Shown: in pieces, positions 1-64,000 of the stretch
Numbering within the stretch: the stretch's first letter is position 1
How the letters are laid out: each line of letters begins with the position of its first letter
Source of the DNA: a virus
Virus record (IMG/VR): IMGVR_UViG_3300032397_000002
Span: 1,579 to 65,578 of that record
Direction: 5' to 3' (one strand)
DNA: 64,000 nt
Notes under the pieces: generated by a model
Seen by the model: the letters and a program-made list of their open reading frames with translations, nothing else
What the model was told of the DNA's origin: nothing
Database searches by the model: none
Program-made: the position numbers and the translations under genes

Positions 1-232
1 CCCAGGCTGAGGGGCTCTGTCGAATCTTCCAGAACCCGAACGCGCAAGCCGCCGACATGAGGACCTTGACAGCCCCGAAGGCCAGCGGGCCCTTGGTCAA
101 AAAGTAGGCCATGAGTGGGTTTTGCTCTTCCGCCACCTTGATGCTGACCAGAGCCAATGTGGTGAAGAGGTCGAAGGCATTCAGCGCTACGAAGACACTG
201 ATTGCAGAGGAGTAGAGTCTACTGTTTTTCAT
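1..232 (-). CDS. Small membrane protein, DUF5658-like (3' end runs off the window)
   Basis: Manual translation MKNSRLYSSAISVFVALNAFDLFTTLALVSIKVAEEQNPLMAYFL...; D-x-x-TT / E-x-NPLM pattern. Confidence 0.6.
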   Translation of the reverse strand, partial: MKNSRLYSSAISVFVALNAFDLFTTLALVSIKVAEEQNPLMAYFLTKGPLAFGAVKVLMSAACAFGFWKIRQSPSAW

Positions 233-599
233 ATGGCCCGAAGTCATGAATGAAGTGTAGCATGCGCTGGACGCCAATTGGGTTGGCGCTGTGGACAGTC
301 GGTGGATTGGTGGGCCAGTTCCCCGTCTCATGGACCCACTTCAAGAAGTCGAAGCCGCTGGGCTCGTTGACATGGCACGTGCAGCCACAGATGGGGTTCC
401 CGCTGTCGTCCAGGCAGCTCTCTTCGCCCGAGCTGAAGGCGCAGGCGTGGCAGAAGCAAAGACCAAGGTCGTGGTCCAGGCTCATGTGGGTGATTGTATC
501 CTTGTAGAACTGGCACAGTCGCATGGCCTCGCGGATGTTCCTCGCCAGAGTCCAGCTGGCATCTGGTGGATTGCGAAGGTCGTCAAGGTAGAGCTTCAT
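219..599 (-). CDS. Cyclic-phosphate-processing receiver (cREC) domain protein with Cys-rich insert
   Basis: LYLDDLR, SLDHDLG, SGFDF, VHSANPIG motifs. Confidence 0.8.
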   Translation of the reverse strand: MKLYLDDLRNPPDASWTLARNIREAMRLCQFYKDTITHMSLDHDLGLCFCHACAFSSGEESCLDDSGNPICGCTCHVNEPSGFDFLKWVHETGNWPTNPPTVHSANPIGVQRMLHFIHDFGPYEKQ

Positions 600-1759
600 T
601 GGCAGGTTGCCTCCTGAATCAGGGTTGTCAGGGCACTCTGCATTGCCTGGGGCAGGGTTGTCAAGGGCTGAACGTCCAATTGTCCAACGGGACCAAGAGC
701 TTGGAAGTCAGCGAAGAGGTCCGTTGTGGTGAAAACATGCACCCTGAGGTTGGATGCTGCCACAGTGGCAAAGGCGTCGGATGCAGTTGCAGCAGGTGTC
801 GCGTAGCTTTGGGGCTCTTCATCGGTGAACATCACCAGATGTCGATTTGAGCCAGGCCTCCAATTGATGCCAAGTGGGTTCGAGCTGCTCGCGAGCATCT
901 TGACGGCGTCGATAGAGGGCTCCATGCCGCCACCGCCGGCATTCTGCTGCTGGATAGCCTGGTTGAAGCTCGCTGGGTCGGTGAGGTTTAGCACCAGGTG
1001 CACCTTCCCGTCGTAGTAGGGGTCGTGGTCTGGGACGGTGACCAGGGCCCACCGCAGCTCGATACGATTGCCGTAGGTCGCAGCGAAGCCGGCTACAGCA
1101 GCCTTGACAGCACTGATGGTGCCGGACATGGAACCACTATCGTCGATAGCAAATACCACATCTACCAGGCTTGTGGGACTGAGCCCCTCATCCACCTGAC
1201 CGTCGCAGTTGTCGTCTTTGCCATTGCAGGCCTCAGGCTTCGGGGTCACTTCACCGTAGCAGATAGTCTGGCCAAACTGACAGCGCTTGACGCCTGGGCG
1301 ACACTCCCCGAAGGTGGTCGTACCAGCAGGGCCGTCGTAGCAGTACTCGATGGGGAGATTCTCTGGCTCGTCAATCTGGCCATCGCAGTCGTCGTCCTTG
1401 CCGTTGCAGATTTCCGGCACTGGCTGGGGTGCCGTGCAGCCAACCCAGGCCCCCTTAGAACAGGTCTCTGTGCCAGAGCCACAGGCATTGATGCACGTCT
1501 GCGAGAGACGCTCGTCTACAACACCATCACAGTTGTTGTCGAGACCGTCGCAGACCTCCCTGGAAGGTCCGACCTCACCTTCACAGACGGCCGTACTCTG
1601 GTCGTCACCCTCACACTTCCACACACCAGAGCGGCAGGTGCCGATGTCTTGGCCGCCCTTGGACGTGTAGCAAGGAAGCCCACACTTGGAGACCTCCCGA
1701 AGTTGTGTTCCTTCTCGGCAACCGAGCAGAACCAAAAGCAGGAGGATGTATGGACGCAT
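596..1759 (-). CDS. Lipoprotein with MopE-like Cys/Asp repeats and C-terminal VWA domain
   Basis: Lipobox LLGC; three E-x-C-[DN]-G-x-D-[DN]-[DN]-C-D-G-x-[VI]-D-E repeats; MIDAS DDSGSM and FTDE. Confidence 0.85.
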   Translation of the reverse strand: MRPYILLLLVLLGCREGTQLREVSKCGLPCYTSKGGQDIGTCRSGVWKCEGDDQSTAVCEGEVGPSREVCDGLDNNCDGVVDERLSQTCINACGSGTETCSKGAWVGCTAPQPVPEICNGKDDDCDGQIDEPENLPIEYCYDGPAGTTTFGECRPGVKRCQFGQTICYGEVTPKPEACNGKDDNCDGQVDEGLSPTSLVDVVFAIDDSGSMSGTISAVKAAVAGFAATYGNRIELRWALVTVPDHDPYYDGKVHLVLNLTDPASFNQAIQQQNAGGGGMEPSIDAVKMLASSSNPLGINWRPGSNRHLVMFTDEEPQSYATPAATASDAFATVAASNLRVHVFTTTDLFADFQALGPVGQLDVQPLTTLPQAMQSALTTLIQEATCQ

Positions 1760-1771
1760 GGAACTTCCTTA

Positions 1772-2704
1772 TCAGGTTGCGGCAGCCGTTTCAAGTCTTT
1801 TTCGCTGGACCTGCATGAAGAGCTTGGCAGTGGAGCTGCTGATGGCCTTGACGGCCTCCTTGGATTCGACAATCTCACCCTTGGCCTCGCGGGTGACGTC
1901 TTCCACCATCGCGTCGATGACGGCACGGGTGTCCTCGGTCACGGGCTGTCGGCCCAGCTTGGCCTGGAGCTTGTCAAGAACGTGGTCAAGACGATTCAGG
2001 GTCACCCACTCGGTGGCAATGGCGTCCGCCTTGGCGAGCACCTCCTGCTTGTCGGGGGTCACCTGGGTGTCCTTCTTGGAGGCACGCTCACTGAACTCGG
2101 GGCGCTTGTGCTTGGCGATGAGCCGGGCTCCGTTGTTGGTGCGGACCTCGATGGGAGGCCGGAGCACGACCCCCTCAGCAATCTTGGGCTCGGTGATGCC
2201 GTTACGAACGGCCTGACGGCTGGGCAGGTCGCGCTCTGCGTCCAGGCTGGGCAGGTCGGTGCCCACCTTGTTCCAGGCAACGAACTCCAGGCCGAGCTTG
2301 TCAACCATCATGTTGGCAGACTCAACGCTGAGCCAGAGGCCCCTGTCCTCTTCATCCCCGCCCGTCTTGACATCGAAGGCAATGAACTTGAGCTTGGGGC
2401 CGTAGGTGTCCTTCATTCCTTGCTGCTTGCCGCCGTAGGCCTCGCCGAAGACAATCATCTTCTCCGGGCCAGCCTCAATGAAGCGACGTTTCAGGTCCTC
2501 CTGGTCGAAGAGGGCCACGAAGTTGTCGTACTTCTCCCCACCAGAGAAGAACCCCACCTCAGCGGTGACCGTTCCGTCCTCAGCGGTGTGGCGTTTGAAG
2601 CTGACATGGGCACTGGTGCCGTGAATCTTCTCCAGGGCGTAGACCTCCTTGAAGAGCAGGAGGGTTTGGTTGCGATAAAGGTTTTCAATGTGCATGTATC
2701 CCAT
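1772..2704 (-). CDS. RNA ligase, Rnl2-like
   Basis: Nucleotidyltransferase motifs EKIHGT, FGEAYGG, FIAFD, EGVVLRP, AKHK. Confidence 0.85.
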   Translation of the reverse strand: MGYMHIENLYRNQTLLLFKEVYALEKIHGTSAHVSFKRHTAEDGTVTAEVGFFSGGEKYDNFVALFDQEDLKRRFIEAGPEKMIVFGEAYGGKQQGMKDTYGPKLKFIAFDVKTGGDEEDRGLWLSVESANMMVDKLGLEFVAWNKVGTDLPSLDAERDLPSRQAVRNGITEPKIAEGVVLRPPIEVRTNNGARLIAKHKRPEFSERASKKDTQVTPDKQEVLAKADAIATEWVTLNRLDHVLDKLQAKLGRQPVTEDTRAVIDAMVEDVTREAKGEIVESKEAVKAISSSTAKLFMQVQRKRLETAAAT

Positions 2705-2706
2705 GG

Positions 2707-3126
2707 TCAGGCCTCCGCTTTGAAGTTGAACTTGTTGTTGTACGTCTCGTCCAGCTCTTTCTCGACGTCGTCAAGGGTGTCCTTGATCTGCTCCTCGGCC
2801 AGGCCCTTGGCCTTCATTTCCTTGCGGATAGCCTTGAGGGAGTCCTTCTTGAGCTTCTCGTAGGCAGCCAAACGGTCGGCCTTCATCTTGAGCACTTCGG
2901 GCGACTCCAGAACGGCGTCTGCGGTCTTGGTCAGGGTCTCACCGAAGACGGCGAGGTCTTCGCCACCGGCGGTCGATTCCTCAAGGTCCTCAGCTGCCTT
3001 CTGGCAGGTGGGGCAGAAGTCTGCCTCCATGTCGTCTTTGGACCAGCCCTCGTTCTCCTCACATCCCAGGAGAACTGTAGCTTCGCATCCGACCCCGTCG
3101 CATTTGATGTAGGTAACTTCGCTCAT
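2707..3126 (-). CDS. Hypothetical protein with N-terminal Zn finger
   Basis: CDGVGC...CPTC; start placed at MSEVTY. Confidence 0.6.
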   Translation of the reverse strand: MSEVTYIKCDGVGCEATVLLGCEENEGWSKDDMEADFCPTCQKAAEDLEESTAGGEDLAVFGETLTKTADAVLESPEVLKMKADRLAAYEKLKKDSLKAIRKEMKAKGLAEEQIKDTLDDVEKELDETYNNKFNFKAEA

Positions 3127-3449
3127 TTTTGCACCTTTCTGTGTCCGCAGTCCTTGCAGACGGTCAACACTCCAGTGGGGAGCTGTACACGCCCCACATT
3201 GCCAGATGTGCAAGCCTCACATCCACCCGCCTGGAGACCAGGACCTTCGGGCGCCAGCTCTTGTGGTTCATCGGCCACCATCTGTTGAATGGTCATGTGA
3301 GATTCTACCATCTTGCCCATCTGCTTTCTGATCTTCGAAAGCTGCCTCTTCAAAGACCTGTTTTCCTGCTTGAGTGTTCGATTTTCCTTCAGTGGTGAGG
3401 TGGTGTCTCTTTGTGCCTTGTGCTGGGTAAGCCGACTGCCCTTAGCCAT
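3123..3449 (-). CDS. Hypothetical coiled-coil/Zn-ribbon protein
   Basis: CEAC...CKDCG; tightly packed with neighbours. Confidence 0.6.
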   Translation of the reverse strand: MAKGSRLTQHKAQRDTTSPLKENRTLKQENRSLKRQLSKIRKQMGKMVESHMTIQQMVADEPQELAPEGPGLQAGGCEACTSGNVGRVQLPTGVLTVCKDCGHRKVQK

Positions 3450-3457
3450 TGATGACC

Positions 3458-3700
3458 TCATTCGTCTTGGACGGCCTCCATCTCGATTTGCCAGACGTCG
3501 CCGGTGTGCTTCATGGTGAGTTTTTGGAACGGAAGAAAGCCGCAGTTCAGAAGTTCGATGTTGTCAGTCATGGCCCGTAGCAGAGCGACCTGGAGCCTTC
3601 TGGCCTCCTGGGTCCCCATCTCACATGGATCAGACTCAACCCTGACCATGACCCTGCACTGATTGCCACCGATGCTGACCTTCGAAGTCGTCCGCTTCAT
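3458..3700 (-). CDS. Hypothetical protein
   Basis: Fills the operon gap and abuts neighbours. Confidence 0.55.
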   Translation of the reverse strand: MKRTTSKVSIGGNQCRVMVRVESDPCEMGTQEARRLQVALLRAMTDNIELLNCGFLPFQKLTMKHTGDVWQIEMEAVQDE

Positions 3701-3895
3701 TCAGTCCTCGACGAGTTCATCTTCGAACTCACCCAGGTCCTCGTCGGAGTCTCCGACGTCCTCAACATCAAGCCCTTGGTCTTGAAGCTCGGTGATGAAC
3801 GTGTTCAGGAACTCCTGAACATCCGCTGCCTTGATTTTGGGAAGAAGCTCGGCGAAAACATCCACCCCTACCTGCTTGAACTCTGTTCGCGTCAT
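3701..3895 (-). CDS. Small acidic hypothetical protein
   Basis: GGA-containing SD-like leader; abuts neighbours. Confidence 0.55.
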   Translation of the reverse strand: MTRTEFKQVGVDVFAELLPKIKAADVQEFLNTFITELQDQGLDVEDVGDSDEDLGEFEDELVED

Positions 3896-4527
3896 TTTGT
3901 TTGTTTTCCTTTTGAGTAGATTTCGAAGAGTGATTCGTTGATTGGTCCCTCAACTTCAAGGCCATTCTTCACGATTCGAATCCACCTGTCAAGGGCTTTT
4001 CGACCGACTTCGACGGTGCAGGGGCTGCTGGCTTCGATCTCCACTTCCAGAAAGCGCCTGGTCTTGCCGTCTTCATCGGTAACGTCGTAGAGGGCCAGAA
4101 CAGCAATGTAGCGCGGGTCTCCGACGTTGTCGGCCGTCATCTGCCCGGTGACATGGTAGATGTAGGAGGTCTTCTGGATGTTGAAGACCTCCTTCCCGCC
4201 CAGATAGTCAATCATCGTGTGGACGTCATTGGGGCTGACCTTGCCGCTGAATGGTAGGTTGATTTCCACGCGGTCGGCGATGCTCTTGTCCGACTTGCGC
4301 TGCTTGTAGGTCAACTCCCCACCGGCCATGTCCCCCTCTCGATACCGAAGCTTGGAGCCATTCAGGTCGTAGTAGGTATCCTTCCCACTGACGGCCTTGT
4401 AGGCGTCGATTCGAACGACCTTCGTGTTGATGAACTCGCCACTCTGCCCAGAGATGAAGTCATGGTACTGCTTCAAGCTCACCTTGCTGGCGTCGAACTT
4501 CGCTTCCACTTCACTATGGCGATCCAC
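3892..4527 (-). CDS. CYTH domain protein (triphosphate tunnel metalloenzyme/CyaB-like)
   Basis: EVEAK (ExExK), LRYR, LTYK, RVEIN, FLEVE; GTG start assumed at 4527. Confidence 0.8.
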   Translation of the reverse strand: MDRHSEVEAKFDASKVSLKQYHDFISGQSGEFINTKVVRIDAYKAVSGKDTYYDLNGSKLRYREGDMAGGELTYKQRKSDKSIADRVEINLPFSGKVSPNDVHTMIDYLGGKEVFNIQKTSYIYHVTGQMTADNVGDPRYIAVLALYDVTDEDGKTRRFLEVEIEASSPCTVEVGRKALDRWIRIVKNGLEVEGPINESLFEIYSKGKQTK

Positions 4528-5512
4528 GGTCTGCGTCCTGAATGGCGCTGACAGCTTCCGCCATGGTTTGAGGGAGAACTCCAAGAGATACTCGAATCCA
4601 ATCTGGATGACCACCACAGAACTGGCCACCAACCACCTTCACCTTGGCAATGTCGAGAAGCTTGCGGAAGTGTTCTGGGTCCCTGGGCTTCACCCAAGCG
4701 AACATGCCAGAAAACGTCTCCGGGAAACCCTTCATCTCCGAGAGGTAGGGGGCAAGGCGCATGAACGCAACGTTGGTGCTAATCAACAGTGCTCGCGCCT
4801 CGCTCTGCAGCTGTTTCTTGTCGTGAGTCTCCAGGCTGAAGAGAAACTGGTGGAGGAGCCTCTGACTTGGCAAGGAAACTCCAGAGGTGGTCTTCTCGAC
4901 GTACTCAGCGGCGTACTTGGCCAGCTCGGGGTCTGGAGTTGCCAGCCATCCAATGCGGTAGCCACTGAGACCAAAGAGTTTGGCCGCGCTCCAGACGCTC
5001 ATCTTGTGCCAGGGTACCTGGTAGTCCCACCCGTAGATGGGGCTTGCGTAGGCGGCGTCCCAGATGTCCCATTGGCGAGTGCCGTACAACATCGAGCCAT
5101 CAGGGTTGTTGGGGGCGGTCAGTACACGTGCCGTGTAGCCACCGTGTCCGCCATCGAGATCAGATTCGAAGAACTCCAACCGTGACATCTCTGCCATGGT
5201 CGGATAGGTAGGCCAGTACGGCGCCTGGGTGGTGAGGTACTCCACGTTGAAGTGCTTCCGCAGTGCGTAGGCACACGCCTGAATGGCCTGTTTGGCTCCG
5301 TTGGTGACGACCACGTGCTGGCCATTCATCCTGAGTTTGAGTATTGCCAGCAGTTCCGCCTCTCCATTCATAGGCGGGTAACGGACATGCCCCCAGAACT
5401 CCTTGGGGTACACGTGGCCGTAGACCTGCTGCAGGAAGAACGGCTCCCCAACGGCCAGATTGTAACCACCTGGGACGGTGTCACGCACCAGCTGCATATC
5501 GGCGGCGCTCAA
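4514..5512 (-). CDS. PLP-dependent aminotransferase class I/II
   Basis: VTNGAKQA, PNNPDG, DAAY, SAAKLFGLSGYRIGW. Confidence 0.9.
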   Translation of the reverse strand: MSAADMQLVRDTVPGGYNLAVGEPFFLQQVYGHVYPKEFWGHVRYPPMNGEAELLAILKLRMNGQHVVVTNGAKQAIQACAYALRKHFNVEYLTTQAPYWPTYPTMAEMSRLEFFESDLDGGHGGYTARVLTAPNNPDGSMLYGTRQWDIWDAAYASPIYGWDYQVPWHKMSVWSAAKLFGLSGYRIGWLATPDPELAKYAAEYVEKTTSGVSLPSQRLLHQFLFSLETHDKKQLQSEARALLISTNVAFMRLAPYLSEMKGFPETFSGMFAWVKPRDPEHFRKLLDIAKVKVVGGQFCGGHPDWIRVSLGVLPQTMAEAVSAIQDADRGSP

Positions 5513-6138
5513 AACTCAAACCCCACCTTCAGGCCGCCCATGCCCTGACCAGTTGTGGTCCCAGCTCCCCAGATTCCAAGGAAAACCGGTCCAACGATGC
5601 GGCGTTCAACCTCTCCACCTACAACCCAGTTCTGGACGCCGATGGAGGGGCTGAACTGAGGGGTCAGGCCTCCAATGACGCCCACGTGCCACTGGGCCAG
5701 CATGGGGGTAACGATTTTCTCCTTCTCGACAATCTTGTCCACGTACTCGGTACGGATGGTCTCGATTTTCTTCTCGACCTCAACCACCCTCACCTCGACC
5801 TTGGTCTCGGTCTCCTTGGTGTGGGAGTCGATGTTCTTGTCGACCGTGGTCTTCTTGGTGTAAGTGCCATCAGCGAGCTTGGTTTCCAGCACCTCACGAT
5901 GGTACTTCTCAACCACCTGGGTCTCCCGGACCTTCTCCATCTCGATGCGGAGGTTCTCGAAGGCGGTCATCAAGGCCTTCTGCGCCTCAGTGGTGACCTG
6001 CTTCTCCACAATCTTCTCCCTTTCCTCAATCTTCACCACCGCAGGCTTCACACCCCAGCCCACACCGATGCCGACAAGTAGCACCACAAGAAAGGGCCAG
6101 TACTTCTTCAGAAGCTCAAGGATTTTTGCAGGAATCAT
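5509..6138 (-). CDS. Membrane-anchored protein with C-terminal amphipathic beta strands
   Basis: N-terminal TM helix, charged linker, C-terminal strands ending GLKVGFEF. Confidence 0.7.
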   Translation of the reverse strand: MIPAKILELLKKYWPFLVVLLVGIGVGWGVKPAVVKIEEREKIVEKQVTTEAQKALMTAFENLRIEMEKVRETQVVEKYHREVLETKLADGTYTKKTTVDKNIDSHTKETETKVEVRVVEVEKKIETIRTEYVDKIVEKEKIVTPMLAQWHVGVIGGLTPQFSPSIGVQNWVVGGEVERRIVGPVFLGIWGAGTTTGQGMGGLKVGFEF

Positions 6139-6704
6139 TTCAGGTCACTCCATTTTTCAGCCAAGCCGTCTGCCAACCCGGCCTCAAAAGCCTCTTCTGC
6201 GAGGAAGTACCTTTCCATCTTGCACCATTCACGAATCGTTTTCAAGTCCAGCCTGGAACGATCTGCAATGGCCTTGTGGTACCTGGCGTTGTTCTGGGCG
6301 GCCTCACGACCAAGTTGCTCGACCTTGTCGCTGTCAATGCTTCCAGTGGGTTCCAGCCCCACGGTGCCGTTGTGCATCATCAGCTGGGCGCTGGGCGCCA
6401 AGAAGCGCCTCTCGCCAGCCTGGAAAATGAGGGCGGCGATGCTGTAGACACCACCAAACCCGTAGATGTTCACTGGGTTTTTCGTGAGGCGCAAGGAGTC
6501 GAAGATTGCAAAGCCGGCCCCCTCATCCCCTCCAGGGCTGCTGAGAAGGACACGGATGGGGCCTTTGCTTTCATCCAGGAGGCGGATGATTGGAATCAAC
6601 CTGAAGGCTTTCTCGTCGTTGATTTCACCGACGATGTAGACGGTTCTGGTCTTCCAATCGACGCCCAGCTCAAGAATGTCCGTAAGCCTTTCAGTTTGCG
6701 ACAT
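6135..6704 (-). CDS. clpP: ClpP-like protease subunit
   Basis: SPGG, YSIAALIFQAG (catalytic Ser), MMH, ERYFLAEEA. Confidence 0.88.
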   Translation of the reverse strand: MSQTERLTDILELGVDWKTRTVYIVGEINDEKAFRLIPIIRLLDESKGPIRVLLSSPGGDEGAGFAIFDSLRLTKNPVNIYGFGGVYSIAALIFQAGERRFLAPSAQLMMHNGTVGLEPTGSIDSDKVEQLGREAAQNNARYHKAIADRSRLDLKTIREWCKMERYFLAEEAFEAGLADGLAEKWSDLK

Positions 6705-6705
6705 T

Positions 6706-8208
6706 TCAGACTCCGCCAAGGGGCGCGTAGCGTGCAAGGATGTCAGAGGTGACCACCTTGTTCTTCCATGTACTCATGATAGCAGAGCTGACCTCACCGA
6801 CGCTATCGGTCCCCCGGTATGAGAAGGCACCCAGGTCGTTGCTGTGAAGTCTGCACCGGTCGTAGTCGGTGTTGCAAACAATCGCCCACCCCGTCTCGCC
6901 GCCACGAGACTTGCAAATCAAGTAGGTGATTTTGTTCAGCTCTGCGTCCTTGGCATTGCGATTCAGACTGATGACGATGGCAGCTGCGGTCATCGCTCCC
7001 CAGGTCTCCTGGACGTCCTCCATGTGCAAGAGCCGGGTTTCGTTCTTCTGGTTCCCGATGCGGTTGTTGAGTTTGGACCCCTCACGGTTGGTCTGGATGG
7101 CGGTCAGGACGTGGAACTTGTGGTGAAGACCCATCTGAACGAACTGGTTGTAGACCTCTTCCTGGACCTGGCGCGGCTGCATGTTGCCCCTGGCATTGGC
7201 CATGCAGCTCAGCTTGGCGCCGTAGTCGTCCACCAGGAGGTCGAACCCCTTCCCAGTGTTCATCCGGCGTTGGTCTTGCAGAGTCTCTACCGTGGCAGCG
7301 ACCTCTTCCACGGTCAGGCCCGCCTTGTACATGGGCTTGTAGACCAGGAAACGCTGCAGAATCTCCTCGTACCCACGCATCTTTGCGGAAAGAACGGGGT
7401 CCGTGTAGGCCCTGAACATCTCTGGGTGGGTCATGCCGGTGATGCACCTCATGAACTTGCCCTTCAGCTCCTCCGGGGTGCCCTCATGGGCAATGAAGAG
7501 CACCGACTTGCCCTGGAAGATGTTGTGGCAGGCAATGGTCACCATTGCCGACGTCTTGCCGACGTTGGTGGGGGCCAGAAGTACGGTCATGTGGCCTGGC
7601 AGGAGGGAACCTGAAGCTCCATTGGGCTCCAGGAGGCGGTCCATGGCGGTGACCCCGAAAGTCAGGGCGCCGGCGCTGTCCTGCTTCTCCTTCATGAGTT
7701 CTGCGCCATAGCCGTAGAAGCTGACCTGGCCATCCTCCAAGAAGCGAATGTCGTGGTACTCCTTGACCATCTTGTTCATGATGCCGATGCTCTCATCCAG
7801 CTTCTGACTGTTGAAGGCGGCGGCGGCTTTGGGAAGGGCAGATTGAATGGTGCGGGCCTTCAGCCAGATTTCCATCTCCGACAACAGGGGCTCGATGTCG
7901 AAGGTCTGCCTACTGGTGGCCACGTAGCTGATGGTGGTTTGGACCTGAAGGATTTCTGCCGTAGGGAGCTTGGTAATGGGTCTGCTTTCGAGAAGCTCGT
8001 TGATGCTCGGCTTCTTGTTCCAACGGACGTACCACTGCTTGAGGGCGTCGTAGATGCGGCAGAGGATGGCATCGCCGAACCATTCTGGCTCTATCTTCAG
8101 GATGACGGTTGAGAAGAATCTGTCGTCGTACAGGATGTGCCCGAGAACTGCTCGTTGCTTTTCAACACTGAAAGGAAGTAGGTCGGGGTTGACTCTGGCT
8201 TCAGCCAT
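6706..8208 (-). CDS. Replicative DNA helicase, DnaB/gp41-like
   Basis: Walker A APTNVGKTS, LVDDY, TAIQTNR, KSRGG. Confidence 0.9.
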   Translation of the reverse strand: MAEARVNPDLLPFSVEKQRAVLGHILYDDRFFSTVILKIEPEWFGDAILCRIYDALKQWYVRWNKKPSINELLESRPITKLPTAEILQVQTTISYVATSRQTFDIEPLLSEMEIWLKARTIQSALPKAAAAFNSQKLDESIGIMNKMVKEYHDIRFLEDGQVSFYGYGAELMKEKQDSAGALTFGVTAMDRLLEPNGASGSLLPGHMTVLLAPTNVGKTSAMVTIACHNIFQGKSVLFIAHEGTPEELKGKFMRCITGMTHPEMFRAYTDPVLSAKMRGYEEILQRFLVYKPMYKAGLTVEEVAATVETLQDQRRMNTGKGFDLLVDDYGAKLSCMANARGNMQPRQVQEEVYNQFVQMGLHHKFHVLTAIQTNREGSKLNNRIGNQKNETRLLHMEDVQETWGAMTAAAIVISLNRNAKDAELNKITYLICKSRGGETGWAIVCNTDYDRCRLHSNDLGAFSYRGTDSVGEVSSAIMSTWKNKVVTSDILARYAPLGGV

Positions 8209-9219
8209 TTAGGATGCTCCGAAGTGATTCTTGAGGTAGATGACTACGTGTGCCGGATTCAAGACCGGCGCTGAATCGAACAGGACCTTCACGGCCTCAA
8301 GTGGCATTTCCCCAAGGTCCTTGAAGGGAGCCGGTGGCCGAAGGTCGTACAATACCACATCTCGCATTTCTTTTCGGATGCGGTTCACTTCCAGGTAGGC
8401 GTCTGGGTCGAGCCCCAGGTAGAGGCGGTTGATGCCTGCGTTGCGGATCAACTCCAACTGGGCCTTCGATACCGCCTTCCCCAGGGTGGCAACGTTGCCC
8501 CCACACAGGTGAGCCTTGAGGGCGTCGAATGGGCCTTCTCCGAGCACACAGTGCCGGCTACCATTCAGACGGTCAGCGAACATCAATACCAGGTCGCGCT
8601 TCAGGTCGGTGCTGGTGACAGCCTTCAGGGGCTGTATCATCTTCCGCCGGCGCTCATCCCAGTAGGGCTTGTCGTTCTCAACGAGGCGGGTCTGCCAGCC
8701 ATACAGGCCGCCCTGAGACTGTACAGGGAAGACCACCGAAGTCTTGGGCGGGCAGTAGCGCACCCCGTACTCTTTCGCCACAGAGGCTGGAATACCACGA
8801 GCTTCGAGGTACCTGACCCCCTTGGCGCTGAATTCGTGGTCAAGAGGGTAGAAGTCGAGGGGCCACGCAACCTCTTTCAGGGTGGGCTCAAGGTCTACGA
8901 AGTCGTCGCTGTCTTCGTCTTCGAAGTCTGCGACCTCGATGTTGAGGTAGATGGCTGTTGGCTGACCAGCTCCCTCCCCATAGAGGCGCTTGCAGACCTC
9001 TGATACTGGGAGGTTGCAGAGTTCAGCCAGGGCAAACTCGGCACGCCCGTGGAAGCCGTCGATCTCTTTGCAGTACCAACACACAAAGCGACCGTCTGTC
9101 CTGCGGATGTAGAGTTTTTGGCTCTTCCCACAGCGGGGACAGGACATGATGAAGGACTTGCTGTTTGGCTTGAAGCTGACTCCATGCTCTTGCAGCAAGG
9201 CCCTAATCTCGGCTTCCAC
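8209..9219 (-). CDS. DNA primase (Zn finger plus TOPRIM)
   Basis: CPRC...CWYC; EGPFDAL; LGLDPD. Confidence 0.88.
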   Translation of the reverse strand: MEAEIRALLQEHGVSFKPNSKSFIMSCPRCGKSQKLYIRRTDGRFVCWYCKEIDGFHGRAEFALAELCNLPVSEVCKRLYGEGAGQPTAIYLNIEVADFEDEDSDDFVDLEPTLKEVAWPLDFYPLDHEFSAKGVRYLEARGIPASVAKEYGVRYCPPKTSVVFPVQSQGGLYGWQTRLVENDKPYWDERRRKMIQPLKAVTSTDLKRDLVLMFADRLNGSRHCVLGEGPFDALKAHLCGGNVATLGKAVSKAQLELIRNAGINRLYLGLDPDAYLEVNRIRKEMRDVVLYDLRPPAPFKDLGEMPLEAVKVLFDSAPVLNPAHVVIYLKNHFGAS

Positions 9220-9233
9220 GGACGGCTCCCTTC

Positions 9234-10385
9234 CTACTCCTTCGGCGTGAGCGACTCTCGAATCTCTTCTTCGGTGACAGTCTCACCGCCGTAGAATCCT
9301 GCCATGTCGCGCGTCTTCAGCTCCGTGAGAATCTTCATCTGCAACTGTTTGTCGTCCCTCAGAGCAGTGAGCATAGCCTCTTTTCCCTTCCACTGCAATC
9401 CCTCGAACTCGTGCATGACATTGTTCGGCTTGGTGATGATGCCACGAGCCATGCCAAGACGGTAGACTTCCTCGTGGACGTTGACGATTCCCTTGTTGTA
9501 GTCAAGGGTGAACTCGGCCTGGCGGCCCTTGGGGCCGATGCTGGAGTCCATGATTCGAACGCGGACCTTGTGGCCGGTCTTGTCGTTGTTCCCCTGCATG
9601 TCCTCGACAGTGGTGTCCTTGAACTCGTTCCCCAGTTCATCCTTCTTGCCGTCTTGCCCACCTGCAGGGCTCACGTACATGAAGTACTCACAGTGGTGCT
9701 GGGTCGCCCAGCTGACGGCCGGACGAACAGCGGTAGAGTGGCTCAAGAACACAGTTGCCGACCCACCAGTCTTGGCATCCATCTGTGAACGGACGTGGCT
9801 GGTGAGGATGAGGGCGAACTTGTGCTTGCGCTGGATTGGCAGAATACGACGCAGGCCTTCCTGAATGGTTGCTGCGTTATCGCCGATTTGCTGGGTCATG
9901 ATGGTGTCAGCATTCATACCACGACGGCCCTGCATCATGTTGAGGGAGTCGATAATGACCAGCTTCAACTTCATTCCGTCCTGGCAGTTGGCGGCCAGGT
10001 CCTTCTCGATGTGGTCGAAGATTTCCGGGTCGTTGCGGTCGTAGCCGATGTAGCGGTTGGGGTCGATACCCCAAATGCGGCGTTGACTGTCGTCGACCTG
10101 GGCATCCTCGCGAAACTCGGTGTTGTACTTGACCACGAAGGCATCTGGGTCATTGCGATGAAGCTGTCCAGCCATGGCCGAGCAGATGATTGACTTGCCT
10201 CCACGGGGAGGTCCGTAGAGGAGCATCGAGTACCCCGACGGCAGTCCTTGGCCGTTGCCGAAGACGAAATTCAGTCCCGGGCTGGGGCTGTCGATGACGT
10301 CGGCATGGACATTGCGGGTCTCAAGCACGGCACCAGGGCCCTTGAGCAGGCGCTCCATGAACTTTCGATTGGTCTTTTCACTCAT
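9234..10385 (-). CDS. RecA/UvsX-like recombinase
   Basis: YGPPRGGKS, VIIDSL; start placed at MSEKTNRK. Confidence 0.88.
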   Translation of the reverse strand: MSEKTNRKFMERLLKGPGAVLETRNVHADVIDSPSPGLNFVFGNGQGLPSGYSMLLYGPPRGGKSIICSAMAGQLHRNDPDAFVVKYNTEFREDAQVDDSQRRIWGIDPNRYIGYDRNDPEIFDHIEKDLAANCQDGMKLKLVIIDSLNMMQGRRGMNADTIMTQQIGDNAATIQEGLRRILPIQRKHKFALILTSHVRSQMDAKTGGSATVFLSHSTAVRPAVSWATQHHCEYFMYVSPAGGQDGKKDELGNEFKDTTVEDMQGNNDKTGHKVRVRIMDSSIGPKGRQAEFTLDYNKGIVNVHEEVYRLGMARGIITKPNNVMHEFEGLQWKGKEAMLTALRDDKQLQMKILTELKTRDMAGFYGGETVTEEEIRESLTPKE

Positions 10386-10389
10386 TGGG

Positions 10390-10989
10390 TTACCTTGCAG
10401 TGCCGAAGAAGTCATCCTCGGCCGGCTCCTGAAGAGCCTGGTGGTTGTTGGTGGTGTTGACTCCTGACAATGGTACGACGAGATTGGGGTTCTGTCTACC
10501 GTAGCTCCCGAGGGCCTCTGAGCCCATGATTTTCTTGACTGAATCGAAGGAATTCTGGAAGAACTTCCGAAGGTCCGAAACCTGCTGGATGTAGCAGCTG
10601 AGGTTGCCGGCAAGGAGGGTGGCTCTCTTGTATTCAGGGTCCTTCTCGTAGACCGCCTGGCGGATGTCTTCACTCCCCAGTGGGTTCCTTGAGTTGGACA
10701 GGCCTGCTTTCTCCAAGGTGTCCTTCATTCGATCCAACAGAATGACGGCCTTGATTTCTCGAATCAGCTGCTCCACAATCCCCAGTTCATACTGCAGTGC
10801 GTTAAGAACGCGGCTGGAGTTGAGGTAGGCGATGTTGAAGAGAGAAAGAAGCTCGGGGGCCTTGTGTGAGTTGACGATGGCCACCTCATCCTTTCTTCCG
10901 AGGGCCATGTAGATTTCTGCCATGTCCAACACCAGCGGGGGTAGTGCCGGGTCGGCTCTGGGTACACGAATAACCGTGAGTTCGCTCAT
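10390..10989 (-). CDS. Hypothetical protein, possibly UvsY-like recombination mediator
   Basis: Helical protein between SSB and RecA; function inferred mainly from position. Confidence 0.45.
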   Translation of the reverse strand: MSELTVIRVPRADPALPPLVLDMAEIYMALGRKDEVAIVNSHKAPELLSLFNIAYLNSSRVLNALQYELGIVEQLIREIKAVILLDRMKDTLEKAGLSNSRNPLGSEDIRQAVYEKDPEYKRATLLAGNLSCYIQQVSDLRKFFQNSFDSVKKIMGSEALGSYGRQNPNLVVPLSGVNTTNNHQALQEPAEDDFFGTAR

Positions 10990-11002
10990 TTTGGGTATGA
11001 CT

Positions 11003-11034
11003 AGGCCCTACCCATCTTGCGACAGATAGGGCCT
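11003..11034 (-). terminator. Hairpin downstream of the SSB gene
   Basis: AGGCCCTA...TAGGGCCT inverted repeat. Confidence 0.5.
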
Positions 11035-11044
11035 GGTCCCTCTC

Positions 11045-12253
11045 TTACTTCTTGTTGGGGTCCGGGAACATCGCCAGGAACTCCATGGGGTCCAGCTTCA
11101 TCAGGTCGCCCACAGGGGCCTGGCTGGTCACAGGAGCGGCTTTCGTTGCCGGGGTAGGCGTGGACACCACCTGGTTCGTCTTGGGGGCCGCCTGGGCCGC
11201 CTGGGCCGCGTCCAGGGCAGCAAGCTGGGCCAGGAGGGCTGCACGAGCATCCTGAGCGGGTGCCGGGGCGGTGGCAACAGGTGCCGGGGCTGCCGGGGCC
11301 TGCTGAACCGGGGTGGTCACGGGGGTGGTCACCGGAGCTGGACGTGCAGCGGGTGCCGGGTGGGTAACAGGGGCTGCCGTCTGGGGCTGGTCCTGACGTC
11401 GGGTCTGGCCGAAGACGGTGGCAACCACCGAGGGCTCCCCACCAGAGCGAACCAGAGCAAGAATCTGGTCGTAGGTGAGGCTCTTGTTGTCGTTGACCTT
11501 GGCCAAGTCAGGGCACTTCTTGAGCGCCTCAGCATCAACTGAGGTCAGAGCGCCAGACTTGACCTGAAAACGGCCAGCGCCAAGGCTTTCCATGGCGATC
11601 TTCACCGCGTACCTGGTGTCGAGACCACGCCCCTGACGGGTGAACTCGAACCAGACTCCACTTCGAGCATCCAGTGGGTCCTGACCGCCGTTCTCCTTCA
11701 TGAACTTGTTGCGCTCATCGTCGAGAGCAGTCATGGCTCGATGGCCGAGCTTGAGGGTGCCCCACTCGCCTGCCAGGTTCTTGGCGAGGAGATACCACTT
11801 CTTGTCGAGGTTGTGCTCTCGGAGTAGCTTGCGGGCACCCTTGACGAACTCCTCAGCCTCTGAGGGGCTCTTACCCTGGGAGATGTACTGGTTGACGAGA
11901 GCGGTGACCTCGTCCTCCTTCGCCTTCAGAAGGGCGCATTCGGGACAGTCCTGCTCAACCATGCTGGTGGCACGATTCTTCTTCTCGATGCAGCGGAAGG
12001 GACGGTGACGGGGCTTGTCGGGGTTCTGGTCGTTGGGGACCGTGTACCCGTAGTGCAGCTTGTCGTAAATCTTCCACTTGCCGACATTCTTCAGGCTCTT
12101 CACGGGTGGAGCAATGCGGAAGATGTTGGCCTCTGAGTCAGACAGGGCGTGCATCTTCCAGTTCACATCGCTTCCTCCGTTCTTCGCAGTGCCGAAGAAG
12201 TCGTCCAGGCTCTCAGTTCCATCAGGGGTGTTGCCGTTGTTGTTTGAATCCAT
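11045..12253 (-). CDS. Single-stranded DNA-binding protein, T4 gp32-like
   Basis: IFRIAPP, H...C...CPEC, D.RSG.WF.FTR.G.G.DT.Y; Pro/Ala-rich tail. Confidence 0.75.
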   Translation of the reverse strand: MDSNNNGNTPDGTESLDDFFGTAKNGGSDVNWKMHALSDSEANIFRIAPPVKSLKNVGKWKIYDKLHYGYTVPNDQNPDKPRHRPFRCIEKKNRATSMVEQDCPECALLKAKEDEVTALVNQYISQGKSPSEAEEFVKGARKLLREHNLDKKWYLLAKNLAGEWGTLKLGHRAMTALDDERNKFMKENGGQDPLDARSGVWFEFTRQGRGLDTRYAVKIAMESLGAGRFQVKSGALTSVDAEALKKCPDLAKVNDNKSLTYDQILALVRSGGEPSVVATVFGQTRRQDQPQTAAPVTHPAPAARPAPVTTPVTTPVQQAPAAPAPVATAPAPAQDARAALLAQLAALDAAQAAQAAPKTNQVVSTPTPATKAAPVTSQAPVGDLMKLDPMEFLAMFPDPNKK

Positions 12254-12300
12254 TTGGTTTTTGTCCTACCGTCGATTGGGTTGTTTGTGGGTGCTGCAGG

Positions 12301-13041
12301 TCAGTTGGTCTTCTTTTGAGTTTTCAGCTGCTTCTTGATGTTGTTGAACACTTCCAGAACGTACTCTGTGGTCACTTCCTCCGTGGTGGTGCGAATGACT
12401 GCGTTGCGGCCCTTCTGAAAGGTCTTGGTCAGGAATTCGGGTTCCGTTCCCTCTGCGAGGCCGGTGACGACCACCGGTACTGTGTTGCGATTGACACCAG
12501 CCTTGACAGCCTGGGTGAGAATCTGCCGGTTCGTGTAGAGGGCCACCAGGTCCAGACCGACGCTGGAGTTTACCATACCGGCAATGTGCTTGAGAAGCCC
12601 CTCTCTGGTGCCGACACTGCAGGGCTCAGACCACTTGGGACTTGGCATGCTGACGACATTCAGCTCAGAGCCGATGGATCGAAGCTCCTGGATGACGAGA
12701 CCGTACTGGGTGACGCCGAACTGATTGTCAGGGCCGATGGAAGGGGCGACCCGCTCTGCGATTCGGTCATAGAAGCTGCCGGCGTCGATGACCAAGACCT
12801 CGGCCTCTTCGACAGCCTTCTTTGCGAAGGTTTCGGTACCAGGTCCAGTGACGCTGATGCCGAAGGTCGCCTTCCGAAGGGCCTCACCGTAGGAGTCCCG
12901 GATGGACTCCAAGGAGTCCTGTGCTTCACGTTTCTGAGCCTCTTTTCCGGGGCGAACGTTCCGTGGCACGTCGTCAAGATTAAGCTCGGCGATTGCCTTC
13001 GTTTCGAGATACTTCGTCAGTGCAGCTTCGATTTCAGTCAT
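12301..13041 (-). CDS. Hypothetical protein (possibly degenerate P-loop kinase fold)
   Basis: Long ORF coupled to dnaE; ISVTGPGT. Confidence 0.55.
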   Translation of the reverse strand: MTEIEAALTKYLETKAIAELNLDDVPRNVRPGKEAQKREAQDSLESIRDSYGEALRKATFGISVTGPGTETFAKKAVEEAEVLVIDAGSFYDRIAERVAPSIGPDNQFGVTQYGLVIQELRSIGSELNVVSMPSPKWSEPCSVGTREGLLKHIAGMVNSSVGLDLVALYTNRQILTQAVKAGVNRNTVPVVVTGLAEGTEPEFLTKTFQKGRNAVIRTTTEEVTTEYVLEVFNNIKKQLKTQKKTN

Positions 13042-16000
13042 GGAGATTCCTCAAGTTCAGGTGATGCTTCTTCAAGTTTTTGGTCCAGTGAAGGCTGGAC
13101 AACCAGTACCTCATCTACGGTCACACCCTTGCGGGGGCGCTTCCTGTAGAGACAGACTACCACAGCCCCGGTGAGGTCGTTCTGGAACGGTGGAGGGAGT
13201 CCGCCGTCGAGGGGCCACTTGACTGCCTTGATGGTAACGCCCTCCACATCGACTGTCAACTCAGATGCCGTCTTTGTTTTGGGTGCCCCGGCGGTGGCAT
13301 TCTTGTTATCGTAACGGAAACGTCGATCTGAGTTCACGTAGCCGATGGCCGCAAAGACGATTTCGACGCCCAAGTCGGATTCCATCGCCATCTCGATGAT
13401 TTCGGAGCTGGCCAGGGGGAAGTCCTGGTAGCCCTCGCCACGACTGCCGACGACCTTGTGGTGAATGTGCTCCCTGCCATCTACCTTCACGAGCTTGTCG
13501 CCAATCAAGGGCCTGGTAAGGTCTGCCAGAGGCTCGCTGAGGGCTGGAAGGATTTGCTTCCTCATCTGGTACTGAACCAGGGGGTCGATGGTTCTCAACT
13601 CTGTGCCGGCCTTCTTCTTTTTCTTCTTTCCGGTGGCTTCCAAGTGAGCGGCTTCGTGGGCGGCCAGCTTCTGACCGATTGTCATGGGGAACTTCTGACC
13701 CCCCACGTCCACCTCTCCAAAGAGGCTGTCCATGGCCCCGCTGACGATGAGGGTGGTGATGACGCGGCTGTTCAGGGCTGTGGTGGCCAGGCGCTGGCTC
13801 TGGACCTCAGTTTCCTCACCCGTCTTCTTGTCCTTCTTCTTGCGTGTGACAAGCGTCGCGTTTGCCAGGCGCCAGGCCTCAATTTTCTTGCAGAAGTCCT
13901 GGACGCTATCGTAGGGCCCGTTGGCGCTGATTTGCTCCTGAGCCTTGTCACCAATGCCCTTCAGAAGCCACAGAGGCGCTCGAATGCGCTCACCTTGAAT
14001 CTCAAAGCCAGGACCACTGAGCTTGACGTCGGGCACATCGATGAGCTTGCCGCAGTAGACCCAGAACTTCTCGTTGATTTCGTTGCGGTCTGCGTTCTTG
14101 AGTACAGAGGTCCACCATTCCAAGGGGTAGTAGTGCTTGAGCCAGGCACAGGCATACCCGATGATGGTGTAGCAGATGGCGTGGCTCTTGTTGAATCCGT
14201 ACCCAGAGAAGGTCTCCATCATGCCCCAGAGCTTCTCGGAGGTCTCTGCTCCCAGCTTTGGGTAAGCGCCTCGTACGAAGACCTCCTTGTCCTTGATGAC
14301 CTTGGCCATCTGCTTCTTGGAGATGTGGATGCGGAACTCGTCTGCCTCGGCACCGGTGGTCTCCCCCAAGACCTGGTAAATCTTCGTCAACTGCTCCTGA
14401 TAGACGATGACGCCACAGGTTTCTGGTAGCAGCTCGTTGAGGATGGGCAAGGAATCCCCGCTTGGGGGAAGTCCCTTGGCTCGGCGTGCGAACTCCACGA
14501 GCATGTTGTGCTTGCTGCCACAGCCGTCGTCCATGAAGTAGTCCAGGGGGCCCTTACGGTCGAGGGCGGTGAACACCGCAAGGGCTTCGATGCAGTCAAG
14601 GCCCTTGCGGACGGTTCCATCGGCGTCTTGGTGATGGTTGAAGTTGAACTGTTTCAACCAGCCCTTGGCACCTGGGGTGTTGAACTGGAACACCGACTCG
14701 GTCTTGCTCTCACAGATGTCGTGGAAGACTGGCTGGTCCTCTGGAAGGTCCCAGATGTCGTGGAACCGGCCATCGCGTGGCACGCATCGGATCGCCGGCA
14801 CGAACCTACCATTGAGGTGCATGCCTGGAATCCGCTCCTCCTTGGACAGCCCACCACGGGCCTTGGCCCACATGATGGCCAGCTCAGGGGCGTGACGGTC
14901 TTGAATCAACCGAATGCAGGCCCCAATGTCCTTGAGGCTGTTGACGATGAGGAAGTCCATCTTCAAGCCGCCAGACGATTCCACCGTGCTGGCGGTGTAC
15001 TGGGTGACACGGACTCCGCCAACGGTCGTGATGGGGATGAAGTTGGAGATGGGCTCGTCGGCGATGACAAAGGCGCAGGCGTGTCGGCCCTTCTGGCGCG
15101 TCATACCAAGGCACTTTTGGACGATTTCCCATTCCCTTGGATAGGTCTTGACGAAGCCCTGCAGGACCGGGTCGGTCTCAATGATGCCAGCAGTCCAAGT
15201 GCCATCAGAGCCCTTGTAACCGAACACGAACTCAGCGTCGGTGATGCCCTGTGGTGGTTGTGGCAATTCGTTTGTCAAGGGACTGATGCGCTGTACCCCT
15301 TCGGTGCCATGAAGAGCCCTGAAAACGTCCTTGATGCTGGAGCGCAGCTTCATGGTCGTGTCAGTGGAAATCTGACTGACGCACTCACCAAAGCGGTCGA
15401 TGAGCCAGCCCTTGGTGCTATCTGCGGGGTCGACAAGAAAGTCCCGATGGGGAAGGTCTTGGTCAATGTCGGGCAGCTTCCCAGACTGGATGCGAATCGG
15501 GGTCATGAAGCGGTCCATGCTGAGCCCGTATCTGCGGGGGTCGGCATGGGTAATGCCCAGGTCATAGGCCAGTTCAAGGCCGGCAGCGGATCCACGGCCT
15601 GGGCCCGTCAGTTCACCCCTGCGCAGGTACATGTCACAAACCTCTTCATCAATGAAGAAGTAGGGGAGCAAGTCAATGGTGCCGTTGTAGTGGAGCAGGT
15701 TGATTTCAGCCTGGAGCCGAGCCTTCTGGTCCTGGTTGTTCCAGTCCATGCGGCCATGCTTGTTGATGAGCGAGATGGTGTGCTTCAATGTTTCAGCGGG
15801 ATAGAAGCTGGTGGGGAGGGACTTCCTGGGGGTGAACTTGAAGTTCTTGAAGCGGGAGCCCCACTCGTGACTGTTCTCTACCCACCCCTCAAACTCTGCC
15901 TCGGAAACGTCCATCTTGTCACGGAAGTAGGCCCATGCCTCATCATTGCTGAAGCGGTGGTAGCTGGTGGCGAAGCGCCAGTTGCCATTCTGACCAAGTC

Positions 16001-17030
16001 GGATGTCCTGGGCAACCTTCTCCTCTGCTCGGGCAAAATGGCTGTCGTCGCTGACAAGAATCTTGTCGCCATAGCGATTGGCGATGTTGCGGATGAAGAT
16101 GTTGACGCCCCTCATCACGTCCCGGTCTGGGGCCCATGGCTTGCATTCGTTGTAGAGGTACCCCTCACGGCGCTCTGCCCCCACGATGATTTTTGGCGTC
16201 TCCAGAGGGGTCATCTTGCGGTTCTGCATGACGCCTACGAGCTTGGAGTACTTTTCACTGGCTGCAGCCGCATTCTTTTGGAAGTCGTCGGCCACAGCCA
16301 AGGCCTTGCTCTGATACTCCTTCCCGTTGGAATCCAAGATGGCCAGATTCTTCCAATCGGGCAGCTTCTCCTCGGTGCCATCGGCGTACTTCAGGAAGGT
16401 GCCGGCGTCCCAGTTCTTGTCACACACGTGGGGGAACAGTTCCACGTAGAAATTGCCGGGCTTTACCAGAGAGCGAACCCGGTCGTAGTAGCGGATGGCC
16501 GTCTTGTAGTCATCGTGGGCCAGCAGGTGACGGCTCACCATACCGATGAGGCAGGAGCTGCAGAAGGTGACATTCTTGCTGCCAAGTTCCTCAAGGTCAG
16601 CCCACCCAAAGAGGGGCTTGCGCTCGGAACCATGGCGCTCCGCTCGGAGGTCGGCCCTGCTGATGAGGCGGGTGGCCGTTTCCAGGGCCTCCTGGTCCAT
16701 GAAGTGCATGGTCAGGTGCATGTACTTCAGGTGCTCGGCGAAGGTGTTCTTTTCGTCCTTGGCGACCCCGGCTTCCTTGAGGATGGGGCAGTCATCGTCC
16801 CTGAAATACCCCTCCAAGCCCATGATAGGTGTGAGCTTCCCCTTGAAGCGCTTGTCGTTCTGGCACATATCGTAAACGTGCCGATTTGCTTCCAGGGTGC
16901 CGTGGTCGGTGACCGTGATGTACTCCCCACCCAATTCAAGCTCTCGAACGGCAAACGCCTCCGGGGTGGAGGCGCTGTCAAAGCTACGGACGTGAGAATG
17001 CGGCGTTGCGAAGTTCTTGAGAATCTTCAT
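13038..17030 (-). CDS. dnaE: DNA polymerase III alpha subunit (PHP plus family C polymerase)
   Basis: HSH..S.D, TDHG, GPGRGSAAG, PDIDQD, GRHACAFVI, LKMDFL, YGFNKSHA. Confidence 0.96.
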   Translation of the reverse strand: MKILKNFATPHSHVRSFDSASTPEAFAVRELELGGEYITVTDHGTLEANRHVYDMCQNDKRFKGKLTPIMGLEGYFRDDDCPILKEAGVAKDEKNTFAEHLKYMHLTMHFMDQEALETATRLISRADLRAERHGSERKPLFGWADLEELGSKNVTFCSSCLIGMVSRHLLAHDDYKTAIRYYDRVRSLVKPGNFYVELFPHVCDKNWDAGTFLKYADGTEEKLPDWKNLAILDSNGKEYQSKALAVADDFQKNAAAASEKYSKLVGVMQNRKMTPLETPKIIVGAERREGYLYNECKPWAPDRDVMRGVNIFIRNIANRYGDKILVSDDSHFARAEEKVAQDIRLGQNGNWRFATSYHRFSNDEAWAYFRDKMDVSEAEFEGWVENSHEWGSRFKNFKFTPRKSLPTSFYPAETLKHTISLINKHGRMDWNNQDQKARLQAEINLLHYNGTIDLLPYFFIDEEVCDMYLRRGELTGPGRGSAAGLELAYDLGITHADPRRYGLSMDRFMTPIRIQSGKLPDIDQDLPHRDFLVDPADSTKGWLIDRFGECVSQISTDTTMKLRSSIKDVFRALHGTEGVQRISPLTNELPQPPQGITDAEFVFGYKGSDGTWTAGIIETDPVLQGFVKTYPREWEIVQKCLGMTRQKGRHACAFVIADEPISNFIPITTVGGVRVTQYTASTVESSGGLKMDFLIVNSLKDIGACIRLIQDRHAPELAIMWAKARGGLSKEERIPGMHLNGRFVPAIRCVPRDGRFHDIWDLPEDQPVFHDICESKTESVFQFNTPGAKGWLKQFNFNHHQDADGTVRKGLDCIEALAVFTALDRKGPLDYFMDDGCGSKHNMLVEFARRAKGLPPSGDSLPILNELLPETCGVIVYQEQLTKIYQVLGETTGAEADEFRIHISKKQMAKVIKDKEVFVRGAYPKLGAETSEKLWGMMETFSGYGFNKSHAICYTIIGYACAWLKHYYPLEWWTSVLKNADRNEINEKFWVYCGKLIDVPDVKLSGPGFEIQGERIRAPLWLLKGIGDKAQEQISANGPYDSVQDFCKKIEAWRLANATLVTRKKKDKKTGEETEVQSQRLATTALNSRVITTLIVSGAMDSLFGEVDVGGQKFPMTIGQKLAAHEAAHLEATGKKKKKKAGTELRTIDPLVQYQMRKQILPALSEPLADLTRPLIGDKLVKVDGREHIHHKVVGSRGEGYQDFPLASSEIIEMAMESDLGVEIVFAAIGYVNSDRRFRYDNKNATAGAPKTKTASELTVDVEGVTIKAVKWPLDGGLPPPFQNDLTGAVVVCLYRKRPRKGVTVDEVLVVQPSLDQKLEEASPELEESP

Positions 17031-17059
17031 TGAAGCCTATGGTGGCATGGGGTGGCTAC

Positions 17060-17281
17060 TTAGTCAAGGGAGACCTTGAGGGCCTCTCTCATCTTTACGA
17101 TGACGGTCTCGTAGAGGTCCTCGACCTCATCCTCGGTCATCATCATAGCCTGGGCAATGATTTTCGTCGGTGCCCCATCTGGGTATCGATCCATGAGCTT
17201 GTCAAGGCTGTAGTCGAATCTCTTCATGTAGACAAAGTCGGGGTCAGTGTTGATCAGGTGCTTCGCTTCGTTGCTTGTCAT
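17060..17281 (-). CDS. Small HTH-like hypothetical protein
   Basis: C-terminal sigma region 4-like helix pattern (TKIIAQAMMMTEDEV). Confidence 0.5.
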   Translation of the reverse strand: MTSNEAKHLINTDPDFVYMKRFDYSLDKLMDRYPDGAPTKIIAQAMMMTEDEVEDLYETVIVKMREALKVSLD

Positions 17282-17669
17282 TTTTCTTGAACTCCAGAAC
17301 AACCCTGGGAGGCTCGTACAGCTCTAGTTGCAGTTCAAGATCCGCCAGTTGAGCTTCAGATCGAGGTAGATCCGTGAGCGCCTGGTTTCTTATCTTCCTA
17401 GTCTGAAAACGTTTTTCCTGGATTGCAATCAGCTGTTTCTTGGTGGTGGCCAGGCCGCTGGTGAGAGACCTGTACTCGGTGAGTGAGACTACGGGTGAAC
17501 CAAGCAAGTGTTTGAGAGCTTCGGTGAGAGACTTCCTCACCATCTCGTTTCTCTCGTATACCTTGTCTTGGCTTTCAAGGAAGAAGGTTGATTGTTTGAG
17601 CTTGTTCTTCGCTTCTTGCACTTCGCCGCGCAAGGTTTCTATCGCGAAGAACAGCTCATCTTCGTTCAC
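17244..17669 (-). CDS. Coiled-coil hypothetical protein
   Basis: ORF packing. Confidence 0.55.
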   Translation of the reverse strand: MNEDELFFAIETLRGEVQEAKNKLKQSTFFLESQDKVYERNEMVRKSLTEALKHLLGSPVVSLTEYRSLTSGLATTKKQLIAIQEKRFQTRKIRNQALTDLPRSEAQLADLELQLELYEPPRVVLEFKKNDKQRSEAPDQH

Positions 17670-18787
17670 GTCTCAAGGCCCTTCCAGACTGGAATGACCC
17701 TGTTCAGACTGGCGTCTGCGTCGTGATTGGTGTCAACCTTGATGAGGCGGTGGTCGCCGAACATGTGGCCATCAACGGTCTCCCACAGCTGCTGCCGGCA
17801 AGGGGTGTTGAAGATGCCGATGCTCTGGGCGTACTCGTCATTGGGAATCATGCAGCCATTTGTGATGACGGTGGTGCCGTCGATGTCAACACACATGGCA
17901 GTGTGCACGTGACCAGTACCGACCAACTTCAAGTCGTTGTACTCGGGCTTGCTGAGCTTGAACTTGTTGATTTGAGCCTGAAGCTTGCTGACGTTGATGA
18001 GACTGCCAGGAAATCCGGGATTGAAGATGGTGTCACCGTGACTCATGACCCCCTTCATGCCGAACTGCTCATAGACATAGAACCCACGAATGGGGGTGCG
18101 GAATTCGATGTTGGGGACCTTCTTGAATCGGTACCCCATGGCCCGGTAGATACGGAACTCGTTGGAGTCGTACTTGTCCTGCATGGCCCGTTCTGGGTGA
18201 CGCCCAGCATCACGTCCGTGGTTGCCAACGCTGGTGTCGACCACCACCTTCTTGAACTCGCTGGCCAGGAACTCGATGCCGTAGATGAGGCTGTGAAGTG
18301 CACGGTCTGACTGTGTAGTCAGGTCTGCGGCGTTCTGGATGTCGTGGAGCTTCCCCTGGATGATGTCGCCAATCAGGTGGATGTGCAACTCGGTCTCGTG
18401 GCGGTACTGCCGCTTGTAGTCTGCCACCTGAGTCACGATGGCGGCGGTGCGCCGAGACTCTTCTGTGGGGCCGTACCTGAAGTTGACCTGGCGCGGGTCC
18501 AGGTCTGCACCGTAGTGAAGGTCACTGAGAATGACATTCAGACGACGCTCTGTATGCTTGGACTTTTTCCCTTTGTACCGTGGGATGAATTTCCGCTCAG
18601 CGAATCTCTTGGCAAGCTCTTCTTGCCGTGCAAGAGAGACCTCCTGAGCCGCAAGGTAGTCCAGAGTTTTCTTGTTCGACTTCTGGACTACCTTGTTCTC
18701 AAGAGCCTCTGCCCGGTCCTGGATGTACTGGCGAATGAGGGCCTCTCGCTGAAGCTCCTCTGCTCGCTTCGAGGGCCCCCGCGCCAT
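17666..18787 (-). CDS. Calcineurin-like metallophosphoesterase
   Basis: SDLH, GDII, GNHG, HGD, GHVH. Confidence 0.88.
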   Translation of the reverse strand: MARGPSKRAEELQREALIRQYIQDRAEALENKVVQKSNKKTLDYLAAQEVSLARQEELAKRFAERKFIPRYKGKKSKHTERRLNVILSDLHYGADLDPRQVNFRYGPTEESRRTAAIVTQVADYKRQYRHETELHIHLIGDIIQGKLHDIQNAADLTTQSDRALHSLIYGIEFLASEFKKVVVDTSVGNHGRDAGRHPERAMQDKYDSNEFRIYRAMGYRFKKVPNIEFRTPIRGFYVYEQFGMKGVMSHGDTIFNPGFPGSLINVSKLQAQINKFKLSKPEYNDLKLVGTGHVHTAMCVDIDGTTVITNGCMIPNDEYAQSIGIFNTPCRQQLWETVDGHMFGDHRLIKVDTNHDADASLNRVIPVWKGLET

Positions 18788-19356
18788 TACGTGGTCGCCT
18801 GGTCAGTGGTGGTAGCCGCAGAGACCGGAAGGGCCTCAGCAGCCGGGGTGGCGTCTGCCGCCTTCTCAACCACCTCATAGGCCTCCAGGACCTCGAACTT
18901 GCCGCCGTTGGGCAGGTCGAGACTGAAGCCAGAACCCTGACCGAGCAGCTGGGGCTGGAAGTTCGGGTCAATGCGAGCGAATGCCACCTGGGCGCGGCCA
19001 GGGAGGCGCACGGTCCCATCCTTGTCGGTTTCACGGCCGACGACGATGGACTTCTCAGAGACCTTGTCCACAGCCTTGATGTCGCCCTTGGCAAGCAGCT
19101 CAGCCAAGGCGGCCTTCTCGGACTCTGCCTGGGCTTCCGCCTTGGCAACCCGATTCTCGGACATGATCTTCTGAATCGTCTCCACACCAAGGGTCTGGAC
19201 AACTGCGTCCAGGACCTCAGTGACTCCCCCAATCTGGTTGCCCAGCTGGGAGATGCTGTTGTTCACAGCCGAAACGATATTCATCACCGTCTTCTCGACC
19301 TGGTCCAGCCGCTCCAGAGCGTTCGACGTCTTCTTTGCCAATTGTCGTTGATCCAT
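18787..19356 (-). CDS. Hypothetical protein
   Basis: Phage-like codon usage, coupled ORF. Confidence 0.65.
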   Translation of the reverse strand: MDQRQLAKKTSNALERLDQVEKTVMNIVSAVNNSISQLGNQIGGVTEVLDAVVQTLGVETIQKIMSENRVAKAEAQAESEKAALAELLAKGDIKAVDKVSEKSIVVGRETDKDGTVRLPGRAQVAFARIDPNFQPQLLGQGSGFSLDLPNGGKFEVLEAYEVVEKAADATPAAEALPVSAATTTDQATT

Positions 19357-19370
19357 TTGTTTTTGCTTCC

Positions 19371-20153
19371 TTATTTTCCAGAGAACTGCCTGTCGAGATT
19401 TGCTACAGCCACCATGGCCTGCTGCCTTGCTGTTTGAGCCGAGAAGTTTTCAATCGCGGCTTTCCCCACGGGTGTAGGAAAGGGTTTGACGCCCACAGGT
19501 TGTGCCTGGGGAGTGATGTCCATCTTGACTTCACGGCCATCTTCAGTTGTGACCGTCTTGAAGACCTTTTCTTGCTTCTTTCCACGGCCCCTGGGAGCCG
19601 CCGGGGCGGGGCTCCTGACGGTACGAGTGGTCTCAGCCTCAACAGAGGGAGCCGGACGAACGATTTTCTTCAGGGTGGGCTCACGAGCCGGAGCCTTGGG
19701 CTTCGCCGGTGCCTGAAGGGGCTTGGCGTCAAGGATTTCCGGCTTCTTGAGGACCTTTGCTGCAAGCGCCTTGAGTGCCGAGACGACCTCGGGCTGGGCC
19801 AGGGTTCTGATGGCCAGAATCTCTGCATCCGTGAACTGAGACAGCATCGGCTCCGGCTTCTTCTCTGCAGCACCCACGCCTACGAGGAGGGCCATCCGAC
19901 TGCGGACGAACTCTCGTATCTCACCCTCAACACGGTCTGCAACCTCAACGTTGGGAGGGTCGTTGAAGATGGTGTCCTGAAGGACAAGGCGGTAGTACTG
20001 TGCCATCTCCAGGCGCTTCTCAACCTCGGACATCTGGTCATCAAGGTCCTGGGCAGACGTCTGCTGGACCTGAGGACGAACAGGGGCCTGAGACTCTTCT
20101 TCGGTCTCGTCAATCACCCCTGAAATGTCATCGTCGTCAAAATCCATTGGCAT
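19371..20153 (-). CDS. Hypothetical protein
   Basis: GGAG SD and upstream promoter. Confidence 0.65.
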   Translation of the reverse strand: MPMDFDDDDISGVIDETEEESQAPVRPQVQQTSAQDLDDQMSEVEKRLEMAQYYRLVLQDTIFNDPPNVEVADRVEGEIREFVRSRMALLVGVGAAEKKPEPMLSQFTDAEILAIRTLAQPEVVSALKALAAKVLKKPEILDAKPLQAPAKPKAPAREPTLKKIVRPAPSVEAETTRTVRSPAPAAPRGRGKKQEKVFKTVTTEDGREVKMDITPQAQPVGVKPFPTPVGKAAIENFSAQTARQQAMVAVANLDRQFSGK

Positions 20154-20165
20154 AATGTAACTCCA

Positions 20166-20193
20166 ATTCTAGCACTTGCAAAAAGCGTGTCAA
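20166..20193 (-). promoter_or_regulatory. Sigma70-type promoter
   Basis: TTGACA-N16-TAGAAT. Confidence 0.6.
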
Positions 20194-20648
20194 GCGACCC
20201 CGGTACTTCCGAGGCCGCCGGTCCCGCGCTCCGTCTCAGACAGCTCGCTGGCATCCTCAATGGCTGCAACAGGGACCTTCGCCAGAACCAGCTGAGCAAT
20301 GCGGTCGCCCTTGTTGACAGCAAATGCCGATGGGCCCAGGTTGACGAGGATGACCTTGATTTCACCTCGGTAGTCGCTGTCGATGGTGCCGGGGGCATTC
20401 AAGACGGTGACACCAAATTTGGCCGCCAAGCCAGAGCGTGGACGAACCTGCAGCTCGTAACCGGAGGGGATCTCCACACTGAGGCCGGTAGCCACAGCTG
20501 CCCAGGTCCCGGTACCCAGGCTGACGTCCACAGAGGAGCGAATGTCCATGCCGGCTGCGCCGGCGGTGGCGTACTCGGGGAGAGCTGCCTGTGGGTCAAG
20601 GCGCTTGAAGCGAAGAACGGTAGATTGGTACAGTTTGTTTTTGCTCAT
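20190..20648 (-). CDS. dut: dUTPase (trimeric)
   Basis: [36 protein letters not shown]. Confidence 0.96.
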
Positions 20649-20655
20649 GATTTCC

Positions 20656-22521
20656 TCACTTCACGGGGCAGGCACCGCCTGCACATTCGGCTCCATCCAG
20701 TTCAGCTCCGGCCTGGACAGCATCCATGTCCAAAGGTCGCACCTTCTCGGAGAGTCTACCATACTGCTCTTCGGTAATCGCCTCCTTGGGGGCCTGCTTG
20801 AAGCCGTGGTCCCCGTGGCAGAGGAAACTGATGGTCTTGAGGTTCTTGAGGTTCTCGGCCAGCCAGACCTTAAGCTGAGGGATTTCCTCGCGCTTGTAGT
20901 ACACGGTCACCGAGACGCTTTGGTCTGCCCAGTGCTTCTGGGCCATCTTCAAGACGTCCAGCTGCTTCCAGGTGTCCCAGTCACGGTCAGCCACGGGGGC
21001 ACCGGCGGGGGCGCTCTCGTAGAAGTCGACCACGACGGTGTTGTGGTCCAGAGTGTTGTCGAACCGCACCACAGGCTCGATGTGGTGCCCTGAGGCGGCC
21101 AGGAGGGGGATGAGGGGGTCGTTGGCCGCGAAGCGAATCCGTTGGATGTAGAACTGGCTGTAGGCTGCGTGGATACCCTCGTAGCCGTGCATATCCAGAA
21201 CCTTCGACATGGTACCGCTGGGCTTGACGACGGTCGTGCGGATCGACTCGTTGACACCACGGGCCTTACTGTAGACCCGGTTCTCATCCTGGATGGCCGC
21301 GTAGACCCGGTCCAATGGGTCAGGAGCAAACAATGGGCTCTGGAGGCAGCCGGTGATGCCGGTACCAATGCGCATGTTACGCTTCACGACCTCATCACAC
21401 TTCTCGATGTGGTAGCGCTCCATGGCGACCCGCTTTCCCCAGCGGTGCATCAACCGAGCAGCCTCCTCGAACTCCTCGATGCTGTCGAGATTGGGGAGGG
21501 CGATTTCCTGCAGGTTGCACGGCTCCCCATCTTCGAGAGTGGCTTCGGCGCAGGGGTTGACGCCGATGGCGGTGTCCTTCTTCTTCTCGCCCATGCGGCC
21601 GTAGGTCTGGATGTTGGTACGGTTCACGAGGCCGAATGGCTCCCCTTGCTCGTAGGTCTTCCAGAAGAGGGGGTGCAGGTCTTCGATGTCGTCACAGACC
21701 ACCGAGAGATTCGCCATCGCCCGTTGGGTGGGCACAGGTCCCAGGTCCCAGCGCTTCGCCTTGAGGTAGTCCTTGTCGAAGGCATCGCCCAAGATGATGA
21801 TGGCAGACCGGCGAACATTGCCGGCCACGACCATCTCACCGATGCTGCAGAGGATGTCCATGGCATCGACCGGCCGGAGCTGACGACCCTCACGTGAGGT
21901 GAGCAGGGTTGAAAGCTTCTCGACCAACGTGATGAGCGGGAATGGTCCAGATGCAGTGCCGCCAAAGCCATTGATGCGTTCACCAGCCCCACGAATGCAG
22001 ACGGTGCTGTACTCGAAGCTCTTGCCGGTGACGAAGAAGGCCTCCAAGGTGCGGCGAATCAGCTCGCACCAGCCCTCACGGCTGTCAGGCACGATGAACG
22101 AGGCATCCTTGGTAGCCTTGTGCCGGATGACGACCCCCTTGCGAATCTTGGGGAGCTTGGAGGTGAACTTGTGTTCAACGCTCATTCCAACGCCACCACC
22201 AAGCATCAGGAGGTCTTGGGCGATGATGAAGTTCATCCAGTCGTCGCTGGTTACGAACCAGCAGTTGTTCAGGGCCACCCCACCCAGGATGGTCTGGGCC
22301 GGCGCACCACTGAACCACCAGCCACGGCCAGCAGGCCCGGCCTTGCGGTTCGACAGGAAGTACTCCAGGCGCTCAATCTCTTTCTTGCTGACGTCGTGAC
22401 CACGTACATTGCCAGCGATGACACGCTCCACGGTCTGAGGGAAGGTCTCCAAGACACCACCGTCCTTGCGGGCGTAGGTTCTCTTGAAGACGACGCGGGC
22501 GAGATTGGACCAGTCTTTCAC
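20656..22521 (-). CDS. nrdJ: Class II (adenosylcobalamin-dependent) ribonucleotide reductase
   Basis: NNCWF, GNVRRSA, NPCAE, CNL, KPSGT, C-terminal CAGGACP. Confidence 0.92.
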
Positions 22522-22892
22522 TTTTTCTTTCCTTTTGCCTTCTTAGGAACAGCGGGCACTTCTGCTGGCCGCCTGGAGGCGTAGATTCTGAGGTAGGCTG
22601 CAACCCTCTCAGCCCTCTGAATGGTGACACCACGTCCGACGAAGGTGGTGTTGCAACGAAAACACAGTAGCCCTCGGACAAAGAGCTTTCTCTGGTGAGG
22701 TGGAAGTTTCTTCCACCCCTTGACGTGCTCGTGGTCGACACAAAGACGACCGGTGCTGGTCAGCTTCTCGCAAACGTAGCAGACACGACCTTGGCTATCA
22801 GCCAGCTCTTGCCACTCACAGAAGCTGAGCCCGTACCGGTCGAGGGTGCCCTTCTTCGGGACCTGGAGCGGCAACCCCTCCTGCTCTGCCAC
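22518..22892 (-). CDS. Recombination endonuclease VII
   Basis: YGLS, CYVC, VDHEH, VRGLLCFRCN. Confidence 0.88.
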   Translation of the reverse strand: MAEQEGLPLQVPKKGTLDRYGLSFCEWQELADSQGRVCYVCEKLTSTGRLCVDHEHVKGWKKLPPHQRKLFVRGLLCFRCNTTFVGRGVTIQRAERVAAYLRIYASRRPAEVPAVPKKAKGKKK

Positions 22893-22893
22893 T

Positions 22894-23172
22894 TTACACC
22901 TTTCCGCGCGCTTCGAGGATGAAGTGAGCGTACGCGATGCGCAGCTTGTTCATCTTCGTGGCCTCACGGTACTGTTCTCCGGCGAACTTGACTGCCGCCA
23001 TCTTGTCAGCGAGGTCCTGGTCCTTCTTCTTCGCTGCACGGTTCTCGTGCTCGTTGATGGCGACCTCAGAAACTCGGCGCTTGATGTCCTCTTCAGACAT
23101 GCTGTCGATGCTCGTCTTGAAGTCTGAATCGAGGTCTGCAAAGGGGGACTTCTTCTGGAATCCACGTGCCAT
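22894..23172 (-). CDS. Hypothetical protein
   Basis: AGGAG SD; upstream TTGATT-N16-TACAAT. Confidence 0.65.
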   Translation of the reverse strand: MARGFQKKSPFADLDSDFKTSIDSMSEEDIKRRVSEVAINEHENRAAKKKDQDLADKMAAVKFAGEQYREATKMNKLRIAYAHFILEARGKV

Positions 23173-23226
23173 TTGTGCTGCTCCTTGGGTGAACTGATGG
23201 TGATTGTACTACGAACATCGGAAGAA

Positions 23227-23442
23227 TCAAGTGCCGTATTTGACGAGGTCGTAGTCGTGACGAACCTCATCGGCGCCATGGTCGAAAGCAAATTCTGCCA
23301 TCTTGTGGCGAGACTGCTCTTCCACCGGAGACCACTGCATCTCGCCCTCGTTGTCGACCATCCAGAACTTACCTGATCCAGCTGCCGAGGTCTCGTCGGT
23401 GACCTTGATGACCCAGACGCTCTTCACTCTTTTCTGAATCAT
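23227..23442 (-). CDS. Hypothetical protein
   Basis: Coupled to sbcC by an ATGA overlap. Confidence 0.55.
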   Translation of the reverse strand: MIQKRVKSVWVIKVTDETSAAGSGKFWMVDNEGEMQWSPVEEQSRHKMAEFAFDHGADEVRHDYDLVKYGT

Positions 23443-25370
23443 GCGATCTCCGATTTGCCGTCCCTGTAGACGACATCAATGAATTGGCTGAAAAGTTCCT
23501 TGAATTCGGAGTTGTGGTCGATGACAACAACCAGCTTCTCCTGTGCGTACTCACGGAGGACTTCCATGGCGGCCTCTTTGGTGACGTTGCCCTGGCCATT
23601 GAAGCTTTCGTCCAGGAACAAGAAGCCGGGCAAAGAGCCCGTGCGGCGCTGGACTACAGCCATGACGGCGAGGTCGACCTGACCTTCCACACTTGTGTAC
23701 ATGCCCCCACTGAGACCTGAATCGAGACGAGCCTCCTGTCCATTGATGGAGACGATGGGAGTGATGCTGCGCTTGACGGTCCCCTTCTGGGTGGTGACCT
23801 CAGACTTGAACTGGATGGTGACGTGACTGACGTTTGCCAGACGGGCCAGACGCTCGTTGGTCTCAGCCTCGATTTCTTTCAGGACGTCGTCGAAGATGAC
23901 CCCAAGGAACCCCTCTCTTCCCATGAGCGCCACGAAGTCTCGCTCGGCATTCAACTCGGTGCCATACCGCTGGAGCATGGTCTCAGAGCTGGCGATTCTC
24001 GTCTTCACCGTCTCGATGTTCGTTTCCGCAAACTGACGTGCCTGGCGGAGCTTGTAGTTCACGGCCCGGACCATGTTCATCTGCTGTGCGATGCTAGAGA
24101 TGCGCGAATCCACCGAGCTGCGCTCCACTCGAATTCCATTGAGGGTCTGCTGCAGCTCATCGGTGGAGGCGTGAAGTAAGGTCTGCGACCTCTCCTGGAA
24201 CTGGGCGTCGAGCTGAACCTTCAGATTGCGAAGCTTCTCAACAGTGGGGTCAGTGGTGAAGCTGACCCTAAGCTCCGCCTCCAGTTTCACCCTGTCGCCC
24301 TGCTGACGGGACAGAGAAGAGGCGGTGGCTTCAAGATTCTCAATCTGAGACTCGATGGTCTTGGCCTTGGCTGCAGCGTCTTCCCACGCCCTGTTGCAGG
24401 TGGGGCAGTGTCCCGCCACAAGCTTTGCAAGCTGGGTCTGGGCAGCCTCAAGGTCCTTGCGGTAGTTCAGAATCATGGTGTCTCGCTGGGCGATGTCCAT
24501 GAGCTTCTTCCTGAGAACCTCCTGACCTGCTCTGAACTCCTTCTCACGGGCCTGTTGGGCCTCCAAAACCTGCTGGTACTGGGCTTTGGCCGCCTCGATG
24601 TAGCCAGCCAGCTTCACAAGCTCTGGGTTGTCCTTGACCTGGGCCTTCTTCCCCTGCGCCTGTGCCAAGACCTCCTTCTCGCGGGCCTCCAGCTCGGTGC
24701 GCTGGCGATCTACGACAAGAAACTCCTCCCTGAGAGCTGCATCGCTCTCCGGGGCCGGGAATTCCTGGGTTTGAAAGGTCTCCAAATCCTTGCGAGCTGA
24801 AGCCAGGGAGGCTTCCTCGGTGTCCACAGTTGGTTTCAGGGCCTTGACGCGCTCCTCCGCCTTGTCTACGGCCTGTTCGATGTTCACCAAGCCAAGTAGG
24901 CGTGTCAGAAACTCCTTTTTCTCGCTGTCGGTGAGGCTCAGGAACAAACCCTTGGTGTTCTGGGCTCGGTAGGTGATGGCTCTGAGGGTATCGGAGTCAA
25001 GCCCGAAGATGTTTCGAAGCTCCTCTGCAATGGCCTTGGCGCTGGTGACGGTCTTCTCGCCAATCTTGATGGAGTTTTTCTTGCCACGGCTGATTACAAC
25101 CGTCTGACCTTTGACATCCAGGGCCAGTTGGACCTGCATCGGCTCCTCGGTCAGCCAGCTCTGCAGCTCGGAAGCGGGGAATGGGCAGATGTCCAGGGCG
25201 TAGGCCACTGCGAGAAGAATAGTGGACTTGCCGGTGCCGCTTGGGTCTTGATTGGTGAGGTTCTTGCCCCGTATCAAGAGCAGGCCACTTGGCGGGAACT
25301 CGATTTTCGCTTCTTCGGCGAAGCTTCGAAAGGCGCGAAGCTTCAACCAATGTAGCCTGACCATGCTCAT
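23439..25370 (-). CDS. SbcC/Rad50/gp46-like ATPase
   Basis: FRSF, GTGKST, Zn hook CPTC, LSGG, LFLDE, IDH. Confidence 0.92.
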   Translation of the reverse strand: MSMVRLHWLKLRAFRSFAEEAKIEFPPSGLLLIRGKNLTNQDPSGTGKSTILLAVAYALDICPFPASELQSWLTEEPMQVQLALDVKGQTVVISRGKKNSIKIGEKTVTSAKAIAEELRNIFGLDSDTLRAITYRAQNTKGLFLSLTDSEKKEFLTRLLGLVNIEQAVDKAEERVKALKPTVDTEEASLASARKDLETFQTQEFPAPESDAALREEFLVVDRQRTELEAREKEVLAQAQGKKAQVKDNPELVKLAGYIEAAKAQYQQVLEAQQAREKEFRAGQEVLRKKLMDIAQRDTMILNYRKDLEAAQTQLAKLVAGHCPTCNRAWEDAAAKAKTIESQIENLEATASSLSRQQGDRVKLEAELRVSFTTDPTVEKLRNLKVQLDAQFQERSQTLLHASTDELQQTLNGIRVERSSVDSRISSIAQQMNMVRAVNYKLRQARQFAETNIETVKTRIASSETMLQRYGTELNAERDFVALMGREGFLGVIFDDVLKEIEAETNERLARLANVSHVTIQFKSEVTTQKGTVKRSITPIVSINGQEARLDSGLSGGMYTSVEGQVDLAVMAVVQRRTGSLPGFLFLDESFNGQGNVTKEAAMEVLREYAQEKLVVVIDHNSEFKELFSQFIDVVYRDGKSEIA

Positions 25371-25618
25371 ATGATGTCATCTTCTGGCTTGGTTGTCGAG
25401 CGCTCCTTGACAATCTCGTCAATGTCCGCAAGTTGCTCAACTTTCTTGGGCATGAAGCCGTTGTCTCGCACCTCTACGATTCGAGAGGTAGGCCCCTTGC
25501 CTGTGTACTCAGCTGCCTTGCCACACTTCGGGCAAGGCTTCTTGTGCTCGGTGAGATGGGGCAGGACCTTCCGAAAGTCTTCGCCACATTCAGGGCACTT
25601 GAAGTTGTAGATTGGCAT
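25367..25618 (-). CDS. FmdB-family zinc-ribbon protein
   Basis: MPIYNFKCPECG...CPKCG. Confidence 0.85.
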   Translation of the reverse strand: MPIYNFKCPECGEDFRKVLPHLTEHKKPCPKCGKAAEYTGKGPTSRIVEVRDNGFMPKKVEQLADIDEIVKERSTTKPEDDII

Positions 25619-26309
25619 CGATTCTCCTCTCAAGTTCGGACCAATCTGCCTCTTGCATACCGACGTCGTACCGGGGGCAGATGAGGTGGTCCTGACCTTC
25701 GTAGTCAAAGCTGGTGTGCATGTCGTCGAGGATGACGTAGTGGCCGTTGTAGGGCCTAGCCTTTAGCCAAGCTTGGATAGACTCCCAGCGACTGGGTTCG
25801 GAGATGGGGGTGACGCCAAGGAATCTGTGGTGCAGTGCATCTTCCATCTCCAAGAAGCCCCAGAGGTCCTCTTCGCTGTAGGTGCTGGACATCCGCCAGC
25901 TGCTATGAATCACGACGTAGAGATTCGGGTACCTGATGAGGTACTCGCGCAACCTCTTGGCACCATCGAAAGTCGGCAGTGCTCCAGAGTGGAGTGGGTG
26001 CAAGACACCATCGAAGTCGAGGAACAAGACCGTTGACGGGCCTGGGCATGATGGAATTTCAAGGCCCTTGCTCACACATCCAGTTCCACAACAAGTCTTA
26101 CACTCACCCACATGCCCATTCCCATCGAACATCTCGATTGGTCCAATCCCGTGTCCCCCACATGAGGGACAATCCGTAAAGGCATCATCCAGCTCGTAGG
26201 GGTCATCGAGACCGCAGTCGAGGCAGTAGTTGCCAGGCCAACTCAGCTTCCAACGATGATTACGGTCTTTCGTCGGCTTCGTTGATGTTGGCGTTTCGGA
26301 TGAACTCAT
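25590..26309 (-). CDS. HAD phosphatase (Swiss-Army-knife RNA-repair type) with N-terminal CxxCxGxG Zn finger
   Basis: LFLDFDGVL, SSWR, ILDD; start uncertain. Confidence 0.75.
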   Translation of the reverse strand: MSSSETPTSTKPTKDRNHRWKLSWPGNYCLDCGLDDPYELDDAFTDCPSCGGHGIGPIEMFDGNGHVGECKTCCGTGCVSKGLEIPSCPGPSTVLFLDFDGVLHPLHSGALPTFDGAKRLREYLIRYPNLYVVIHSSWRMSSTYSEEDLWGFLEMEDALHHRFLGVTPISEPSRWESIQAWLKARPYNGHYVILDDMHTSFDYEGQDHLICPRYDVGMQEADWSELERRIDANLQLQVP

Positions 26310-28002
26310 TTGTGTCCCTGGCTTCCTGTCGCTCAAGCGACGAATCTCGTCTGAAGACGACCGTACCACCACATGTACCCAGAAGGGAAGCGATACTGAT
26401 GGAATTTCGCAGGGCTTCGAGGACGGCTGGGAGTGAGTCTAGCACACCCCCAACGAAGGGGTCGACGAATTCGCCTTCGAGGATGTCAAAGACAACCGGA
26501 ACCTCTGAATCCCGAATGCGATCCATGATGGGGAGAAGTTCATCGTCGTGGTACCCAGCGTTGTAGAAAAGTCTCTTGACTGGCACAGCCAGGCTGAAGC
26601 CAAGAACCTCTCGAAGGATGGGGTCGTCCGACAGGAGCTTTTGGAGCTGAAGGAGGGTCCATCCACCACCTGGAAGGGCACCGTTCTTGAGGGTGCCACG
26701 GACTGCACAGATGGCGTCTTCGGCGCGGTCGCGCTTCTCGCGAAGCTCGCCGGCGGAGGCTCCAACGATTTTCAGCTTGGCGATGCCACCGGTGATTTTC
26801 CCGAGGCGCTCCTGGACGATGTTGGTCCCCTGGATGGACAGTGAACCAGAGTTCAAGAGCTGCTTCAGTTGGTCCACACGCTCCAAAATGAGCAGCTCCT
26901 CTCGGAAGCCCAGGACGGTGGAACGGAAGCGCCCAGCTTCAAAAGAGTCGCTTGTTCCCAGCTGCGCAATTTCTGCGTTCTCCAGAGGTGCGTTGAGTGG
27001 GTCAAAGATGGCTCCACCAGTCAGGGCAGCCAGGTCGCCAAGGAAGTCATACTGGCCGGTCTGCATGGGGCTCATTGGAGCCGCCAAGGGGTAGATGTTC
27101 GGAGTGCGCCCATCCTGGAAGTTCGTCGCCAGGTGGGCAAGAACGGTCTCCGAAAACCCAGTGGCAACCAAAACGACGTTGTGGCTGCAAAGCCCGTTGG
27201 CAGCCGCATCTCCAATCTTCTCGAAGAGGGTCAGTGCCGTGTAGATGTCGGACAAACGACCATGGTAGAGCACATAGAGAGGCTTCTCCAGCGAGCACAT
27301 CTGGCGACCTGGGTCATTGATGAAGGCTTGGTAGAACTTTCCACAGCTCTCTTCGTACCCTGCCCCGATGGGGTAGCCGTCCAGGTGTTCCACCTCGTAG
27401 TGGCTTGGGCCGCTTGCCTCAATGAGGGTCACGTTGCCGTCGTCACCACAGAGGTCGAAGCACCTCAGGACAGCGTCAGCCAGCTCAACATCGCCGTTGG
27501 CACTGATTTTCGCCACAGAACGAAGAATCTCTCGGCCCTTGCCAAGGTTGGCGGGCTTGGCCTGGGCGCGGATGGCCGGCTCCAAAATCTGCTTGAAGCT
27601 CTTTTCCAGGGCTCGGACCACCCGTTGAGGGCTGACCTTCGGGTTGCGGTCGCAGTACTCCGTGGTGTAGCGAACAAGCGCCTCAGCCAGGATGGTGGCG
27701 GTGGTGGTGCCGTCACCAGCTTCAGCTGCAGTGCGGACGGCCGCATCCCTGGCAGCCTCCATGATGACGTGGGCGGCTGAGTCATCAAAGCCAAGGTTGC
27801 GAAAAACGGTCACACCATCCTTGGTAATCATCGGTGGGAGGCGCTCTTCCTGGCGCTCAATCACCACCGACATGCCACCAGGACCAAGGGTGGACCCAAC
27901 CACCTCAGAACAGGTCTTCATGGTCTGAAGGATGAGCTTCCGAAGCGCAGGGCCCCTACTCAGAATCTCCTTGCTGACGGACTTGACTTTCGAGTATTGC
28001 AT
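26260..28002 (-). CDS. groEL: GroEL-like chaperonin
   Basis: TLGPGG, ITKDGVTV, AGDGTTTATILA, ISANGD, PGGG. Confidence 0.93.
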   Translation of the reverse strand: MQYSKVKSVSKEILSRGPALRKLILQTMKTCSEVVGSTLGPGGMSVVIERQEERLPPMITKDGVTVFRNLGFDDSAAHVIMEAARDAAVRTAAEAGDGTTTATILAEALVRYTTEYCDRNPKVSPQRVVRALEKSFKQILEPAIRAQAKPANLGKGREILRSVAKISANGDVELADAVLRCFDLCGDDGNVTLIEASGPSHYEVEHLDGYPIGAGYEESCGKFYQAFINDPGRQMCSLEKPLYVLYHGRLSDIYTALTLFEKIGDAAANGLCSHNVVLVATGFSETVLAHLATNFQDGRTPNIYPLAAPMSPMQTGQYDFLGDLAALTGGAIFDPLNAPLENAEIAQLGTSDSFEAGRFRSTVLGFREELLILERVDQLKQLLNSGSLSIQGTNIVQERLGKITGGIAKLKIVGASAGELREKRDRAEDAICAVRGTLKNGALPGGGWTLLQLQKLLSDDPILREVLGFSLAVPVKRLFYNAGYHDDELLPIMDRIRDSEVPVVFDILEGEFVDPFVGGVLDSLPAVLEALRNSISIASLLGTCGGTVVFRRDSSLERQEARDTNEFIRNANINEADERP

Positions 28003-28282
28003 TTTGCCCCTTCTCCGTGACGATGGCGATTCTGTAGTTCACCCATTTGCCGCCAATCTGTTGGCGCTTGGTTTCAACGGCTATCATACCATCTTCCCGA
28101 AGCACTTTGAGATGCTTGCGGACCATCCTGGGCTTCAAGCCCATCCGAGCACCAAAGGTCTTGTCGGTACCGTAGCTGTCAGCTTCTACGAGAGCGAGAA
28201 GCACCTCACGCTGACGCGCCCCCATGACACATCGAGTCATGGCGAGGTTGCGGCGATGTGTGGCAGACAGCTGTCTTTTCAA
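27956..28282 (-). CDS. Winged-helix DNA-binding protein
   Basis: FGARMGLKPRMVRKHLKVLREDGMI...VTEKG; start uncertain. Confidence 0.6.
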   Translation of the reverse strand: MKRQLSATHRRNLAMTRCVMGARQREVLLALVEADSYGTDKTFGARMGLKPRMVRKHLKVLREDGMIAVETKRQQIGGKWVNYRIAIVTEKGQNAILESQVRQQGDSE

Positions 28283-28323
28283 GTGAACGCTCGGATTTTA
28301 CCATATCGGCATGTGGGAGCTTC

Positions 28324-28480
28324 TGTCAAGTGCCGTTCAGCAGCACTCCTGGGTGACCCCGGCTGCTAAGTGCCGTTCACGGTCCATGCTGCTAAGTGCC
28401 GTTCAGTAGCACTCTCAAAGTGGCATTTAGCAGGCCTGTCAAGTGCCACTTTGAAGGGATTCTCTGCTAAGTGCCGTTCA
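28324..28480. repeat. Iteron/operator-like repeat array at the transcription strand switch
   Basis: AAGTGCCGTTCA at 28328, 28368, 28394 and 28469; variant inverted pair at 28416-28426 / 28444-28454; AT-rich tract 28501-28552. Confidence 0.85.
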
Positions 28481-28639
28481 CGTACGCTACGCGAGAGCGC
28501 TTCTTTACATGTTGTAGATCTATTAGTTAATAGGTGAGTTTTTGAGGTTTTTCTGCGGCCGAGTTCTTGATCCATGGTTTTTGGCGCTCCGCGCCCAGGC
28601 TCTTGTGCGTGAAAACCTGGGCCGTGGTAAACTGCCTTC

Positions 28640-29224
28640 ATGCTTTTCAACTTCCTCGGTTGCCCTCAGAGCGGTAAGACTACCACAGCCGCAATGACCT
28701 TTGCTTCTCTCAAAGAAACTGGAATCATTGCTGAGTTCAGCTCTGAGCAGGCAAGAGTCTACATTGCACACAAGAGAGTACTTCTTGGTTTGAAACCAGA
28801 AGACCACCTGCAGCTCTCTGACAAAGACCAGCTTGACATCATGGGGAGACAGCTGGAGATTGATGAGACCCTGGTGAAGTCTTGTGGACCTGATGTCATC
28901 ATCATCAGTGACAGTTCACCTCTGAATTCAGTACTTTACATGAGTCACGAGTGTAGATGTCGACCTGAAGTCATGGACATGGTGAAGCACAGCCTGTCTC
29001 TGACGACAACCAGCTTCTACATGCACCCCATCTATCGCGGATGGTCCAACCAGAGGGACCCCAACAGAATTCACGACTACAGCCAGAGTCAGGAAATCGA
29101 CTTGCTGATCCCCAAGCTCCTGGCAGAGCTTCCAGAGCTGAACTTGAAAACGGTTCCAGTCTTTGGTACAACCACTGAGAGGCTCTTGATGGTCAAGGAC
29201 CGGATGTTCTTTCGGAGAAGCTGA
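28640..29224 (+). CDS. P-loop NTPase/kinase (AAA_28/NadR-like)
   Basis: GCPQSGKTT, ISDSSPL. Confidence 0.75.
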   Translation: MLFNFLGCPQSGKTTTAAMTFASLKETGIIAEFSSEQARVYIAHKRVLLGLKPEDHLQLSDKDQLDIMGRQLEIDETLVKSCGPDVIIISDSSPLNSVLYMSHECRCRPEVMDMVKHSLSLTTTSFYMHPIYRGWSNQRDPNRIHDYSQSQEIDLLIPKLLAELPELNLKTVPVFGTTTERLLMVKDRMFFRRS

Positions 29225-29230
29225 CCCTTG

Positions 29231-30754
29231 ATGAAACTCAGACTTGAAACACCCCTGAAACTCTACATCGAGGGGCTCGATGGGCATCGTCTCAGTGAGG
29301 TCAGGGAGTCTCTGACATTCAGAGACAAGAAGGTCCAGTACGAGCTTCAGAAGTTCAAACACGCCACCTGGTTTGTGAACAAGTACGGCGAAGAGGCCTA
29401 TCAGGCCAAGATTGATGAACTCAAAGCCAAGGAGAAGATCTGCCTCTTGAACCAAGACCCTGATGGTCGGTACTGGGTCATGTCAGGTCAGAGAGACTAC
29501 CTGGAGAGCAAGTACGGCTTGACCACTGAAGTCCTTGTGAAGTACCCAGAGCCTCACCTGATGGCTTGGCATGAGGTACCTGGCAAAACCCCCTACCCAT
29601 ACCAAGAAAAGGCCAAGGCGGGGCTCCTGGCTCGTCTGCATGCGCGTGTGGAGATGGGCACGGGTCTCGGAAAGAGCTTCATCCTCCTGAACATTGCCAG
29701 AGAGCTGGGCCTCAGGACGGTCATCATGGCCCCGAGCACCAGCATTGCCGACCAGCTCTATCAGGACTTCGTCAAGCACCTCGGCAGGAAGTATGTGGGT
29801 GCCTACTACGACGGCAAGAAGGACTTCAAGAAACTCATCGTCATTGGCAATGCCCAGTCTTTGACCCGAATCGAGGAGGGGTCACCAGCATGGGAGACCA
29901 TGAGCAAAGCCCAGGTCTTCATGGCTGACGAAAGTCACCTCTGCCCGGCCTCAACCTTGAATCGAGTCTGCTCGGGTCTCCTGGCAGATGCCCCCTACCG
30001 GTTCTTCTTCTCCGCTACCCAGATGCGGAATGATGGGCTCGACAAGCTCTTGGATGCCATCACGGGACCAACGGTCTACAGCATGACGGTCAAGGAGGGG
30101 GTTGACCAGGGTTACCTCTCGAAACCCGTGTTCCGAGTCATCAAGACCAGGTCCGACAAGAACTTTGAGTCCGACGATGCCAACGAGATGACCAGGGAAC
30201 ACCTGTACTACAACACCCTGGTCCTGCATCAGGCGGCAGAGGTCATCAACCAGAGCGTGGAGCGGCTTGGCCATCAGGTCCTTGTGCTGATTGACGAGGT
30301 CGAACAGTTCACCCGCCTTCGCCCCCTCCTGAACCACAAGACCGGATTTGCCCACGGCCCCCTGACAGCCACCACCTTCCACGAGAACGGGAAAATCAAG
30401 GCAAAGGGGAACCGAGAGTCTGTGCCCAAGGAGTACTGGGAGTCTGAGCCCAACAAGCTCGTTGACCAGTTCAACGCCGGCGAGTTCCCCATCTTGATTG
30501 GCACCAGCTGTATCAGCACGGGCACCGACATCAGGACCGTCAAGACAATGGTTTACCTGAAGGGCGGCAAAAGTGAAATTGAGGTCAAACAGGGGGTCGG
30601 GCGTTGCACCCGGAAGGTCCCCGGCAAGACCGCTTGCTCCGTGGTAGACTTCGACGTAGCAAACATCGCCATCCTGAGCAAACACGCCAAGGCCCGACGA
30701 GAGATTTTCGACGACATCTACGGGCCCGTCCAAGTCGTCGATTGGGGTTCGTGA
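29231..30754 (+). CDS. SF2 DNA helicase, UvsW-like
   Basis: GTGLGKS, DESH, SAT, QGVGRCTR. Confidence 0.9.
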   Translation: MKLRLETPLKLYIEGLDGHRLSEVRESLTFRDKKVQYELQKFKHATWFVNKYGEEAYQAKIDELKAKEKICLLNQDPDGRYWVMSGQRDYLESKYGLTTEVLVKYPEPHLMAWHEVPGKTPYPYQEKAKAGLLARLHARVEMGTGLGKSFILLNIARELGLRTVIMAPSTSIADQLYQDFVKHLGRKYVGAYYDGKKDFKKLIVIGNAQSLTRIEEGSPAWETMSKAQVFMADESHLCPASTLNRVCSGLLADAPYRFFFSATQMRNDGLDKLLDAITGPTVYSMTVKEGVDQGYLSKPVFRVIKTRSDKNFESDDANEMTREHLYYNTLVLHQAAEVINQSVERLGHQVLVLIDEVEQFTRLRPLLNHKTGFAHGPLTATTFHENGKIKAKGNRESVPKEYWESEPNKLVDQFNAGEFPILIGTSCISTGTDIRTVKTMVYLKGGKSEIEVKQGVGRCTRKVPGKTACSVVDFDVANIAILSKHAKARREIFDDIYGPVQVVDWGS

Positions 30755-30755
30755 C

Positions 30756-30947
30756 ATGGAAGACTTTCGCAAGGAGCTGGAGCAGCTCATCAATCGGTTC
30801 AGCAAGGAAAACGGCTCCAACACGCCTGACTTCATCCTGGCTGAGTACCTGGAAGACTGCCTGGCAGCCTACGACAAGGCTGTCACCACGCGCGATGAGT
30901 GGACAACCCCGCGAGAGCACGTAGAGCTTCCTCAAAGCGGCACTTGA
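30756..30947 (+). CDS. Small hypothetical protein
   Basis: ENGSNTPDFILAEYL; fills the gap. Confidence 0.65.
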   Translation: MEDFRKELEQLINRFSKENGSNTPDFILAEYLEDCLAAYDKAVTTRDEWTTPREHVELPQSGT

Positions 30948-30966
30948 CACGTGCTACAATGGCCCC

Positions 30967-32028
30967 ATGGCATTCTTCGACGACGAGACACATTTCCGGG
31001 TGTTTGCTGGCAACCTGGAGAATGCCATCAAACGTTACGAGGCCCTCCCTGAGGAAACGCTGCTCGTCAGGCAGCGTCGTCAGCTCCAACTGCTGATTTC
31101 TCTTGAGAAGAAGTTCCGCAAGACCCTCATCAAGCATCCCTGGGGCCCCAGCGTCTACCGCGACTTCGTGTCCATGATTCTGGACAAGAAGCGCAATATC
31201 TTGGCGGCCCGCCCCTACTTCCGAGAGCGGCAATCCATCTTCGCCTCGAAAATCAGCAGAGCACTCAAACGCCGGAGCGACAAGGGGCTGTACCAGTTCC
31301 GCTTCAACTACAGCTTCATCCTCTTCGTGCTTCAGGCCAAGAATTGGAAGTCGAACAAGATCGGCGCCAAGGTCGTCTCTCTTGCCAAACAAATCAACGA
31401 CATCCGCATGGAAATCATGGAGATGAACATGCCCCTGGCTATCAGCCAGGCGCGCATCTTCTGGTCCAACACACCTCGGTCCCACTTGTCCTACATGGAC
31501 CTCATTCAGATTCATTGCGGCGGGCTCCTGGTGGCCATCGACAAGTTCGTGCCCCCGGACACCAGCGAGATGTCCGAGGAAGAGGAGCTGGAGGCCTACC
31601 GGAAGTTCCGGGCTGTGGCTATCGGGCGGATGATTGGCGACCGCATCGAGCAGTACTCCGAGACCCTCATCCATTTCTACCCCGTCGACAAGAGGAAGAT
31701 TTACCGAGCCAACAAAGCCCGGAGGAAGTTCGGCGATGCCATCGACTACGAGAAGGTCTCCGCATCCGTCAACGAGGACGTCGAGAAGGCCCATCAGACC
31801 AACCCCGAAGAGATTGCAGAACTTCTGGCCGCCAGCTCCTGCGTGAGTGGTGATGTCAGTGTTGACCCAGAAGGGGAGACCACTCTGGAACGCTACGAGG
31901 CCAATGCAGAGACCAGGCCAGACTTGCAAGCCGAGGAAGCTGATGCTATCCTTGCGATGAGATCAAAAATCCAAGACCTTCTCCTACCGGAGAAGAAACT
32001 GCTACGAATGAAGGGAGTGCCGCAATGA
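30967..32028 (+). CDS. Phage-encoded sigma70-family factor (likely late sigma)
   Basis: Region 2-like NMPLAISQA...MDLIQ...GLLVAIDKF...FRAVA. Confidence 0.8.
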   Translation: MAFFDDETHFRVFAGNLENAIKRYEALPEETLLVRQRRQLQLLISLEKKFRKTLIKHPWGPSVYRDFVSMILDKKRNILAARPYFRERQSIFASKISRALKRRSDKGLYQFRFNYSFILFVLQAKNWKSNKIGAKVVSLAKQINDIRMEIMEMNMPLAISQARIFWSNTPRSHLSYMDLIQIHCGGLLVAIDKFVPPDTSEMSEEEELEAYRKFRAVAIGRMIGDRIEQYSETLIHFYPVDKRKIYRANKARRKFGDAIDYEKVSASVNEDVEKAHQTNPEEIAELLAASSCVSGDVSVDPEGETTLERYEANAETRPDLQAEEADAILAMRSKIQDLLLPEKKLLRMKGVPQ

Positions 32029-32396
32029 GCGACGATACTGGAAGGCTTGGGCCAACCGACCTGAGCATCCCCACCAGCACCTCGTTCTGGGGAGGCCAGT
32101 ATCAGATTCTGCCTGCGACCCCCAGGACCATGAACAAGGTGGTCGCTTGTACCGCCTTCCCCAAGCAGAATATCGAGAAGGTCATCAAGGGCGGCATCGC
32201 CATGATTGACAAGAAGGTGAACCTCCAGGAGTTGACTGTGGTCTTGGCCAGCGATAGCGGATTCGCTCCAGGCCAGAAGGTCTTTGTACGCGGAGATGCT
32301 GTCGTTCAGAACTGGGTCAAGGAAGTCTTCACGGTGGATGGCAAGGAATTCATCCTGGTCCCCGAGACCGCCATCATGGTCGTCACCAATGGCTAA
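32025..32396 (+). CDS. GroES-like co-chaperonin
   Basis: KGGIAM mobile loop, G.KV, VDGKEFILVPETAIM. Confidence 0.7.
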   Translation: MSDDTGRLGPTDLSIPTSTSFWGGQYQILPATPRTMNKVVACTAFPKQNIEKVIKGGIAMIDKKVNLQELTVVLASDSGFAPGQKVFVRGDAVVQNWVKEVFTVDGKEFILVPETAIMVVTNG

Positions 32397-33384
32397 GTGG
32401 CTCCTCATCGGGGATCCCCATGTTGTTGCTGAAGAGCTGGAAGACTGCCAGGCCCTCATTGACGGCATTTGCCAGACCATCGAGGACGTGAAGCCAGACT
32501 ACGTCCTGTTCATGGGTGACCAGCACCACAACCATGCTATCGTCCACGTCGAGGTCCTCGCCTTTTGGCGAAACGCATTCTGGAAGATGACCAACCTCGG
32601 CGTGACCGTCTATGCCCTGGTAGGCAACCACGACATGCCAGGCGACTCCAGCACCAAGTCTCACGCCATGCTTGCCTATGAGGGCATTGATGGCTTGAAG
32701 ATTGTTGACATGCTCATGAAGGTGGATGGGTGCCTCTTGGTGCCCTACCGACACAGCGGCCAGGACTTCATCAACGACGTCACTTGTTCCCCTGACCAGA
32801 AGGTGGTGTTCTGTCACCAGACTTTCGACGGTAGCAAGTACGAGAATGGCATGTACGCCCCAGATGGCATCAGTCTGGCAGGACTCGAAGACCGACAGTT
32901 CATCAGCGGCCACATCCACACACCTCAACGCTTCGCCAACGTGACGTACATTGGTGCACCACGGTGGCGTTCCCTTTCGGACGTCGGGGTTGAGAGAGCA
33001 CTGTTCCTGCTTGATATTACCGATGGTCGGCTGGGTTCTGGTCGAGAGAACGGCGGCAAGACCTTCGACACTGCCCAATGGTGCAGGAAGCTCATCCGAG
33101 TAGAGGTTCGCCAAGGTCAGCCCCTGCCTGACGTAACGCTCCCCAGTCGACACAAGTACATCGTGGACATCCACGGTGACCCCGCTTTCTGCCTGGCTCA
33201 GAAGTATCTTTGGCCGGGCTGCCGGGTGCGGACTTTCAAGACCCAGAACGACACCAAGTCTGTGAGTGAATCGATGGGGATTGACAAAGCAATTCAAGTG
33301 TTTATGGGCTCATACGTGCCCAAATATGGCACCGACATCAGCGTGCTCCGAACGATGGTCAACCAGAGGCTGGGCAACTCATGA
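32389..33384 (+). CDS. SbcD/Mre11/gp47-like nuclease
   Basis: GDPH, GD, GNHD, CHQ, SGHIH. Confidence 0.9.
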   Translation: MAKWLLIGDPHVVAEELEDCQALIDGICQTIEDVKPDYVLFMGDQHHNHAIVHVEVLAFWRNAFWKMTNLGVTVYALVGNHDMPGDSSTKSHAMLAYEGIDGLKIVDMLMKVDGCLLVPYRHSGQDFINDVTCSPDQKVVFCHQTFDGSKYENGMYAPDGISLAGLEDRQFISGHIHTPQRFANVTYIGAPRWRSLSDVGVERALFLLDITDGRLGSGRENGGKTFDTAQWCRKLIRVEVRQGQPLPDVTLPSRHKYIVDIHGDPAFCLAQKYLWPGCRVRTFKTQNDTKSVSESMGIDKAIQVFMGSYVPKYGTDISVLRTMVNQRLGNS

Positions 33385-33806
33385 GCGACGAAAAGACGAC
33401 TGCTGTGGACCACCTGGCAGCACTCCGGTTGCTCACGGAATGGACTGGGCAGATTTCCGAGAATCAAGTCAAAACCCTGAACATGTGGCCACTTGTGATG
33501 ATTGACGGTCTCAAATGTCATCGAGTGGCCATCAATCTTGAAGAGCGGAAGGTTGTGTACCACCTGACCATGAAGACCGGGAAGCAGCTCAAGGATTTGA
33601 CCCCCTTGACTCGAATCGAGGCGGGCGTTTGGGCCCTTCTTGGCGACACCTGGTACACTATGGTCAGAGCCGGGAAGCAGATGGTCTACGCCGGCACCCG
33701 ACGCAAGGAGTATCGTCTTGGACAATTCAGCAGCCTTGGCACGGGTCGATCTGGTTTTGACCCCAAAGGAGCAGGAAGCGTACCAAAAGTACGTCGAGGC
33801 AAATAA
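33381..33806 (+). CDS. Hypothetical protein
   Basis: ATGA-coupled to sbcD. Confidence 0.55.
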   Translation: MSDEKTTAVDHLAALRLLTEWTGQISENQVKTLNMWPLVMIDGLKCHRVAINLEERKVVYHLTMKTGKQLKDLTPLTRIEAGVWALLGDTWYTMVRAGKQMVYAGTRRKEYRLGQFSSLGTGRSGFDPKGAGSVPKVRRGK

Positions 33807-34347
33807 GCCTCCCCTTGCAGTCAGCACGGCAGCCAACTTCTTTGCCCTGTTCCTGCAGGGTCACACCTGTGAAGAGATTGCGAAACTGAACCCGGCCTTT
33901 GGGCTGGGTATCATCGTTCGTGCCAGAATCGACAACGACTGGGACACAGCCAGGGACCAGCACCTGGAGAACCTGATGGTCAACATCAGGCAGGTGGCCC
34001 AGCAGACACAACTAGGTGCCATTCGCTTCGTTTCTGACGGTCTGGCAGTGTACCAGCGCCTGGTGGGTGAGAAATTCGAGAGGTACCTGCAGTCCGGTGA
34101 CCCCAGCCAGCTGGGCGACTTCAAGGACATGGGGTTCAAGCAGTACAAGGAACTCCTGGAGCTGCTCCTGAAGCTGACGGGACAGGAGGGTAGCACCACC
34201 AAGAAGGTCACCGGCGACGTGCTCCATCGTCATGTGGTTGAAGAGGGCTCCCAGCCCATCACTGTTCGTGCGGATCGCCCGATGACATCTACCGAAGCTG
34301 AAGTGCTCCTCAAGAGGCTCGACACAGGGCCGAAGGCAAAGAAATGA
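33640..34347 (+). CDS. Hypothetical protein, candidate terminase small subunit
   Basis: HTH-like N-terminus, helical body, upstream of TerL; true start probably further downstream. Confidence 0.45.
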   Translation: MATPGTLWSEPGSRWSTPAPDARSIVLDNSAALARVDLVLTPKEQEAYQKYVEANKPPLAVSTAANFFALFLQGHTCEEIAKLNPAFGLGIIVRARIDNDWDTARDQHLENLMVNIRQVAQQTQLGAIRFVSDGLAVYQRLVGEKFERYLQSGDPSQLGDFKDMGFKQYKELLELLLKLTGQEGSTTKKVTGDVLHRHVVEEGSQPITVRADRPMTSTEAEVLLKRLDTGPKAKK

Positions 34348-34973
34348 ACCAGTTCTTTTTGAAGGTCTCACAGTGGGCGGTTTTCCTCTACCTGAGGTCT
34401 GGCCTGGCTCGCTTCTGGTACAAGCTCTACCAGCTCCTTTGGGAGAGAAGCAAGAGGGTGCCCATCCGGCGCTTTGACGACCTTGGCGTCATGGTCAAGT
34501 ACATGCGCGACATGAAGTGGCGTGCCGACACCTGGCGTGAATTGGGTGATGCTATCAGTAGCCCCGAGGCCGTCCAGTGGCGTGCTGACAACGACCCCAA
34601 GCACTTCATCGGCGATTGCGACGAGTTCGGCGTCTACCAGGCCGCTGTCATCAACAACGAGCTGACCGACAATGTGTACTGGAGCGCCCTCGGTCTCGAC
34701 CGTGCCGACCTACTGACCGTCATGTGGTACAAAATCGGTGGCAAGGAATGGGAAGGGAACCACAAGGGCTTTGGAGGCCACAACGTCTGCCTCATCTCCT
34801 ACCTGGACGGAACCTTCTCCTACATGGACTATGGCTGGCCCCAGGCCCGCCGTGAGACCATCCAAGAGGTTGTCGAGGACGTCAGGGAGCGCTACGCACA
34901 GGAGTTTCAACCGCTGGGCTGGGCTGTTTCAGATCCGCGTTCCCTGAAGGTCAAGCAGGCTCAAAGGACGTAA
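34344..34973 (+). CDS. Transglutaminase/papain-like cysteine peptidase
   Basis: GDCDEF, GHNVC, YMD (Cys-His-Asp triad). Confidence 0.7.
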   Translation: MNQFFLKVSQWAVFLYLRSGLARFWYKLYQLLWERSKRVPIRRFDDLGVMVKYMRDMKWRADTWRELGDAISSPEAVQWRADNDPKHFIGDCDEFGVYQAAVINNELTDNVYWSALGLDRADLLTVMWYKIGGKEWEGNHKGFGGHNVCLISYLDGTFSYMDYGWPQARRETIQEVVEDVRERYAQEFQPLGWAVSDPRSLKVKQAQRT

Positions 34974-36908
34974 GTGTCAGACCTAGTCCCAAGCCGAGAC
35001 GACGAGATCCGCCAGCTCCTCTTCACTCCATGTGAAACGAAGGATGCTCTGGCTAGGTGGATCCGCGTCTTCTTGGGGCCAGAGCTGTTCTTCCCTGACT
35101 GCATCGTCAGCGATGAAAGCAACAGCTCTCCCATGGACCTCATCTGGGAGGTCTACAGCAAAGCTCGCGCAAACAACGACGAGGACTTCAGCCGCATCAT
35201 GTCTTACGCGAACCGTGGCGGGTTCAAAACGTTGGGTGCTTCCGTCTTGGAGGTCCTGCAGGTCCTACATCTCCGCCGGAATGTAGCCCACATGGCCGCC
35301 ATCTTTGACCAGTCCAAGAAGAGCCAGGAGTACGTCAGAGACTTCTTCAATCGCCCATACATCCGCGACTTCCGCGTCAGCCAGAACGTCAAGAAGATTG
35401 AAATCTGCCGGTACTACAACACGGAGACAGGCCGCAGTCTCACTGAAAACGAATGGGGCGACTTGCCACCTGAGGCCAAGACGGCCTACGACAGGCAGTA
35501 CAACTACATCCAAATCGTCCTCTGTACGATGCAGGGCGCCAACTCAGCCCACACCGAGTTTCTCTGTGTTGACGAGGTCGACGTCGTTCCCAAGCAGCAC
35601 GTCAGGGCCTACGAGGAAGCCAAACACATCCCTGACCCCCGCGATGGTGTGATGCCTATCACCCTCCTGACCTCCACGAGAAAATTCAGCTACGGTCTCG
35701 TGCAGACGGAGATTGCCAACAGCTCCGAGACGGGCCTGCACGTCAGGCACTGGAATGTCATTGACATCACCCAGGCCTGCCAGCCTGCCAGACACGAGCC
35801 CGAGAAGCCCAAGCAGACCTACTACATCAACGACTCGACCCTTCGCCACATCACCGAGGCCGACTACAAGCTCCTCGACGACCAGAACCAGAAGAAGTAC
35901 TACCCCCGCGAGGGATTCGCTGGTTGCCAAAAGTGCACTCTCTTTGCCGCCTGCAAGGGTCGCCTGGCTACGCACCAGAAGAGCATGAGCACGATGCTCA
36001 AGCCTATCCCCAGCATCATCAACAGCTTCAAACAGAGCAGCGCAGCGGCAGTCCAGACCCAGCTCCTTTGTCGCAAGCCCGACGCCTCAGGCCTCATCTA
36101 CCCCAAGTTCGAGCGGGAAATCCACATGAAGACCGCCACCCAAATGGCGGAGATGATTACCGGTGAGAAACAGCCAGAGAACATGACCAAAGCTCAGCTT
36201 CTTCAGCTGATGCTCGACAAGGGGGCCAAGTTTTACGGTGGCATGGACTTTGGATTCACCCACAACTTCGCGGTCACCGTGTCCGCTGTCTTTGGGCAGT
36301 TCATGTTTATCTTCACGGTCATTGCCATGGCCAACCTGGAACTGGATGAGAAGGTGGCCGTCTGTGAGCCCTTGAAGGCCTACTCTCCGACCATCTTTGG
36401 TGACGAGGCCCAGCCGGCCGACATCAAGACCTTCAAACGCAAGGGCTTTCATATGCGCGAATGGTCGAAGTATCCGGGCTCCATCAAGGCTGGCATCGAA
36501 GTCACCCGCATGAAGCTCATGCCGGCAGTAGGGGTTCCCCAGCTCTTCCTGCTCAAAGATGACCCCGGGTGCGAGTTCCTGGCCAGCCGCATCGAGAAGT
36601 ACCACTTCCTGACTGACGCCGGCGGCTTCATCTCTGAGGAGCCCGACAAGGATGAAGACGACGAGGTCGATGCCATGCGGTACATGGTGATGAACGTTTT
36701 CGCACCCAAGGGCAAAGTCAACATTCCCAGCACCAGAACAGAACTGGAAGACATCCGCAACACCATTGCTGAGGCTACCGGAAACCTCAAGCCTGGCCAG
36801 CCGGCCAACTTCCTCAGGGAGCAAATCGCAAGCCTAACCGGCGAAAGTTCCGATTCCAGCGGTACCACCAAGACCATCCGACGGGGCAAGTTTGTCTTCG
36901 ACGGGTAA
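34974..36908 (+). CDS. terL: Terminase large subunit
   Basis: ANRGGFKT, CVDEVD, GMDFG, DDEVDAMRY. Confidence 0.9.
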   Translation: MSDLVPSRDDEIRQLLFTPCETKDALARWIRVFLGPELFFPDCIVSDESNSSPMDLIWEVYSKARANNDEDFSRIMSYANRGGFKTLGASVLEVLQVLHLRRNVAHMAAIFDQSKKSQEYVRDFFNRPYIRDFRVSQNVKKIEICRYYNTETGRSLTENEWGDLPPEAKTAYDRQYNYIQIVLCTMQGANSAHTEFLCVDEVDVVPKQHVRAYEEAKHIPDPRDGVMPITLLTSTRKFSYGLVQTEIANSSETGLHVRHWNVIDITQACQPARHEPEKPKQTYYINDSTLRHITEADYKLLDDQNQKKYYPREGFAGCQKCTLFAACKGRLATHQKSMSTMLKPIPSIINSFKQSSAAAVQTQLLCRKPDASGLIYPKFEREIHMKTATQMAEMITGEKQPENMTKAQLLQLMLDKGAKFYGGMDFGFTHNFAVTVSAVFGQFMFIFTVIAMANLELDEKVAVCEPLKAYSPTIFGDEAQPADIKTFKRKGFHMREWSKYPGSIKAGIEVTRMKLMPAVGVPQLFLLKDDPGCEFLASRIEKYHFLTDAGGFISEEPDKDEDDEVDAMRYMVMNVFAPKGKVNIPSTRTELEDIRNTIAEATGNLKPGQPANFLREQIASLTGESSDSSGTTKTIRRGKFVFDG

Positions 36909-36950
36909 CAACAATCTTAGTTTAGAACACTACCTCAGGGGTATTCGAGA

Positions 36951-37940
36951 ATGGACGCCTTCCTCAACGCAACGCTGAAGATCCTCGCCTTCGGGGACAA
37001 AAGCTTCAACAGTAACCCACGTTTGCGCTACGTGGACTGGAACCGTGACGCCAGCGGCATTCAGGTCCGTGACCCCAAGGCTGAGGCTCACACTATCGAC
37101 CCCGGCGCCACCAAGCTCATCTTTGATGGGACCAGGTCTACGAGCATCACCAGCGCCATCTTCGCGGTAAGCCTCTCCGCTCTCGACCCCAGCAGGTACC
37201 GCATCACCTGGACTGGAGGTAGCAATCCCGGGTTCCGTACCGACCGGTCGCTGACCTTGTCTGGCATCGCTGTCACCTTTTTGGTGCTGGCCAACAACAC
37301 GGCCAATCTCAGTGTCCCCACCCTGGCTGCATTCGATTTCACTGCAGTCCAGCCCGGCGATACCATTCTCATCCCTGGCACCGCTACTGGTGACACGGCA
37401 GGCCCCGTCTCACCTCTGAACAGCGGCTACTGGCAGGTCCTCGCGGTCCTGGACTCCAAGAACCTGAGCCTCTCCCGTTTTGTGGGTTCGGGCTTTGAGG
37501 CCACCAACGAGACGGTCACTCTGAGTTCCAACAGCCAGCTCCAGGCCTTCAGTACCGCAGGTGTTCAGGTCGGAGACAAGCTCGACATCAGCGCTGGGTT
37601 CGCCATTTCGACCCGCAAGACCTTTGATGTGGTCGCCGTCACAAGTTCCTTTGTCGAGGTCATCAGCACCACGGCACTGCCCCCCGAGACCGGCATCACC
37701 CCGGGTACCCAGGGCATGATTTTCTACACCGACGCCAAGAGCTTCCTCTACATCGAAGCCGACCAGGAAGCCGCACTCCGCCTGAATGGGTCTACCGACA
37801 ACAGCCAGCGCCTTTCCCCAATCGAAGCCGGCAACCCCGACCGTCCAGGGCCCTACCTCAAGAGGGGCCCGGCGTGGTCCCTGTCCATCGTCAATCGTTC
37901 CCCGGTGACCTTGAACGTGGTTGTCATCCACGCCGAATAA
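36951..37940 (+). CDS. Putative virion structural protein (beta-rich)
   Basis: Thr/Ser/Gly-rich; lies between TerL and portal. Confidence 0.6.
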   Translation: MDAFLNATLKILAFGDKSFNSNPRLRYVDWNRDASGIQVRDPKAEAHTIDPGATKLIFDGTRSTSITSAIFAVSLSALDPSRYRITWTGGSNPGFRTDRSLTLSGIAVTFLVLANNTANLSVPTLAAFDFTAVQPGDTILIPGTATGDTAGPVSPLNSGYWQVLAVLDSKNLSLSRFVGSGFEATNETVTLSSNSQLQAFSTAGVQVGDKLDISAGFAISTRKTFDVVAVTSSFVEVISTTALPPETGITPGTQGMIFYTDAKSFLYIEADQEAALRLNGSTDNSQRLSPIEAGNPDRPGPYLKRGPAWSLSIVNRSPVTLNVVVIHAE

Positions 37941-37949
37941 GGTGTCCAA

Positions 37950-40118
37950 ATGGCCAAGAAACGAAACAGCATCGAAACTGAATTGAGCCCACTGGCGAAG
38001 TCTCTCATTGAGAGCATCGTTGGTCCACGGCCAGCAGCCGCCTCGAAGGCCGGTGGCAAGATTTCCATGCACCTGACGGACCCCTTCGGCACCTCGCCCT
38101 TGACCAAGGAGCAGGTCGACGCTGAGGACAAGCGCATGGCGGGCATGAGCCCCCTTGTGAAGTCCGTGATGAATCTCCTGAACGGACCTGGTGACACCAT
38201 CGAGCGCCTGGCGTTCGACACAGACCCGGCACTCAACAACACCTACCAGGCCCTCTACAAGACCAAGCTTCGTCTCTTGCCAGACGAGGTTCTGAAGCGC
38301 ATCGGCATCCAGGACGACCTTGTCGCTGCCATCTGCAATGCCCGCTCCAACCAGCTCAGCAGCTTCGGACGACCACAGCCAGACCGCTTCAGCACCGGCT
38401 TCAAGATTGAGCCAGAGCCAGGTCTGCTTGAGAAGCTCGACGACAAGGCCAAGAAGGACCTTCAGGACCGTATCAGCAAGGCTGAGCTGAAGATTCTCAG
38501 CTGTGGCGAGACCAAGGGCTGGAAGGACACCGAAGCTCTCAGTTTTGGTCAGTTCATGTACATGTGCACCCGCAATGCCTGCCTCTTTGGCCGGATCGCG
38601 GTTGAGGCCATCAACGTGGATGGCATGGACGGCAAGAAGCGCTTTCACAGCTTTCGACCCATCGATGCTGGCACCATCTACCGCGCAGCTCCACAGAAGG
38701 AAGCTGGCGACGCGGTGCGGAAGCAGGCCAGGAAGCTCCTGGAACAAATCAAGAACAAGGACCTGGAGCCCGAGCGCTTCCAGGACGACGAATACGCCTG
38801 GGTGCAGGTCATCAGCGGTCGCCCCGTGCAGGCCTTCACGGCTGAAGAGTGCCTGGTCCACAACTTCTACCCCGTGACCGACGTGGAGTTGGACGGGTAC
38901 CCCCTGACGCCTCTCGATACCATCATCACGGCAGTCACCACGCACATCAACATCGGGAACCACAACAAGCTCTACTTCCAATCTGGTCGAGCTGCCCGTG
39001 GCATGATTGTCATCAAGTCGGACGACGCTGATGATGGTGTCATCAAGCACATCCGCCAGCAGTTCCAGGCCTCCATCAACAGTGTGGGCAATGCCTGGCG
39101 CATGCCTATCTTCGGTGTCGGCACGGACGACGACATCGGCTGGTACCCCATCGACAACAGCAGCCGCGACATGGAGTTCCAGTACCTGAGCGACACCAAT
39201 GCACGTGTCATTCTCTCCGGTTTCCAGATGAGCCCGGAAGAGCTGCCCGGATACGCCCACCTGTCGCGTGGTACCAACAACCAGGCCCTCAGCGAGTCGA
39301 ACAACGAGTACAAACTCGAAGCTCACCGAGATGTCGGCATTCGACCCCTTCTGGCCCAGTTCCAGAACTTCGTCAACTCGAAGATTCTGCCCCTCATCGA
39401 TGAGGAGCTTTCCAAGACCTGCAGCCTCAAATTCGTGGGCTTGGACGTGGAAACGGCAGAGAAGGAATCGACCCGCCTCCAGCAGGACATGGCAGTCCAC
39501 ATGTCCATGGACGAAGTCCTCGACAAGGTCGAGAAGAAGCCTGTTGGCAAGGAGTGGGGCGGTCAGTTCCTCCTCAACCCCCAGTGGCAGGCTGTGCTCG
39601 ACAAGTACGTGCCCCAGGGCGCCATCATGGAGCATTTCTTCGGTATGAAGGGTGCCTCCAAGGACCCCCGCTACGACTTCCTCAACAACCCGAACTACTT
39701 CACCCAGATGCAGCTCCTCCAGGCCGAGCAACAGGCTCAGCAGGCAGCACAACAGCCACAACCTCCCCCAGGGGGCGGTGGTGATTCTGGTGGTGGGCAG
39801 CCAGGCGGAGACCAGGGTGACCAGCAGGACCAGGGTGGGGACCAACAGCAACAGCCAGACCAGCAGGGTGGGGACCAGCCCCAAGAAGCAACCCCAGACC
39901 AGGCACCCCAGGACTTGACGCGCAGCCTTGACCAACTCAGCGGTCTCCTCAGCAAGTCTGAGGCCCAGATGCCCACCAGCCGACGCCGGCTTCTGGCTCA
40001 GCAGCGTATGTTCGTCAAGAAGGCCCTCCAGGCTTTCGAGGCGGAGAGCCGAGAGGCCATGAAGGAGATTCTCGACGTCGCCGAGAAGCATCAGCCCCCG
40101 GCCAAGAAGAAGGGGTAA
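37950..40118 (+). CDS. Portal protein with Gln/Gly/Pro-rich C-terminal extension
   Basis: FRPID..TI, GYPLTPL, NAWRMP, RDMEFQ, G.RPLL; position after TerL. Confidence 0.88.
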   Translation: MAKKRNSIETELSPLAKSLIESIVGPRPAAASKAGGKISMHLTDPFGTSPLTKEQVDAEDKRMAGMSPLVKSVMNLLNGPGDTIERLAFDTDPALNNTYQALYKTKLRLLPDEVLKRIGIQDDLVAAICNARSNQLSSFGRPQPDRFSTGFKIEPEPGLLEKLDDKAKKDLQDRISKAELKILSCGETKGWKDTEALSFGQFMYMCTRNACLFGRIAVEAINVDGMDGKKRFHSFRPIDAGTIYRAAPQKEAGDAVRKQARKLLEQIKNKDLEPERFQDDEYAWVQVISGRPVQAFTAEECLVHNFYPVTDVELDGYPLTPLDTIITAVTTHINIGNHNKLYFQSGRAARGMIVIKSDDADDGVIKHIRQQFQASINSVGNAWRMPIFGVGTDDDIGWYPIDNSSRDMEFQYLSDTNARVILSGFQMSPEELPGYAHLSRGTNNQALSESNNEYKLEAHRDVGIRPLLAQFQNFVNSKILPLIDEELSKTCSLKFVGLDVETAEKESTRLQQDMAVHMSMDEVLDKVEKKPVGKEWGGQFLLNPQWQAVLDKYVPQGAIMEHFFGMKGASKDPRYDFLNNPNYFTQMQLLQAEQQAQQAAQQPQPPPGGGGDSGGGQPGGDQGDQQDQGGDQQQQPDQQGGDQPQEATPDQAPQDLTRSLDQLSGLLSKSEAQMPTSRRRLLAQQRMFVKKALQAFEAESREAMKEILDVAEKHQPPAKKKG

Positions 40119-40121
40119 CCC

Positions 40122-40886
40122 ATGAAGCCACGTCTGGGGCCTGCGGCCGTCAAGCTGATAGAGGGCGCGGTCGAGAAGCTCTTCGAGAAGATTCGCAACC
40201 ACACCCTTGGGGACAAGCACCCCACTGGCAAGCGCCTCTACATCGCCTACCGCCCCGACCTGACCCTCAAGGGCATCTTCGACCTGGCTGCAGCCGAGGA
40301 AGGTGTGCGTCCAGACCAAGACGTCCTCAAGACGCTCTTGAAGATTTCCAACTCCTACATCGATGCCACCAAGGAACGTGCCAAGGCTAAAGTGGTTCAG
40401 TCGGTCCAGGCGTTCCTCCAGGAGGCCGGCAACAAGGGTGTCAAGACCAACATCGAAACGGTGCTCGGCGGGAAGCTCTATGAAGTCATGGGTGACGCCA
40501 CCAGAGACCTCAAGCGCATCTTCGAGACCGAGTCAACGGTGGTCCGCAACACCAGCATCATGGACGGCATCGTACGCAGCAATGCGGCTGCAGGTATCGA
40601 TGACCCCACCGTCTTCTTTGTCACGGTACGCGATGATGTCCGGTGTCCAGAATGCACCAGGTTGCACATGTTGGAAGACCGCATCACTCCCAGGTGTTGG
40701 AAGCTCAGTGAGCTGGGCTCGGGATACCACAAGAGGGGCGATCCAACCCCGAAGGTGGGCGGTCTACATCCACACTGCCGCTGTGTTCTGACGACCTTGA
40801 TGCCGGGTTACGGTTTCAATGCCGCCGGCCGTGTCCAGTACAAGAGCCCGAAGTATGACGAACTCGCTACCCAGCGAGGAGTGTAA
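40122..40886 (+). CDS. Mu gpF-like head morphogenesis protein
   Basis: DDVRCPEC...HPHCRC. Confidence 0.8.
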   Translation: MKPRLGPAAVKLIEGAVEKLFEKIRNHTLGDKHPTGKRLYIAYRPDLTLKGIFDLAAAEEGVRPDQDVLKTLLKISNSYIDATKERAKAKVVQSVQAFLQEAGNKGVKTNIETVLGGKLYEVMGDATRDLKRIFETESTVVRNTSIMDGIVRSNAAAGIDDPTVFFVTVRDDVRCPECTRLHMLEDRITPRCWKLSELGSGYHKRGDPTPKVGGLHPHCRCVLTTLMPGYGFNAAGRVQYKSPKYDELATQRGV

Positions 40887-41103
40887 AGAGCGGCTCATCG
40901 TCGGTGATGGGCTCTGATGACTCCATCTCAATCAGCGACCCCATCACGGTCGGAATGTTGTCCACGATGGCCGATGAGCGCTCGATGATTTGCCGGTAGC
41001 GCCGAAGGATTCGAATCTCATCGATGAGGGCCTGATTCTGCACACGCAGGCCCTTGTTCTCCAGCTTCAACACTTCGATGTCGTCCATGCCGTTGTTATC
41101 CAT
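40867..41103 (-). CDS. Hypothetical protein
   Basis: AGGAG SD before MDNNG. Confidence 0.55.
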   Translation of the reverse strand: MDNNGMDDIEVLKLENKGLRVQNQALIDEIRILRRYRQIIERSSAIVDNIPTVMGSLIEMESSEPITDDEPLFTLLAG

Positions 41104-41299
41104 TGTCTTTCTCCTTGAACTTCGTGTCGAATTCAGTCTCTTCGCGAACGTACCAGGGGTTGTGGCCCGGGTTCTTGGTGTAGGGGGTGTAGAGCACCAT
41201 CTGCTCTCCATCCTGGGCATTCGTAGCATTGATGACGCCGCGATGCAAGACCAGATACTCGTTTCCTGTCTTGAGGTGGATGAAGACCTTTGGTATCAT
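41096..41299 (-). CDS. DUF1653-like protein
   Basis: HLKTGNEY.V...AT...MVLY...WYVR...EF. Confidence 0.7.
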   Translation of the reverse strand: MIPKVFIHLKTGNEYLVLHRGVINATNAQDGEQMVLYTPYTKNPGHNPWYVREETEFDTKFKEKDNG

Positions 41300-41667
41300 T
41301 GCTGAGTCTCCTCGGCACAGTCGTCGCAGACCCAGTCGTTCCCGTTCCAGAACAGGCCGTGGGTTTCAGTCCGCAGAGCTGGGACCACGTCACACCGCTC
41401 GCACTTGTCGGGAGGGTTGGCCATCCGCACGCGGATCTCGTCCATGATTTTCTCGATGTCGACAGCCAACTTCTTCTCTTTCTTGCAGAGGTCACATGGC
41501 TGTTTCGAGAAATCGAGTCCGTGCTTGCTGGCAGGACAGAGACCATTCCATACGCCCTCCAGGTCTTCTTGGGTGGGCTTCCTCAACGCAGCCTTGGCTG
41601 CCCGGCTGTCCATCTTCCGGCCCTTCGAACCCCATTCCTTGCTCAGCTTCTTGTAGTCGTCTTTCAT
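41296..41667 (-). CDS. Hypothetical Cys-rich protein
   Basis: CxxC pairs; coupled ORF. Confidence 0.6.
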   Translation of the reverse strand: MKDDYKKLSKEWGSKGRKMDSRAAKAALRKPTQEDLEGVWNGLCPASKHGLDFSKQPCDLCKKEKKLAVDIEKIMDEIRVRMANPPDKCERCDVVPALRTETHGLFWNGNDWVCDDCAEETQQ

Positions 41668-41849
41668 GGCCGCCCCTTGGGTGCCCAGAGGATGTTGCGA
41701 AACCGCTCAAGCACGAGAGTTCTCTCAGAGGGGTATCTGGCCGCCAGCACCCGTTCGGCGTGAATTCGGCGCATGTTCTTTGACCTTCCGTTCTTGCCAG
41801 CCTGCACGTAGGTGACCAGGCCGGTCGTTCCGAGGTCGTTCAGGTTCAC
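41664..41849 (-). CDS. Hypothetical protein
   Basis: GTGA-coupled with GGAGG SD. Confidence 0.45.
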   Translation of the reverse strand: MNLNDLGTTGLVTYVQAGKNGRSKNMRRIHAERVLAARYPSERTLVLERFRNILWAPKGRP

Positions 41850-42187
41850 GGCCGGGCCTCCGCACGCATCGAACGCCACTTGGTGCTGAACAAGAAGGCC
41901 TTGTCGGCGGTGGGAGGCACCATGTCGACCAAGTTCTGGGGGCAGTCGAAGTAGTACGGGCACTCCGACTCAGCCATGCCCTTGACGTAGTAGCGACCGT
42001 TCTCCTTCTGAATCAGGTCGAAGAAGATGGCCCGCAGGCCGGTGGAGGGGTTCTCCATGACCATCCAGAGGCCCGAGCGGGTGCTCTTGTGGGCGATGAC
42101 CACGAGGCCGTCGAAACGACCCGGGCGAAGCTGCTCCTTCACGACATCCGACTTCTTCTTCCAAGCATCGCTTCCGTCCCAGCCCAT
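41846..42187 (-). CDS. DUF6927-like protein
   Basis: MGW...YYVKGMAESECPYYFDCP. Confidence 0.65.
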   Translation of the reverse strand: MGWDGSDAWKKKSDVVKEQLRPGRFDGLVVIAHKSTRSGLWMVMENPSTGLRAIFFDLIQKENGRYYVKGMAESECPYYFDCPQNLVDMVPPTADKAFLFSTKWRSMRAEARP

Positions 42188-42217
42188 TGTGTGCTCCTTT
42201 TGGTGAACCGCCACCCA

Positions 42218-42246
42218 CTTCTATCAGACCTTCTTCGTACCGTCAA
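42218..42246 (-). promoter_or_regulatory. Early sigma70-type promoter
   Basis: TTGACG-N17-TAGAAG. Confidence 0.6.
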
Positions 42247-42343
42247 GGGCCTCGCAGAATGGTGGGTGTAGCTGCCCTCTTTATGGGAGTTTGGGTTCGT
42301 CAACCCAAGCAACTATCCACCACCCTGCGAGGCCCTTGATGGT

Positions 42344-42553
42344 TCAGTCAGCCATCATTGCACGCTTCTCAGCAGCCCGGCCGTCGTCATCCGCCCCGCC
42401 GCCCATGAAGTCCTCGTCACCGCAGTTGGGGCAGCAAGTCACGTCCGTCTCAGCGTACTCCTCGCCGGTCTCATCCCAGCGGCGGGTGAACTCGACTTCG
42501 ACATCCTCGGAGCACTCGTAGCAGGTGACGAATTCGGAGTAGGTAGGGTTCAT
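42344..42553 (-). CDS. Small acidic Zn-ribbon protein
   Basis: CYEC...CPNCG. Confidence 0.65.
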   Translation of the reverse strand: MNPTYSEFVTCYECSEDVEVEFTRRWDETGEEYAETDVTCCPNCGDEDFMGGGADDDGRAAEKRAMMAD

Positions 42554-42560
42554 GGATGTC

Positions 42561-42589
42561 TTTCTACACGGTAGAAGTCGGGGTGTCAA
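42561..42589 (-). promoter_or_regulatory. Early sigma70-type promoter
   Basis: TTGACA-N17-TAGAAA, 7 nt before ATG. Confidence 0.7.
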
Positions 42590-42794
42590 GCACCAAAGTG
42601 AGGTGCTCCACCTGGCACACGGCCTTCCCGAAAGTGCCGTTGGCTCGGGCGAACGACACATCCGCCACCAGCACCCTGCGATTGCCGAAGGTGTAGCGCT
42701 TCGTCGAGTACCGAATCCGTCGGACCTTGCCAGCCCACTGGCCGAACATCCCACGGTGGAACATCACCTTGTCGCCGACTTTGATGGTGGTCAT
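42564..42794 (-). CDS. Small SH3/KOW-like hypothetical protein
   Basis: IKVGDKV...GKV. Confidence 0.6.
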   Translation of the reverse strand: MTTIKVGDKVMFHRGMFGQWAGKVRRIRYSTKRYTFGNRRVLVADVSFARANGTFGKAVCQVEHLTLVLDTPTSTV

Positions 42795-42801
42795 GGGCAG
42801 C

Positions 42802-42830
42802 GTTCTACACGAGCCTGGACCGTGTGTCAA
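42802..42830 (-). promoter_or_regulatory. Early sigma70-type promoter
   Basis: TTGACA-N17-TAGAAC, 7 nt before ATG. Confidence 0.7.
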
Positions 42831-43059
42831 AGGGAAAGTACGTGCTCAGCTCCAAACGTGCCCCCAGCGCAATCTAAGCAACTACGCCGTTGTCTACAAC
42901 CACACGCCCTGCCTCGCTTCGCTGTCTTCGGCTGGGTGCGTACCCACCCACCTGTGAGCAGACCATCTTGCTCGGCCCAGGACGCCCCTTTATTCCGGGA
43001 AGCACCCCGGTTCTCATCGTGACGGTTGGTCCGCACTATCCCCTGCCAAGGGGAACGTG

Positions 43060-43136
43060 CGGGGCAGGTGGGACTCGAACCCACGTCTTCCGGCAACTGC
43101 GAACCGCCGGCGCTCTTCCTCTTGAGCTACCACCCC
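43060..43136 (-). tRNA. tRNA-like RNA with non-canonical anticodon arm (central triplet CGC, identity undetermined)
   Basis: GGGGTGG/CTGCCCC acceptor, GCTC/GAGC D stem, CCGGC-11 nt-GCCGG, GTGGG-TTCGAGT-CCCAC. Confidence 0.75.
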
Positions 43137-43140
43137 TTGC

Positions 43141-43422
43141 TCACTCTTGTCTGAGCCACCAGAATCGGTCTTTTGCCTCCTGTTCCTGCTTCGCGGCCCT
43201 GTCCAGGACGTCAGCCCCATCGCAAGAGAGGCAGACCAGGAAGTTTCCATTGTTGGACGGGCTGTCTTTGAAGTTGGCAAAGACCCATCGCCACACATCC
43301 CCGACCCTGAAGCGCCAGCCGCACAGCCGGCATCTGAAACAGGAGCCGTCTCGTTTCCCACACCAAGGCGCACGGATTTCCTTCTCCGTCGCTTCCCTTT
43401 GCTTTCCGTCGGTGAAACTCAC
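43141..43422 (-). CDS. Hypothetical Zn-finger protein
   Basis: CRLC...CLSCD. Confidence 0.6.
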   Translation of the reverse strand: MSFTDGKQREATEKEIRAPWCGKRDGSCFRCRLCGWRFRVGDVWRWVFANFKDSPSNNGNFLVCLSCDGADVLDRAAKQEQEAKDRFWWLRQE

Positions 43423-43688
43423 AACGTCTCCGGCATCAGGCTGTGCCAGATCTGTGCCACTTCCCCCAGCACCTTCTCCAGGGCCTCAATCCGCGCCTCA
43501 GCTTCTCGCCGGGCCTGGGGGCCGACATCAGGGCCCTTGATGTAGTAGTCGCGGTCGTGAGGGAAAGACTCGCGGAGAGCTACGATGGCCGTCTGGACTG
43601 CCATGTAGGCGTTGTGGTGCTGCTCGAAGAGCTGCTTGCGGCCCGTACCGTTCATGTAGACCGAGGGGAGAACGATTTTGGTCTTCAC
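43419..43688 (-). CDS. Hypothetical early protein
   Basis: MNGT...PHDRDYY; coupled ORF. Confidence 0.65.
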   Translation of the reverse strand: MKTKIVLPSVYMNGTGRKQLFEQHHNAYMAVQTAIVALRESFPHDRDYYIKGPDVGPQARREAEARIEALEKVLGEVAQIWHSLMPETL

Positions 43689-43975
43689 TTGTTCACCATC
43701 CCGTAGACCACCTCGGAGAGGTTGTCGCAGTACACGTCAGAGGCCTCTTCGACGACCGTGAAGCCCATGGTCTTGCGGCTCACCTTGATGTGGCGCACGG
43801 TGTAGGTGTCGCTGGGGTCCAGGGTGACGGTGATGCGGTGGCTGTTCCCGTTGAGGACCACGAAGCTCAGCTCGTTGCCGTCGCCCAGGGGGCTGCGGGC
43901 ACCACAGGCCATCTTCGTGCCCACGGAGATTTGCGACCAGATGACATCGGCGACTGAGGGGTTGGTTGGGTTCAT
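43685..43975 (-). CDS. Hypothetical early protein
   Basis: ITVTLDPSDTYTV...DVYCDNL; directly after a promoter. Confidence 0.7.
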   Translation of the reverse strand: MNPTNPSVADVIWSQISVGTKMACGARSPLGDGNELSFVVLNGNSHRITVTLDPSDTYTVRHIKVSRKTMGFTVVEEASDVYCDNLSEVVYGMVNK

Positions 43976-43981
43976 GGAGGT

Positions 43982-44010
43982 GTTCTACATGAGCAGAAGC
44001 CGGCTGTCAA
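43982..44010 (-). promoter_or_regulatory. Early sigma70-type promoter
   Basis: TTGACA-N17-TAGAAC, 6 nt before ATG. Confidence 0.7.
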
Positions 44011-44231
44011 GCCTTCTTCGACATACGAAGAAGAATTTCTGTACGCAACATGCTCCATCGAGTGGCGAGGTACACCACGTCGTTCTTTGCGAGATTGTTC
44101 TTGCGGTCGTACGTGGCACCGTCGTAGGCCCTGAGGAGGTTCTCATTGTCGTACAGCTCGTTCTCACCAGCCCGGCCGGCTTCCAGTTCAGAGTTCAGGT
44201 TCATCATCATGAAGTCAAGCTTGGTCATCAC
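44007..44231 (-). CDS. Hypothetical early protein
   Basis: GAGGAG SD. Confidence 0.55.
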   Translation of the reverse strand: MMTKLDFMMMNLNSELEAGRAGENELYDNENLLRAYDGATYDRKNNLAKNDVVYLATRWSMLRTEILLRMSKKA

Positions 44232-44467
44232 GTCTCCTCGGGGTACAGAACGGTGTATTCCAACATGTCAGCGCCCAGCCGGAAGCCTGGCAGGTCGCAG
44301 TAGCGGCTGAAGTGGGTCTCATCGGCACAGCTGACGATGTTGCCCGGCGCGACGTAGTCGTGGGCAGCTTGGACCCAGGGGAGGTCCTCGTCGGAGAGAC
44401 CACTGACGTCTCCGTTGATGAGGGCGGAGGCAAGGAAGGCAGGGAAGGTGACGGTTTCGACTCGCAT
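44228..44467 (-). CDS. Hypothetical early protein
   Basis: ASALINGD.SGL; promoter TAGACA-N17-TAGAAA at 44474-44502. Confidence 0.65.
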   Translation of the reverse strand: MRVETVTFPAFLASALINGDVSGLSDEDLPWVQAAHDYVAPGNIVSCADETHFSRYCDLPGFRLGADMLEYTVLYPEET

Positions 44468-44546
44468 GGTGTCTTTCTATCAGGTCGGTGGGCCCTTGTC
44501 TAGTGACCTAGACAGATTCCGAAGAGGTGGGCTACCCGGTCGACAA

Positions 44547-44783
44547 TCAGGACCGCGACCGGTCCAAGCCCAGCACCCCACAACAGGAGGCGTGAAAGGT
44601 GGGTTTTGAGGCTGGTCGGGCGTTTCGCTCCTGCCACTCCGAGTCCGACAGGCTCTTGTGACACTGTCGGCACAGGTCGTGTTGCTTGTCCCTCTTGTAC
44701 TTCTTCCCGTCCGTTGAAAACAGGTTCGGCCTCTTTCCGCACAGTTGACATAGTTTTCGGTCCTTTTTCTGGGAGAACTTCAT
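44547..44783 (-). CDS. Hypothetical Zn-finger protein
   Basis: CQLC...CRQC; GGAGG SD. Confidence 0.5.
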   Translation of the reverse strand: MKFSQKKDRKLCQLCGKRPNLFSTDGKKYKRDKQHDLCRQCHKSLSDSEWQERNARPASKPTFHASCCGVLGLDRSRS

Positions 44784-44878
44784 TGTGGTGAGCCTCCATG
44801 GAAGGCACCTTAACCAGAACCAGGTCCGAGAGTCAAGAGGCAATCTTCCTTGCATGGGTCACCAGGAGAACCGGTAAC

Positions 44879-47800
44879 ATGTCCATGATAATCGATGGCG
44901 TATTCGCCTCTGAGGCGATTGATTCCAGTGGGGAAATCCTGGACGTAGAGGGCTGCGACATCAGTGACATGGAGCAGGGTTCTGGAGTCCTCAACTGGGA
45001 GCACCGAGGCGACGACGCCGCCGGCGCAAGTGCCAACGACATCATCGGCAAGGTGGTCTTCTGCAAGAAGATTTTTGGGCCCGAGGACTGTACCGACAGC
45101 CGCCAGCTGGAGTACTGGCAGAAGATACAACTCCCAATGATTTACGGTATTTGCAGGCTCTTTGATGGTTCGGGGCACCCAGGCGCCATCGCAGCTGCAG
45201 CCATGATTCGCGACTACCAGAAGAATGGCGAGCCCTTGCTCATCCGGTACAGCATCGAGGGCACCACCCTGGAGAAGGAGAAGGGCGGCAACCGGCTCCT
45301 GCGCTCCATTGCTCGTCGTGTCGCGGCTACCATTAAGCCCTGCAACAAGTCTTGTCACTCTGGCGTCATCGCTGACCCCAACGACCCCACGGTCAAGAAG
45401 CAAGAGCACGCCCACCCGAACTTCACCCCGCTGGGTGGCTCGATGGAGTGGGAAGGCAAGCCGGAGATCGACTCGCCTGAGATTCGCAAGGCTCTGGAGG
45501 CCGGCAACTACAATTCCGCCCCTGGCACCCTTACCGGTGGCTCAGCTCTGCAGCGGGAAGATGCTGGCCTGCGCAACCGCGTCAAGGCGGCTGTGCGGGA
45601 CTGGGACCGCAAGACCCCGTTCAGGAAGTTCCTCAAGCACCGCCTGCCAGAGGCCAGTGATGGCTTCATTGACCGTTTCGCCGACCTGGTCCACGACTAT
45701 ACCGTCAAGAAGGCTCTGAAGGAGACCGTCAGAGAATACTTGGTGAAGAAAATCGTCGAGAAAGCCAAGGCGGCACCAAAAGCCAAGGCGTCAAAGCCGG
45801 CACCAGAGCCCAAGGCAGCAAAGGCCCCCAAGGCAGCAAAGCCGGCACCGGCACCAGCACCTGAGCCGGAATCCGATGTTGAAGTCGAGTCCGATGGCCC
45901 TCTGACTATCAAGGGCAAGCCTGTCCAGCTGAACCCCGGCATCGAGAAGCCCCACTTCGACGAGAACACCGGCGTACTCCACACTCCCAGGGGCAGCTTC
46001 CCTCTGTACATCCCCAGCCGGGACAGAGACACCGCAGATGCAGGCCAGAAGTTCGCCAACATCATGGCTGACCCGAAGGTCGAGAAGTTCCATGACTACG
46101 CCATGGAGAACTGGGCCAAGGTTCACCAGCATCTGAAGGCCGGCACACTGCCTCCAGAGGTCGTGATGCACGGAGTGCTCTTCAGCCAGTTGAGCCCGAA
46201 CACTCCGGTGCCCATGCAGGAGATGATGTACGCCCACCTCGTGGACAGCATGAAGGCCACCGGTGCAGACCCACGACAGCCCGGCTTCAGCGACAAGCTC
46301 AAGCAGGACTGGTTCAATCGTGACCAGCCCCAGAAGTTCCCTGACCACAGCCCGGAACACTGGGCCCGCTTGGGTGACCAGCTTCGTAACAAAATCGACT
46401 CGAAGCTCACTGGCCGCAAGGCTGGCGAGATCGGCGGCTTCATGCTCGCCAACAACAAGATGAAGAACATGGACCAGTACCATTCTCTTCACAACTCCCT
46501 GACGGAGCTGATTGGTCGCCACCGTGCTGATGCTCGCTCTGGTGTTGAAGAACTGATGCACCACAAGACCCAGGCTGGCAATTGGGAGAACAAGCGCCGT
46601 CTCCGAACAGAGAAAGGCCAGACTGACATTGGACCTTACACGGCAGGCCCCAGTGTTCCCGGCCTTGCAACCAAGACGGCCCGCTACACCTACGGCATGT
46701 TGGGCGGTGGCAATGTCACCGTGCCAGATACCCACTTCAGCCGCTACCTCTTTGGTCTTGACAAGCGCCAGGATGGGGCCACCATCCGACACCTCCGCAA
46801 TGAGGTGCTCTGGAACCCCAACAACGCCCACATCATGGGTGCCATCGACCGGTACTACGGCCAGCACCACGATGCCGTCAAGCACATGCTCCAGCACCCT
46901 CGGTGGGGGCACCTCTTCAAGGACAACCCCGAAGACGCCATCTTCCCAGCTTTCTGGAAGAACTGGGTCGGCATTGTCCCCCATGAGGCAAGCCGAGGCA
47001 TGAAGACTGGTGGCTTCAACGAGGCCACCGACCACCGTCCCTTCTGGGACGCTGTGGGTCCGTACATGAACAAGTCCGAGACTGGGATTGACACCAACCT
47101 GGCCGCTCAGACCGCGAAAACCCATGCGCAATGGGTTGAAAAATACGGCGAGATGCCGGCCCTCCTGATGTACTTCCACTACCTGGTGCCTCAGCTCTTG
47201 GCGTCCAGCGAGAAGGCAGCGAAGGCGCAACAGATTGTCAAGTTCGAGGAAGCGGCCATCGAGCTGTCGAAGGCAGACAGCATCACCCCGAGAGATCTCC
47301 AAGGGAATCGAATCCCAGCTTCGCAGGCTCCAGCGGCAGCTCCACGCCCCGAGGTGGCCTTTGACCCGAAGGTGGCTGAAGCCGCAAGACAGAGGGAAAA
47401 TCCGAAGTACAGGAATCTCGACGAAATCCCCGAGACGGTGCAGTTTGGCGGCAAGACCGTCAAGCCTGGCCACGGCTACATCCCTGGCGGGAAGCAGATG
47501 GCCTTCTTTGGCGCCACCCCTGAGCATCTCATCGGCGTTCCCCGCAACAAGGCTCAGTCCTGGACCACCGAGGACCTGATGAAGATCCCCAGGGCCAGCG
47601 GCGCGAGCGTCCAGCGGTACCCCGAGGAACTGGCGGCTCCCAGCATTGTCAGCCACGCTGTCCATGGCGTGCCTGAGTACACCCACCACGACGACGTTCG
47701 CAACCTGGTCGACGGGCTCGACTTCGATGCCGAGAAACAGGCGAGCTTCTCTGGCATCAACCAGGCGCAGAGCTTCTGGACCGTGAACAAGGGCCACAAG

Positions 47801-48571
47801 GTCTACGTCAAGGCCAACCACGACGAGAGCGACTTCGACGAGCCCAGCCGAGAAGGTCTGTACCACAACCTAGCCAGAGATTTCTTCGGCATGGGCAAGT
47901 ACGTGACCCCGACGGGAGTCGTGCTGCACCCTCGCACTGGCCAGAAGCATGCGGTCATCGAGAATGTTGCTGGTGGTGAGCACCTGGATACCGAGAATCC
48001 CGAGCACAAGCAGACCATGCAAAACCTCATGGCCAGTGGCGAGCTGCACAAGATGACCATGATGAACGTCATCGCAGCCAACCATGACCGGCACCGTGGC
48101 AACTTCATGATGACTCCTGGGGGCCTGAAACTCATCGACCATGGCTACGCCTTCGCTGACAAGGACCTCCATGCGACCCCTACCCCGGACTACATCAAGT
48201 ACCACGACCTGATGACGGCTTCTCCGAATGACCCGAGGGACCTGGCCAGCATCGAGGCAAAGCTCCGCTTCCACCCTGAAGCAGCGAAGTGGCTCCAGGC
48301 GCTGGACCCCCAGCAGCTTGACATGCAGATGCGGCGCCACGGTGTGCCAGAGAGGTACGTTGATGAGGCCCGCCGCCGGCTTGTCGCCCTCCAGCACGAG
48401 AGCCGCGACCCCAAGGCAACCATCGTTTCGATGATGCGGGCTCCCTTCCACACCGCGTGGGTGCCACCGGAAGAGCGAAAAGGCCCCAAGCCCTCCAGCT
48501 CTGACTCCCAGTCCGATGTCTCGCCTCCACGTGGCGCCCCTGGACAAAAACCTCAAGGTAAGGTAGGGTAA
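44879..48571 (+). CDS. Prohead protease polyprotein: protease, HhH-GPD-like domain and HipA/PI3K-like kinase
   Basis: IDGVFASEAIDSSGE, NWEH, YSIEG, PCN (protease); LSPNTP, GLATKTARY, VPDTHFSR; YVK, DRHRGN, IDHG; AGGAG SD. Confidence 0.8.
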   Translation: MSMIIDGVFASEAIDSSGEILDVEGCDISDMEQGSGVLNWEHRGDDAAGASANDIIGKVVFCKKIFGPEDCTDSRQLEYWQKIQLPMIYGICRLFDGSGHPGAIAAAAMIRDYQKNGEPLLIRYSIEGTTLEKEKGGNRLLRSIARRVAATIKPCNKSCHSGVIADPNDPTVKKQEHAHPNFTPLGGSMEWEGKPEIDSPEIRKALEAGNYNSAPGTLTGGSALQREDAGLRNRVKAAVRDWDRKTPFRKFLKHRLPEASDGFIDRFADLVHDYTVKKALKETVREYLVKKIVEKAKAAPKAKASKPAPEPKAAKAPKAAKPAPAPAPEPESDVEVESDGPLTIKGKPVQLNPGIEKPHFDENTGVLHTPRGSFPLYIPSRDRDTADAGQKFANIMADPKVEKFHDYAMENWAKVHQHLKAGTLPPEVVMHGVLFSQLSPNTPVPMQEMMYAHLVDSMKATGADPRQPGFSDKLKQDWFNRDQPQKFPDHSPEHWARLGDQLRNKIDSKLTGRKAGEIGGFMLANNKMKNMDQYHSLHNSLTELIGRHRADARSGVEELMHHKTQAGNWENKRRLRTEKGQTDIGPYTAGPSVPGLATKTARYTYGMLGGGNVTVPDTHFSRYLFGLDKRQDGATIRHLRNEVLWNPNNAHIMGAIDRYYGQHHDAVKHMLQHPRWGHLFKDNPEDAIFPAFWKNWVGIVPHEASRGMKTGGFNEATDHRPFWDAVGPYMNKSETGIDTNLAAQTAKTHAQWVEKYGEMPALLMYFHYLVPQLLASSEKAAKAQQIVKFEEAAIELSKADSITPRDLQGNRIPASQAPAAAPRPEVAFDPKVAEAARQRENPKYRNLDEIPETVQFGGKTVKPGHGYIPGGKQMAFFGATPEHLIGVPRNKAQSWTTEDLMKIPRASGASVQRYPEELAAPSIVSHAVHGVPEYTHHDDVRNLVDGLDFDAEKQASFSGINQAQSFWTVNKGHKVYVKANHDESDFDEPSREGLYHNLARDFFGMGKYVTPTGVVLHPRTGQKHAVIENVAGGEHLDTENPEHKQTMQNLMASGELHKMTMMNVIAANHDRHRGNFMMTPGGLKLIDHGYAFADKDLHATPTPDYIKYHDLMTASPNDPRDLASIEAKLRFHPEAAKWLQALDPQQLDMQMRRHGVPERYVDEARRRLVALQHESRDPKATIVSMMRAPFHTAWVPPEERKGPKPSSSDSQSDVSPPRGAPGQKPQGKVG

Positions 48572-48575
48572 GCTC

Positions 48576-49805
48576 ATGGAAGGCCTTCAAAACCTGTATC
48601 TTCTCTGTCAGATTCACCCCCATGGGGATGAGCTGCACACGACCGTCATTGGCAAGTTCTACCTCGACAGCGAGCACTTCGAAGTCCTTGAAGACCACGT
48701 TGGCTGGTTGGGTGACCTGCAGAAGCAAAGCCCAGCAGAGGCCTCTCGCGTCATTTGGCGCCTGGCCAATAGCATGTACTACAAGGTCGTCAACATGGAG
48801 GACATGCGCCAGGGGAAGCATCCTGAGCTTATCAACGAGGAGCCCATACCCCCAACGGCCGGTCCAGAATCCCGTTTTGAGTACCACCGGGTAGGAATGC
48901 CTGAAGCGCAGCTCGTGGAGTTCCACGAAGGCAAGGCGTACCTCGATGGCCACCCGCTGTCACCCCAGGACCTACAGCATATGCTTGACAACGTACAAGC
49001 TGGTTCTGCTACTCTCGGATACAAGCAGGCAGAAGATGACCTGCAGAAGTCCGAGGAGTTCTATATGACGTTGGCCAAGGTTGAACCACATCTCGACGCA
49101 GCCCTTCAGGGTCTCCGAGCAGCAGTCAAGGCGGGGCATGTACACCCTGACGTGCTCAAGCACCTCACCGGGGAGATTTTCACTGACTCGATGGTGAAGG
49201 GCATGGGCAACAAGAAGGCCTACATGGACTTTCTCAGCCGGCCCAAGCAGGGCGTCCACATCCGCATGGACGGGAACGATTTCGGTGGCATCAACAAGGT
49301 CCATGGCTTCGAGACTGGCAACAAGGCCATCACCGCCCTGGGCGGTGCAGTGCGCGAGGCCATGGATGAGGCTGTTGGTAGAGCCAACGGCAAGGCGTTT
49401 CGTATCGGTGGAGACGAGTTCCATGCCTTCGTGCCATCTCACGAGCATGCAGCTCAATTTGCCAGGGCTCTTCGTCAGAAGCTGGAGGCTATCCCTGCTG
49501 TCGGTGGTACCCACAACCTGAGCATGAGCCTTGGTTTCGGGCACACACCAGACCACGCAGAGCTGGCCATGATAAATGCCAAGGGTGCCAAGAAAGCCAG
49601 TGGTGCCAAGCCTGGTCAGGCCAAGACCCACGCAGCCTCACAGGTGCCTGGGTACGAGGGACTCATTCCCACCGGTGCAGATCAACTGCCCCTGAAGCAG
49701 ATTCCTGAGGCACCGGCACCCGTCGCTCCGGCACCAATCAAGACACCAGAGCAGCCCTCAACGCCGACGTCGATTCACCCGCCGGCGCTTGGGAAGCCTA
49801 CCTAA
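48576..49805 (+). CDS. GGDEF-domain (diguanylate cyclase family) protein
   Basis: TDSMVKGMGN, MDGNDFGGINKVHG..TGN, FRIGGDEF, SMSLG. Confidence 0.88.
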   Translation: MEGLQNLYLLCQIHPHGDELHTTVIGKFYLDSEHFEVLEDHVGWLGDLQKQSPAEASRVIWRLANSMYYKVVNMEDMRQGKHPELINEEPIPPTAGPESRFEYHRVGMPEAQLVEFHEGKAYLDGHPLSPQDLQHMLDNVQAGSATLGYKQAEDDLQKSEEFYMTLAKVEPHLDAALQGLRAAVKAGHVHPDVLKHLTGEIFTDSMVKGMGNKKAYMDFLSRPKQGVHIRMDGNDFGGINKVHGFETGNKAITALGGAVREAMDEAVGRANGKAFRIGGDEFHAFVPSHEHAAQFARALRQKLEAIPAVGGTHNLSMSLGFGHTPDHAELAMINAKGAKKASGAKPGQAKTHAASQVPGYEGLIPTGADQLPLKQIPEAPAPVAPAPIKTPEQPSTPTSIHPPALGKPT

Positions 49806-50099
49806 GCAGTCCTTACATGTTCTCTTGTGTCCGTAGAACTGCAGGCTAGCTGCCAGCAGGTTCCGGCACTTGTTGCATTGCCTAAGTCCCTGAATTTCAT
49901 TGCAGCTTTGACACCGGCCATTCTTGTCCAGGCGTCGATGCTCTGAGCAGATGCCGCAAGGCACTGGATATTTCTTCGCGAAGTAGGCACGGCTACGGCA
50001 GGCCTCGCATTGGCTCATGCGGCCACCGGGGCCACGGTCTGGCCTCTCGTGAAAGTCACTCAATGGCTTGGGTAGGCCGCAGAGGCTGCATTGCTTCAT
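49758..50099 (-). CDS. Multi-Zn-finger protein
   Basis: KQCSLCGLPKPLSDF...CEAC and further CxxC pairs. Confidence 0.55.
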   Translation of the reverse strand: MKQCSLCGLPKPLSDFHERPDRGPGGRMSQCEACRSRAYFAKKYPVPCGICSEHRRLDKNGRCQSCNEIQGLRQCNKCRNLLAASLQFYGHKRTCKDCLGRLPKRRRVNRRRR

Positions 50100-50200
50100 G
50101 TCTGCAAGATTACTGCTTGCCACTTTTTTGCTCCCAGACTGCCGCAATCTACCAGTTGAACGACTTTCCCAACCCCCTTTGTTTCTGAGGAGAATCCACA

Positions 50201-50647
50201 ATGGCTCAATCGTACAAGTCCCAAGCTCTCGCTGCTGAACTCCGTGACGCGCTTCTGAAGCGTTTCGCAACCGTGTCGGCAATTCTGTTTGACACCGATG
50301 GTTCGCCGTACCTGCTCGTCGGAGCCGGCACCGCAGGCTCGCAGTCCGCACTCGTGAAGGTCAGCGCTGAGCAGCCGCTCGGTGTGGACGGCCTGGGCAT
50401 GACCCCCCGCGCTTTCTCGCCGCACGTGATGCAGGTGGTTCTGGAGACCAGCACCATCGCCAACGTGGCTCTCATGACTGAGGCCAACAAGCTCGCCCTG
50501 ATGGGTGAGGTTGAGAAGTGGGGCACCAAGATCGAGCTGTACATGAGCGCAAACACCAATGCAGTTGGGCCCGAGGACATTGTCAGCGGCAACCTGAAGG
50601 CAACCTGGGAAATCGCACTCAAGTGGCGGTCGATGTCGAACGCTTAA
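50201..50647 (+). CDS. Putative head structural protein
   Basis: GAGGAG SD, strong codon bias, upstream of scaffold and MCP. Confidence 0.65.
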   Translation: MAQSYKSQALAAELRDALLKRFATVSAILFDTDGSPYLLVGAGTAGSQSALVKVSAEQPLGVDGLGMTPRAFSPHVMQVVLETSTIANVALMTEANKLALMGEVEKWGTKIELYMSANTNAVGPEDIVSGNLKATWEIALKWRSMSNA

Positions 50648-50689
50648 TCAGAAGCGAGGTCAACTTCTGACAGGCATGGAGACACGACA

Positions 50690-51646
50690 ATGACGATGAA
50701 AATCAAAGAATCAGAGCTGAAGGCCCTACTGGAGGAAGTCGCAAACGACCTCTCCAAGGCATTCGAGTCCGAGAAGGACAAGCTCGTGAAGGCAGAAGAG
50801 GTCGAAAAATCGGCCCTCGCCAAGGACGACGCACCAGGTGAGGAATCCCCTGGTGAGCCGCCTGCGGCTGATGCCTCCGCTCCCCCGGACGCTTCTGCTG
50901 CCCCCTCCCCCGAGGAAGGCAGTGAGAGTGCTCCTCCCGCTTCACCTGACGCTTCGGCTTCCCCCGACGGCGCTCCCTCACCGGACGCTGCGATGGATCC
51001 AGCCGCAGATGCGTCGGCAGCTCTGACCCCTGAGGTTCTGCAGGCAGAGTACTCGAAGTTGGCTCCTGAGGAGCTGGACATGCACATCAAGGCAGCACTG
51101 GCGGCGAAGGCTGCTGTTGCTGGCGCACCGGATGCTTCGGCTGGCGCACCTCCGATGGCTCCACCGGATGCTTCGGCACCCCCGATGGCACCCCCGGCGG
51201 GCCCTTCTGCACCTCCCGCACCTGGCGCACCCCCGTTGGACCCGATGGCCCTCAAGTCTGAGGTGCCGGCTGGAAATCTGAAGGCGAATGGTGGGCAAAT
51301 CAAGGGCGCATCGCTCGGCAAGTCCGAAGGCGAGAAGCGCCATGACGATGAGATTGAAGCCCTCAAGGCTTTGGTCAAGTCGCAGGCCGAAGACACCGAA
51401 AACCTGGCGAAGGTTCTCAAGGCAGTCCTTGAGCAGCCCCTCCGCAAGGCCGTGACGAGCGTCTCGCATCTCCCGAAGGTGGAGACCGAGAAGGCGCCTC
51501 TCACGAAGGCGAGCATCAATGCACGCCTGAAGGAACTGTCGCAGAAGCCGGACTTGAAGAAGTCCGACAGGCAGTTGATCAATGACTTCTACGATGGGCG
51601 GGTCAGGGCTGATGCTCTTGCTCCTCTCTTCGAGGACTACAAGTAA
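50690..51646 (+). CDS. Putative capsid scaffolding protein
   Basis: Pro/Ala/Asp-rich with helical segments, immediately before MCP. Confidence 0.65.
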   Translation: MTMKIKESELKALLEEVANDLSKAFESEKDKLVKAEEVEKSALAKDDAPGEESPGEPPAADASAPPDASAAPSPEEGSESAPPASPDASASPDGAPSPDAAMDPAADASAALTPEVLQAEYSKLAPEELDMHIKAALAAKAAVAGAPDASAGAPPMAPPDASAPPMAPPAGPSAPPAPGAPPLDPMALKSEVPAGNLKANGGQIKGASLGKSEGEKRHDDEIEALKALVKSQAEDTENLAKVLKAVLEQPLRKAVTSVSHLPKVETEKAPLTKASINARLKELSQKPDLKKSDRQLINDFYDGRVRADALAPLFEDYK

Positions 51647-51676
51647 CACCACAAGGATTCAGAGGAGAACAAACAA

Positions 51677-53068
51677 ATGGCTACTGAAGTGACGCAAGCA
51701 CTGCTCAAGGCTCTCGAAGCCGGCAACTACAACCAGGCTCCCAGCACTCTCGTGCAGGGTGGCTCCCTCCAGATTGAGGATCTCTCGCCGGTCATGCACA
51801 ACGTGACCTTCGACGATTCGCACATCAAGCTCCAGAAGATGGTCAAGGTGGACAGCTGCAAGTCGACCCTGGCGCAGTTCAACCGTCAGCTCAGCTACGG
51901 TGTCTTCGGCGGGTCGGCTCAGCTCGAAGGCGCAGTTGGCCAGGAAGAGACGAGCGACTTCGTGCGTATCGTGGTTGCGATGGCGTACTACTCGCACATT
52001 CGCCGGGTTTCAATCGTGGCGAACATGGTCGACACTGCCGATGGCGTGAAGGCTGAAGAGCGGGCAGCGTCTGACGCGGCCAAGAAGCTCGCAGCTGACA
52101 TCGAGTTCGATCTGTTCCGTGGCAAGGCTGACTTCTCGAACGGTGGTCTGTTCGACGGCAACCAGCTCGCCATCCCGGGTCTCCCCTCGATGCTCGGCCT
52201 CGATGCCCAGATTCGTCAGTCGGACTCGGAGCGCAATGCTACCGACCTGATGTTCGGCGAGTACGGCAGCGACGACACCGTGGTCATCAGCGGTGGCGGC
52301 ACCCTCAGCCAGGACATGATTGAGGACGCCAGCGTGCGTTCGGCCATGAACCTCGGCTCGGCGGACAAGCTCCTGGTGGACCCCAAGGTCCTCTCGGCGT
52401 ACAACAAGATCAGCTTCGGCAAGGAGCGCATCGTGCTGGCAGGTTCGGCACAGGATGCAACCGGCGCCGAGCTTCGCAAGCAGTGGGTCAGCAACGGTGT
52501 TGTCGGTCTTGAGGCCTCGCGCTTCCTGTCTGGCAAGACCCGCCCCTCGGCTGCACGCAGCAATGGTCCCTCTGCACCGACCATCGCGAGCACCACCCCG
52601 TCAGGCGCAAGCACCAGTCTCGCACTGGGCACCTACGTGTGGTACGTGACCTCTGTCAACGAGCTGGGTGAGTCGCCGAAGTCGGCTGCTGCATCGCAGG
52701 CTTGCTCGGCTGGCGACCAGGTCACCGTGGCCATCACGCCCCCGGGCACTGGCACTGTGCGCTTCTTCAATGTGTACCGCTCGGCAGCGGGTGGGTCGGC
52801 AGCATCGGCTCGCTTCATCGGCCGCGTGTCCTACACCGGCGCAAGCCCCACGAACTTCGTGGACCTGAACAACAAGCGGCCTGGTTTCGTGACCGGCTTC
52901 CTGGTTCAGGGCGACACCATGGCCATGAAGGAGCTGTCTCCCTACAGCCGCCTCAAGCTGGCTGTGTCGGACCTCAGCATTCCTGAGGCGCACTTCCGAT
53001 TCTGCACCCTGGCTGTTCACGAGCCCCGCAAGAACGTGCTCATCGACAACCTTGTCGGCAGCTTCTAA
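51677..53068 (+). CDS. Major capsid protein (SPO1/Twort-like, with FN3-like insert)
   Basis: KALEAG...GSLQIEDL, IEFDLFRG, Y.WYVTSVNELGES, NVYR; strong SD and terminator. Confidence 0.88.
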   Translation: MATEVTQALLKALEAGNYNQAPSTLVQGGSLQIEDLSPVMHNVTFDDSHIKLQKMVKVDSCKSTLAQFNRQLSYGVFGGSAQLEGAVGQEETSDFVRIVVAMAYYSHIRRVSIVANMVDTADGVKAEERAASDAAKKLAADIEFDLFRGKADFSNGGLFDGNQLAIPGLPSMLGLDAQIRQSDSERNATDLMFGEYGSDDTVVISGGGTLSQDMIEDASVRSAMNLGSADKLLVDPKVLSAYNKISFGKERIVLAGSAQDATGAELRKQWVSNGVVGLEASRFLSGKTRPSAARSNGPSAPTIASTTPSGASTSLALGTYVWYVTSVNELGESPKSAAASQACSAGDQVTVAITPPGTGTVRFFNVYRSAAGGSAASARFIGRVSYTGASPTNFVDLNNKRPGFVTGFLVQGDTMAMKELSPYSRLKLAVSDLSIPEAHFRFCTLAVHEPRKNVLIDNLVGSF

Positions 53069-53101
53069 GCTGTAGTCGTAGGAAAGTCGTCGTAAGTTCA
53101 A

Positions 53102-53134
53102 GAAGAGCCCGGTAACCCCGGGCTCTTCCTTTTT
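53102..53134 (+). terminator. Rho-independent terminator after MCP
   Basis: GAAGAGCCCGG-TAACC-CCGGGCTCTTC followed by CTTTTT. Confidence 0.85.
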
Positions 53135-53294
53135 GTGCTCTTGAGACATCTCTTGCAGATGTACCCGACGCCAGACCAATCGACGGTCGTCTCCCAGACG
53201 TGTCTCCCAAGCAGACCGCAGATCGCCTGGGGCAGCGTCAAGCGCCACCAGATTCGAAGCCTGTAGGCCTTCCTGATGCGCCAGAGAGCGAAGC

Positions 53295-53525
53295 TCATCG
53301 CATGATTCCCAGCCGGCGCTGCACTCTGCCCCGCTCACCGTAGCGGTTCTTCAGGACCTCGGTCTCGCCGGTGGTCAGGTTGACGGACACGACCATTTCC
53401 GCTCTGTGGAATTTCTCATAGCTGAAGAGATGGAACCTGGCACTCTGCCGGCCCTTCAGCTCCACGTCCACGACCTCAGACGTGCCATCGGGGTACATTG
53501 CCATCAGCCTGGTGTTGGGATTCAT
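53295..53525 (-). CDS. Hypothetical protein
   Basis: Chain of overlapping small ORFs. Confidence 0.55.
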   Translation of the reverse strand: MNPNTRLMAMYPDGTSEVVDVELKGRQSARFHLFSYEKFHRAEMVVSVNLTTGETEVLKNRYGERGRVQRRLGIMR

Positions 53526-53719
53526 TCAGCCCTCGCCAGGACCTTCCGGCCCTCGAAAGTGATACTGGCCATCATGTGGGGCCAGAGCCCCCTGAGCATG
53601 AAGACCCTCTTCTCGACATGAAGACGGTGAGCAAGGTCAAGCTCTTCGGGAGCCAGGGCACGCAGGCTTCCGTCAACGGGGAGGGACCTCAGGAACTCGA
53701 TTTCAGTCTTGGGCATCAT
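53522..53719 (-). CDS. Hypothetical protein
   Basis: Chain of overlapping small ORFs. Confidence 0.5.
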   Translation of the reverse strand: MMPKTEIEFLRSLPVDGSLRALAPEELDLAHRLHVEKRVFMLRGLWPHMMASITFEGRKVLARAE

Positions 53720-53731
53720 GCGGGCACCCTA

Positions 53732-53989
53732 TCACAGGCCGAGGGACTTCTGCAAGCGCTGCTTCTTGGCCAGGAGCATGGCCCTGTACTCAGTGGCGTG
53801 GGCATCGTTGGCGTAGTACGGCGCGAACTCCTCGACCATCTGCTCGAAGTGCTTCGCCAGGTAGTGGTAGTCGAAGTGGTCCCAGTCCCAGACCGCCTTC
53901 TCGTCGAAGGGGTTGTGCTCGAAGGAACACCAGCCACAACAACTCGGTGGGTAGGGCTCCAGGCCGATTGGATACTCGTACTGGCTCAT
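53732..53989 (-). CDS. Hypothetical protein
   Basis: GGAGGA SD, ATGA-coupled. Confidence 0.55.
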   Translation of the reverse strand: MSQYEYPIGLEPYPPSCCGWCSFEHNPFDEKAVWDWDHFDYHYLAKHFEQMVEEFAPYYANDAHATEYRAMLLAKKQRLQKSLGL

Positions 53990-54453
53990 GAGTCCTCCGG
54001 GTCAGGCTTGGTGTGCTTGTCCAGGAGCTGCAGGAGCTGTTCTGAGGCCCCGAGAAACTCCAGGTGGAAGTCTGGGCCCTTGTCTCTGAAGGTGCTGCGC
54101 AGCTCCTCCATCTTCTTGGTGAGTCGGTACCGGCGGTTGTCGGCCCTGATGAGCATCGTGTCCTTCTTGATGTCCTCGTAGACCTCAGGAGTCAGTGGCT
54201 CCAGGCGGAAGATGTGGTGGCTCCACTGGCCCGACCCAATCCTGTAGGACCCGTCCTTCGAGAAGGAGTGGTGCTCGCTGTCTGGCCCCACCACGTCGAA
54301 CCGGGTGCGCTTGGTGGTGATTTTGGCGACGCGGAACACCTTGTAGCCGTAGTTGTGGCCGATGCCACCCAGCTGTCGGGTCTTACAAGCCACCTGGTCC
54401 CCTTCCTTCAGGGTGTCCAGCCAGTCCGCACGCTCTTTGTACCAGTCGTTCAT
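53986..54453 (-). CDS. Hypothetical SH3-like protein
   Basis: LKEGDQV...VAKIT. Confidence 0.6.
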   Translation of the reverse strand: MNDWYKERADWLDTLKEGDQVACKTRQLGGIGHNYGYKVFRVAKITTKRTRFDVVGPDSEHHSFSKDGSYRIGSGQWSHHIFRLEPLTPEVYEDIKKDTMLIRADNRRYRLTKKMEELRSTFRDKGPDFHLEFLGASEQLLQLLDKHTKPDPEDS

Positions 54454-54659
54454 TTGAATCCTCTGAAGATGAGTTCCTGGACTTCTTCCAGCCGGGCCTT
54501 GTAGGCCTTGACCATGAATCTACCATGGTCGTCGTCTCCCAGATGCAGAGGGTCCTGCAGGTCCATCAACATGTGACCTACCGCCACCCTGAGGGCCATC
54601 GACTGAGCCTCGGTCAGGTACGCACCATTGACCTCCACGTCTGCTTCATTGTGGCTCAC
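54450..54659 (-). CDS. Hypothetical protein
   Basis: VNG..LTEAQSMALRVA; GTGA-coupled. Confidence 0.6.
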   Translation of the reverse strand: MSHNEADVEVNGAYLTEAQSMALRVAVGHMLMDLQDPLHLGDDDHGRFMVKAYKARLEEVQELIFRGFK

Positions 54660-54880
54660 AGGTCGAACCCCTCGTTCCTGAGTGCATCCATCTCGTCCCA
54701 CACGCGGTTGGGTGTGTACCTCTCGTCCTCACCGTAGGCCTGAATCACCCTCACTGCTGACCGCAACAGGACTTCCAGACGACGGTGCTCTGCCACCAGC
54801 TCCACGACAGGCACCACCAGGGGGCCATTGAAGGGTGCCACCATCGCCACGATTTCGTCCAACTCAGCCTTGGTCTTCAT
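54656..54880 (-). CDS. Hypothetical protein
   Basis: Coupled ORF. Confidence 0.55.
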   Translation of the reverse strand: MKTKAELDEIVAMVAPFNGPLVVPVVELVAEHRRLEVLLRSAVRVIQAYGEDERYTPNRVWDEMDALRNEGFDL

Positions 54881-55140
54881 AGCAACCTCGCGCTTTCCAA
54901 CAGCTTGATGTCTTCTTCTACTGCGGCCAAAGCGTCGCCCTCGTTTACTTGGTGATGGGCCTTGATGATTCTGATAGCAGCCTCAAGCAGGCTGAGGACG
55001 GTCTTTCTCTGGCTGTCAACAAGGTGGCGCTTGGCCACCTCCTCGTCTCGCTCGTCTGCGGTGGCAATGAGCATGGCGTTGCCCGTCTGAAGACCGGCGG
55101 TGTAGCCCTCGTCGTACCCGTCCCTGTACTGGGCGTCCAT
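54877..55140 (-). CDS. Hypothetical protein
   Basis: YRDGYDEGYTAG; coupled ORF. Confidence 0.55.
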   Translation of the reverse strand: MDAQYRDGYDEGYTAGLQTGNAMLIATADERDEEVAKRHLVDSQRKTVLSLLEAAIRIIKAHHQVNEGDALAAVEEDIKLLESARLL

Positions 55141-55370
55141 CAACGCACCGCCTTCACGAGGAAGCCGCGACGGGTGATTTTGCCCTTCTTCTCCAGGGCC
55201 TCCAGGATGAGGTTGAGGTGGTCTACCCGGAAGTTGGGGATGCTCATCAGGGCGGCGTACAGATGGCCTTCGGGGATGCCCATGCTGCCTGCCCCCATGA
55301 CAGCCTCCATGATGATGTCCACCAGCATCGACAGCGCCTTCGCCTGGGTCTCGGGAGTGTTTGGGGTCAT
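55140..55370 (-). CDS. Small winged-helix-like protein
   Basis: GIPEGHLYAALM...LEKKGKI; promoter TTGACA-N18-TACACA just upstream. Confidence 0.6.
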   Translation of the reverse strand: MTPNTPETQAKALSMLVDIIMEAVMGAGSMGIPEGHLYAALMSIPNFRVDHLNLILEALEKKGKITRRGFLVKAVR

Positions 55371-55446
55371 GCCCCACTGTGTACCAAGCCTCGTGGTACG
55401 ATGTCAAGCGTGGTAGAATCTTTTTCGTACCCCCAACGAGGAACAC

Positions 55447-55845
55447 ATGACCTTCAAGTTCTATGCCATTGCAGCTCTCCTTCTCACCGCCTGTGGCCCC
55501 GATTGGGCCGACTGCTCCACCTGCAAGCCTGGTGAATCCAGCGCCGAATCTGTGGATGGAGGCGAACAAATTCCAGTGGTTGTGAACGTCACTGTCAATG
55601 TCGACCAGACGCAGAATCAGGGGCAGCAGCAGGGCCAAGGCCAGGTTCAGACCACGCCTGACGCTGGAACGCCTCCGAAGGTCGACGCAGGTACTCCACC
55701 GAAGACCTGCCGTCAGGTATGCATCTGCACTGAGACCCGGTACGTGTGCAAGGACGGCAAGGACACCAAGGACAAGCACGACTGCAAGTGTGGGGTCAAG
55801 AAGACCTACTCGAAGTGCGTGAAGGAAGTGACCCAATGCTCGTAG
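55447..55845 (+). CDS. Cys-rich lipoprotein with DAGTPPK repeats
   Basis: Lipobox LTAC; DAGTPPK x2; GAGGA SD. Confidence 0.75.
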   Translation: MTFKFYAIAALLLTACGPDWADCSTCKPGESSAESVDGGEQIPVVVNVTVNVDQTQNQGQQQGQGQVQTTPDAGTPPKVDAGTPPKTCRQVCICTETRYVCKDGKDTKDKHDCKCGVKKTYSKCVKEVTQCS

Positions 55846-56624
55846 CCCTCGCCCTGTCTGTTCTGCTCAACTCCGCCTTCGTCTGCGACAAGCTCTGCGA
55901 CCCGGACCCGATGTGTGCGGCTGTGTGCAACGTGCCAGACCGCAAGGAGCAACAGGCCATCTGTGAAGCACGGCTGATGAGCACTGCCCAGGACCTCAAG
56001 GAGCTGGAAAGCCTCACTGACGCTTGCTTCATCGCGCTCGACCGCTGCCAGGCCAAGAAGGCTTGCCCTCTGCCCAAGAAGCCGACCAAAAAGATCGTCA
56101 AGAGACCGGCAAAAATCGTCAAGCCAGTCGTGGCTCCAATCGTCAAGCAGGAGCAGAAACAGGAGCAAAGCCAGCAGGTTGTCATCAACATCGTCAACCA
56201 GGAAGATCGGCAAGAAGATCGGCAAGAACCGAAGCCCTCCCCGCTGGGCATTGGAGTCCGTGGGGCTGTAGGCCTCACCGCTTGCAATCCCCACGTCTTT
56301 GGTCTCGTTGGTGTCCGTGGCCGCTGGTTCCCTGCACATCTGGGCCTGGAAGTGAACACCCAGTTCGCCTGGGGGCACAGCGCTCAGCTGATGGTGTACC
56401 CGATCCAGGGACCGATTGCATGGCACCTCGACTTCGGTGGGCTCATGTACCTGAATGATGGGCCGAAGTTCAACCTTCTGGCAGGGACTGGTGTCGAGGT
56501 TCAAGTTGTGCCACACTTGAGCATCACAGCGGACTGGCGCATGACTATGGCCAAGCCGTTTTACCTCGGGGACTCCCTCCTCAAGTCTCAGCTGATGCTG
56601 GGGCTGCTGCTGCATTCGTGGTGA
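55836..56624 (+). CDS. Secreted Cys-rich protein with C-terminal outer-membrane beta-barrel-like region
   Basis: Signal peptide; alternating beta strands ending in W. Confidence 0.65.
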   Translation: MLVALALSVLLNSAFVCDKLCDPDPMCAAVCNVPDRKEQQAICEARLMSTAQDLKELESLTDACFIALDRCQAKKACPLPKKPTKKIVKRPAKIVKPVVAPIVKQEQKQEQSQQVVINIVNQEDRQEDRQEPKPSPLGIGVRGAVGLTACNPHVFGLVGVRGRWFPAHLGLEVNTQFAWGHSAQLMVYPIQGPIAWHLDFGGLMYLNDGPKFNLLAGTGVEVQVVPHLSITADWRMTMAKPFYLGDSLLKSQLMLGLLLHSW

Positions 56625-56628
56625 GAAC

Positions 56629-56916
56629 ATGAACGATATTCCCAATCCCGAAGAAATCACTGTCGTAGAATCCTTTTGTACCTCCAACATGGGAAAGACA
56701 AATATGGGAAAGACAATCCTCGTGATTAAAAGTGATGATGTTTCGGATGAATTGATCAAGAAGATCCGAACTGAACTCAACGAAGCCATTGCCGCTAACA
56801 GGATGCCGATCCTAGCGGTTTCGAATAACGATTCGGTCTACAGTGTCTTTGTTACCCCGGAGCAGGTTGCGGCCAAGCCCTCGCTCTGGACCCGCTTCAT
56901 GGACCTGTTCAAATGA
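56629..56916 (+). CDS. AT-richer hypothetical protein (inserted cassette)
   Basis: N-terminus identical to the next gene. Confidence 0.6.
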   Translation: MNDIPNPEEITVVESFCTSNMGKTNMGKTILVIKSDDVSDELIKKIRTELNEAIAANRMPILAVSNNDSVYSVFVTPEQVAAKPSLWTRFMDLFK

Positions 56917-56950
56917 ACGATATTCCCAATCCCGAAGAAATCACTGTCGT
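56629..56950 (+). repeat. 38-bp perfect direct repeat
   Basis: ATGAACGATATTCCCAATCCCGAAGAAATCACTGTCGT at 56629 and 56913. Confidence 0.95.
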
Positions 56951-57458
56951 CGGTGACACTTCAGCCCTTGCAGCTGAAGAAATCAACGCACTCAAGAAGC
57001 AGGCCGCCGAGAGCATGTGGGAGCACGACCGCCGTCAAGCGGAAGCTGCTTTGTTCGTCGACACCCAAGAACACCAGGACACCCTCTACCCGATGCAGGC
57101 CTACCCGCCCAGCCAGGGCGACATCGTGGAGCTGGACAAGGACAAGAAGATCCGCCTGACCATCACCGACGTCAAGGACCCGATGCAGGCCCTCGCGTTC
57201 ATGCACCCGGAGTTCGCTCAGGCTGCCCACGCATTCGGCGTCGACCTCAACCGACCAGCAGGTCGTGAGTTGGAGGAGATGCGGAAGTACTTCGGCGCCG
57301 GCTCTGGTACCTACCTGGTGACTGTGGACTTCCAGCTGGCCCGCACAGAGGCCTTCAAACTGGACGACCGGGCTCAGAAGCGCATCACCAAGGCTCTCAA
57401 GCCCAAACCCAAGAAACGCAAGAAGAAGTCAACCCGTTCCACCAAGGTGAAGAAATGA
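56913..57458 (+). CDS. Hypothetical protein with Lys-rich tail
   Basis: KPKPKKRKKK tail; coupled ORF. Confidence 0.65.
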   Translation: MNDIPNPEEITVVGDTSALAAEEINALKKQAAESMWEHDRRQAEAALFVDTQEHQDTLYPMQAYPPSQGDIVELDKDKKIRLTITDVKDPMQALAFMHPEFAQAAHAFGVDLNRPAGRELEEMRKYFGAGSGTYLVTVDFQLARTEAFKLDDRAQKRITKALKPKPKKRKKKSTRSTKVKK

Positions 57459-57892
57459 TTACAGCCATCCTCACGCTACTCATCGCCGGCGGCCTTCTTA
57501 CCATGTCCGCCCTCCTTCTCGTTCGGGCCTTCAAGAACAGAGAGCGAGCCTTCACGAAAATCACCATCCCCAACACAGGCCAGCCATTCCCTAAGCTGGA
57601 TGCCAAGACTCTGGTGGAGACTCAGCCCATGATGGTCGGTCTGTCCAAGACCATCGAGGACGCAGCAGCTGAGGCAGCCAAGAAGCTTGCTGACGACATC
57701 GAGAGCGACCTCTGGGGAGCACTTCCGACCCCTTCAGCCACCGAGAAGGACGCCCTGGACGCCATGTTCAAGTACTACGACTGCAAGAGGGCAGACGACG
57801 ACTGGGACATTATCTTCCCAGAGAAGGCCAAGCCCAAGAAGAAGCGCAAGACCACCAAGAAGAAGGTCGCCAAGAAGGGGAAGAAGAAGTGA
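57455..57892 (+). CDS. Membrane-anchored protein with Lys-rich tail
   Basis: N-terminal TM helix; KKKRKTTKKK. Confidence 0.65.
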   Translation: MITAILTLLIAGGLLTMSALLLVRAFKNRERAFTKITIPNTGQPFPKLDAKTLVETQPMMVGLSKTIEDAAAEAAKKLADDIESDLWGALPTPSATEKDALDAMFKYYDCKRADDDWDIIFPEKAKPKKKRKTTKKKVAKKGKKK

Positions 57893-58200
57893 AAGCGCCC
57901 CTCCTGATGTTGCTCATGGCTACTGCAGCTTGGGCAGAGACCGATGCGAAGACGGAGCGCACCTTCAAGGCCAAGTGCTCAGCGTGTCACGGCAAAGACG
58001 GCAAGGCCCAGACCGAGAAGGGGAGGAAGATGAAGATTGAGGACATGACCACGCCCGAGTTCAAGAAGAAGCCCGACGCTGAGCTTCGCAAGGCCATCAA
58101 CGAGGGTGTCGACAAGGGGGACAAGCTGATGGACCCCTACAAGGACGAACTGACCCCTGAGCAGGTCGAAAGTCTCATCAAGTTCATCCGCAGTCTGTAG
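57889..58200 (+). CDS. Monoheme class I cytochrome c
   Basis: Signal peptide (AWA), CSACH, distal Met (KLMDPY), LTPEQVESLIKFIRSL. Confidence 0.9.
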   Translation: MKAPLLMLLMATAAWAETDAKTERTFKAKCSACHGKDGKAQTEKGRKMKIEDMTTPEFKKKPDAELRKAINEGVDKGDKLMDPYKDELTPEQVESLIKFIRSL

Positions 58201-58261
58201 GCGGATACCAGAGTGCGGCGGCCATGTGCAGTGGCTTAGCCGAGCGGGGCCCGGTGGGTAG

Positions 58262-58290
58262 TTGACACCGGGCCTTCGTGTTTGTAGAGT
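58262..58290 (+). promoter_or_regulatory. Sigma70-type promoter
   Basis: TTGACA-N17-TAGAGT, 6 nt before ATG. Confidence 0.7.
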
Positions 58291-58296
58291 AGAGGC

Positions 58297-58623
58297 ATGT
58301 ACAACAAACGCGAGACCATCGGCTCCCTGAGCAAGTATACCTCTCTCGAAGAGGTTCAGCGTGAGCTGGACGCTGCCAAAGACAAGGCCAAGAAGGACGG
58401 CTACAAGGACCTGGAGCTGGAAATCGAGGACGACTACGGCTGCCTGAGCGTCATCATCACCGGCAAGCGCCCAGAGAATGAAGTGGAGCGAACACGCCGC
58501 CTGGCTCACCAGCGCACCCAGGAGGACAACGAGCGTGAGATGTACGAGCGCCTGAAGGTGAAGTACGACAAGAAGTGCACTGGATGCACCCCGGGCTGCA
58601 AGTCTGGAAAGTGTGAGACATGA
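58297..58623 (+). CDS. Hypothetical protein
   Basis: Follows a promoter. Confidence 0.65.
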   Translation: MYNKRETIGSLSKYTSLEEVQRELDAAKDKAKKDGYKDLELEIEDDYGCLSVIITGKRPENEVERTRRLAHQRTQEDNEREMYERLKVKYDKKCTGCTPGCKSGKCET

Positions 58624-59018
58624 CCGTCAAGCAAGTCATCGTGATGCGCAAGGACCTGAAGATGCGCAGGGGCAAGGAGATTGCCCAGGGTGCTCACGCC
58701 AGCATGAAGTGGCTGGTTGACCGGCTGGAGTACAAGGGTCGCATCCTCAATGCCCACGAGTACTACGAGCCCAGCTTCAGCGATGCCGAGCAGGGCTGGC
58801 TCCAGGGCCTGTTCACCAAGGTCTGCCTGCAGGTGGACTCCGAAGAGGAGCTGATGCAGGTCTACGCCAATGCCTTCAGGGCTGGGCTGCTCGTCAAGCT
58901 CATCACCGACGCGGGAGCCACCGAGTTCCATGGCGTGCCCACCAAGACCTGCCTGGCCGTTGGCCCCGACATTTCCGAGAAGATTGACCCCATCACCCAA
59001 CACCTGAAGCTGTACTAA
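58620..59018 (+). CDS. pth2: Peptidyl-tRNA hydrolase, Pth2 type
   Basis: KQVIVMRKDLKM..GK..AQ.AHA, DAGATEF, TCLAVGP, ITQHLKL. Confidence 0.93.
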   Translation: MTVKQVIVMRKDLKMRRGKEIAQGAHASMKWLVDRLEYKGRILNAHEYYEPSFSDAEQGWLQGLFTKVCLQVDSEEELMQVYANAFRAGLLVKLITDAGATEFHGVPTKTCLAVGPDISEKIDPITQHLKLY

Positions 59019-59024
59019 GGAACC

Positions 59025-59432
59025 ATGCCACCGATTTTTGTCCAAGAGTTCATGAAGAACAACAAGTGTCCCCATTGCAAGGCCCACAAGGTGCCCGAGA
59101 AGAGCTTGTGCAAGCTCCACCTGGCCAAGGCCCGCGTCTTCTTCCGTATCTGGTCGGCCAAGCGCAAGGAAGAGGGACTCTGCATTCGCTGCAACTGCAA
59201 GTCCTTCCAGGGCTTCCTTCGTTGCCGCCTTCACACCCACGAGAACCGCCTGAATTGCCGGCGTTGGATGAAGGTCAATGGGGCTGGTGTCTGGCAGAAG
59301 CGCAAGGCCGAGACCATCAAGACCGGCATTTGCGCCTACTGCAGGGCCAACCCACGCCTGGGAGAGACCTACCGCTGTCTGGACTGCAAACTCCGCCATC
59401 AGATGCGGGAGAAGTCCCGTGCCACACGCTGA
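59025..59432 (+). CDS. Repeated Cys/His Zn-finger protein
   Basis: Three CxxC...CxxH/C units. Confidence 0.65.
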   Translation: MPPIFVQEFMKNNKCPHCKAHKVPEKSLCKLHLAKARVFFRIWSAKRKEEGLCIRCNCKSFQGFLRCRLHTHENRLNCRRWMKVNGAGVWQKRKAETIKTGICAYCRANPRLGETYRCLDCKLRHQMREKSRATR

Positions 59433-59640
59433 CGGGGTGCCAACCACGGCTGAGATGCTTGAGGCCGAGGAGAAGCACTTCAAGAACGCGATTTGCGTCT
59501 GTCACGGGTTCGGCATGGACGACATAGCCCTCTTGGGTGCTGTGATGAGGTACATCAAGGGCAGGGGCAACCCATCGATTGTGCTCCGCCTCGTGAGAGA
59601 GTACCTCGGTAATGGACACAGATTTTTGGAGAAGCCATGA
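59419..59640 (+). CDS. Hypothetical protein
   Basis: LLGAVMRYIKGRGNP (GatB/YqeY C-terminus-like); start uncertain. Confidence 0.45.
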   Translation: MPHADGVPTTAEMLEAEEKHFKNAICVCHGFGMDDIALLGAVMRYIKGRGNPSIVLRLVREYLGNGHRFLEKP

Positions 59641-60158
59641 AGGTCATCTTTCTCGACATCGACGGCGTACTCAACCACCAGCACACCAAAGACCGCATCG
59701 GCGGTTACATCGGCTTCAACCCGGGGCACATCAAGCGTTTCAACAAGATTGTCGAGGCTCATCCAGATGTGAAGATAGTCATCAGCTCCACCTGGCGCTG
59801 CAGCTTCACCTCCGGCGTCTACGAGGATTTCGCGGGCCTGGTGAGACTCTTGAAGGAGCGCGGCCTTCAAGGGGACATCGTCGACCACACCCCAGTGAAG
59901 ATGACCTACCTCAGCCGTGGGGCAGAGATTCGCATGTGGCTCGATGACCACCCAGAGGTCAAGAACTACATCCTCATCGACGACGACACCGAGGGTATGA
60001 AGCCGGCGACGGGTACCGCCTACGACCCTGAGACGGACAACCACTACAGTGTCCCAGCCGAGGTAGACCTGCGCCCACGCTGGGTTCAGACCAGCTGGGA
60101 GAATGGCCTCAAAGAGGCTCACGTGGCCAGGGCCATCAAGCTCCTGGAGGGCCCATGA
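59637..60158 (+). CDS. HAD phosphatase (Swiss-Army-knife RNA-repair type)
   Basis: IFLDIDGVLN, ISSTWR, RGAEI..WL, ILIDD. Confidence 0.88.
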   Translation: MKVIFLDIDGVLNHQHTKDRIGGYIGFNPGHIKRFNKIVEAHPDVKIVISSTWRCSFTSGVYEDFAGLVRLLKERGLQGDIVDHTPVKMTYLSRGAEIRMWLDDHPEVKNYILIDDDTEGMKPATGTAYDPETDNHYSVPAEVDLRPRWVQTSWENGLKEAHVARAIKLLEGP

Positions 60159-60565
60159 TTGCCATCGGCCCCGTCTCAGGACCTGGAGTGATGCAGCACG
60201 AAGACCGTTGGGGCTGGCCTGTGAACAGCTACGAGGCTCTGCCTTGGTTCTGGCTTGATGAGGAGGACTGGGACCAGGTGAACTGGTATCAGACAGCAAC
60301 CCCGTACGATGAGAAGACCGACTACATCGAGGTCTTCAACAACCCAGAGCACCCCATCCACAAGGAAATCAAGGCCAAGGTGGTCTATGGCGGGATGTCC
60401 ACCTTGAAGCAGATGAATGTCAAGAACATGGACGGGGAGCAGATGCGAATTGTCATCCCCATGGGCCTGGACAAGTCCAAGCCTCACTACCGCCCCTGGA
60501 CCTTCTGGGAGCGAACCATTGGGTATCGCTTGTCGAAGCTCCAGGCCAGGCTGCTGAATCGATGA
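60155..60565 (+). CDS. Hypothetical protein
   Basis: Coupled ORF. Confidence 0.55.
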   Translation: MIAIGPVSGPGVMQHEDRWGWPVNSYEALPWFWLDEEDWDQVNWYQTATPYDEKTDYIEVFNNPEHPIHKEIKAKVVYGGMSTLKQMNVKNMDGEQMRIVIPMGLDKSKPHYRPWTFWERTIGYRLSKLQARLLNR

Positions 60566-60828
60566 ACTGGATCTACGAGAGCATACAGGATGCCATCATC
60601 GCAAGCCTTGAAGAGGGTCCATGGTTGCCAGACGAGTTCGAGCTGACCATCGAGGATGTTGCCTTCCGACATCTCATCAAGAGCCTGAAGGTCACCGCCA
60701 CCGGCAAGCCAGTTCCTGCCGACTCAGTGAGGGTAACCCTGCAGATTCAGGGGAAAAGAGTGCTTGTGCGCTCCGACAAGGACCCCGAACCATTTCTTCC
60801 CATCACGAGGGAAGAGGGGCTCCATTAG
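60562..60828 (+). CDS. Hypothetical protein
   Basis: Coupled ORF. Confidence 0.55.
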   Translation: MNWIYESIQDAIIASLEEGPWLPDEFELTIEDVAFRHLIKSLKVTATGKPVPADSVRVTLQIQGKRVLVRSDKDPEPFLPITREEGLH

Positions 60829-60857
60829 GCCGCAATCTTCTCAGTAGGAGCGGCCCC

Positions 60858-61262
60858 ATGTACATAGACGTCGTCCAGCACCTGGAAGACCTGAAGGCGA
60901 AGCTCGGCAAGACCTCAAAGACCTATGAGGTGTCCGTTCAGGCGTACATGGACTTCCCCGCCCTCAGAGCGCACTCCGACCACGGAACTGTCAGGCTTTG
61001 CACAGATGAGGCCAACTACTTCGTGGACAAGCTTGAGATTCTTCGAGGTGACGACATCTACGTGTATCCCTACATGGAGAGCAAGGGGGTCCTCATTTAC
61101 AGCGACCCACCCTTCTACTTCGTCGGCTTCACCAACAAAAACGGCTTCGGCTTCTGCCCAGCCCCCGGTTGGACAGAAGAGATGAAGGCTGATAGGATAA
61201 ACCCAGACATCATCAAGAAGGTACAGAGCTTCCTCAACAACAGTGCAGCCGTAGACTACTAG
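60858..61262 (+). CDS. Hypothetical protein
   Basis: AGGAG SD before MYIDVV. Confidence 0.6.
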   Translation: MYIDVVQHLEDLKAKLGKTSKTYEVSVQAYMDFPALRAHSDHGTVRLCTDEANYFVDKLEILRGDDIYVYPYMESKGVLIYSDPPFYFVGFTNKNGFGFCPAPGWTEEMKADRINPDIIKKVQSFLNNSAAVDY

Positions 61263-61269
61263 GAACATC

Positions 61270-61455
61270 ATGCCCCTGAAGGAACTCGCAACCAGGGCCC
61301 TACTCTACGAACTCGTGGAGGACCTCATTGATGCAGCCACAGACCTTGGAGTCGGCCAGGCGAACCCCATGGTAGACGCGACACCCCTGGAGTACAATCT
61401 CAATCAAGCAGCGGAGAAACTCTACAATGCCCTCAACGCACTCACAGAAGCGTAA
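61270..61455 (+). CDS. Hypothetical protein
   Basis: AGGA SD. Confidence 0.5.
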   Translation: MPLKELATRALLYELVEDLIDAATDLGVGQANPMVDATPLEYNLNQAAEKLYNALNALTEA

Positions 61456-61639
61456 CCAGCCGACCGTCCAAGTCGAAGAGGAGGCCCCTCGCATCGAGAC
61501 CGAGGAGGAGTACGAACTGGCCATCGGGAAGATTGAATTCTTGTGGGACGCACCGGATGGCACCCCCGAGGCCGAGGCACGTGAGGTTCTTGTCCTCATG
61601 GTCGAAGACTACGAGCAACGCTACGAGGACTTCGGATAG
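61427..61639 (+). CDS. HigA antitoxin N-terminal-domain-like protein
   Basis: IETEEEYELAIGKIEFLWDAPDGTPEAEAREVLVLMVEDYE. Confidence 0.7.
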   Translation: MPSTHSQKRNQPTVQVEEEAPRIETEEEYELAIGKIEFLWDAPDGTPEAEAREVLVLMVEDYEQRYEDFG

Positions 61640-62080
61640 ATGAAATATCAGACTCGCTCCTACACCTGTGGTCCAGCAGCGGCGGTCAACGCCCTGCGAC
61701 TGTACGGACTGCAGGTGCCGGAGGCGCACGTAGCCAAGCTGGCAGGCACCACCAGCGAGGGTACGGACGACCGCAGGCTCATGAGGGCCTTGCGCAAGCT
61801 CGGGTGTAAGCCTACAGCCATCTGTCTGACCTCCACGGTCAGGAAGAGGGTCTCCGCCGGCATCCCGGTCATCATCCACCTTGATGAGGAGCTGCACTGG
61901 GTGGTCATCATTGGCTGCCTGGGCCCCAACCTCATCGCGTTTGACTCTTGGCGCAGTAAGGGTAACATTGAGGAGAACGGGGTACGAGTCATACCCCCAG
62001 AAGAGCTTGGCGGCAAGGTCTTCGGCATCTGTGTGAACCGACCGCCAGTGGAGAGTAGTGATGAAAATCTGGATGCTTAA
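61640..62080 (+). CDS. Peptidase C39-like cysteine protease
   Basis: YQ....TCGPAA, HWVVI.G, FDS. Confidence 0.8.
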   Translation: MKYQTRSYTCGPAAAVNALRLYGLQVPEAHVAKLAGTTSEGTDDRRLMRALRKLGCKPTAICLTSTVRKRVSAGIPVIIHLDEELHWVVIIGCLGPNLIAFDSWRSKGNIEENGVRVIPPEELGGKVFGICVNRPPVESSDENLDA

Positions 62081-62249
62081 AATGTCGTTTGGACCAGACT
62101 GGCCCCGTCCAGCCCACACCAGGATTATGGGGTTCTACAGGACTGTGGCCAGAGCCGAAGAAAAAGCTCAAGAGCTGGTCAAAGCTTTTTCGGGAGGTCC
62201 CGGCGAGGCTACGGAATACTCTATCGACGAGTACGAGCTGGAGGACTAA
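62061..62249 (+). CDS. Hypothetical protein
   Basis: GGAG SD; coupled ORF. Confidence 0.55.
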   Translation: MKIWMLKMSFGPDWPRPAHTRIMGFYRTVARAEEKAQELVKAFSGGPGEATEYSIDEYELED

Positions 62250-62632
62250 TGAAGACGTATGAAGAGCTGAGAGCCGAATGGGACGCGAGAGAGGCTGAAG
62301 ACAAGGCCTACCTGGCCGAGCTGGGCATCGAGTGGCCCCGTTGTGGCTTCTGGGTGGGCAAGGGCTGGCGACCGCTGGTCCATGAGACCCTCGTGAAGCT
62401 GATCGCTGAAGGCTGGGACCGCCAGCTGTCCCAGGTCAAGCAGAAGTTCGGGCTGCTCCGAATCTATCTGGGTGCCCACTCACATACGGTGGTACTCGAC
62501 GACATCCTCCGTGAGGCTGAGCGGTTGTCCGGGGAAATCTGTGAAGGCTGCGGTCTTGAGCGTGAGGTCAAGGGGCAGATCTCCGGCCGGGCCCACTGCA
62601 ACGCCTGCAAGGCTCTGCCCTTTGTTCCCTGA
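62249..62632 (+). CDS. Conserved-type phage hypothetical protein
   Basis: GW..L...QVKQKFGLLRIY...CEGCG. Confidence 0.7.
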   Translation: MKTYEELRAEWDAREAEDKAYLAELGIEWPRCGFWVGKGWRPLVHETLVKLIAEGWDRQLSQVKQKFGLLRIYLGAHSHTVVLDDILREAERLSGEICEGCGLEREVKGQISGRAHCNACKALPFVP

Positions 62633-62769
62633 ACCGCCCGACGGTGAGTGTCCGTACTGCAAGAAGCCCACGAAGGGGTGGCCGCACTTCAGTGGGCTCT
62701 TCCAGCCCTACTTTGCGTGGTGCTGGTCGTTTGTCTGCAGCACCTGCTTGAAAAATTACAACGACCTGC

Positions 62770-62798
62770 TTGACAACGCTTCTGAAGCGTCTTAATCT
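62770..62798 (+). promoter_or_regulatory. Promoter of the tRNA cluster
   Basis: TTGACA-N17-TAATCT. Confidence 0.65.
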
Positions 62799-62918
62799 AT
62801 CGTTCATGGTCACCCGGTTCTCAGCCCTGCTTCGACTTTCGAGCTTGCGGCTACCCGTGTGCCTTAGTTCGTACCCTGCGAGCTTTAGCCCATCATCGTA
62901 TCCGAGTCTGTAAACTCT

Positions 62919-63005
62919 GGATCGGTGGCCGAGCGGCTGAAGGCACCTGGCTGTAAACCAGGACCCTGTAATGGGGCATCGTAGGTTCGAACCCTACCCG
63001 ATCCA
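62919..63005 (+). tRNA. tRNA-Tyr(GTA)
   Basis: CCTGG-CTGTAAA-CCAGG, long variable arm, A73. Confidence 0.92.
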
Positions 63006-63020
63006 CTCACATAGCTTCAA

Positions 63021-63093
63021 CCAAGCCTGGCGTAGCTGGTGTGCGCGCTCGTCTGAAAAGCGAGAGGATCCGGTTCGATTCCGGGGGCTTGGA
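63021..63093 (+). tRNA. tRNA-Phe(GAA)
   Basis: CTCGT-CTGAAAA-GCGAG. Confidence 0.88.
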
Positions 63094-63100
63094 CTGTTTT

Positions 63101-63175
63101 CTAGGTGTAGCGAAGCCTGGTTATCGCGCTCGGCCCGGACCCGAGAGACCGCAGGTTCAAATCCTGCCACCTAGA
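63101..63175 (+). tRNA. tRNA-Pro(CGG)
   Basis: CTCGG-CCCGGAC-CCGAG; C1-G72, A73. Confidence 0.85.
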
Positions 63176-63181
63176 CTGTAG

Positions 63182-63255
63182 CCTCAGGTACCCCAATTGG
63201 TAGAGGGGTTCGGTCGAGAGCCGAAATGTTGCGGGTTCGAGTCCCGCTCTGAGGA
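63182..63255 (+). tRNA. tRNA-Leu(GAG), short variable arm
   Basis: TTCGG-TCGAGAG-CCGAA. Confidence 0.78.
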
Positions 63256-63260
63256 TGTAG

Positions 63261-63334
63261 GCCTGTCTAGCTCAATTGGTAGAAGCCGGCGTCTCAAAAG
63301 CGCCTCAGTCCGGGTTCGAATCCCGGGGCAGGCA
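63261..63334 (+). tRNA. tRNA-Leu(CAA), short variable arm
   Basis: GGCGT-CTCAAAA-GCGCC. Confidence 0.85.
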
Positions 63335-63338
63335 TGTT

Positions 63339-63412
63339 GCCCTTGTAGGCGAACTGGTATAGCCACCGGTCTCAGAAGCCGGTTCTTGTGGGTTCGAGTC
63401 CCACCGAGGGTA
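63339..63412 (+). tRNA. tRNA-Leu(CAG), short variable arm
   Basis: CCGGT-CTCAGAA-GCCGG. Confidence 0.85.
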
Positions 63413-63415
63413 CAT

Positions 63416-63498
63416 GGAGAGGGACTGCGTGTGGACGCAGACTGGTCTCGAAAACCAGCGCTCGAAAGGGCAATAGGGTTCGACTCCCTACCTCTCCG
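63416..63498 (+). tRNA. tRNA-Ser(CGA)
   Basis: CTGGT-CTCGAAA-ACCAG, long variable arm, G73. Confidence 0.85.
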
Positions 63499-63502
63499 CT
63501 TT

Positions 63503-63587
63503 GGAAGATGACCTCGCGGTGGCGTGAGGGCCGGCTGCTACCCGGCTGACCCCTTCGGGGGTCAAGGTTCGACTCCTTCTTCTTCCG
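63503..63587 (+). tRNA. tRNA-Ser(GCT)
   Basis: GCCGG-CTGCTAC-CCGGC, long variable arm, G73. Confidence 0.82.
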
Positions 63588-63623
63588 CTTTGACAGCGCC
63601 GGCGTTCGTGGTAGAGTCTCACC

Positions 63624-63935
63624 ATGGACCCAAGCTTGAATCCCAACATGATTTCCGCCGAGGAGCTTCAGCGCCAGCTCCGACGTGTGACCTACGCCCA
63701 CTACCAGAAGCCGCTCAAGTGCGTTGAGTGCGGCAAGCGTCTTCAGGAGGAGAAGCCGCGAGCTGGATGTCGCATCTTCCGTCGATGCTGCATTGGGGAC
63801 CTTGACACCCTCTTCATCGCCTGGAAGAACCCCAAGGAAGCTGCCGAGCTGGAGGAGGCTTTCTCAGGGAAGCTTGGCACCACCAATGAGTTGAACTTCA
63901 TCAACCGATACGCAGAGGTGGACAATGATGAATGA
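63624..63935 (+). CDS. Hypothetical protein
   Basis: Promoter TTGACA-N16-TAGAGT (63590-63617) lies 6 nt before ATG. Confidence 0.6.
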   Translation: MDPSLNPNMISAEELQRQLRRVTYAHYQKPLKCVECGKRLQEEKPRAGCRIFRRCCIGDLDTLFIAWKNPKEAAELEEAFSGKLGTTNELNFINRYAEVDNDE

Positions 63936-64000
63936 ACTGAAGGGTCTCGGAGGCATGAGCTTCGACCAAATCATCCACGAGATTGCCAAGGAGGGCGAGT

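Follow-up and report, generated by a model that had tools for sequence, protein, structure and literature searches.

In the phages P2 (gpO), Mu (gpI/Z) and lambda (C/Nu3), the protease that matures the head carries a C-terminal extension, a scaffold, which enters the prohead with it, is removed by self-cleavage and is degraded. The SPO1 gp3.2 or Herelleviridae-type proteases (phrog_1028), which purified virions of Twort-like and Bacillus phages have been shown to contain (PMC5618024, PMC3601020), are 256-297 residues long: their catalytic domain is followed by a copy of the capsid N-terminal arm (L-x-K|S/A-LEAG) and a short helical tail, the chain ending about 60-90 residues past the arm. In T4, the internal proteins IPI-III and the enzyme Alt carry a capsid targeting sequence, are built into the prohead core and are trimmed by the prohead protease gp21, which also processes itself, at a short motif common to the capsid protein and the scaffold; head enzymes processed in this manner are retained in the head and then ejected into the host (PMC9026906). 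Finally, polyvalent proteins are a known class in phages and conjugative elements, in which MuF and portal domains anchor the chain to the virion and a zincin-like metallopeptidase (MPTase) does the processing (Iyer, Burroughs, Anand, de Souza and Aravind, 2017; PMC5512222).

Here we describe a 1230-residue chain in which a head-maturation enzyme comes first, followed by a DNA-glycosylase-like enzyme and a kinase, encoded by a relative of Myxococcus phage Mx1. The window analysed is a stretch of 64,000 nucleotides (positions 1,579 to 65,578 of the IMG/VR record IMGVR_UViG_3300032397_000002). An open reading frame at 44798-48571 on the plus strand runs for 1257 codons without a stop. The sequence AGGAGA, a Shine-Dalgarno motif, lies 9 nt upstream of an ATG at 44879, and the relatives align from residue 28-30, matching a start at that ATG; the gene is therefore 44879-48571. 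The initial annotation's estimate of its length and its placing of the gene within the head operon both hold: it sits between the portal and MuF genes and the scaffold and capsid genes, with portal, protease, scaffold and capsid in the same order as in SPO1. This position is kept in Mx1 and four metagenomic relatives, and a few minus-strand genes separate the MuF-like gene from the protease both in this phage and in Mx1. Residue numbering begins at the in-frame ATG further upstream (44798; P0001), the gene itself starting at residue 28. The features are as follows:

34974-36908: large terminase
37950-40118: portal
40122-40886: MuF-like protein
44879-48571, plus strand: polyprotein gene, 1230 aa (the gene caller's product P0007)
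44879-45490, plus strand: SPO1-type head maturation serine protease domain, residues 28-231, ending at the predicted cut K231|A232
45491-45565, plus strand: copy of the capsid N-terminal arm, residues 232-256 (ALEAGNY...LQRED)
45566-45760, plus strand: conserved helical segment after the arm, residues 257-321, with V-K-K|A at 303-306
45761-45892, plus strand: Lys/Ala/Pro-rich linker, residues 322-365, of varying length among relatives (low-occupancy columns)
45893-47074, plus strand: HhH-GPD DNA-glycosylase-like module, residues 366-759, ending at M-N-K759|S760
47075-47272, plus strand: long helical hairpin (from the secondary structure of the model), residues 760-825, ending at L-S-K825|A826, where it borders on the variable cargo
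47273-47662, plus strand: N-terminal part of the cargo, residues 826-955, a flexible lead and a small beta-rich domain with no fold match
47663-48457, plus strand: PI3/PI4-kinase, CtkA or HipA-like kinase domain, residues 956-1220
48576-49805, plus strand: GGDEF protein, 409 aa (PF00990)
50690-51646, plus strand: scaffold-like protein, 318 aa, with nine [LIVM]-x-K-[SA] sites
51677-53068, plus strand: major capsid protein, 463 aa (phrog_752, E 1.3e-43)

A single frame holds four folded modules, namely a serine protease of the SPO1 type, a glycosylase-like module with the HhH-GPD fold, a kinase resembling PI4K, CtkA and HipA and, ahead of the kinase, a small beta domain, and the Lys/Ala/Pro linker reported earlier is indeed present. 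The protease was likewise correctly placed at the N-terminal end: in a family-profile comparison (hhalign), the segment of residues ~30-200 matches SPO1 gp3.2, the head maturation protease of that phage, at a probability of 98% (E 1.8e-13, 139 columns), and with SPO1 gp3.2 as a phmmer query the polyprotein is the only match among all the ORFs of the genome (E 1.4e-6). The phrog_1028 family is matched by 23 of 37 relatives (best E 3.3e-11); this phage's own copy gives no match to it at E 0.05. The putative catalytic residues are His69 (45002-45004), whose N-W-E-H aligns with N-F-D-H of SPO1 in the hhalign comparison, and Ser152 (45251-45253), whose Y-S-I-E-G aligns with F-S-V-E-G; across 65 relatives Ser152 is invariant and His69 at least 90% conserved. 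Filing the protease under Peptidase_S78 (PF04586, HK97 gp4 type) was rejected, as that family had no match at E<=1 in a six-frame search of the genome; none of the Pfam protease families matched at E<=0.1. The phrog_1028 and PF04586 HMMs pick up no second protease in the genome, and they miss the known copy as well, so that it is the searches with the family HMM and with SPO1 gp3.2 that support its standing as the only detectable SPO1-type protease. By analogy with the known systems this protease must enter the prohead, which lends indirect support to its proposed role as a carrier.

The residues following the protease domain connect it to the capsid. A tblastn search of the genome with its own polyprotein recovered the N-terminus of the capsid protein at 62% identity, and a family HMM of the arm segment matches the capsid ORF at E 9.2e-8; the same pairing of protease and capsid protein is seen in SPO1 and PHB04. 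The capsid protein, 60.5% identical to that of Mx1, contains the motif [LIVM]-x-K|[S/A] once, as L-L-K11|A12 (51707-51712), a predicted cut immediately before the ALEAG arm. The capsid proteins of Mx1, SPO1 and three Mx1-like phages have one site each, immediately before the arm, and those of PHB04 and AVP have two and four, respectively, one of them before the arm; the SPO1 and PHB04 proteases carry a site before an arm copy too. The scaffold-like protein has 9 such sites against 1.4 expected from shuffles, and the scaffolds of seven phages together have 49 against 6.5, an enrichment of about 7-fold. We found no measured cut site of an SPO1-type capsid protein in the literature collection searched.

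Within the polyprotein, the motif form at the border between protease and cargo (I-R-K|A, K231|A232) is kept in 55 of 65 relatives, and the fragment expected to start at A232 opens with the arm copy. The V-K-K|A site in the helical segment, a segment conserved in the 65 relatives, is kept in 28 of them. Further downstream, M-N-K759|S760 is kept in 27 of 62, and L-S-K825|A826, at the border between glycosylase and kinase, keeps L-x-K-A/S in 32 of 59, plus near variants; the strict form of these last two is thus confined to about half of the relatives. The border sites lie where the models are of low confidence, K759|S760 opening a loop with pLDDT below 50. The motif is short and the polyprotein has 5 copies against a chance expectation of 2.5 +/- 1.6, which is within 2 sd; the case for cutting therefore rests on position and conservation, which suggest that the motifs at the module borders are likely protease cutting sites.

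The middle module yields a confident AF2 model (pLDDT 90.2) whose best structural match by VIA-align is the Tm1821 Ogg of Thermotoga (3n0u_A; Z 14.0, rmsd 3.1, 207/209 residues). Among the top 21 structural matches 19 are HhH-GPD enzymes, with Mag1, QNG1, hOGG1, EndoIII, MagIII, AlkA, ROS1, NTHL1 and MutY following at Z 6.8-9.1. Foldseek places Ogg and EndoIII at the head of its list at E>=0.2 only, with no match in PDB or BFVD at E<=0.001. Sequence searches recovered no match with PF00730 at E<=10, with Pfam at E<=0.1 or with a PDB sequence profile, and ESM Atlas features gave at best 0.78, merely a DUF7178 lead. Judged by its model, then, the module belongs to the HhH-GPD superfamily at the fold level only, and by sequence it is a separate family with 205 representatives; at that level the HhH-GPD-like domain of the initial annotation is upheld. 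Its putative catalytic region reads G-L-A-x-K626-T-A-R ... G-G-G-N-V-x-V-P-D644-T-H, comprising HhH, a Gly-rich loop and Asp, with the invariant Lys626 (46673-46675) and Asp644 (46727-46729) 18 residues apart. These two are placed by hhalign on G-R-K-T-A-N ... V-D-T-H of E. coli Nth, at a probability of 4% that is not significant by itself.

For the C-terminal module, the proposed HipA/PI3K-like kinase was confirmed as a fold, with an intact catalytic loop. The VIA comparison gives Z 18.3 to PI4KIIalpha (4pla_A; rmsd 3.1, 237 residues), 13.9 to CtkA, 13.9 to Fam20 and 11.8 to HipT, and Foldseek returns 87 matches at E<=1e-3, to PI3Ks. PF00454 scores 26.6 bits in hmmscan (cut-off 27.1) and 29.6 bits, over the cut-off, in a six-frame search, and is matched by 17 of 37 relatives (best E 2e-8). 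The domain has a D-R-H-x-x-N catalytic loop (Asp1097-Arg-His-x-x-Asn1102) and a D-x-G metal site (Asp1114) besides Lys1005 and Glu1019; D1097, R1098, N1102 and D1114 are invariant among the relatives, and K1005 and E1019 at least 90% conserved. The strands of the small beta-rich domain preceding it are at residues 56-115 of model m0de9e7cc872b, with pLDDT above 95 there.

The polyprotein stop codon (TAA, 48569-48571) is followed, after the 4-nt gap noted earlier, by the ATG of the GGDEF gene at 48576. PF00990 matches its product at 33.3 bits (cut-off 23.8) and, in a second search, at 34.7 bits. An N-terminal domain (residues 1-158) ends at L-Q-K158|S159 (49047-49052), a further copy of the [LIVM]-x-K|[S/A] motif and a border that coincides with a gene split in Mx1, and the palm spans about 190-340, with an intact G-G-D-E-F at residues 278-282 (49407-49421). 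Inspection of the family alignment by eye shows the guanine-binding Asn to be kept, and the Asp of the G-D pair to be Asn in this copy versus Asp in Mx1 and most relatives. Residues 26-369 align with the C-terminus of a protease-glycosylase-GGDEF fusion (P0096) at E 3e-55. PADLOC had no match for either the polyprotein or the GGDEF protein.

The isolate Mx1 encodes a polyprotein 40% identical over 94%, and more than 190 cluster representatives, drawn from many different samples, share the protease-enzyme fusion, several of them on contigs of 140-180 kb. Comparison of these homologues bears out only in part the expectation of swappable C-terminal cargo. The last modules are swapped, between kinase, GGDEF, GNAT, SAM lyase, radical SAM, mCpol, ART-PolyVal, ParB_N and DUFs, and some relatives have the GGDEF protein fused to the polyprotein in place of the last module; the HhH-GPD-like module, in contrast, is near-constant, and may be a core or anchoring part. 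Counts from our 'kin' HMM, which is contaminated by GGDEF rows, are upper bounds for kinases, and the Pfam tallies are preferred. One relative (L011) encodes the kinase and a GGDEF-like protein in genes of their own, so these enzymes need not be covalently attached to the protease. Hence, of the earlier proposal that the protease is both carrier and release device, the cut motif at module borders, the C-terminal swapping and the GGDEF fusions are consistent with it, but the covalent link appears dispensable.

Counted against delivery are the large head volume that tens of copies of a 135-kDa protease would occupy, the HhH-GPD module of protease-less proteins, and the kinase and GGDEF found as separate genes, so that the protease is not a necessary carrier.

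On the comparative evidence, we nevertheless consider it reasonably likely that a head maturation protease has here been extended C-terminally into a polyvalent polyprotein whose enzymes are loaded in the head and delivered with the DNA. The polyprotein would join the prohead core like any prohead protease, perhaps with the help of the helical segment and the copied capsid arm; once the shell is assembled, the protease would cut at [LIVM]-x-K|[S/A] sites in the scaffold, in the capsid protein and in its own chain. Small cleavage pieces would exit the head while the folded enzymes, about 45-50 kDa each, would be retained and, at infection, expelled with the DNA like T4 Alt and the T4 internal proteins. 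After delivery, the kinase would phosphorylate host proteins and the glycosylase-like enzyme would act on DNA, while the GGDEF protein, loaded as an unfused member of that cargo set, would make a cyclic (di)nucleotide.

The polyprotein combines at least two unrelated effector-type domains, shuffled among relatives, in a virion-gene context, which places it among the polyvalent proteins. With these it shares the presence of several unrelated enzyme domains per phage polypeptide, a repertoire of GGDEF, kinases, GNAT, ART-PolyVal and ParB-like domains, and predicted delivery with the DNA. It differs from those described (PMC5512222) in that its N-terminal module is a capsid maturation serine protease and its joints carry the protease's own capsid and scaffold cut motif; its kinase is PI4K/CtkA/HipA-like rather than a truncated Ser/Thr kinase, and the HhH-GPD module is absent from that account, in which 'glycosylase' occurs 0 times. 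As in T4, the cargo is bounded, on statistical and positional grounds, by the same protease motif that marks the capsid protein and the scaffold. However, each T4 cargo protein has its own gene and a short N-terminal targeting peptide whereas here the cargo is fused to the protease, the T4 motif is L/I-x-E| rather than [LIVM]-x-K|[S/A], and gp21 is only a distant relative of the SPO1-type protease; by analogy, the system appears to work like that of T4 without being a member of it. Unlike the extensions of P2, Mu and lambda, the one here consists of folded enzymes and the scaffold has its own gene (50690-51646). The SPO1-type proteases have a homologous catalytic domain, after whose arm the present chain continues for about 940 residues more. 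Our literature search found neither a paper on protease-anchored polyvalent proteins nor an Mx1 virion proteome.

The near-constant module bears on a different reading, in which the extension is packaged but includes no host-directed effectors. The HhH-GPD-like module would then serve the phage DNA or head, the end modules being secondary; its task might be to bind the packaged DNA or give it order, to hold a DNA end, or to repair or process the entering genome. HhH motifs of this superfamily bind the DNA backbone, and the module is present in nearly all relatives next to varying end modules, has about 40 invariant residues, is interrupted in many relatives by inteins, as are essential conserved proteins, and recurs in long proteins without a protease (P0184, P0191 and P0174). 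Yet the invariant Lys/Asp pair, typical of bifunctional glycosylases, argues for catalysis over mere binding, and the module keeps the company of conflict effectors (SAM lyase, ART-PolyVal, mCpol, GGDEF, kinase), leaving this reading unlikely. We regard as more improbable still that the modules do their work late, in the cell that produces the phage, and are never delivered, being cut off in the cytoplasm or lost from proheads, with the fusion and the head-operon location serving co-expression only. While the late-operon position, the translational coupling across 4 nt and the free kinase and GGDEF genes of some relatives agree with it, the border cut-site motif and the arm copy would then be purposeless. 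Moreover, known prohead proteases are active within the assembled prohead, and folded pieces of 45-50 kDa inside the shell could not pass its pores, as inferred from T4 (PMC9026906). An assembly or gene-calling artefact joining separate genes is refuted by the uninterrupted frame, by the same architecture in the isolate Mx1 and by the independent cluster representatives with their long contigs.

Returning to delivery, a broader version, which we advance tentatively and hold to be on the doubtful side, is that the Mx1-like capsid maturation protease is a general loading chassis: any cargo fused behind its own cut motif would be carried, released and injected, and the constant module would be an injected HhH-GPD glycosylase/lyase that works on DNA as soon as infection begins; it could, for example, attack host DNA and spare that of the phage, or bind the incoming genome by way of a Schiff base.

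If delivery is correct, one gene would unite the address, scissors and payload of phage protein delivery, giving large soil phages a route by which changing sets of enzymes against host defences (kinase, cyclases, SAM lyase, ADP-ribosyltransferase) would reach the cell ahead of all gene expression. A DNA glycosylase-like enzyme would join the list of injected phage proteins, and the predicted rule of fusing behind L-x-K|A might serve to pack phage heads with foreign proteins. The idea is testable now because Mx1, which infects Myxococcus xanthus and is available in culture, has a copy of the gene at 40% identity.

Two further candidates were set aside. An N-terminal adaptor common to the kinase cargo and the GGDEF cargo was rejected (hhalign probability 1%), and a T4-like cut site, L-Q-x-E|D, was dropped as the scaffold-enriched motif is the [LIVM]-x-K-[SA] directly before the arm. 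Glu254, which falls within that L-Q-x-E|D, is invariant and may have a role in recognition.

The virus is an uncultured Mx1-like myovirus. The source record, of which the window covers bases 1579-65578, is 168,622 bp long and 100%-complete in IMG/VR. Its capsid protein shows 60.5% identity to the counterpart in the cultured Myxococcus phage Mx1 and ~25% identity to those of SPO1-like phages and some Gram-negative myoviruses. The head region is organized thus:

34974-36908: large terminase
36951-37940: conserved 329-aa gene
37950-40118: portal
40122-40886: MuF-like gene
40867-44855, mostly minus strand: block of small genes
44879-48571, plus strand: polyprotein gene, after the small-gene block
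48576-49805, plus strand: GGDEF gene, 4 nt past the polyprotein stop
between the GGDEF and scaffold-like genes: 148-aa gene
50690-51646, plus strand: scaffold-like protein
51677-53068, plus strand: capsid protein

The polyprotein gene lies in a single open frame (44798-48571). As AGGAGA occurs 9 nt 5' of the ATG at 44879 and alignments of relatives begin at that ATG, the product is 1230 aa; residues are numbered here from the upstream in-frame ATG at 44798, making the gene start residue 28. The initial annotation, which described a protease ORF of about this length in the head operon with a GGDEF gene 4 nt behind it, was thus accurate. Mx1 has the same gene order: its long gene, annotated as a 'putative prohead protease', is followed by a 150-aa gene and then a 243-aa 'nucleotide cyclase'. 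The Mx1 homologue has the accession WNM70322, with WNM70323 and WNM70324 as neighbours. The 329-aa gene, for which no Pfam or PHROG family match was found, is also present in Mx1 and in the metagenomic loci L009, L011 and L013. The small-gene block splits the head operon and has a similar equivalent in Mx1 and L009; at this position L011 instead carries plus-strand genes and Endonuclease_7 genes.

All the domains proposed in that annotation, namely an N-terminal protease, an HhH-GPD-like domain after the linker, a HipA/PI3K-like kinase and an adjacent GGDEF protein, were recovered. While the window's protease copy matched no Pfam or PHROG protease family, its identity follows from three observations: 23 of 37 relatives match phrog_1028 ('head maturation protease'); a profile covering the first 235 residues of the family can be aligned to SPO1 gp3.2 (98% probability, E 1.8e-13, 32% identity), placing His69 and Ser152 onto the His and Ser motifs of SPO1; and SPO1 gp3.2, queried against all ORFs of the genome, retrieves the polyprotein ORF as its sole match (E 1.4e-6). 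Separately, over 44 residues surrounding the Ser motif, a small ORF ~1.2 kb past the window end (66736-67128 of the record) resembles part of the family HMM for the protease (E 0.0014). It has neither the His nor the Ser of the protease, and the match may reflect either a degenerate protein of this fold or chance.

The model of the middle module (residues 366-830; pLDDT 90.2, pTM 0.81) gave no Foldseek match below E 0.2, archaeal Ogg and EndoIII topping the list, and PF00730 did not match its sequence. An exhaustive aligner matched it to the Thermotoga 8-oxoguanine glycosylase (Z 14.0, rmsd 3.1, 207 of 209 residues), HhH-GPD enzymes filling 19 of its 21 best rows. The family keeps an invariant Lys626/Asp644 pair with the 18-residue spacing of endonuclease III. 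Among 1.8 billion proteins the module forms a separate sequence family of 205 representatives, almost all of which are parts of long proteins. For the kinase (residues 826-1220, pLDDT 90.5), all 87 Foldseek matches at E<=0.001 were PI3K-type or small atypical kinases. A wide fold search returned PI4KIIalpha (Z 18.3), CtkA (13.9), Fam20 (13.9) and HipT/HipA (11-12); the catalytic loop D-R-H-x-x-N and the next Asp are invariant, and a beta-rich domain outside the fold matches lies at residues ~880-940.

The GGDEF protein matches PF00990 above the cut-off with its GGDEF motif intact. Judged by eye, the guanine-pairing Asp of diguanylate cyclases appears as Asn in this copy, most relatives, including Mx1, keeping the Asp. 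In its I-N-D-x-x-G-H-x-x-G-D stretch (window 49296-49340) three usually conserved positions depart from the family consensus (D to K, H to F and D to N).

Our literature search found no experimentally determined cleavage position in a SPO1-type capsid protein; that the motif [LIVM]-x-K-[SA] is the protease cut site is therefore an inference. The motif was counted in the scaffolds of seven phages.

Occurrences of [LIVM]-x-K-[SA] in phage scaffolds (observed; expected)
Window's phage: 9; 1.4
SPO1: 11; 0.9
Mx1: 5; 1.0
Bordetella phage PHB04: 7; 0.7
AVP: 3; 0.6
Metagenomic relative L009: 6; 1.2
Metagenomic relative L011: 8; 0.7
Total of seven: 49; 6.5

A single site, directly preceding the A-L-E-A-G arm, is present in the capsid protein of each of Mx1, SPO1, the window's phage, L009 and L011; the capsid proteins of PHB04 and AVP have two and four, respectively, one of them before the arm. 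Polyprotein residues 228-256 resemble the capsid N-terminus, and the family HMM of this segment matches the capsid ORF (E 9.2e-8), a protease/capsid arm pairing also seen in SPO1 and PHB04. Within the polyprotein, where the count of so short a motif is not significant on its own, cuts are predicted at K231|A232 (conserved in 55/65 relatives), K305|A306 (28/65), K759|S760 (27/62), which starts a loop with pLDDT below 50, and K825|A826 (32/59), which borders the variable module. One site, K158|S159, falls in the GGDEF protein, where it coincides with the Mx1 gene boundary. In the portal there are six sites where 1.5 are expected, grouped towards its two ends (in Mx1 five, with 0.9 expected); this protein may be trimmed too.

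Given the motifs at the module borders, self-processing, retention and ejection constitute the most economical model. The protease has to enter the prohead to do its job; there the polyprotein would cut itself at the border motifs, and the folded enzymes would stay in the head and leave with the DNA at ejection. Mature virions of related phages contain SPO1-type proteases (PMC5618024, PMC3601020), and T4 Alt and the T4 internal proteins are processed, retained and ejected head proteins, the same behavior as that proposed for the polyprotein cargo (PMC9026906). We regard this model as a whole as somewhat more likely than not, and put delivery of the modules into the host at roughly even chances. 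Among described classes, the polyvalent proteins of Iyer et al. come closest (PMC5512222); that paper describes MuF and portal anchors with a metallopeptidase processor, and not a capsid protease as anchor. Our literature search found no paper on a comparable capsid-protease/enzyme fusion.

A word-indexed search recovered 234 relatives of the polyprotein. In an HMM survey of 238 collected proteins, the protease and middle module occur together in 196 and the middle module alone in 27, some being fragments and others real long proteins without the protease. The end modules vary: PI3/4K-like kinase, GGDEF, GNAT, SAM lyase/DUF3293, DUF5661, DUF6321, radical SAM, mCpol, ART-PolyVal and ParB_N. The earlier expectation of swappable C-terminal cargo holds for the end modules but not for the glycosylase-like module, which is constant and may instead serve the phage's own DNA or work as an anchor. 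Loci L012 and L013 resemble the window in having a polyprotein and a separate GGDEF gene; in L009 a fused GGDEF protein replaces the kinase and there is no separate GGDEF gene. L011 encodes an 863-aa protease-glycosylase protein, a 717-aa protein combining a degenerate second middle-module copy at its start with a kinase, and a 338-aa GGDEF-like protein that may be inactive because its motif reads G-G-D-G-F; the latter two lie at L011:9592-12761. Such separate-gene variants indicate that the modules can be, but need not be, fused to the protease; of the initial proposal that the protease is both carrier and release device, the predicted border cuts favor the general idea, but L011 shows that the fusion is dispensable.

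A second polyvalent ORF, of 1580 codons, lies ~5.5 kb past the window end in the same genome (71059-75801 of the record). It combines Nudix, acetyltransferase and SLT-like motifs, its C-terminal part is paralogous to the kinase (PF00454, 37.7 bits), and it has four [LIVM]-x-K-[SA] sites, two as K-S-E. Many relatives (P0031, P0048, P0055, P0058, P0074, P0077, P0082, P0119 and P0125) bear inteins in the glycosylase-like module, of ~290-650 residues (most ~300-390) with PF14890 and Hint matches. These are inserted inside the invariant S-Q-L-S-P-N-T-P-V-P-M-Q-E motif, which corresponds to window 46190-46225 and is intein-free in the window's own copy.

Follow-up and report, generated by a model that had tools for sequence, protein, structure and literature searches.

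A divergent GGDEF protein in the head module of a large Mx1-like phage

A gene located in the head module of a large phage codes for a true but divergent GGDEF protein, a member of a family that is essentially restricted to phages. The preferred explanation, held with about even confidence, is that this protein is an active GGDEF cyclase without feedback, recruited as head-assembly cargo together with the prohead protease, cut at its linker and brought into the host along with the DNA. The window, that is, the whole stretch of 64,000 nucleotides that was analysed, is part of an IMG/VR virus record of 168.6 kb and contains genes for the Pol III alpha subunit, RNR, DnaB, RecA-like and GroEL-like proteins, terminase and SU10-type capsid proteins. 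A megablast comparison of 15 kb with 50,697 phage records gave no match at the DNA level; at the protein level, the only relative among isolates is the Myxococcus phage Mx1 (169.6 kb), with 60% identity between the major capsid proteins (MCP). The phage of the window is a large, Mx1-like one, and the features discussed below are located in Table 1.

Table 1. Features of the window, with positions counted from its first nucleotide.
Feature	Position	Strand	Evidence or remarks
Upstream polyprotein, 1257 aa	44798..48571	+	Probable protease domain, MCP N-arm copy, middle domains, PI3/PI4-kinase-like C-terminus
GGDEF protein gene	48576..49805	+	409 aa plus stop; dN/dS 0.08 vs relatives L003 and L004
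N-domain (residues 1-150), conserved alpha/beta, with LEDH and FEYHR..G motifs	48576..49025	+	pLDDT ~90; alignment
Flexible linker (residues 151-170), with LQKSE (49041-49055) and LAKVE (49071-49085)	49026..49085	+	pLDDT 54-55
Helical stalk (171-202) and GGDEF catalytic domain (~203-365)	49086..49670	+	VIA Z, Foldseek, column counts
Substrate-binding alpha1-alpha2 segment DGNDFGGINKVHGFETGN (residues 232-249)	49269..49322	+	Derived G-K-F-N haplotype
RANG (residues 269-272) where an RxxD I-site would sit, five residues ahead of GGDEF	49380..49391	+	Alignment
RIGGDEF active-site motif	49401..49421	+	R276 = PleD R366; D280 metal ligand; E281 general base
Pro-rich disordered C-terminal tail, poorly conserved	49671..49802	+	pLDDT <65; dN/dS 0.2-0.4
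Conserved 148-aa head-module protein (p148)	50201..50647	+	Syntenic in ~20 loci and Mx1
Scaffold-like Ala/Pro-rich 318-aa protein	50690..51646	+	Three [ILVM]xK[AMSTVI]E copies
Major capsid protein	51677..53068	+	60% identical to Mx1 MCP; conserved N-terminal L-x-K-A-[LM]-E-A-G-N-Y-N arm

Fold, active site and specificity residues

The Pfam GGDEF profile (PF00990) matches residues 223-329 of the protein with 33.3 bits (cut-off 23.8), and TIGR00254 gives 22.4 bits, below its cut-off of 37.4. The AlphaFold (AF2) model, for which 68 homologues served as input, has a mean pLDDT of 87. In this model, residues 185-360 superpose on WspR, DgcB and PleD with VIA Z scores of 17-18 (rmsd 2-4.5 A, ~150 residues aligned), and a Foldseek search with the model retrieves diguanylate cyclases (E 6e-8). 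Therefore, the profile score together with the fold match to solved diguanylate cyclases confirms the GGDEF protein. Class III cyclase and the mCpol/Cas10 palm were also considered as candidates and rejected, with Z scores of ~12 and 11.5 versus 17-18 for GGDEF; by Pfam, mCpol was seen only in a relative of the window protein, with an E value of 0.1. The catalytic domain is preceded in the model by helices 171-185 and 191-202, and the part of this stalk that begins near residue 185 can be superposed onto the coiled coils of the WspR-GCN4 and DgcB stalks. The wide turn takes the form of a DxLTGLxNRR-like segment (D204..G211-N212-K-K), in which D204 is found in 139 of 139 aligned members and G211 and N212 each in 138 of 139, and K336, K339 and K340 stand where PleD has K442 and R446. 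For the N-domain and GGDEF parts, dN/dS against three close relatives is 0.04-0.07, compared with 0.2-0.4 for the tail; with dS near saturation, these values are approximate. The original prediction that there is no recognisable sensor domain agrees with the Pfam search, where Rec, PAS, GAF and membrane domains were all absent; yet the first 150 residues make up a conserved domain that is modelled with confidence. This N-domain has no match in Pfam, PHROGs (best E 0.53) or the ESM Atlas, and fold searches with the whole model were filled by the GGDEF domain.

The register of the active site was set by HMMER alignments to WspR and Geobacter Hypr GGDEF, and it coincides with an earlier alignment to PleD made by eye, in which Asn had been read in place of D344 and Gly in place of K332. 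Asp232, the first metal-binding Asp, is thus equivalent to D327 of PleD, Gly237 to K332, Asn240 to N335 and Asn249 to D344; within the same segment, Lys241 corresponds to D336 and Phe245 to H340. The catalytic set is present in the window protein (G278-G-D-E-F282, D232, N240, R276 and K336, the K442 equivalent). RIGGDEF is intact, although positions 49407-49421, formerly given for it, cover the GGDEF pentapeptide and the whole motif starts at 49401. RANG fills the RxxD slot, and the proposed lack of an I-site extends to the homologues, since Asp at position 272 occurs in none of the 68 aligned (the residue is G, A or S). In the 259 family GGDEF domains compared, conservation is 92% for D232, 95% for N240, 93% for K336 and ~85% for GGDE-x. 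The GGD centre is found in essentially all members, in the form GGDEF (not GGEEF) that the Goldilocks model requires, and ~8-10% of the 259 are degenerate (GGDKF, GGDNF, N232) yet retained. Catalytic competence of the window protein is not assured, because its Pfam score is low and both K332 and D344 are replaced.

At the positions equivalent to K332, D336, H340 and D344, 78 members carry the canonical haplotype K-D-H-D and 74, including the window gene, the derived haplotype G-K-F-N, which stands for the half of the family with a remodelled substrate pocket; intermediates are G-K-F-D (14 domains), G-K-H-N (8) and G-K-H-D (8). Positions 237 and 241 covary, with G-K in ~110 members and K-D in ~85, and Lys241 lies one helix turn (+4) past the lost K332. 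Because residues 237 and 241 covary tightly, it is suggested that Lys241 compensates for the lost transition-state Lys (K332 equivalent), whose role has been described (PMC12943098). The conservation of the substitutions among homologues, which the original prediction named as a check, holds at the D344 position within the 39-member clade of the window (Asn in 38 of 39), but Asp is commoner family-wide (152 D, 94 N and 4 T among 259). In a FastTree phylogeny of 139 members, the N/D changes number 17 by parsimony, at least 9 of them forced by well-supported branches, and Asp prevails in the forms fused to the protease (53 D versus 5 N). Since Asp is commoner than Asn in the family and at least nine N/D interchanges have taken place, Asn249 is not a family signature; judged from the alignment, it is neither this nor a lone oddity, and is a conserved trait of a derived active-site variant (clade or haplotype).

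The carboxamide of Asn is able to pair with N1/N6 of adenine, and the Asp-to-Asn change in the NKxD motif of GTPases shifts specificity. Because of this pairing and by analogy with the GTPases, an altered purine preference of the G-K-F-N forms is plausible: these forms, including the window gene, may have changed their purine choice, cGAMP, c-di-AMP or another non-canonical product being possible, and the K-D-H-D forms should make c-di-GMP. Alternatively, the N/D toggling could equally mean that the reaction is the same with either residue, and an altered choice in the manner of Hypr enzymes is considered unlikely. Literature searches on D344N/A/S or on Asn at the GGDEF D344 position found nothing relevant. 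The Hypr GGDEFs (GacA, GacB and Bd0367), which make 3',3'-cGAMP, are linked to the window protein by the idea that a change at the D344 position alters purine choice; in them, the residue at this position governs that choice, and, as in the window protein, a GGDEF rather than a GGEEF centre is used (PMC6456294). The label of Hypr GGDEF was rejected for the window protein because Asn249, and not the defining Ser/Thr, stands at the D344 position (Thr occurs in 4 of 259 family members). In addition, Hypr enzymes are cellular and carry a Rec domain, whereas the window protein is phage-encoded and has none. With the canonical diguanylate cyclases (PleD, WspR and DgcB), the protein shares the fold, GGDEF, the metal Asp, the equivalents of N335, R366 and K442, the wide turn and the helical stalk. 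Unlike them, it has Asn for D344, Gly for K332 (with Lys at +4) and Phe for H340, lacks RxxD and a Rec, PAS, GAF or membrane sensor, possesses a phage-only N-domain of 150 aa and is encoded in a head module.

Probable prohead protease, linker motifs and phage family

The ATG of the GGDEF gene lies 4 nt past the stop of the upstream polyprotein gene, and from this gap the two are apparently coupled in translation. A programmed frameshift joining them was discarded, as the frames differ and the GGDEF gene has a good start with an RBS. The protease domain of the polyprotein spans ~44885-45400, with translation probably starting at M28 (44879), its PI3/PI4-kinase-like C-terminal domain scores 28.7 bits, and in many relatives the GGDEF unit occupies the place of this kinase part. 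Sequence methods miss the protease domain (no Pfam match, PHROG head maturation protease at E 0.34, nothing meaningful from phmmer and profile searches of the PDB), so its assignment rests on fold, an invariant residue pair and the Mx1 annotation. For the fold, the N-terminal 230 residues were modelled from 19 sequences (pLDDT 79.5) and searched against 48,161 chains, of which the top four were T4 gp21 (Z 9.2, rmsd 2.8 A, 118 residues), VZV (8.9), HCMV (7.0) and KSHV (5.8); the next, unrelated folds reached Z 5.1 or lower. Foldseek top hits of the model were assemblins or gp21, all weak (E 0.016 or higher), and H40 and S123 are invariant in the domain. With middling Z scores, the His/Ser pair and the Mx1 annotation, this domain is probably a prohead protease of the assemblin/T4 gp21 type.

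The order of genes (large polyprotein, GGDEF, small genes, p148, scaffold-like protein, MCP) is alike in all of the ~24 IMG/VR loci compared and in Mx1. An in-frame fusion of protease, N-domain and GGDEF (PR-N-GG) was checked on DNA in 7 IMG/VR loci. A word-indexed search returned 137 homologues of like length and 32 longer ones, 30 of which carry the same fusion, the shortest (~755-820 aa) consisting of protease, N-domain and GGDEF alone. A further 130 representatives comprise N-GG (73), PR-N-GG (33), N alone (22), PR-N (1) and N-GG-GG (1) architectures; behind the only PR-N gene, at a distance of 3 nt, lies a GGDEF gene of 251 aa. Four coding arrangements therefore exist, namely PR-N-GG, PR + N-GG (the window), PR + N + GG (Mx1) and PR-N + GG, and the breaks among the three parts fall at two linkers. 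Some members extend at their C-termini into PBECR5, GNAT or DUF3626 domains. Neither the connection with the prohead protease and head module nor the covariation of Lys241 (+4) with the loss of K332 was part of the original prediction, which is supported in part, for an unregulated enzyme with an altered pocket.

A profile of the N-domain alone matched 322 clusters (50% identity) among 1.84 billion proteins. In species-representative bacterial genomes, a single full-length member was found, in a Saccharibacteria MAG bin, the others being ordinary cellular GGDEFs with 22-35% identity; thus the family is essentially phage-only. The member in that bin is probably a mis-binned phage contig and therefore gives no clue to the host. 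The N-domain always stands alongside a GGDEF of this family, either fused or as a neighbour gene, with no case of another enzyme replacing GGDEF. Because it is absent from any other cargo, the distribution indicates that the N-domain is not a general capsid-targeting module.

Conserved pentapeptides are located in the linker between the N-domain and the stalk. The first, [ILVM]156-x-K158-[AMS]-E160, has K158 in 118 and E160 in 120 of 139 members, and the second, L166-x-K168-[IVA]-E170, has L166 in 124 and K168 in 127 of 139. In fused forms, the [ILVM]-x-K-[AMS]-E pentapeptide is also found where the protease meets the N-domain and where the N-domain meets GGDEF. In the window, two copies of the motif are counted in the GGDEF protein and three in the scaffold-like one, with 0.14 expected for each, and the polyprotein carries a copy of the MCP N-arm (L-x-K-A-[LM]-E-AGNYN) just past its protease domain. 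These linker motifs are candidate cleavage sites of the prohead protease, in a pattern that fits a maturation protease cutting after Lys; with such cutting, gene fission at these points would be tolerated.

Proposed delivery with the phage DNA and alternative explanations

The frequent fusion to the protease in relatives suggests that the capsid probably takes up the GGDEF protein and carries it to the host; when head-module position, linker motifs and the PBECR5 and GNAT additions are taken together with these fusions, a processed and delivered capsid cargo is the most likely interpretation. The GGDEF protein would be synthesised late, together with the prohead protease polyprotein, and would enter the procapsid with, or through, the prohead protease. 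The protease would then cut the linker at the K-[AMS]-E sites and free a fragment made of stalk and GGDEF domain, which would exit the capsid with the DNA and dimerise via the stalk. In the newly infected cell, the fragment would make a cyclic dinucleotide without feedback, and so might reset the second-messenger signalling of the host or disturb a nucleotide-based defence. For packaging, the evidence consists of gene fusion and gene position only, and cleavage, ejection, dimerisation and product are likewise predicted from the genes. Several points count against the cargo interpretation: the GGDEF gene of the window is separate from the protease, the N-domain is found on no other cargo, ~8-10% of members have degenerate catalytic motifs, activity of the window protein is not assured, and the protease domain is recognised by its fold, at middling Z.

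An alternative regarded as unlikely is a late cytoplasmic diguanylate cyclase that is never packaged. Such an enzyme would be co-transcribed or fused with the protease for timing and stoichiometry, cut free in the cytoplasm, and would raise c-di-GMP late in infection, with a stop of motility or development, a change of the cell surface or a block of superinfection as proposed effects. The catalytic evidence serves it as well as it serves the cargo interpretation, the GGDEF gene stands alone in the window and in most relatives, and the N-domain, being specific to this enzyme, could be a regulator instead of a targeting device; the protease fusion could equally mean co-expression followed by cytoplasmic release. 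However, an in-frame fusion to a protease that works in the procapsid, present in many lineages, would drag the enzyme into the shell, and the slot between protease and scaffold/MCP is fixed in every locus compared. Moreover, the PBECR5 and GNAT fusions resemble injected polyvalent proteins (PMC5512222).

A bolder form of the cargo hypothesis concerns the G-K-F-N enzymes and is regarded as doubtful. They would have switched purine (to cGAMP, c-di-AMP or another product) and, released from the capsid as infection begins, would take over or block the cyclic-dinucleotide signalling of the host or an immunity of the CBASS type; the N/D toggling would then be the trace of an arms race over the nucleotide that works.

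Less probable still is that the protein plays a structural or assembly role in the head, as a core, scaffold-like or nucleotide-binding part that keeps the GGDEF fold and for which catalysis is dispensable. The gene does sit in the head module, K332 and D344 are replaced in the window gene, and the persistence of the ~8-10% of members with broken catalytic motifs hints that the role may not depend on catalysis. On the other hand, the metal, base, phosphate and general-base residues are kept in ~90% of members and dN/dS is ~0.05, which is hard to explain without catalysis or nucleotide binding. Finally, the weakened decoy of the original prediction, which would form dead heterodimers with host diguanylate cyclases and for which the absent I-site, the altered base-reading residue and the lost K332 might speak, is very improbable: it fits poorly with the ~90% conservation of D232, N240, GGDE and K336 and the dN/dS of 0.04-0.09, both of which argue against it, as well as with the Lys at +4 that covaries with the loss of K332, the lack of close cellular relatives to mimic at the dimer interface (cellular GGDEFs share 22-35% identity) and the canonical K-D-H-D forms that fill the same gene slot in sister phages.

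Relation to known systems and biological meaning

Capsid cargo, the preferred interpretation, has several parallels. One is the orthologous unit of Mx1, where WNM70323 ('hypothetical protein') and WNM70324 ('nucleotide cyclase') occupy the same slot with 38-46% identity. The Mx1 unit differs in that a split in the linker yields two genes with a TAATG overlap and in that Asp stands at the 344 position (G-K-x-D). For these two proteins, the literature search gave annotation only, and neither the Mx1 genome note nor a 2026 survey of myxophages mentions them. Another parallel is that of T4 Alt and IPI-III, which are targeted to the capsid, processed by gp21 and injected. The likeness proposed for the GGDEF unit lies in packaging in the head, cutting by a prohead protease (gp21) at a short motif and delivery with the DNA; enzyme, targeting element and motif (L/I-x-E versus the candidate Phi-x-K-[AMS]-E) are different, and packaging has been demonstrated in T4, whereas here it is predicted from the genes.

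The polyvalent proteins described by Iyer, Burroughs, Anand, de Souza and Aravind (2017) are predicted to be processed, packaged and injected, and PBECR is a class of domain of such virion-packaged, injected proteins (Iyer et al., 2017; PMC5512222). They share with the phage GGDEF unit the stringing together of unrelated enzymes, the location among virion genes and a repertoire including GGDEF, PBECR, GNAT-type and assemblin-like peptidase domains. Several catalytic domains per polypeptide are not found in the 409-aa window gene, but they are in relatives (protease-N-GGDEF, N-GGDEF-PBECR5 and N-GGDEF-GNAT), and the adjacent protease-kinase polyprotein is likewise of this kind. [quoted passage not shown] The phage GGDEF unit can be considered a variant of Aravind's "polyvalent protein" theme.

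The natural variation of this family is also of value for enzymology. The K-D-H-D and G-K-F-N haplotypes and their natural intermediates constitute a ready series for the study of purine choice by GGDEF enzymes, for which, to our knowledge, studies have so far dealt only with the Ser/Thr (Hypr) solution. Phages destroy or sequester host cyclic nucleotides; if the cargo interpretation is true, a phage bringing its own unregulated dinucleotide cyclase, tied to its capsid protease, would represent the reverse strategy and a new class of capsid cargo. Myxococcus xanthus is genetically tractable, and its motility, exopolysaccharide, development and nucleoid organisation are governed by c-di-GMP and cGAMP. 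With Mx1, which grows on this species, the large and phage-only family includes a phage that can be cultivated; therefore, the idea is directly testable.

Polyprotein start and candidate protease substrates

The gene directly upstream of the GGDEF gene codes for a polyprotein with a probable N-terminal prohead protease domain. Its homologues begin where Met28/Met30 (MSMIIDGV...) sits in the window polyprotein, and therefore the true start is probably at 44879 or 44885 rather than at the first ATG, at 44798. Directly after the protease domain lies a copy of the N-terminal arm of the major capsid protein (MCP). Every MCP examined keeps this arm, as do 19 homologous polyproteins, as seen in their A2 consensus. 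The scaffold-like Ala/Pro-rich protein (50690-51646, +) carries three [ILVM]xK[AMSTVI]E motifs (LVKAE, LGKSE, and LPKVE) vs. 0.14 expected, as would suit a protein that this protease cuts.

Features in and around the polyprotein and GGDEF genes (window positions)
Feature	Position	Strand	Remarks
Polyprotein N-terminal stretch, first ATG to likely start	44798-44884	+	homologue starts
MCP-arm copy in polyprotein	about 45488-45570	+	KALEAGNYN.AP..L..G.ALQ.ED
PI3/PI4-kinase-like (HipA/CtkA-type) domain, polyprotein C-terminus	47399-48568	+	Pfam 28.7 bits, cut-off 27.1
Cys-rich ORF, 113 aa, multiple CxxC	49758-50099	-	opposite strand, ~400-bp GGDEF gene/p148 gap
MCP N-terminal arm, counterpart of the copy	51700-51790	+	

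Junction between the GGDEF gene and p148

The antisense Cys-rich ORF, which overlaps the 3' end of the GGDEF gene by 48 nt, is kept in the same gap at 30-82% identity in about 20 related loci, including that of the Myxococcus phage Mx1, where the position of its counterpart is without any annotation. This ORF is probably a real zinc-ribbon gene. The junction with p148 (a 148-aa head-module protein gene) is an insertion hotspot of the head module, since in some relatives (the IMG/VR loci L006, L018, and L020) additional genes separate the two, leaving gaps of 2-6 kb.

Proposed enzyme cargo and family members

Among 185,579 species-representative genomes, the sole full-length family member is L033 (CALMSM010000181.1), a 45-kb contig of a 'Candidatus Saccharibacteria' MAG; the contig most likely derives from a phage and was put into this bin in error. 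In the metagenomic N-domain + GGDEF proteins P0256, P0207, P0123, P0091, and P0176, the extensions are a PBECR5 nuclease, a GNAT acetyltransferase or DUF3626, and these proteins are therefore multi-effector forms of the unit. In many relatives, the N-domain + GGDEF unit stands instead of the kinase-like domain at the C-terminus of the protease polyprotein; therefore, this slot accepts interchangeable enzyme cargo.
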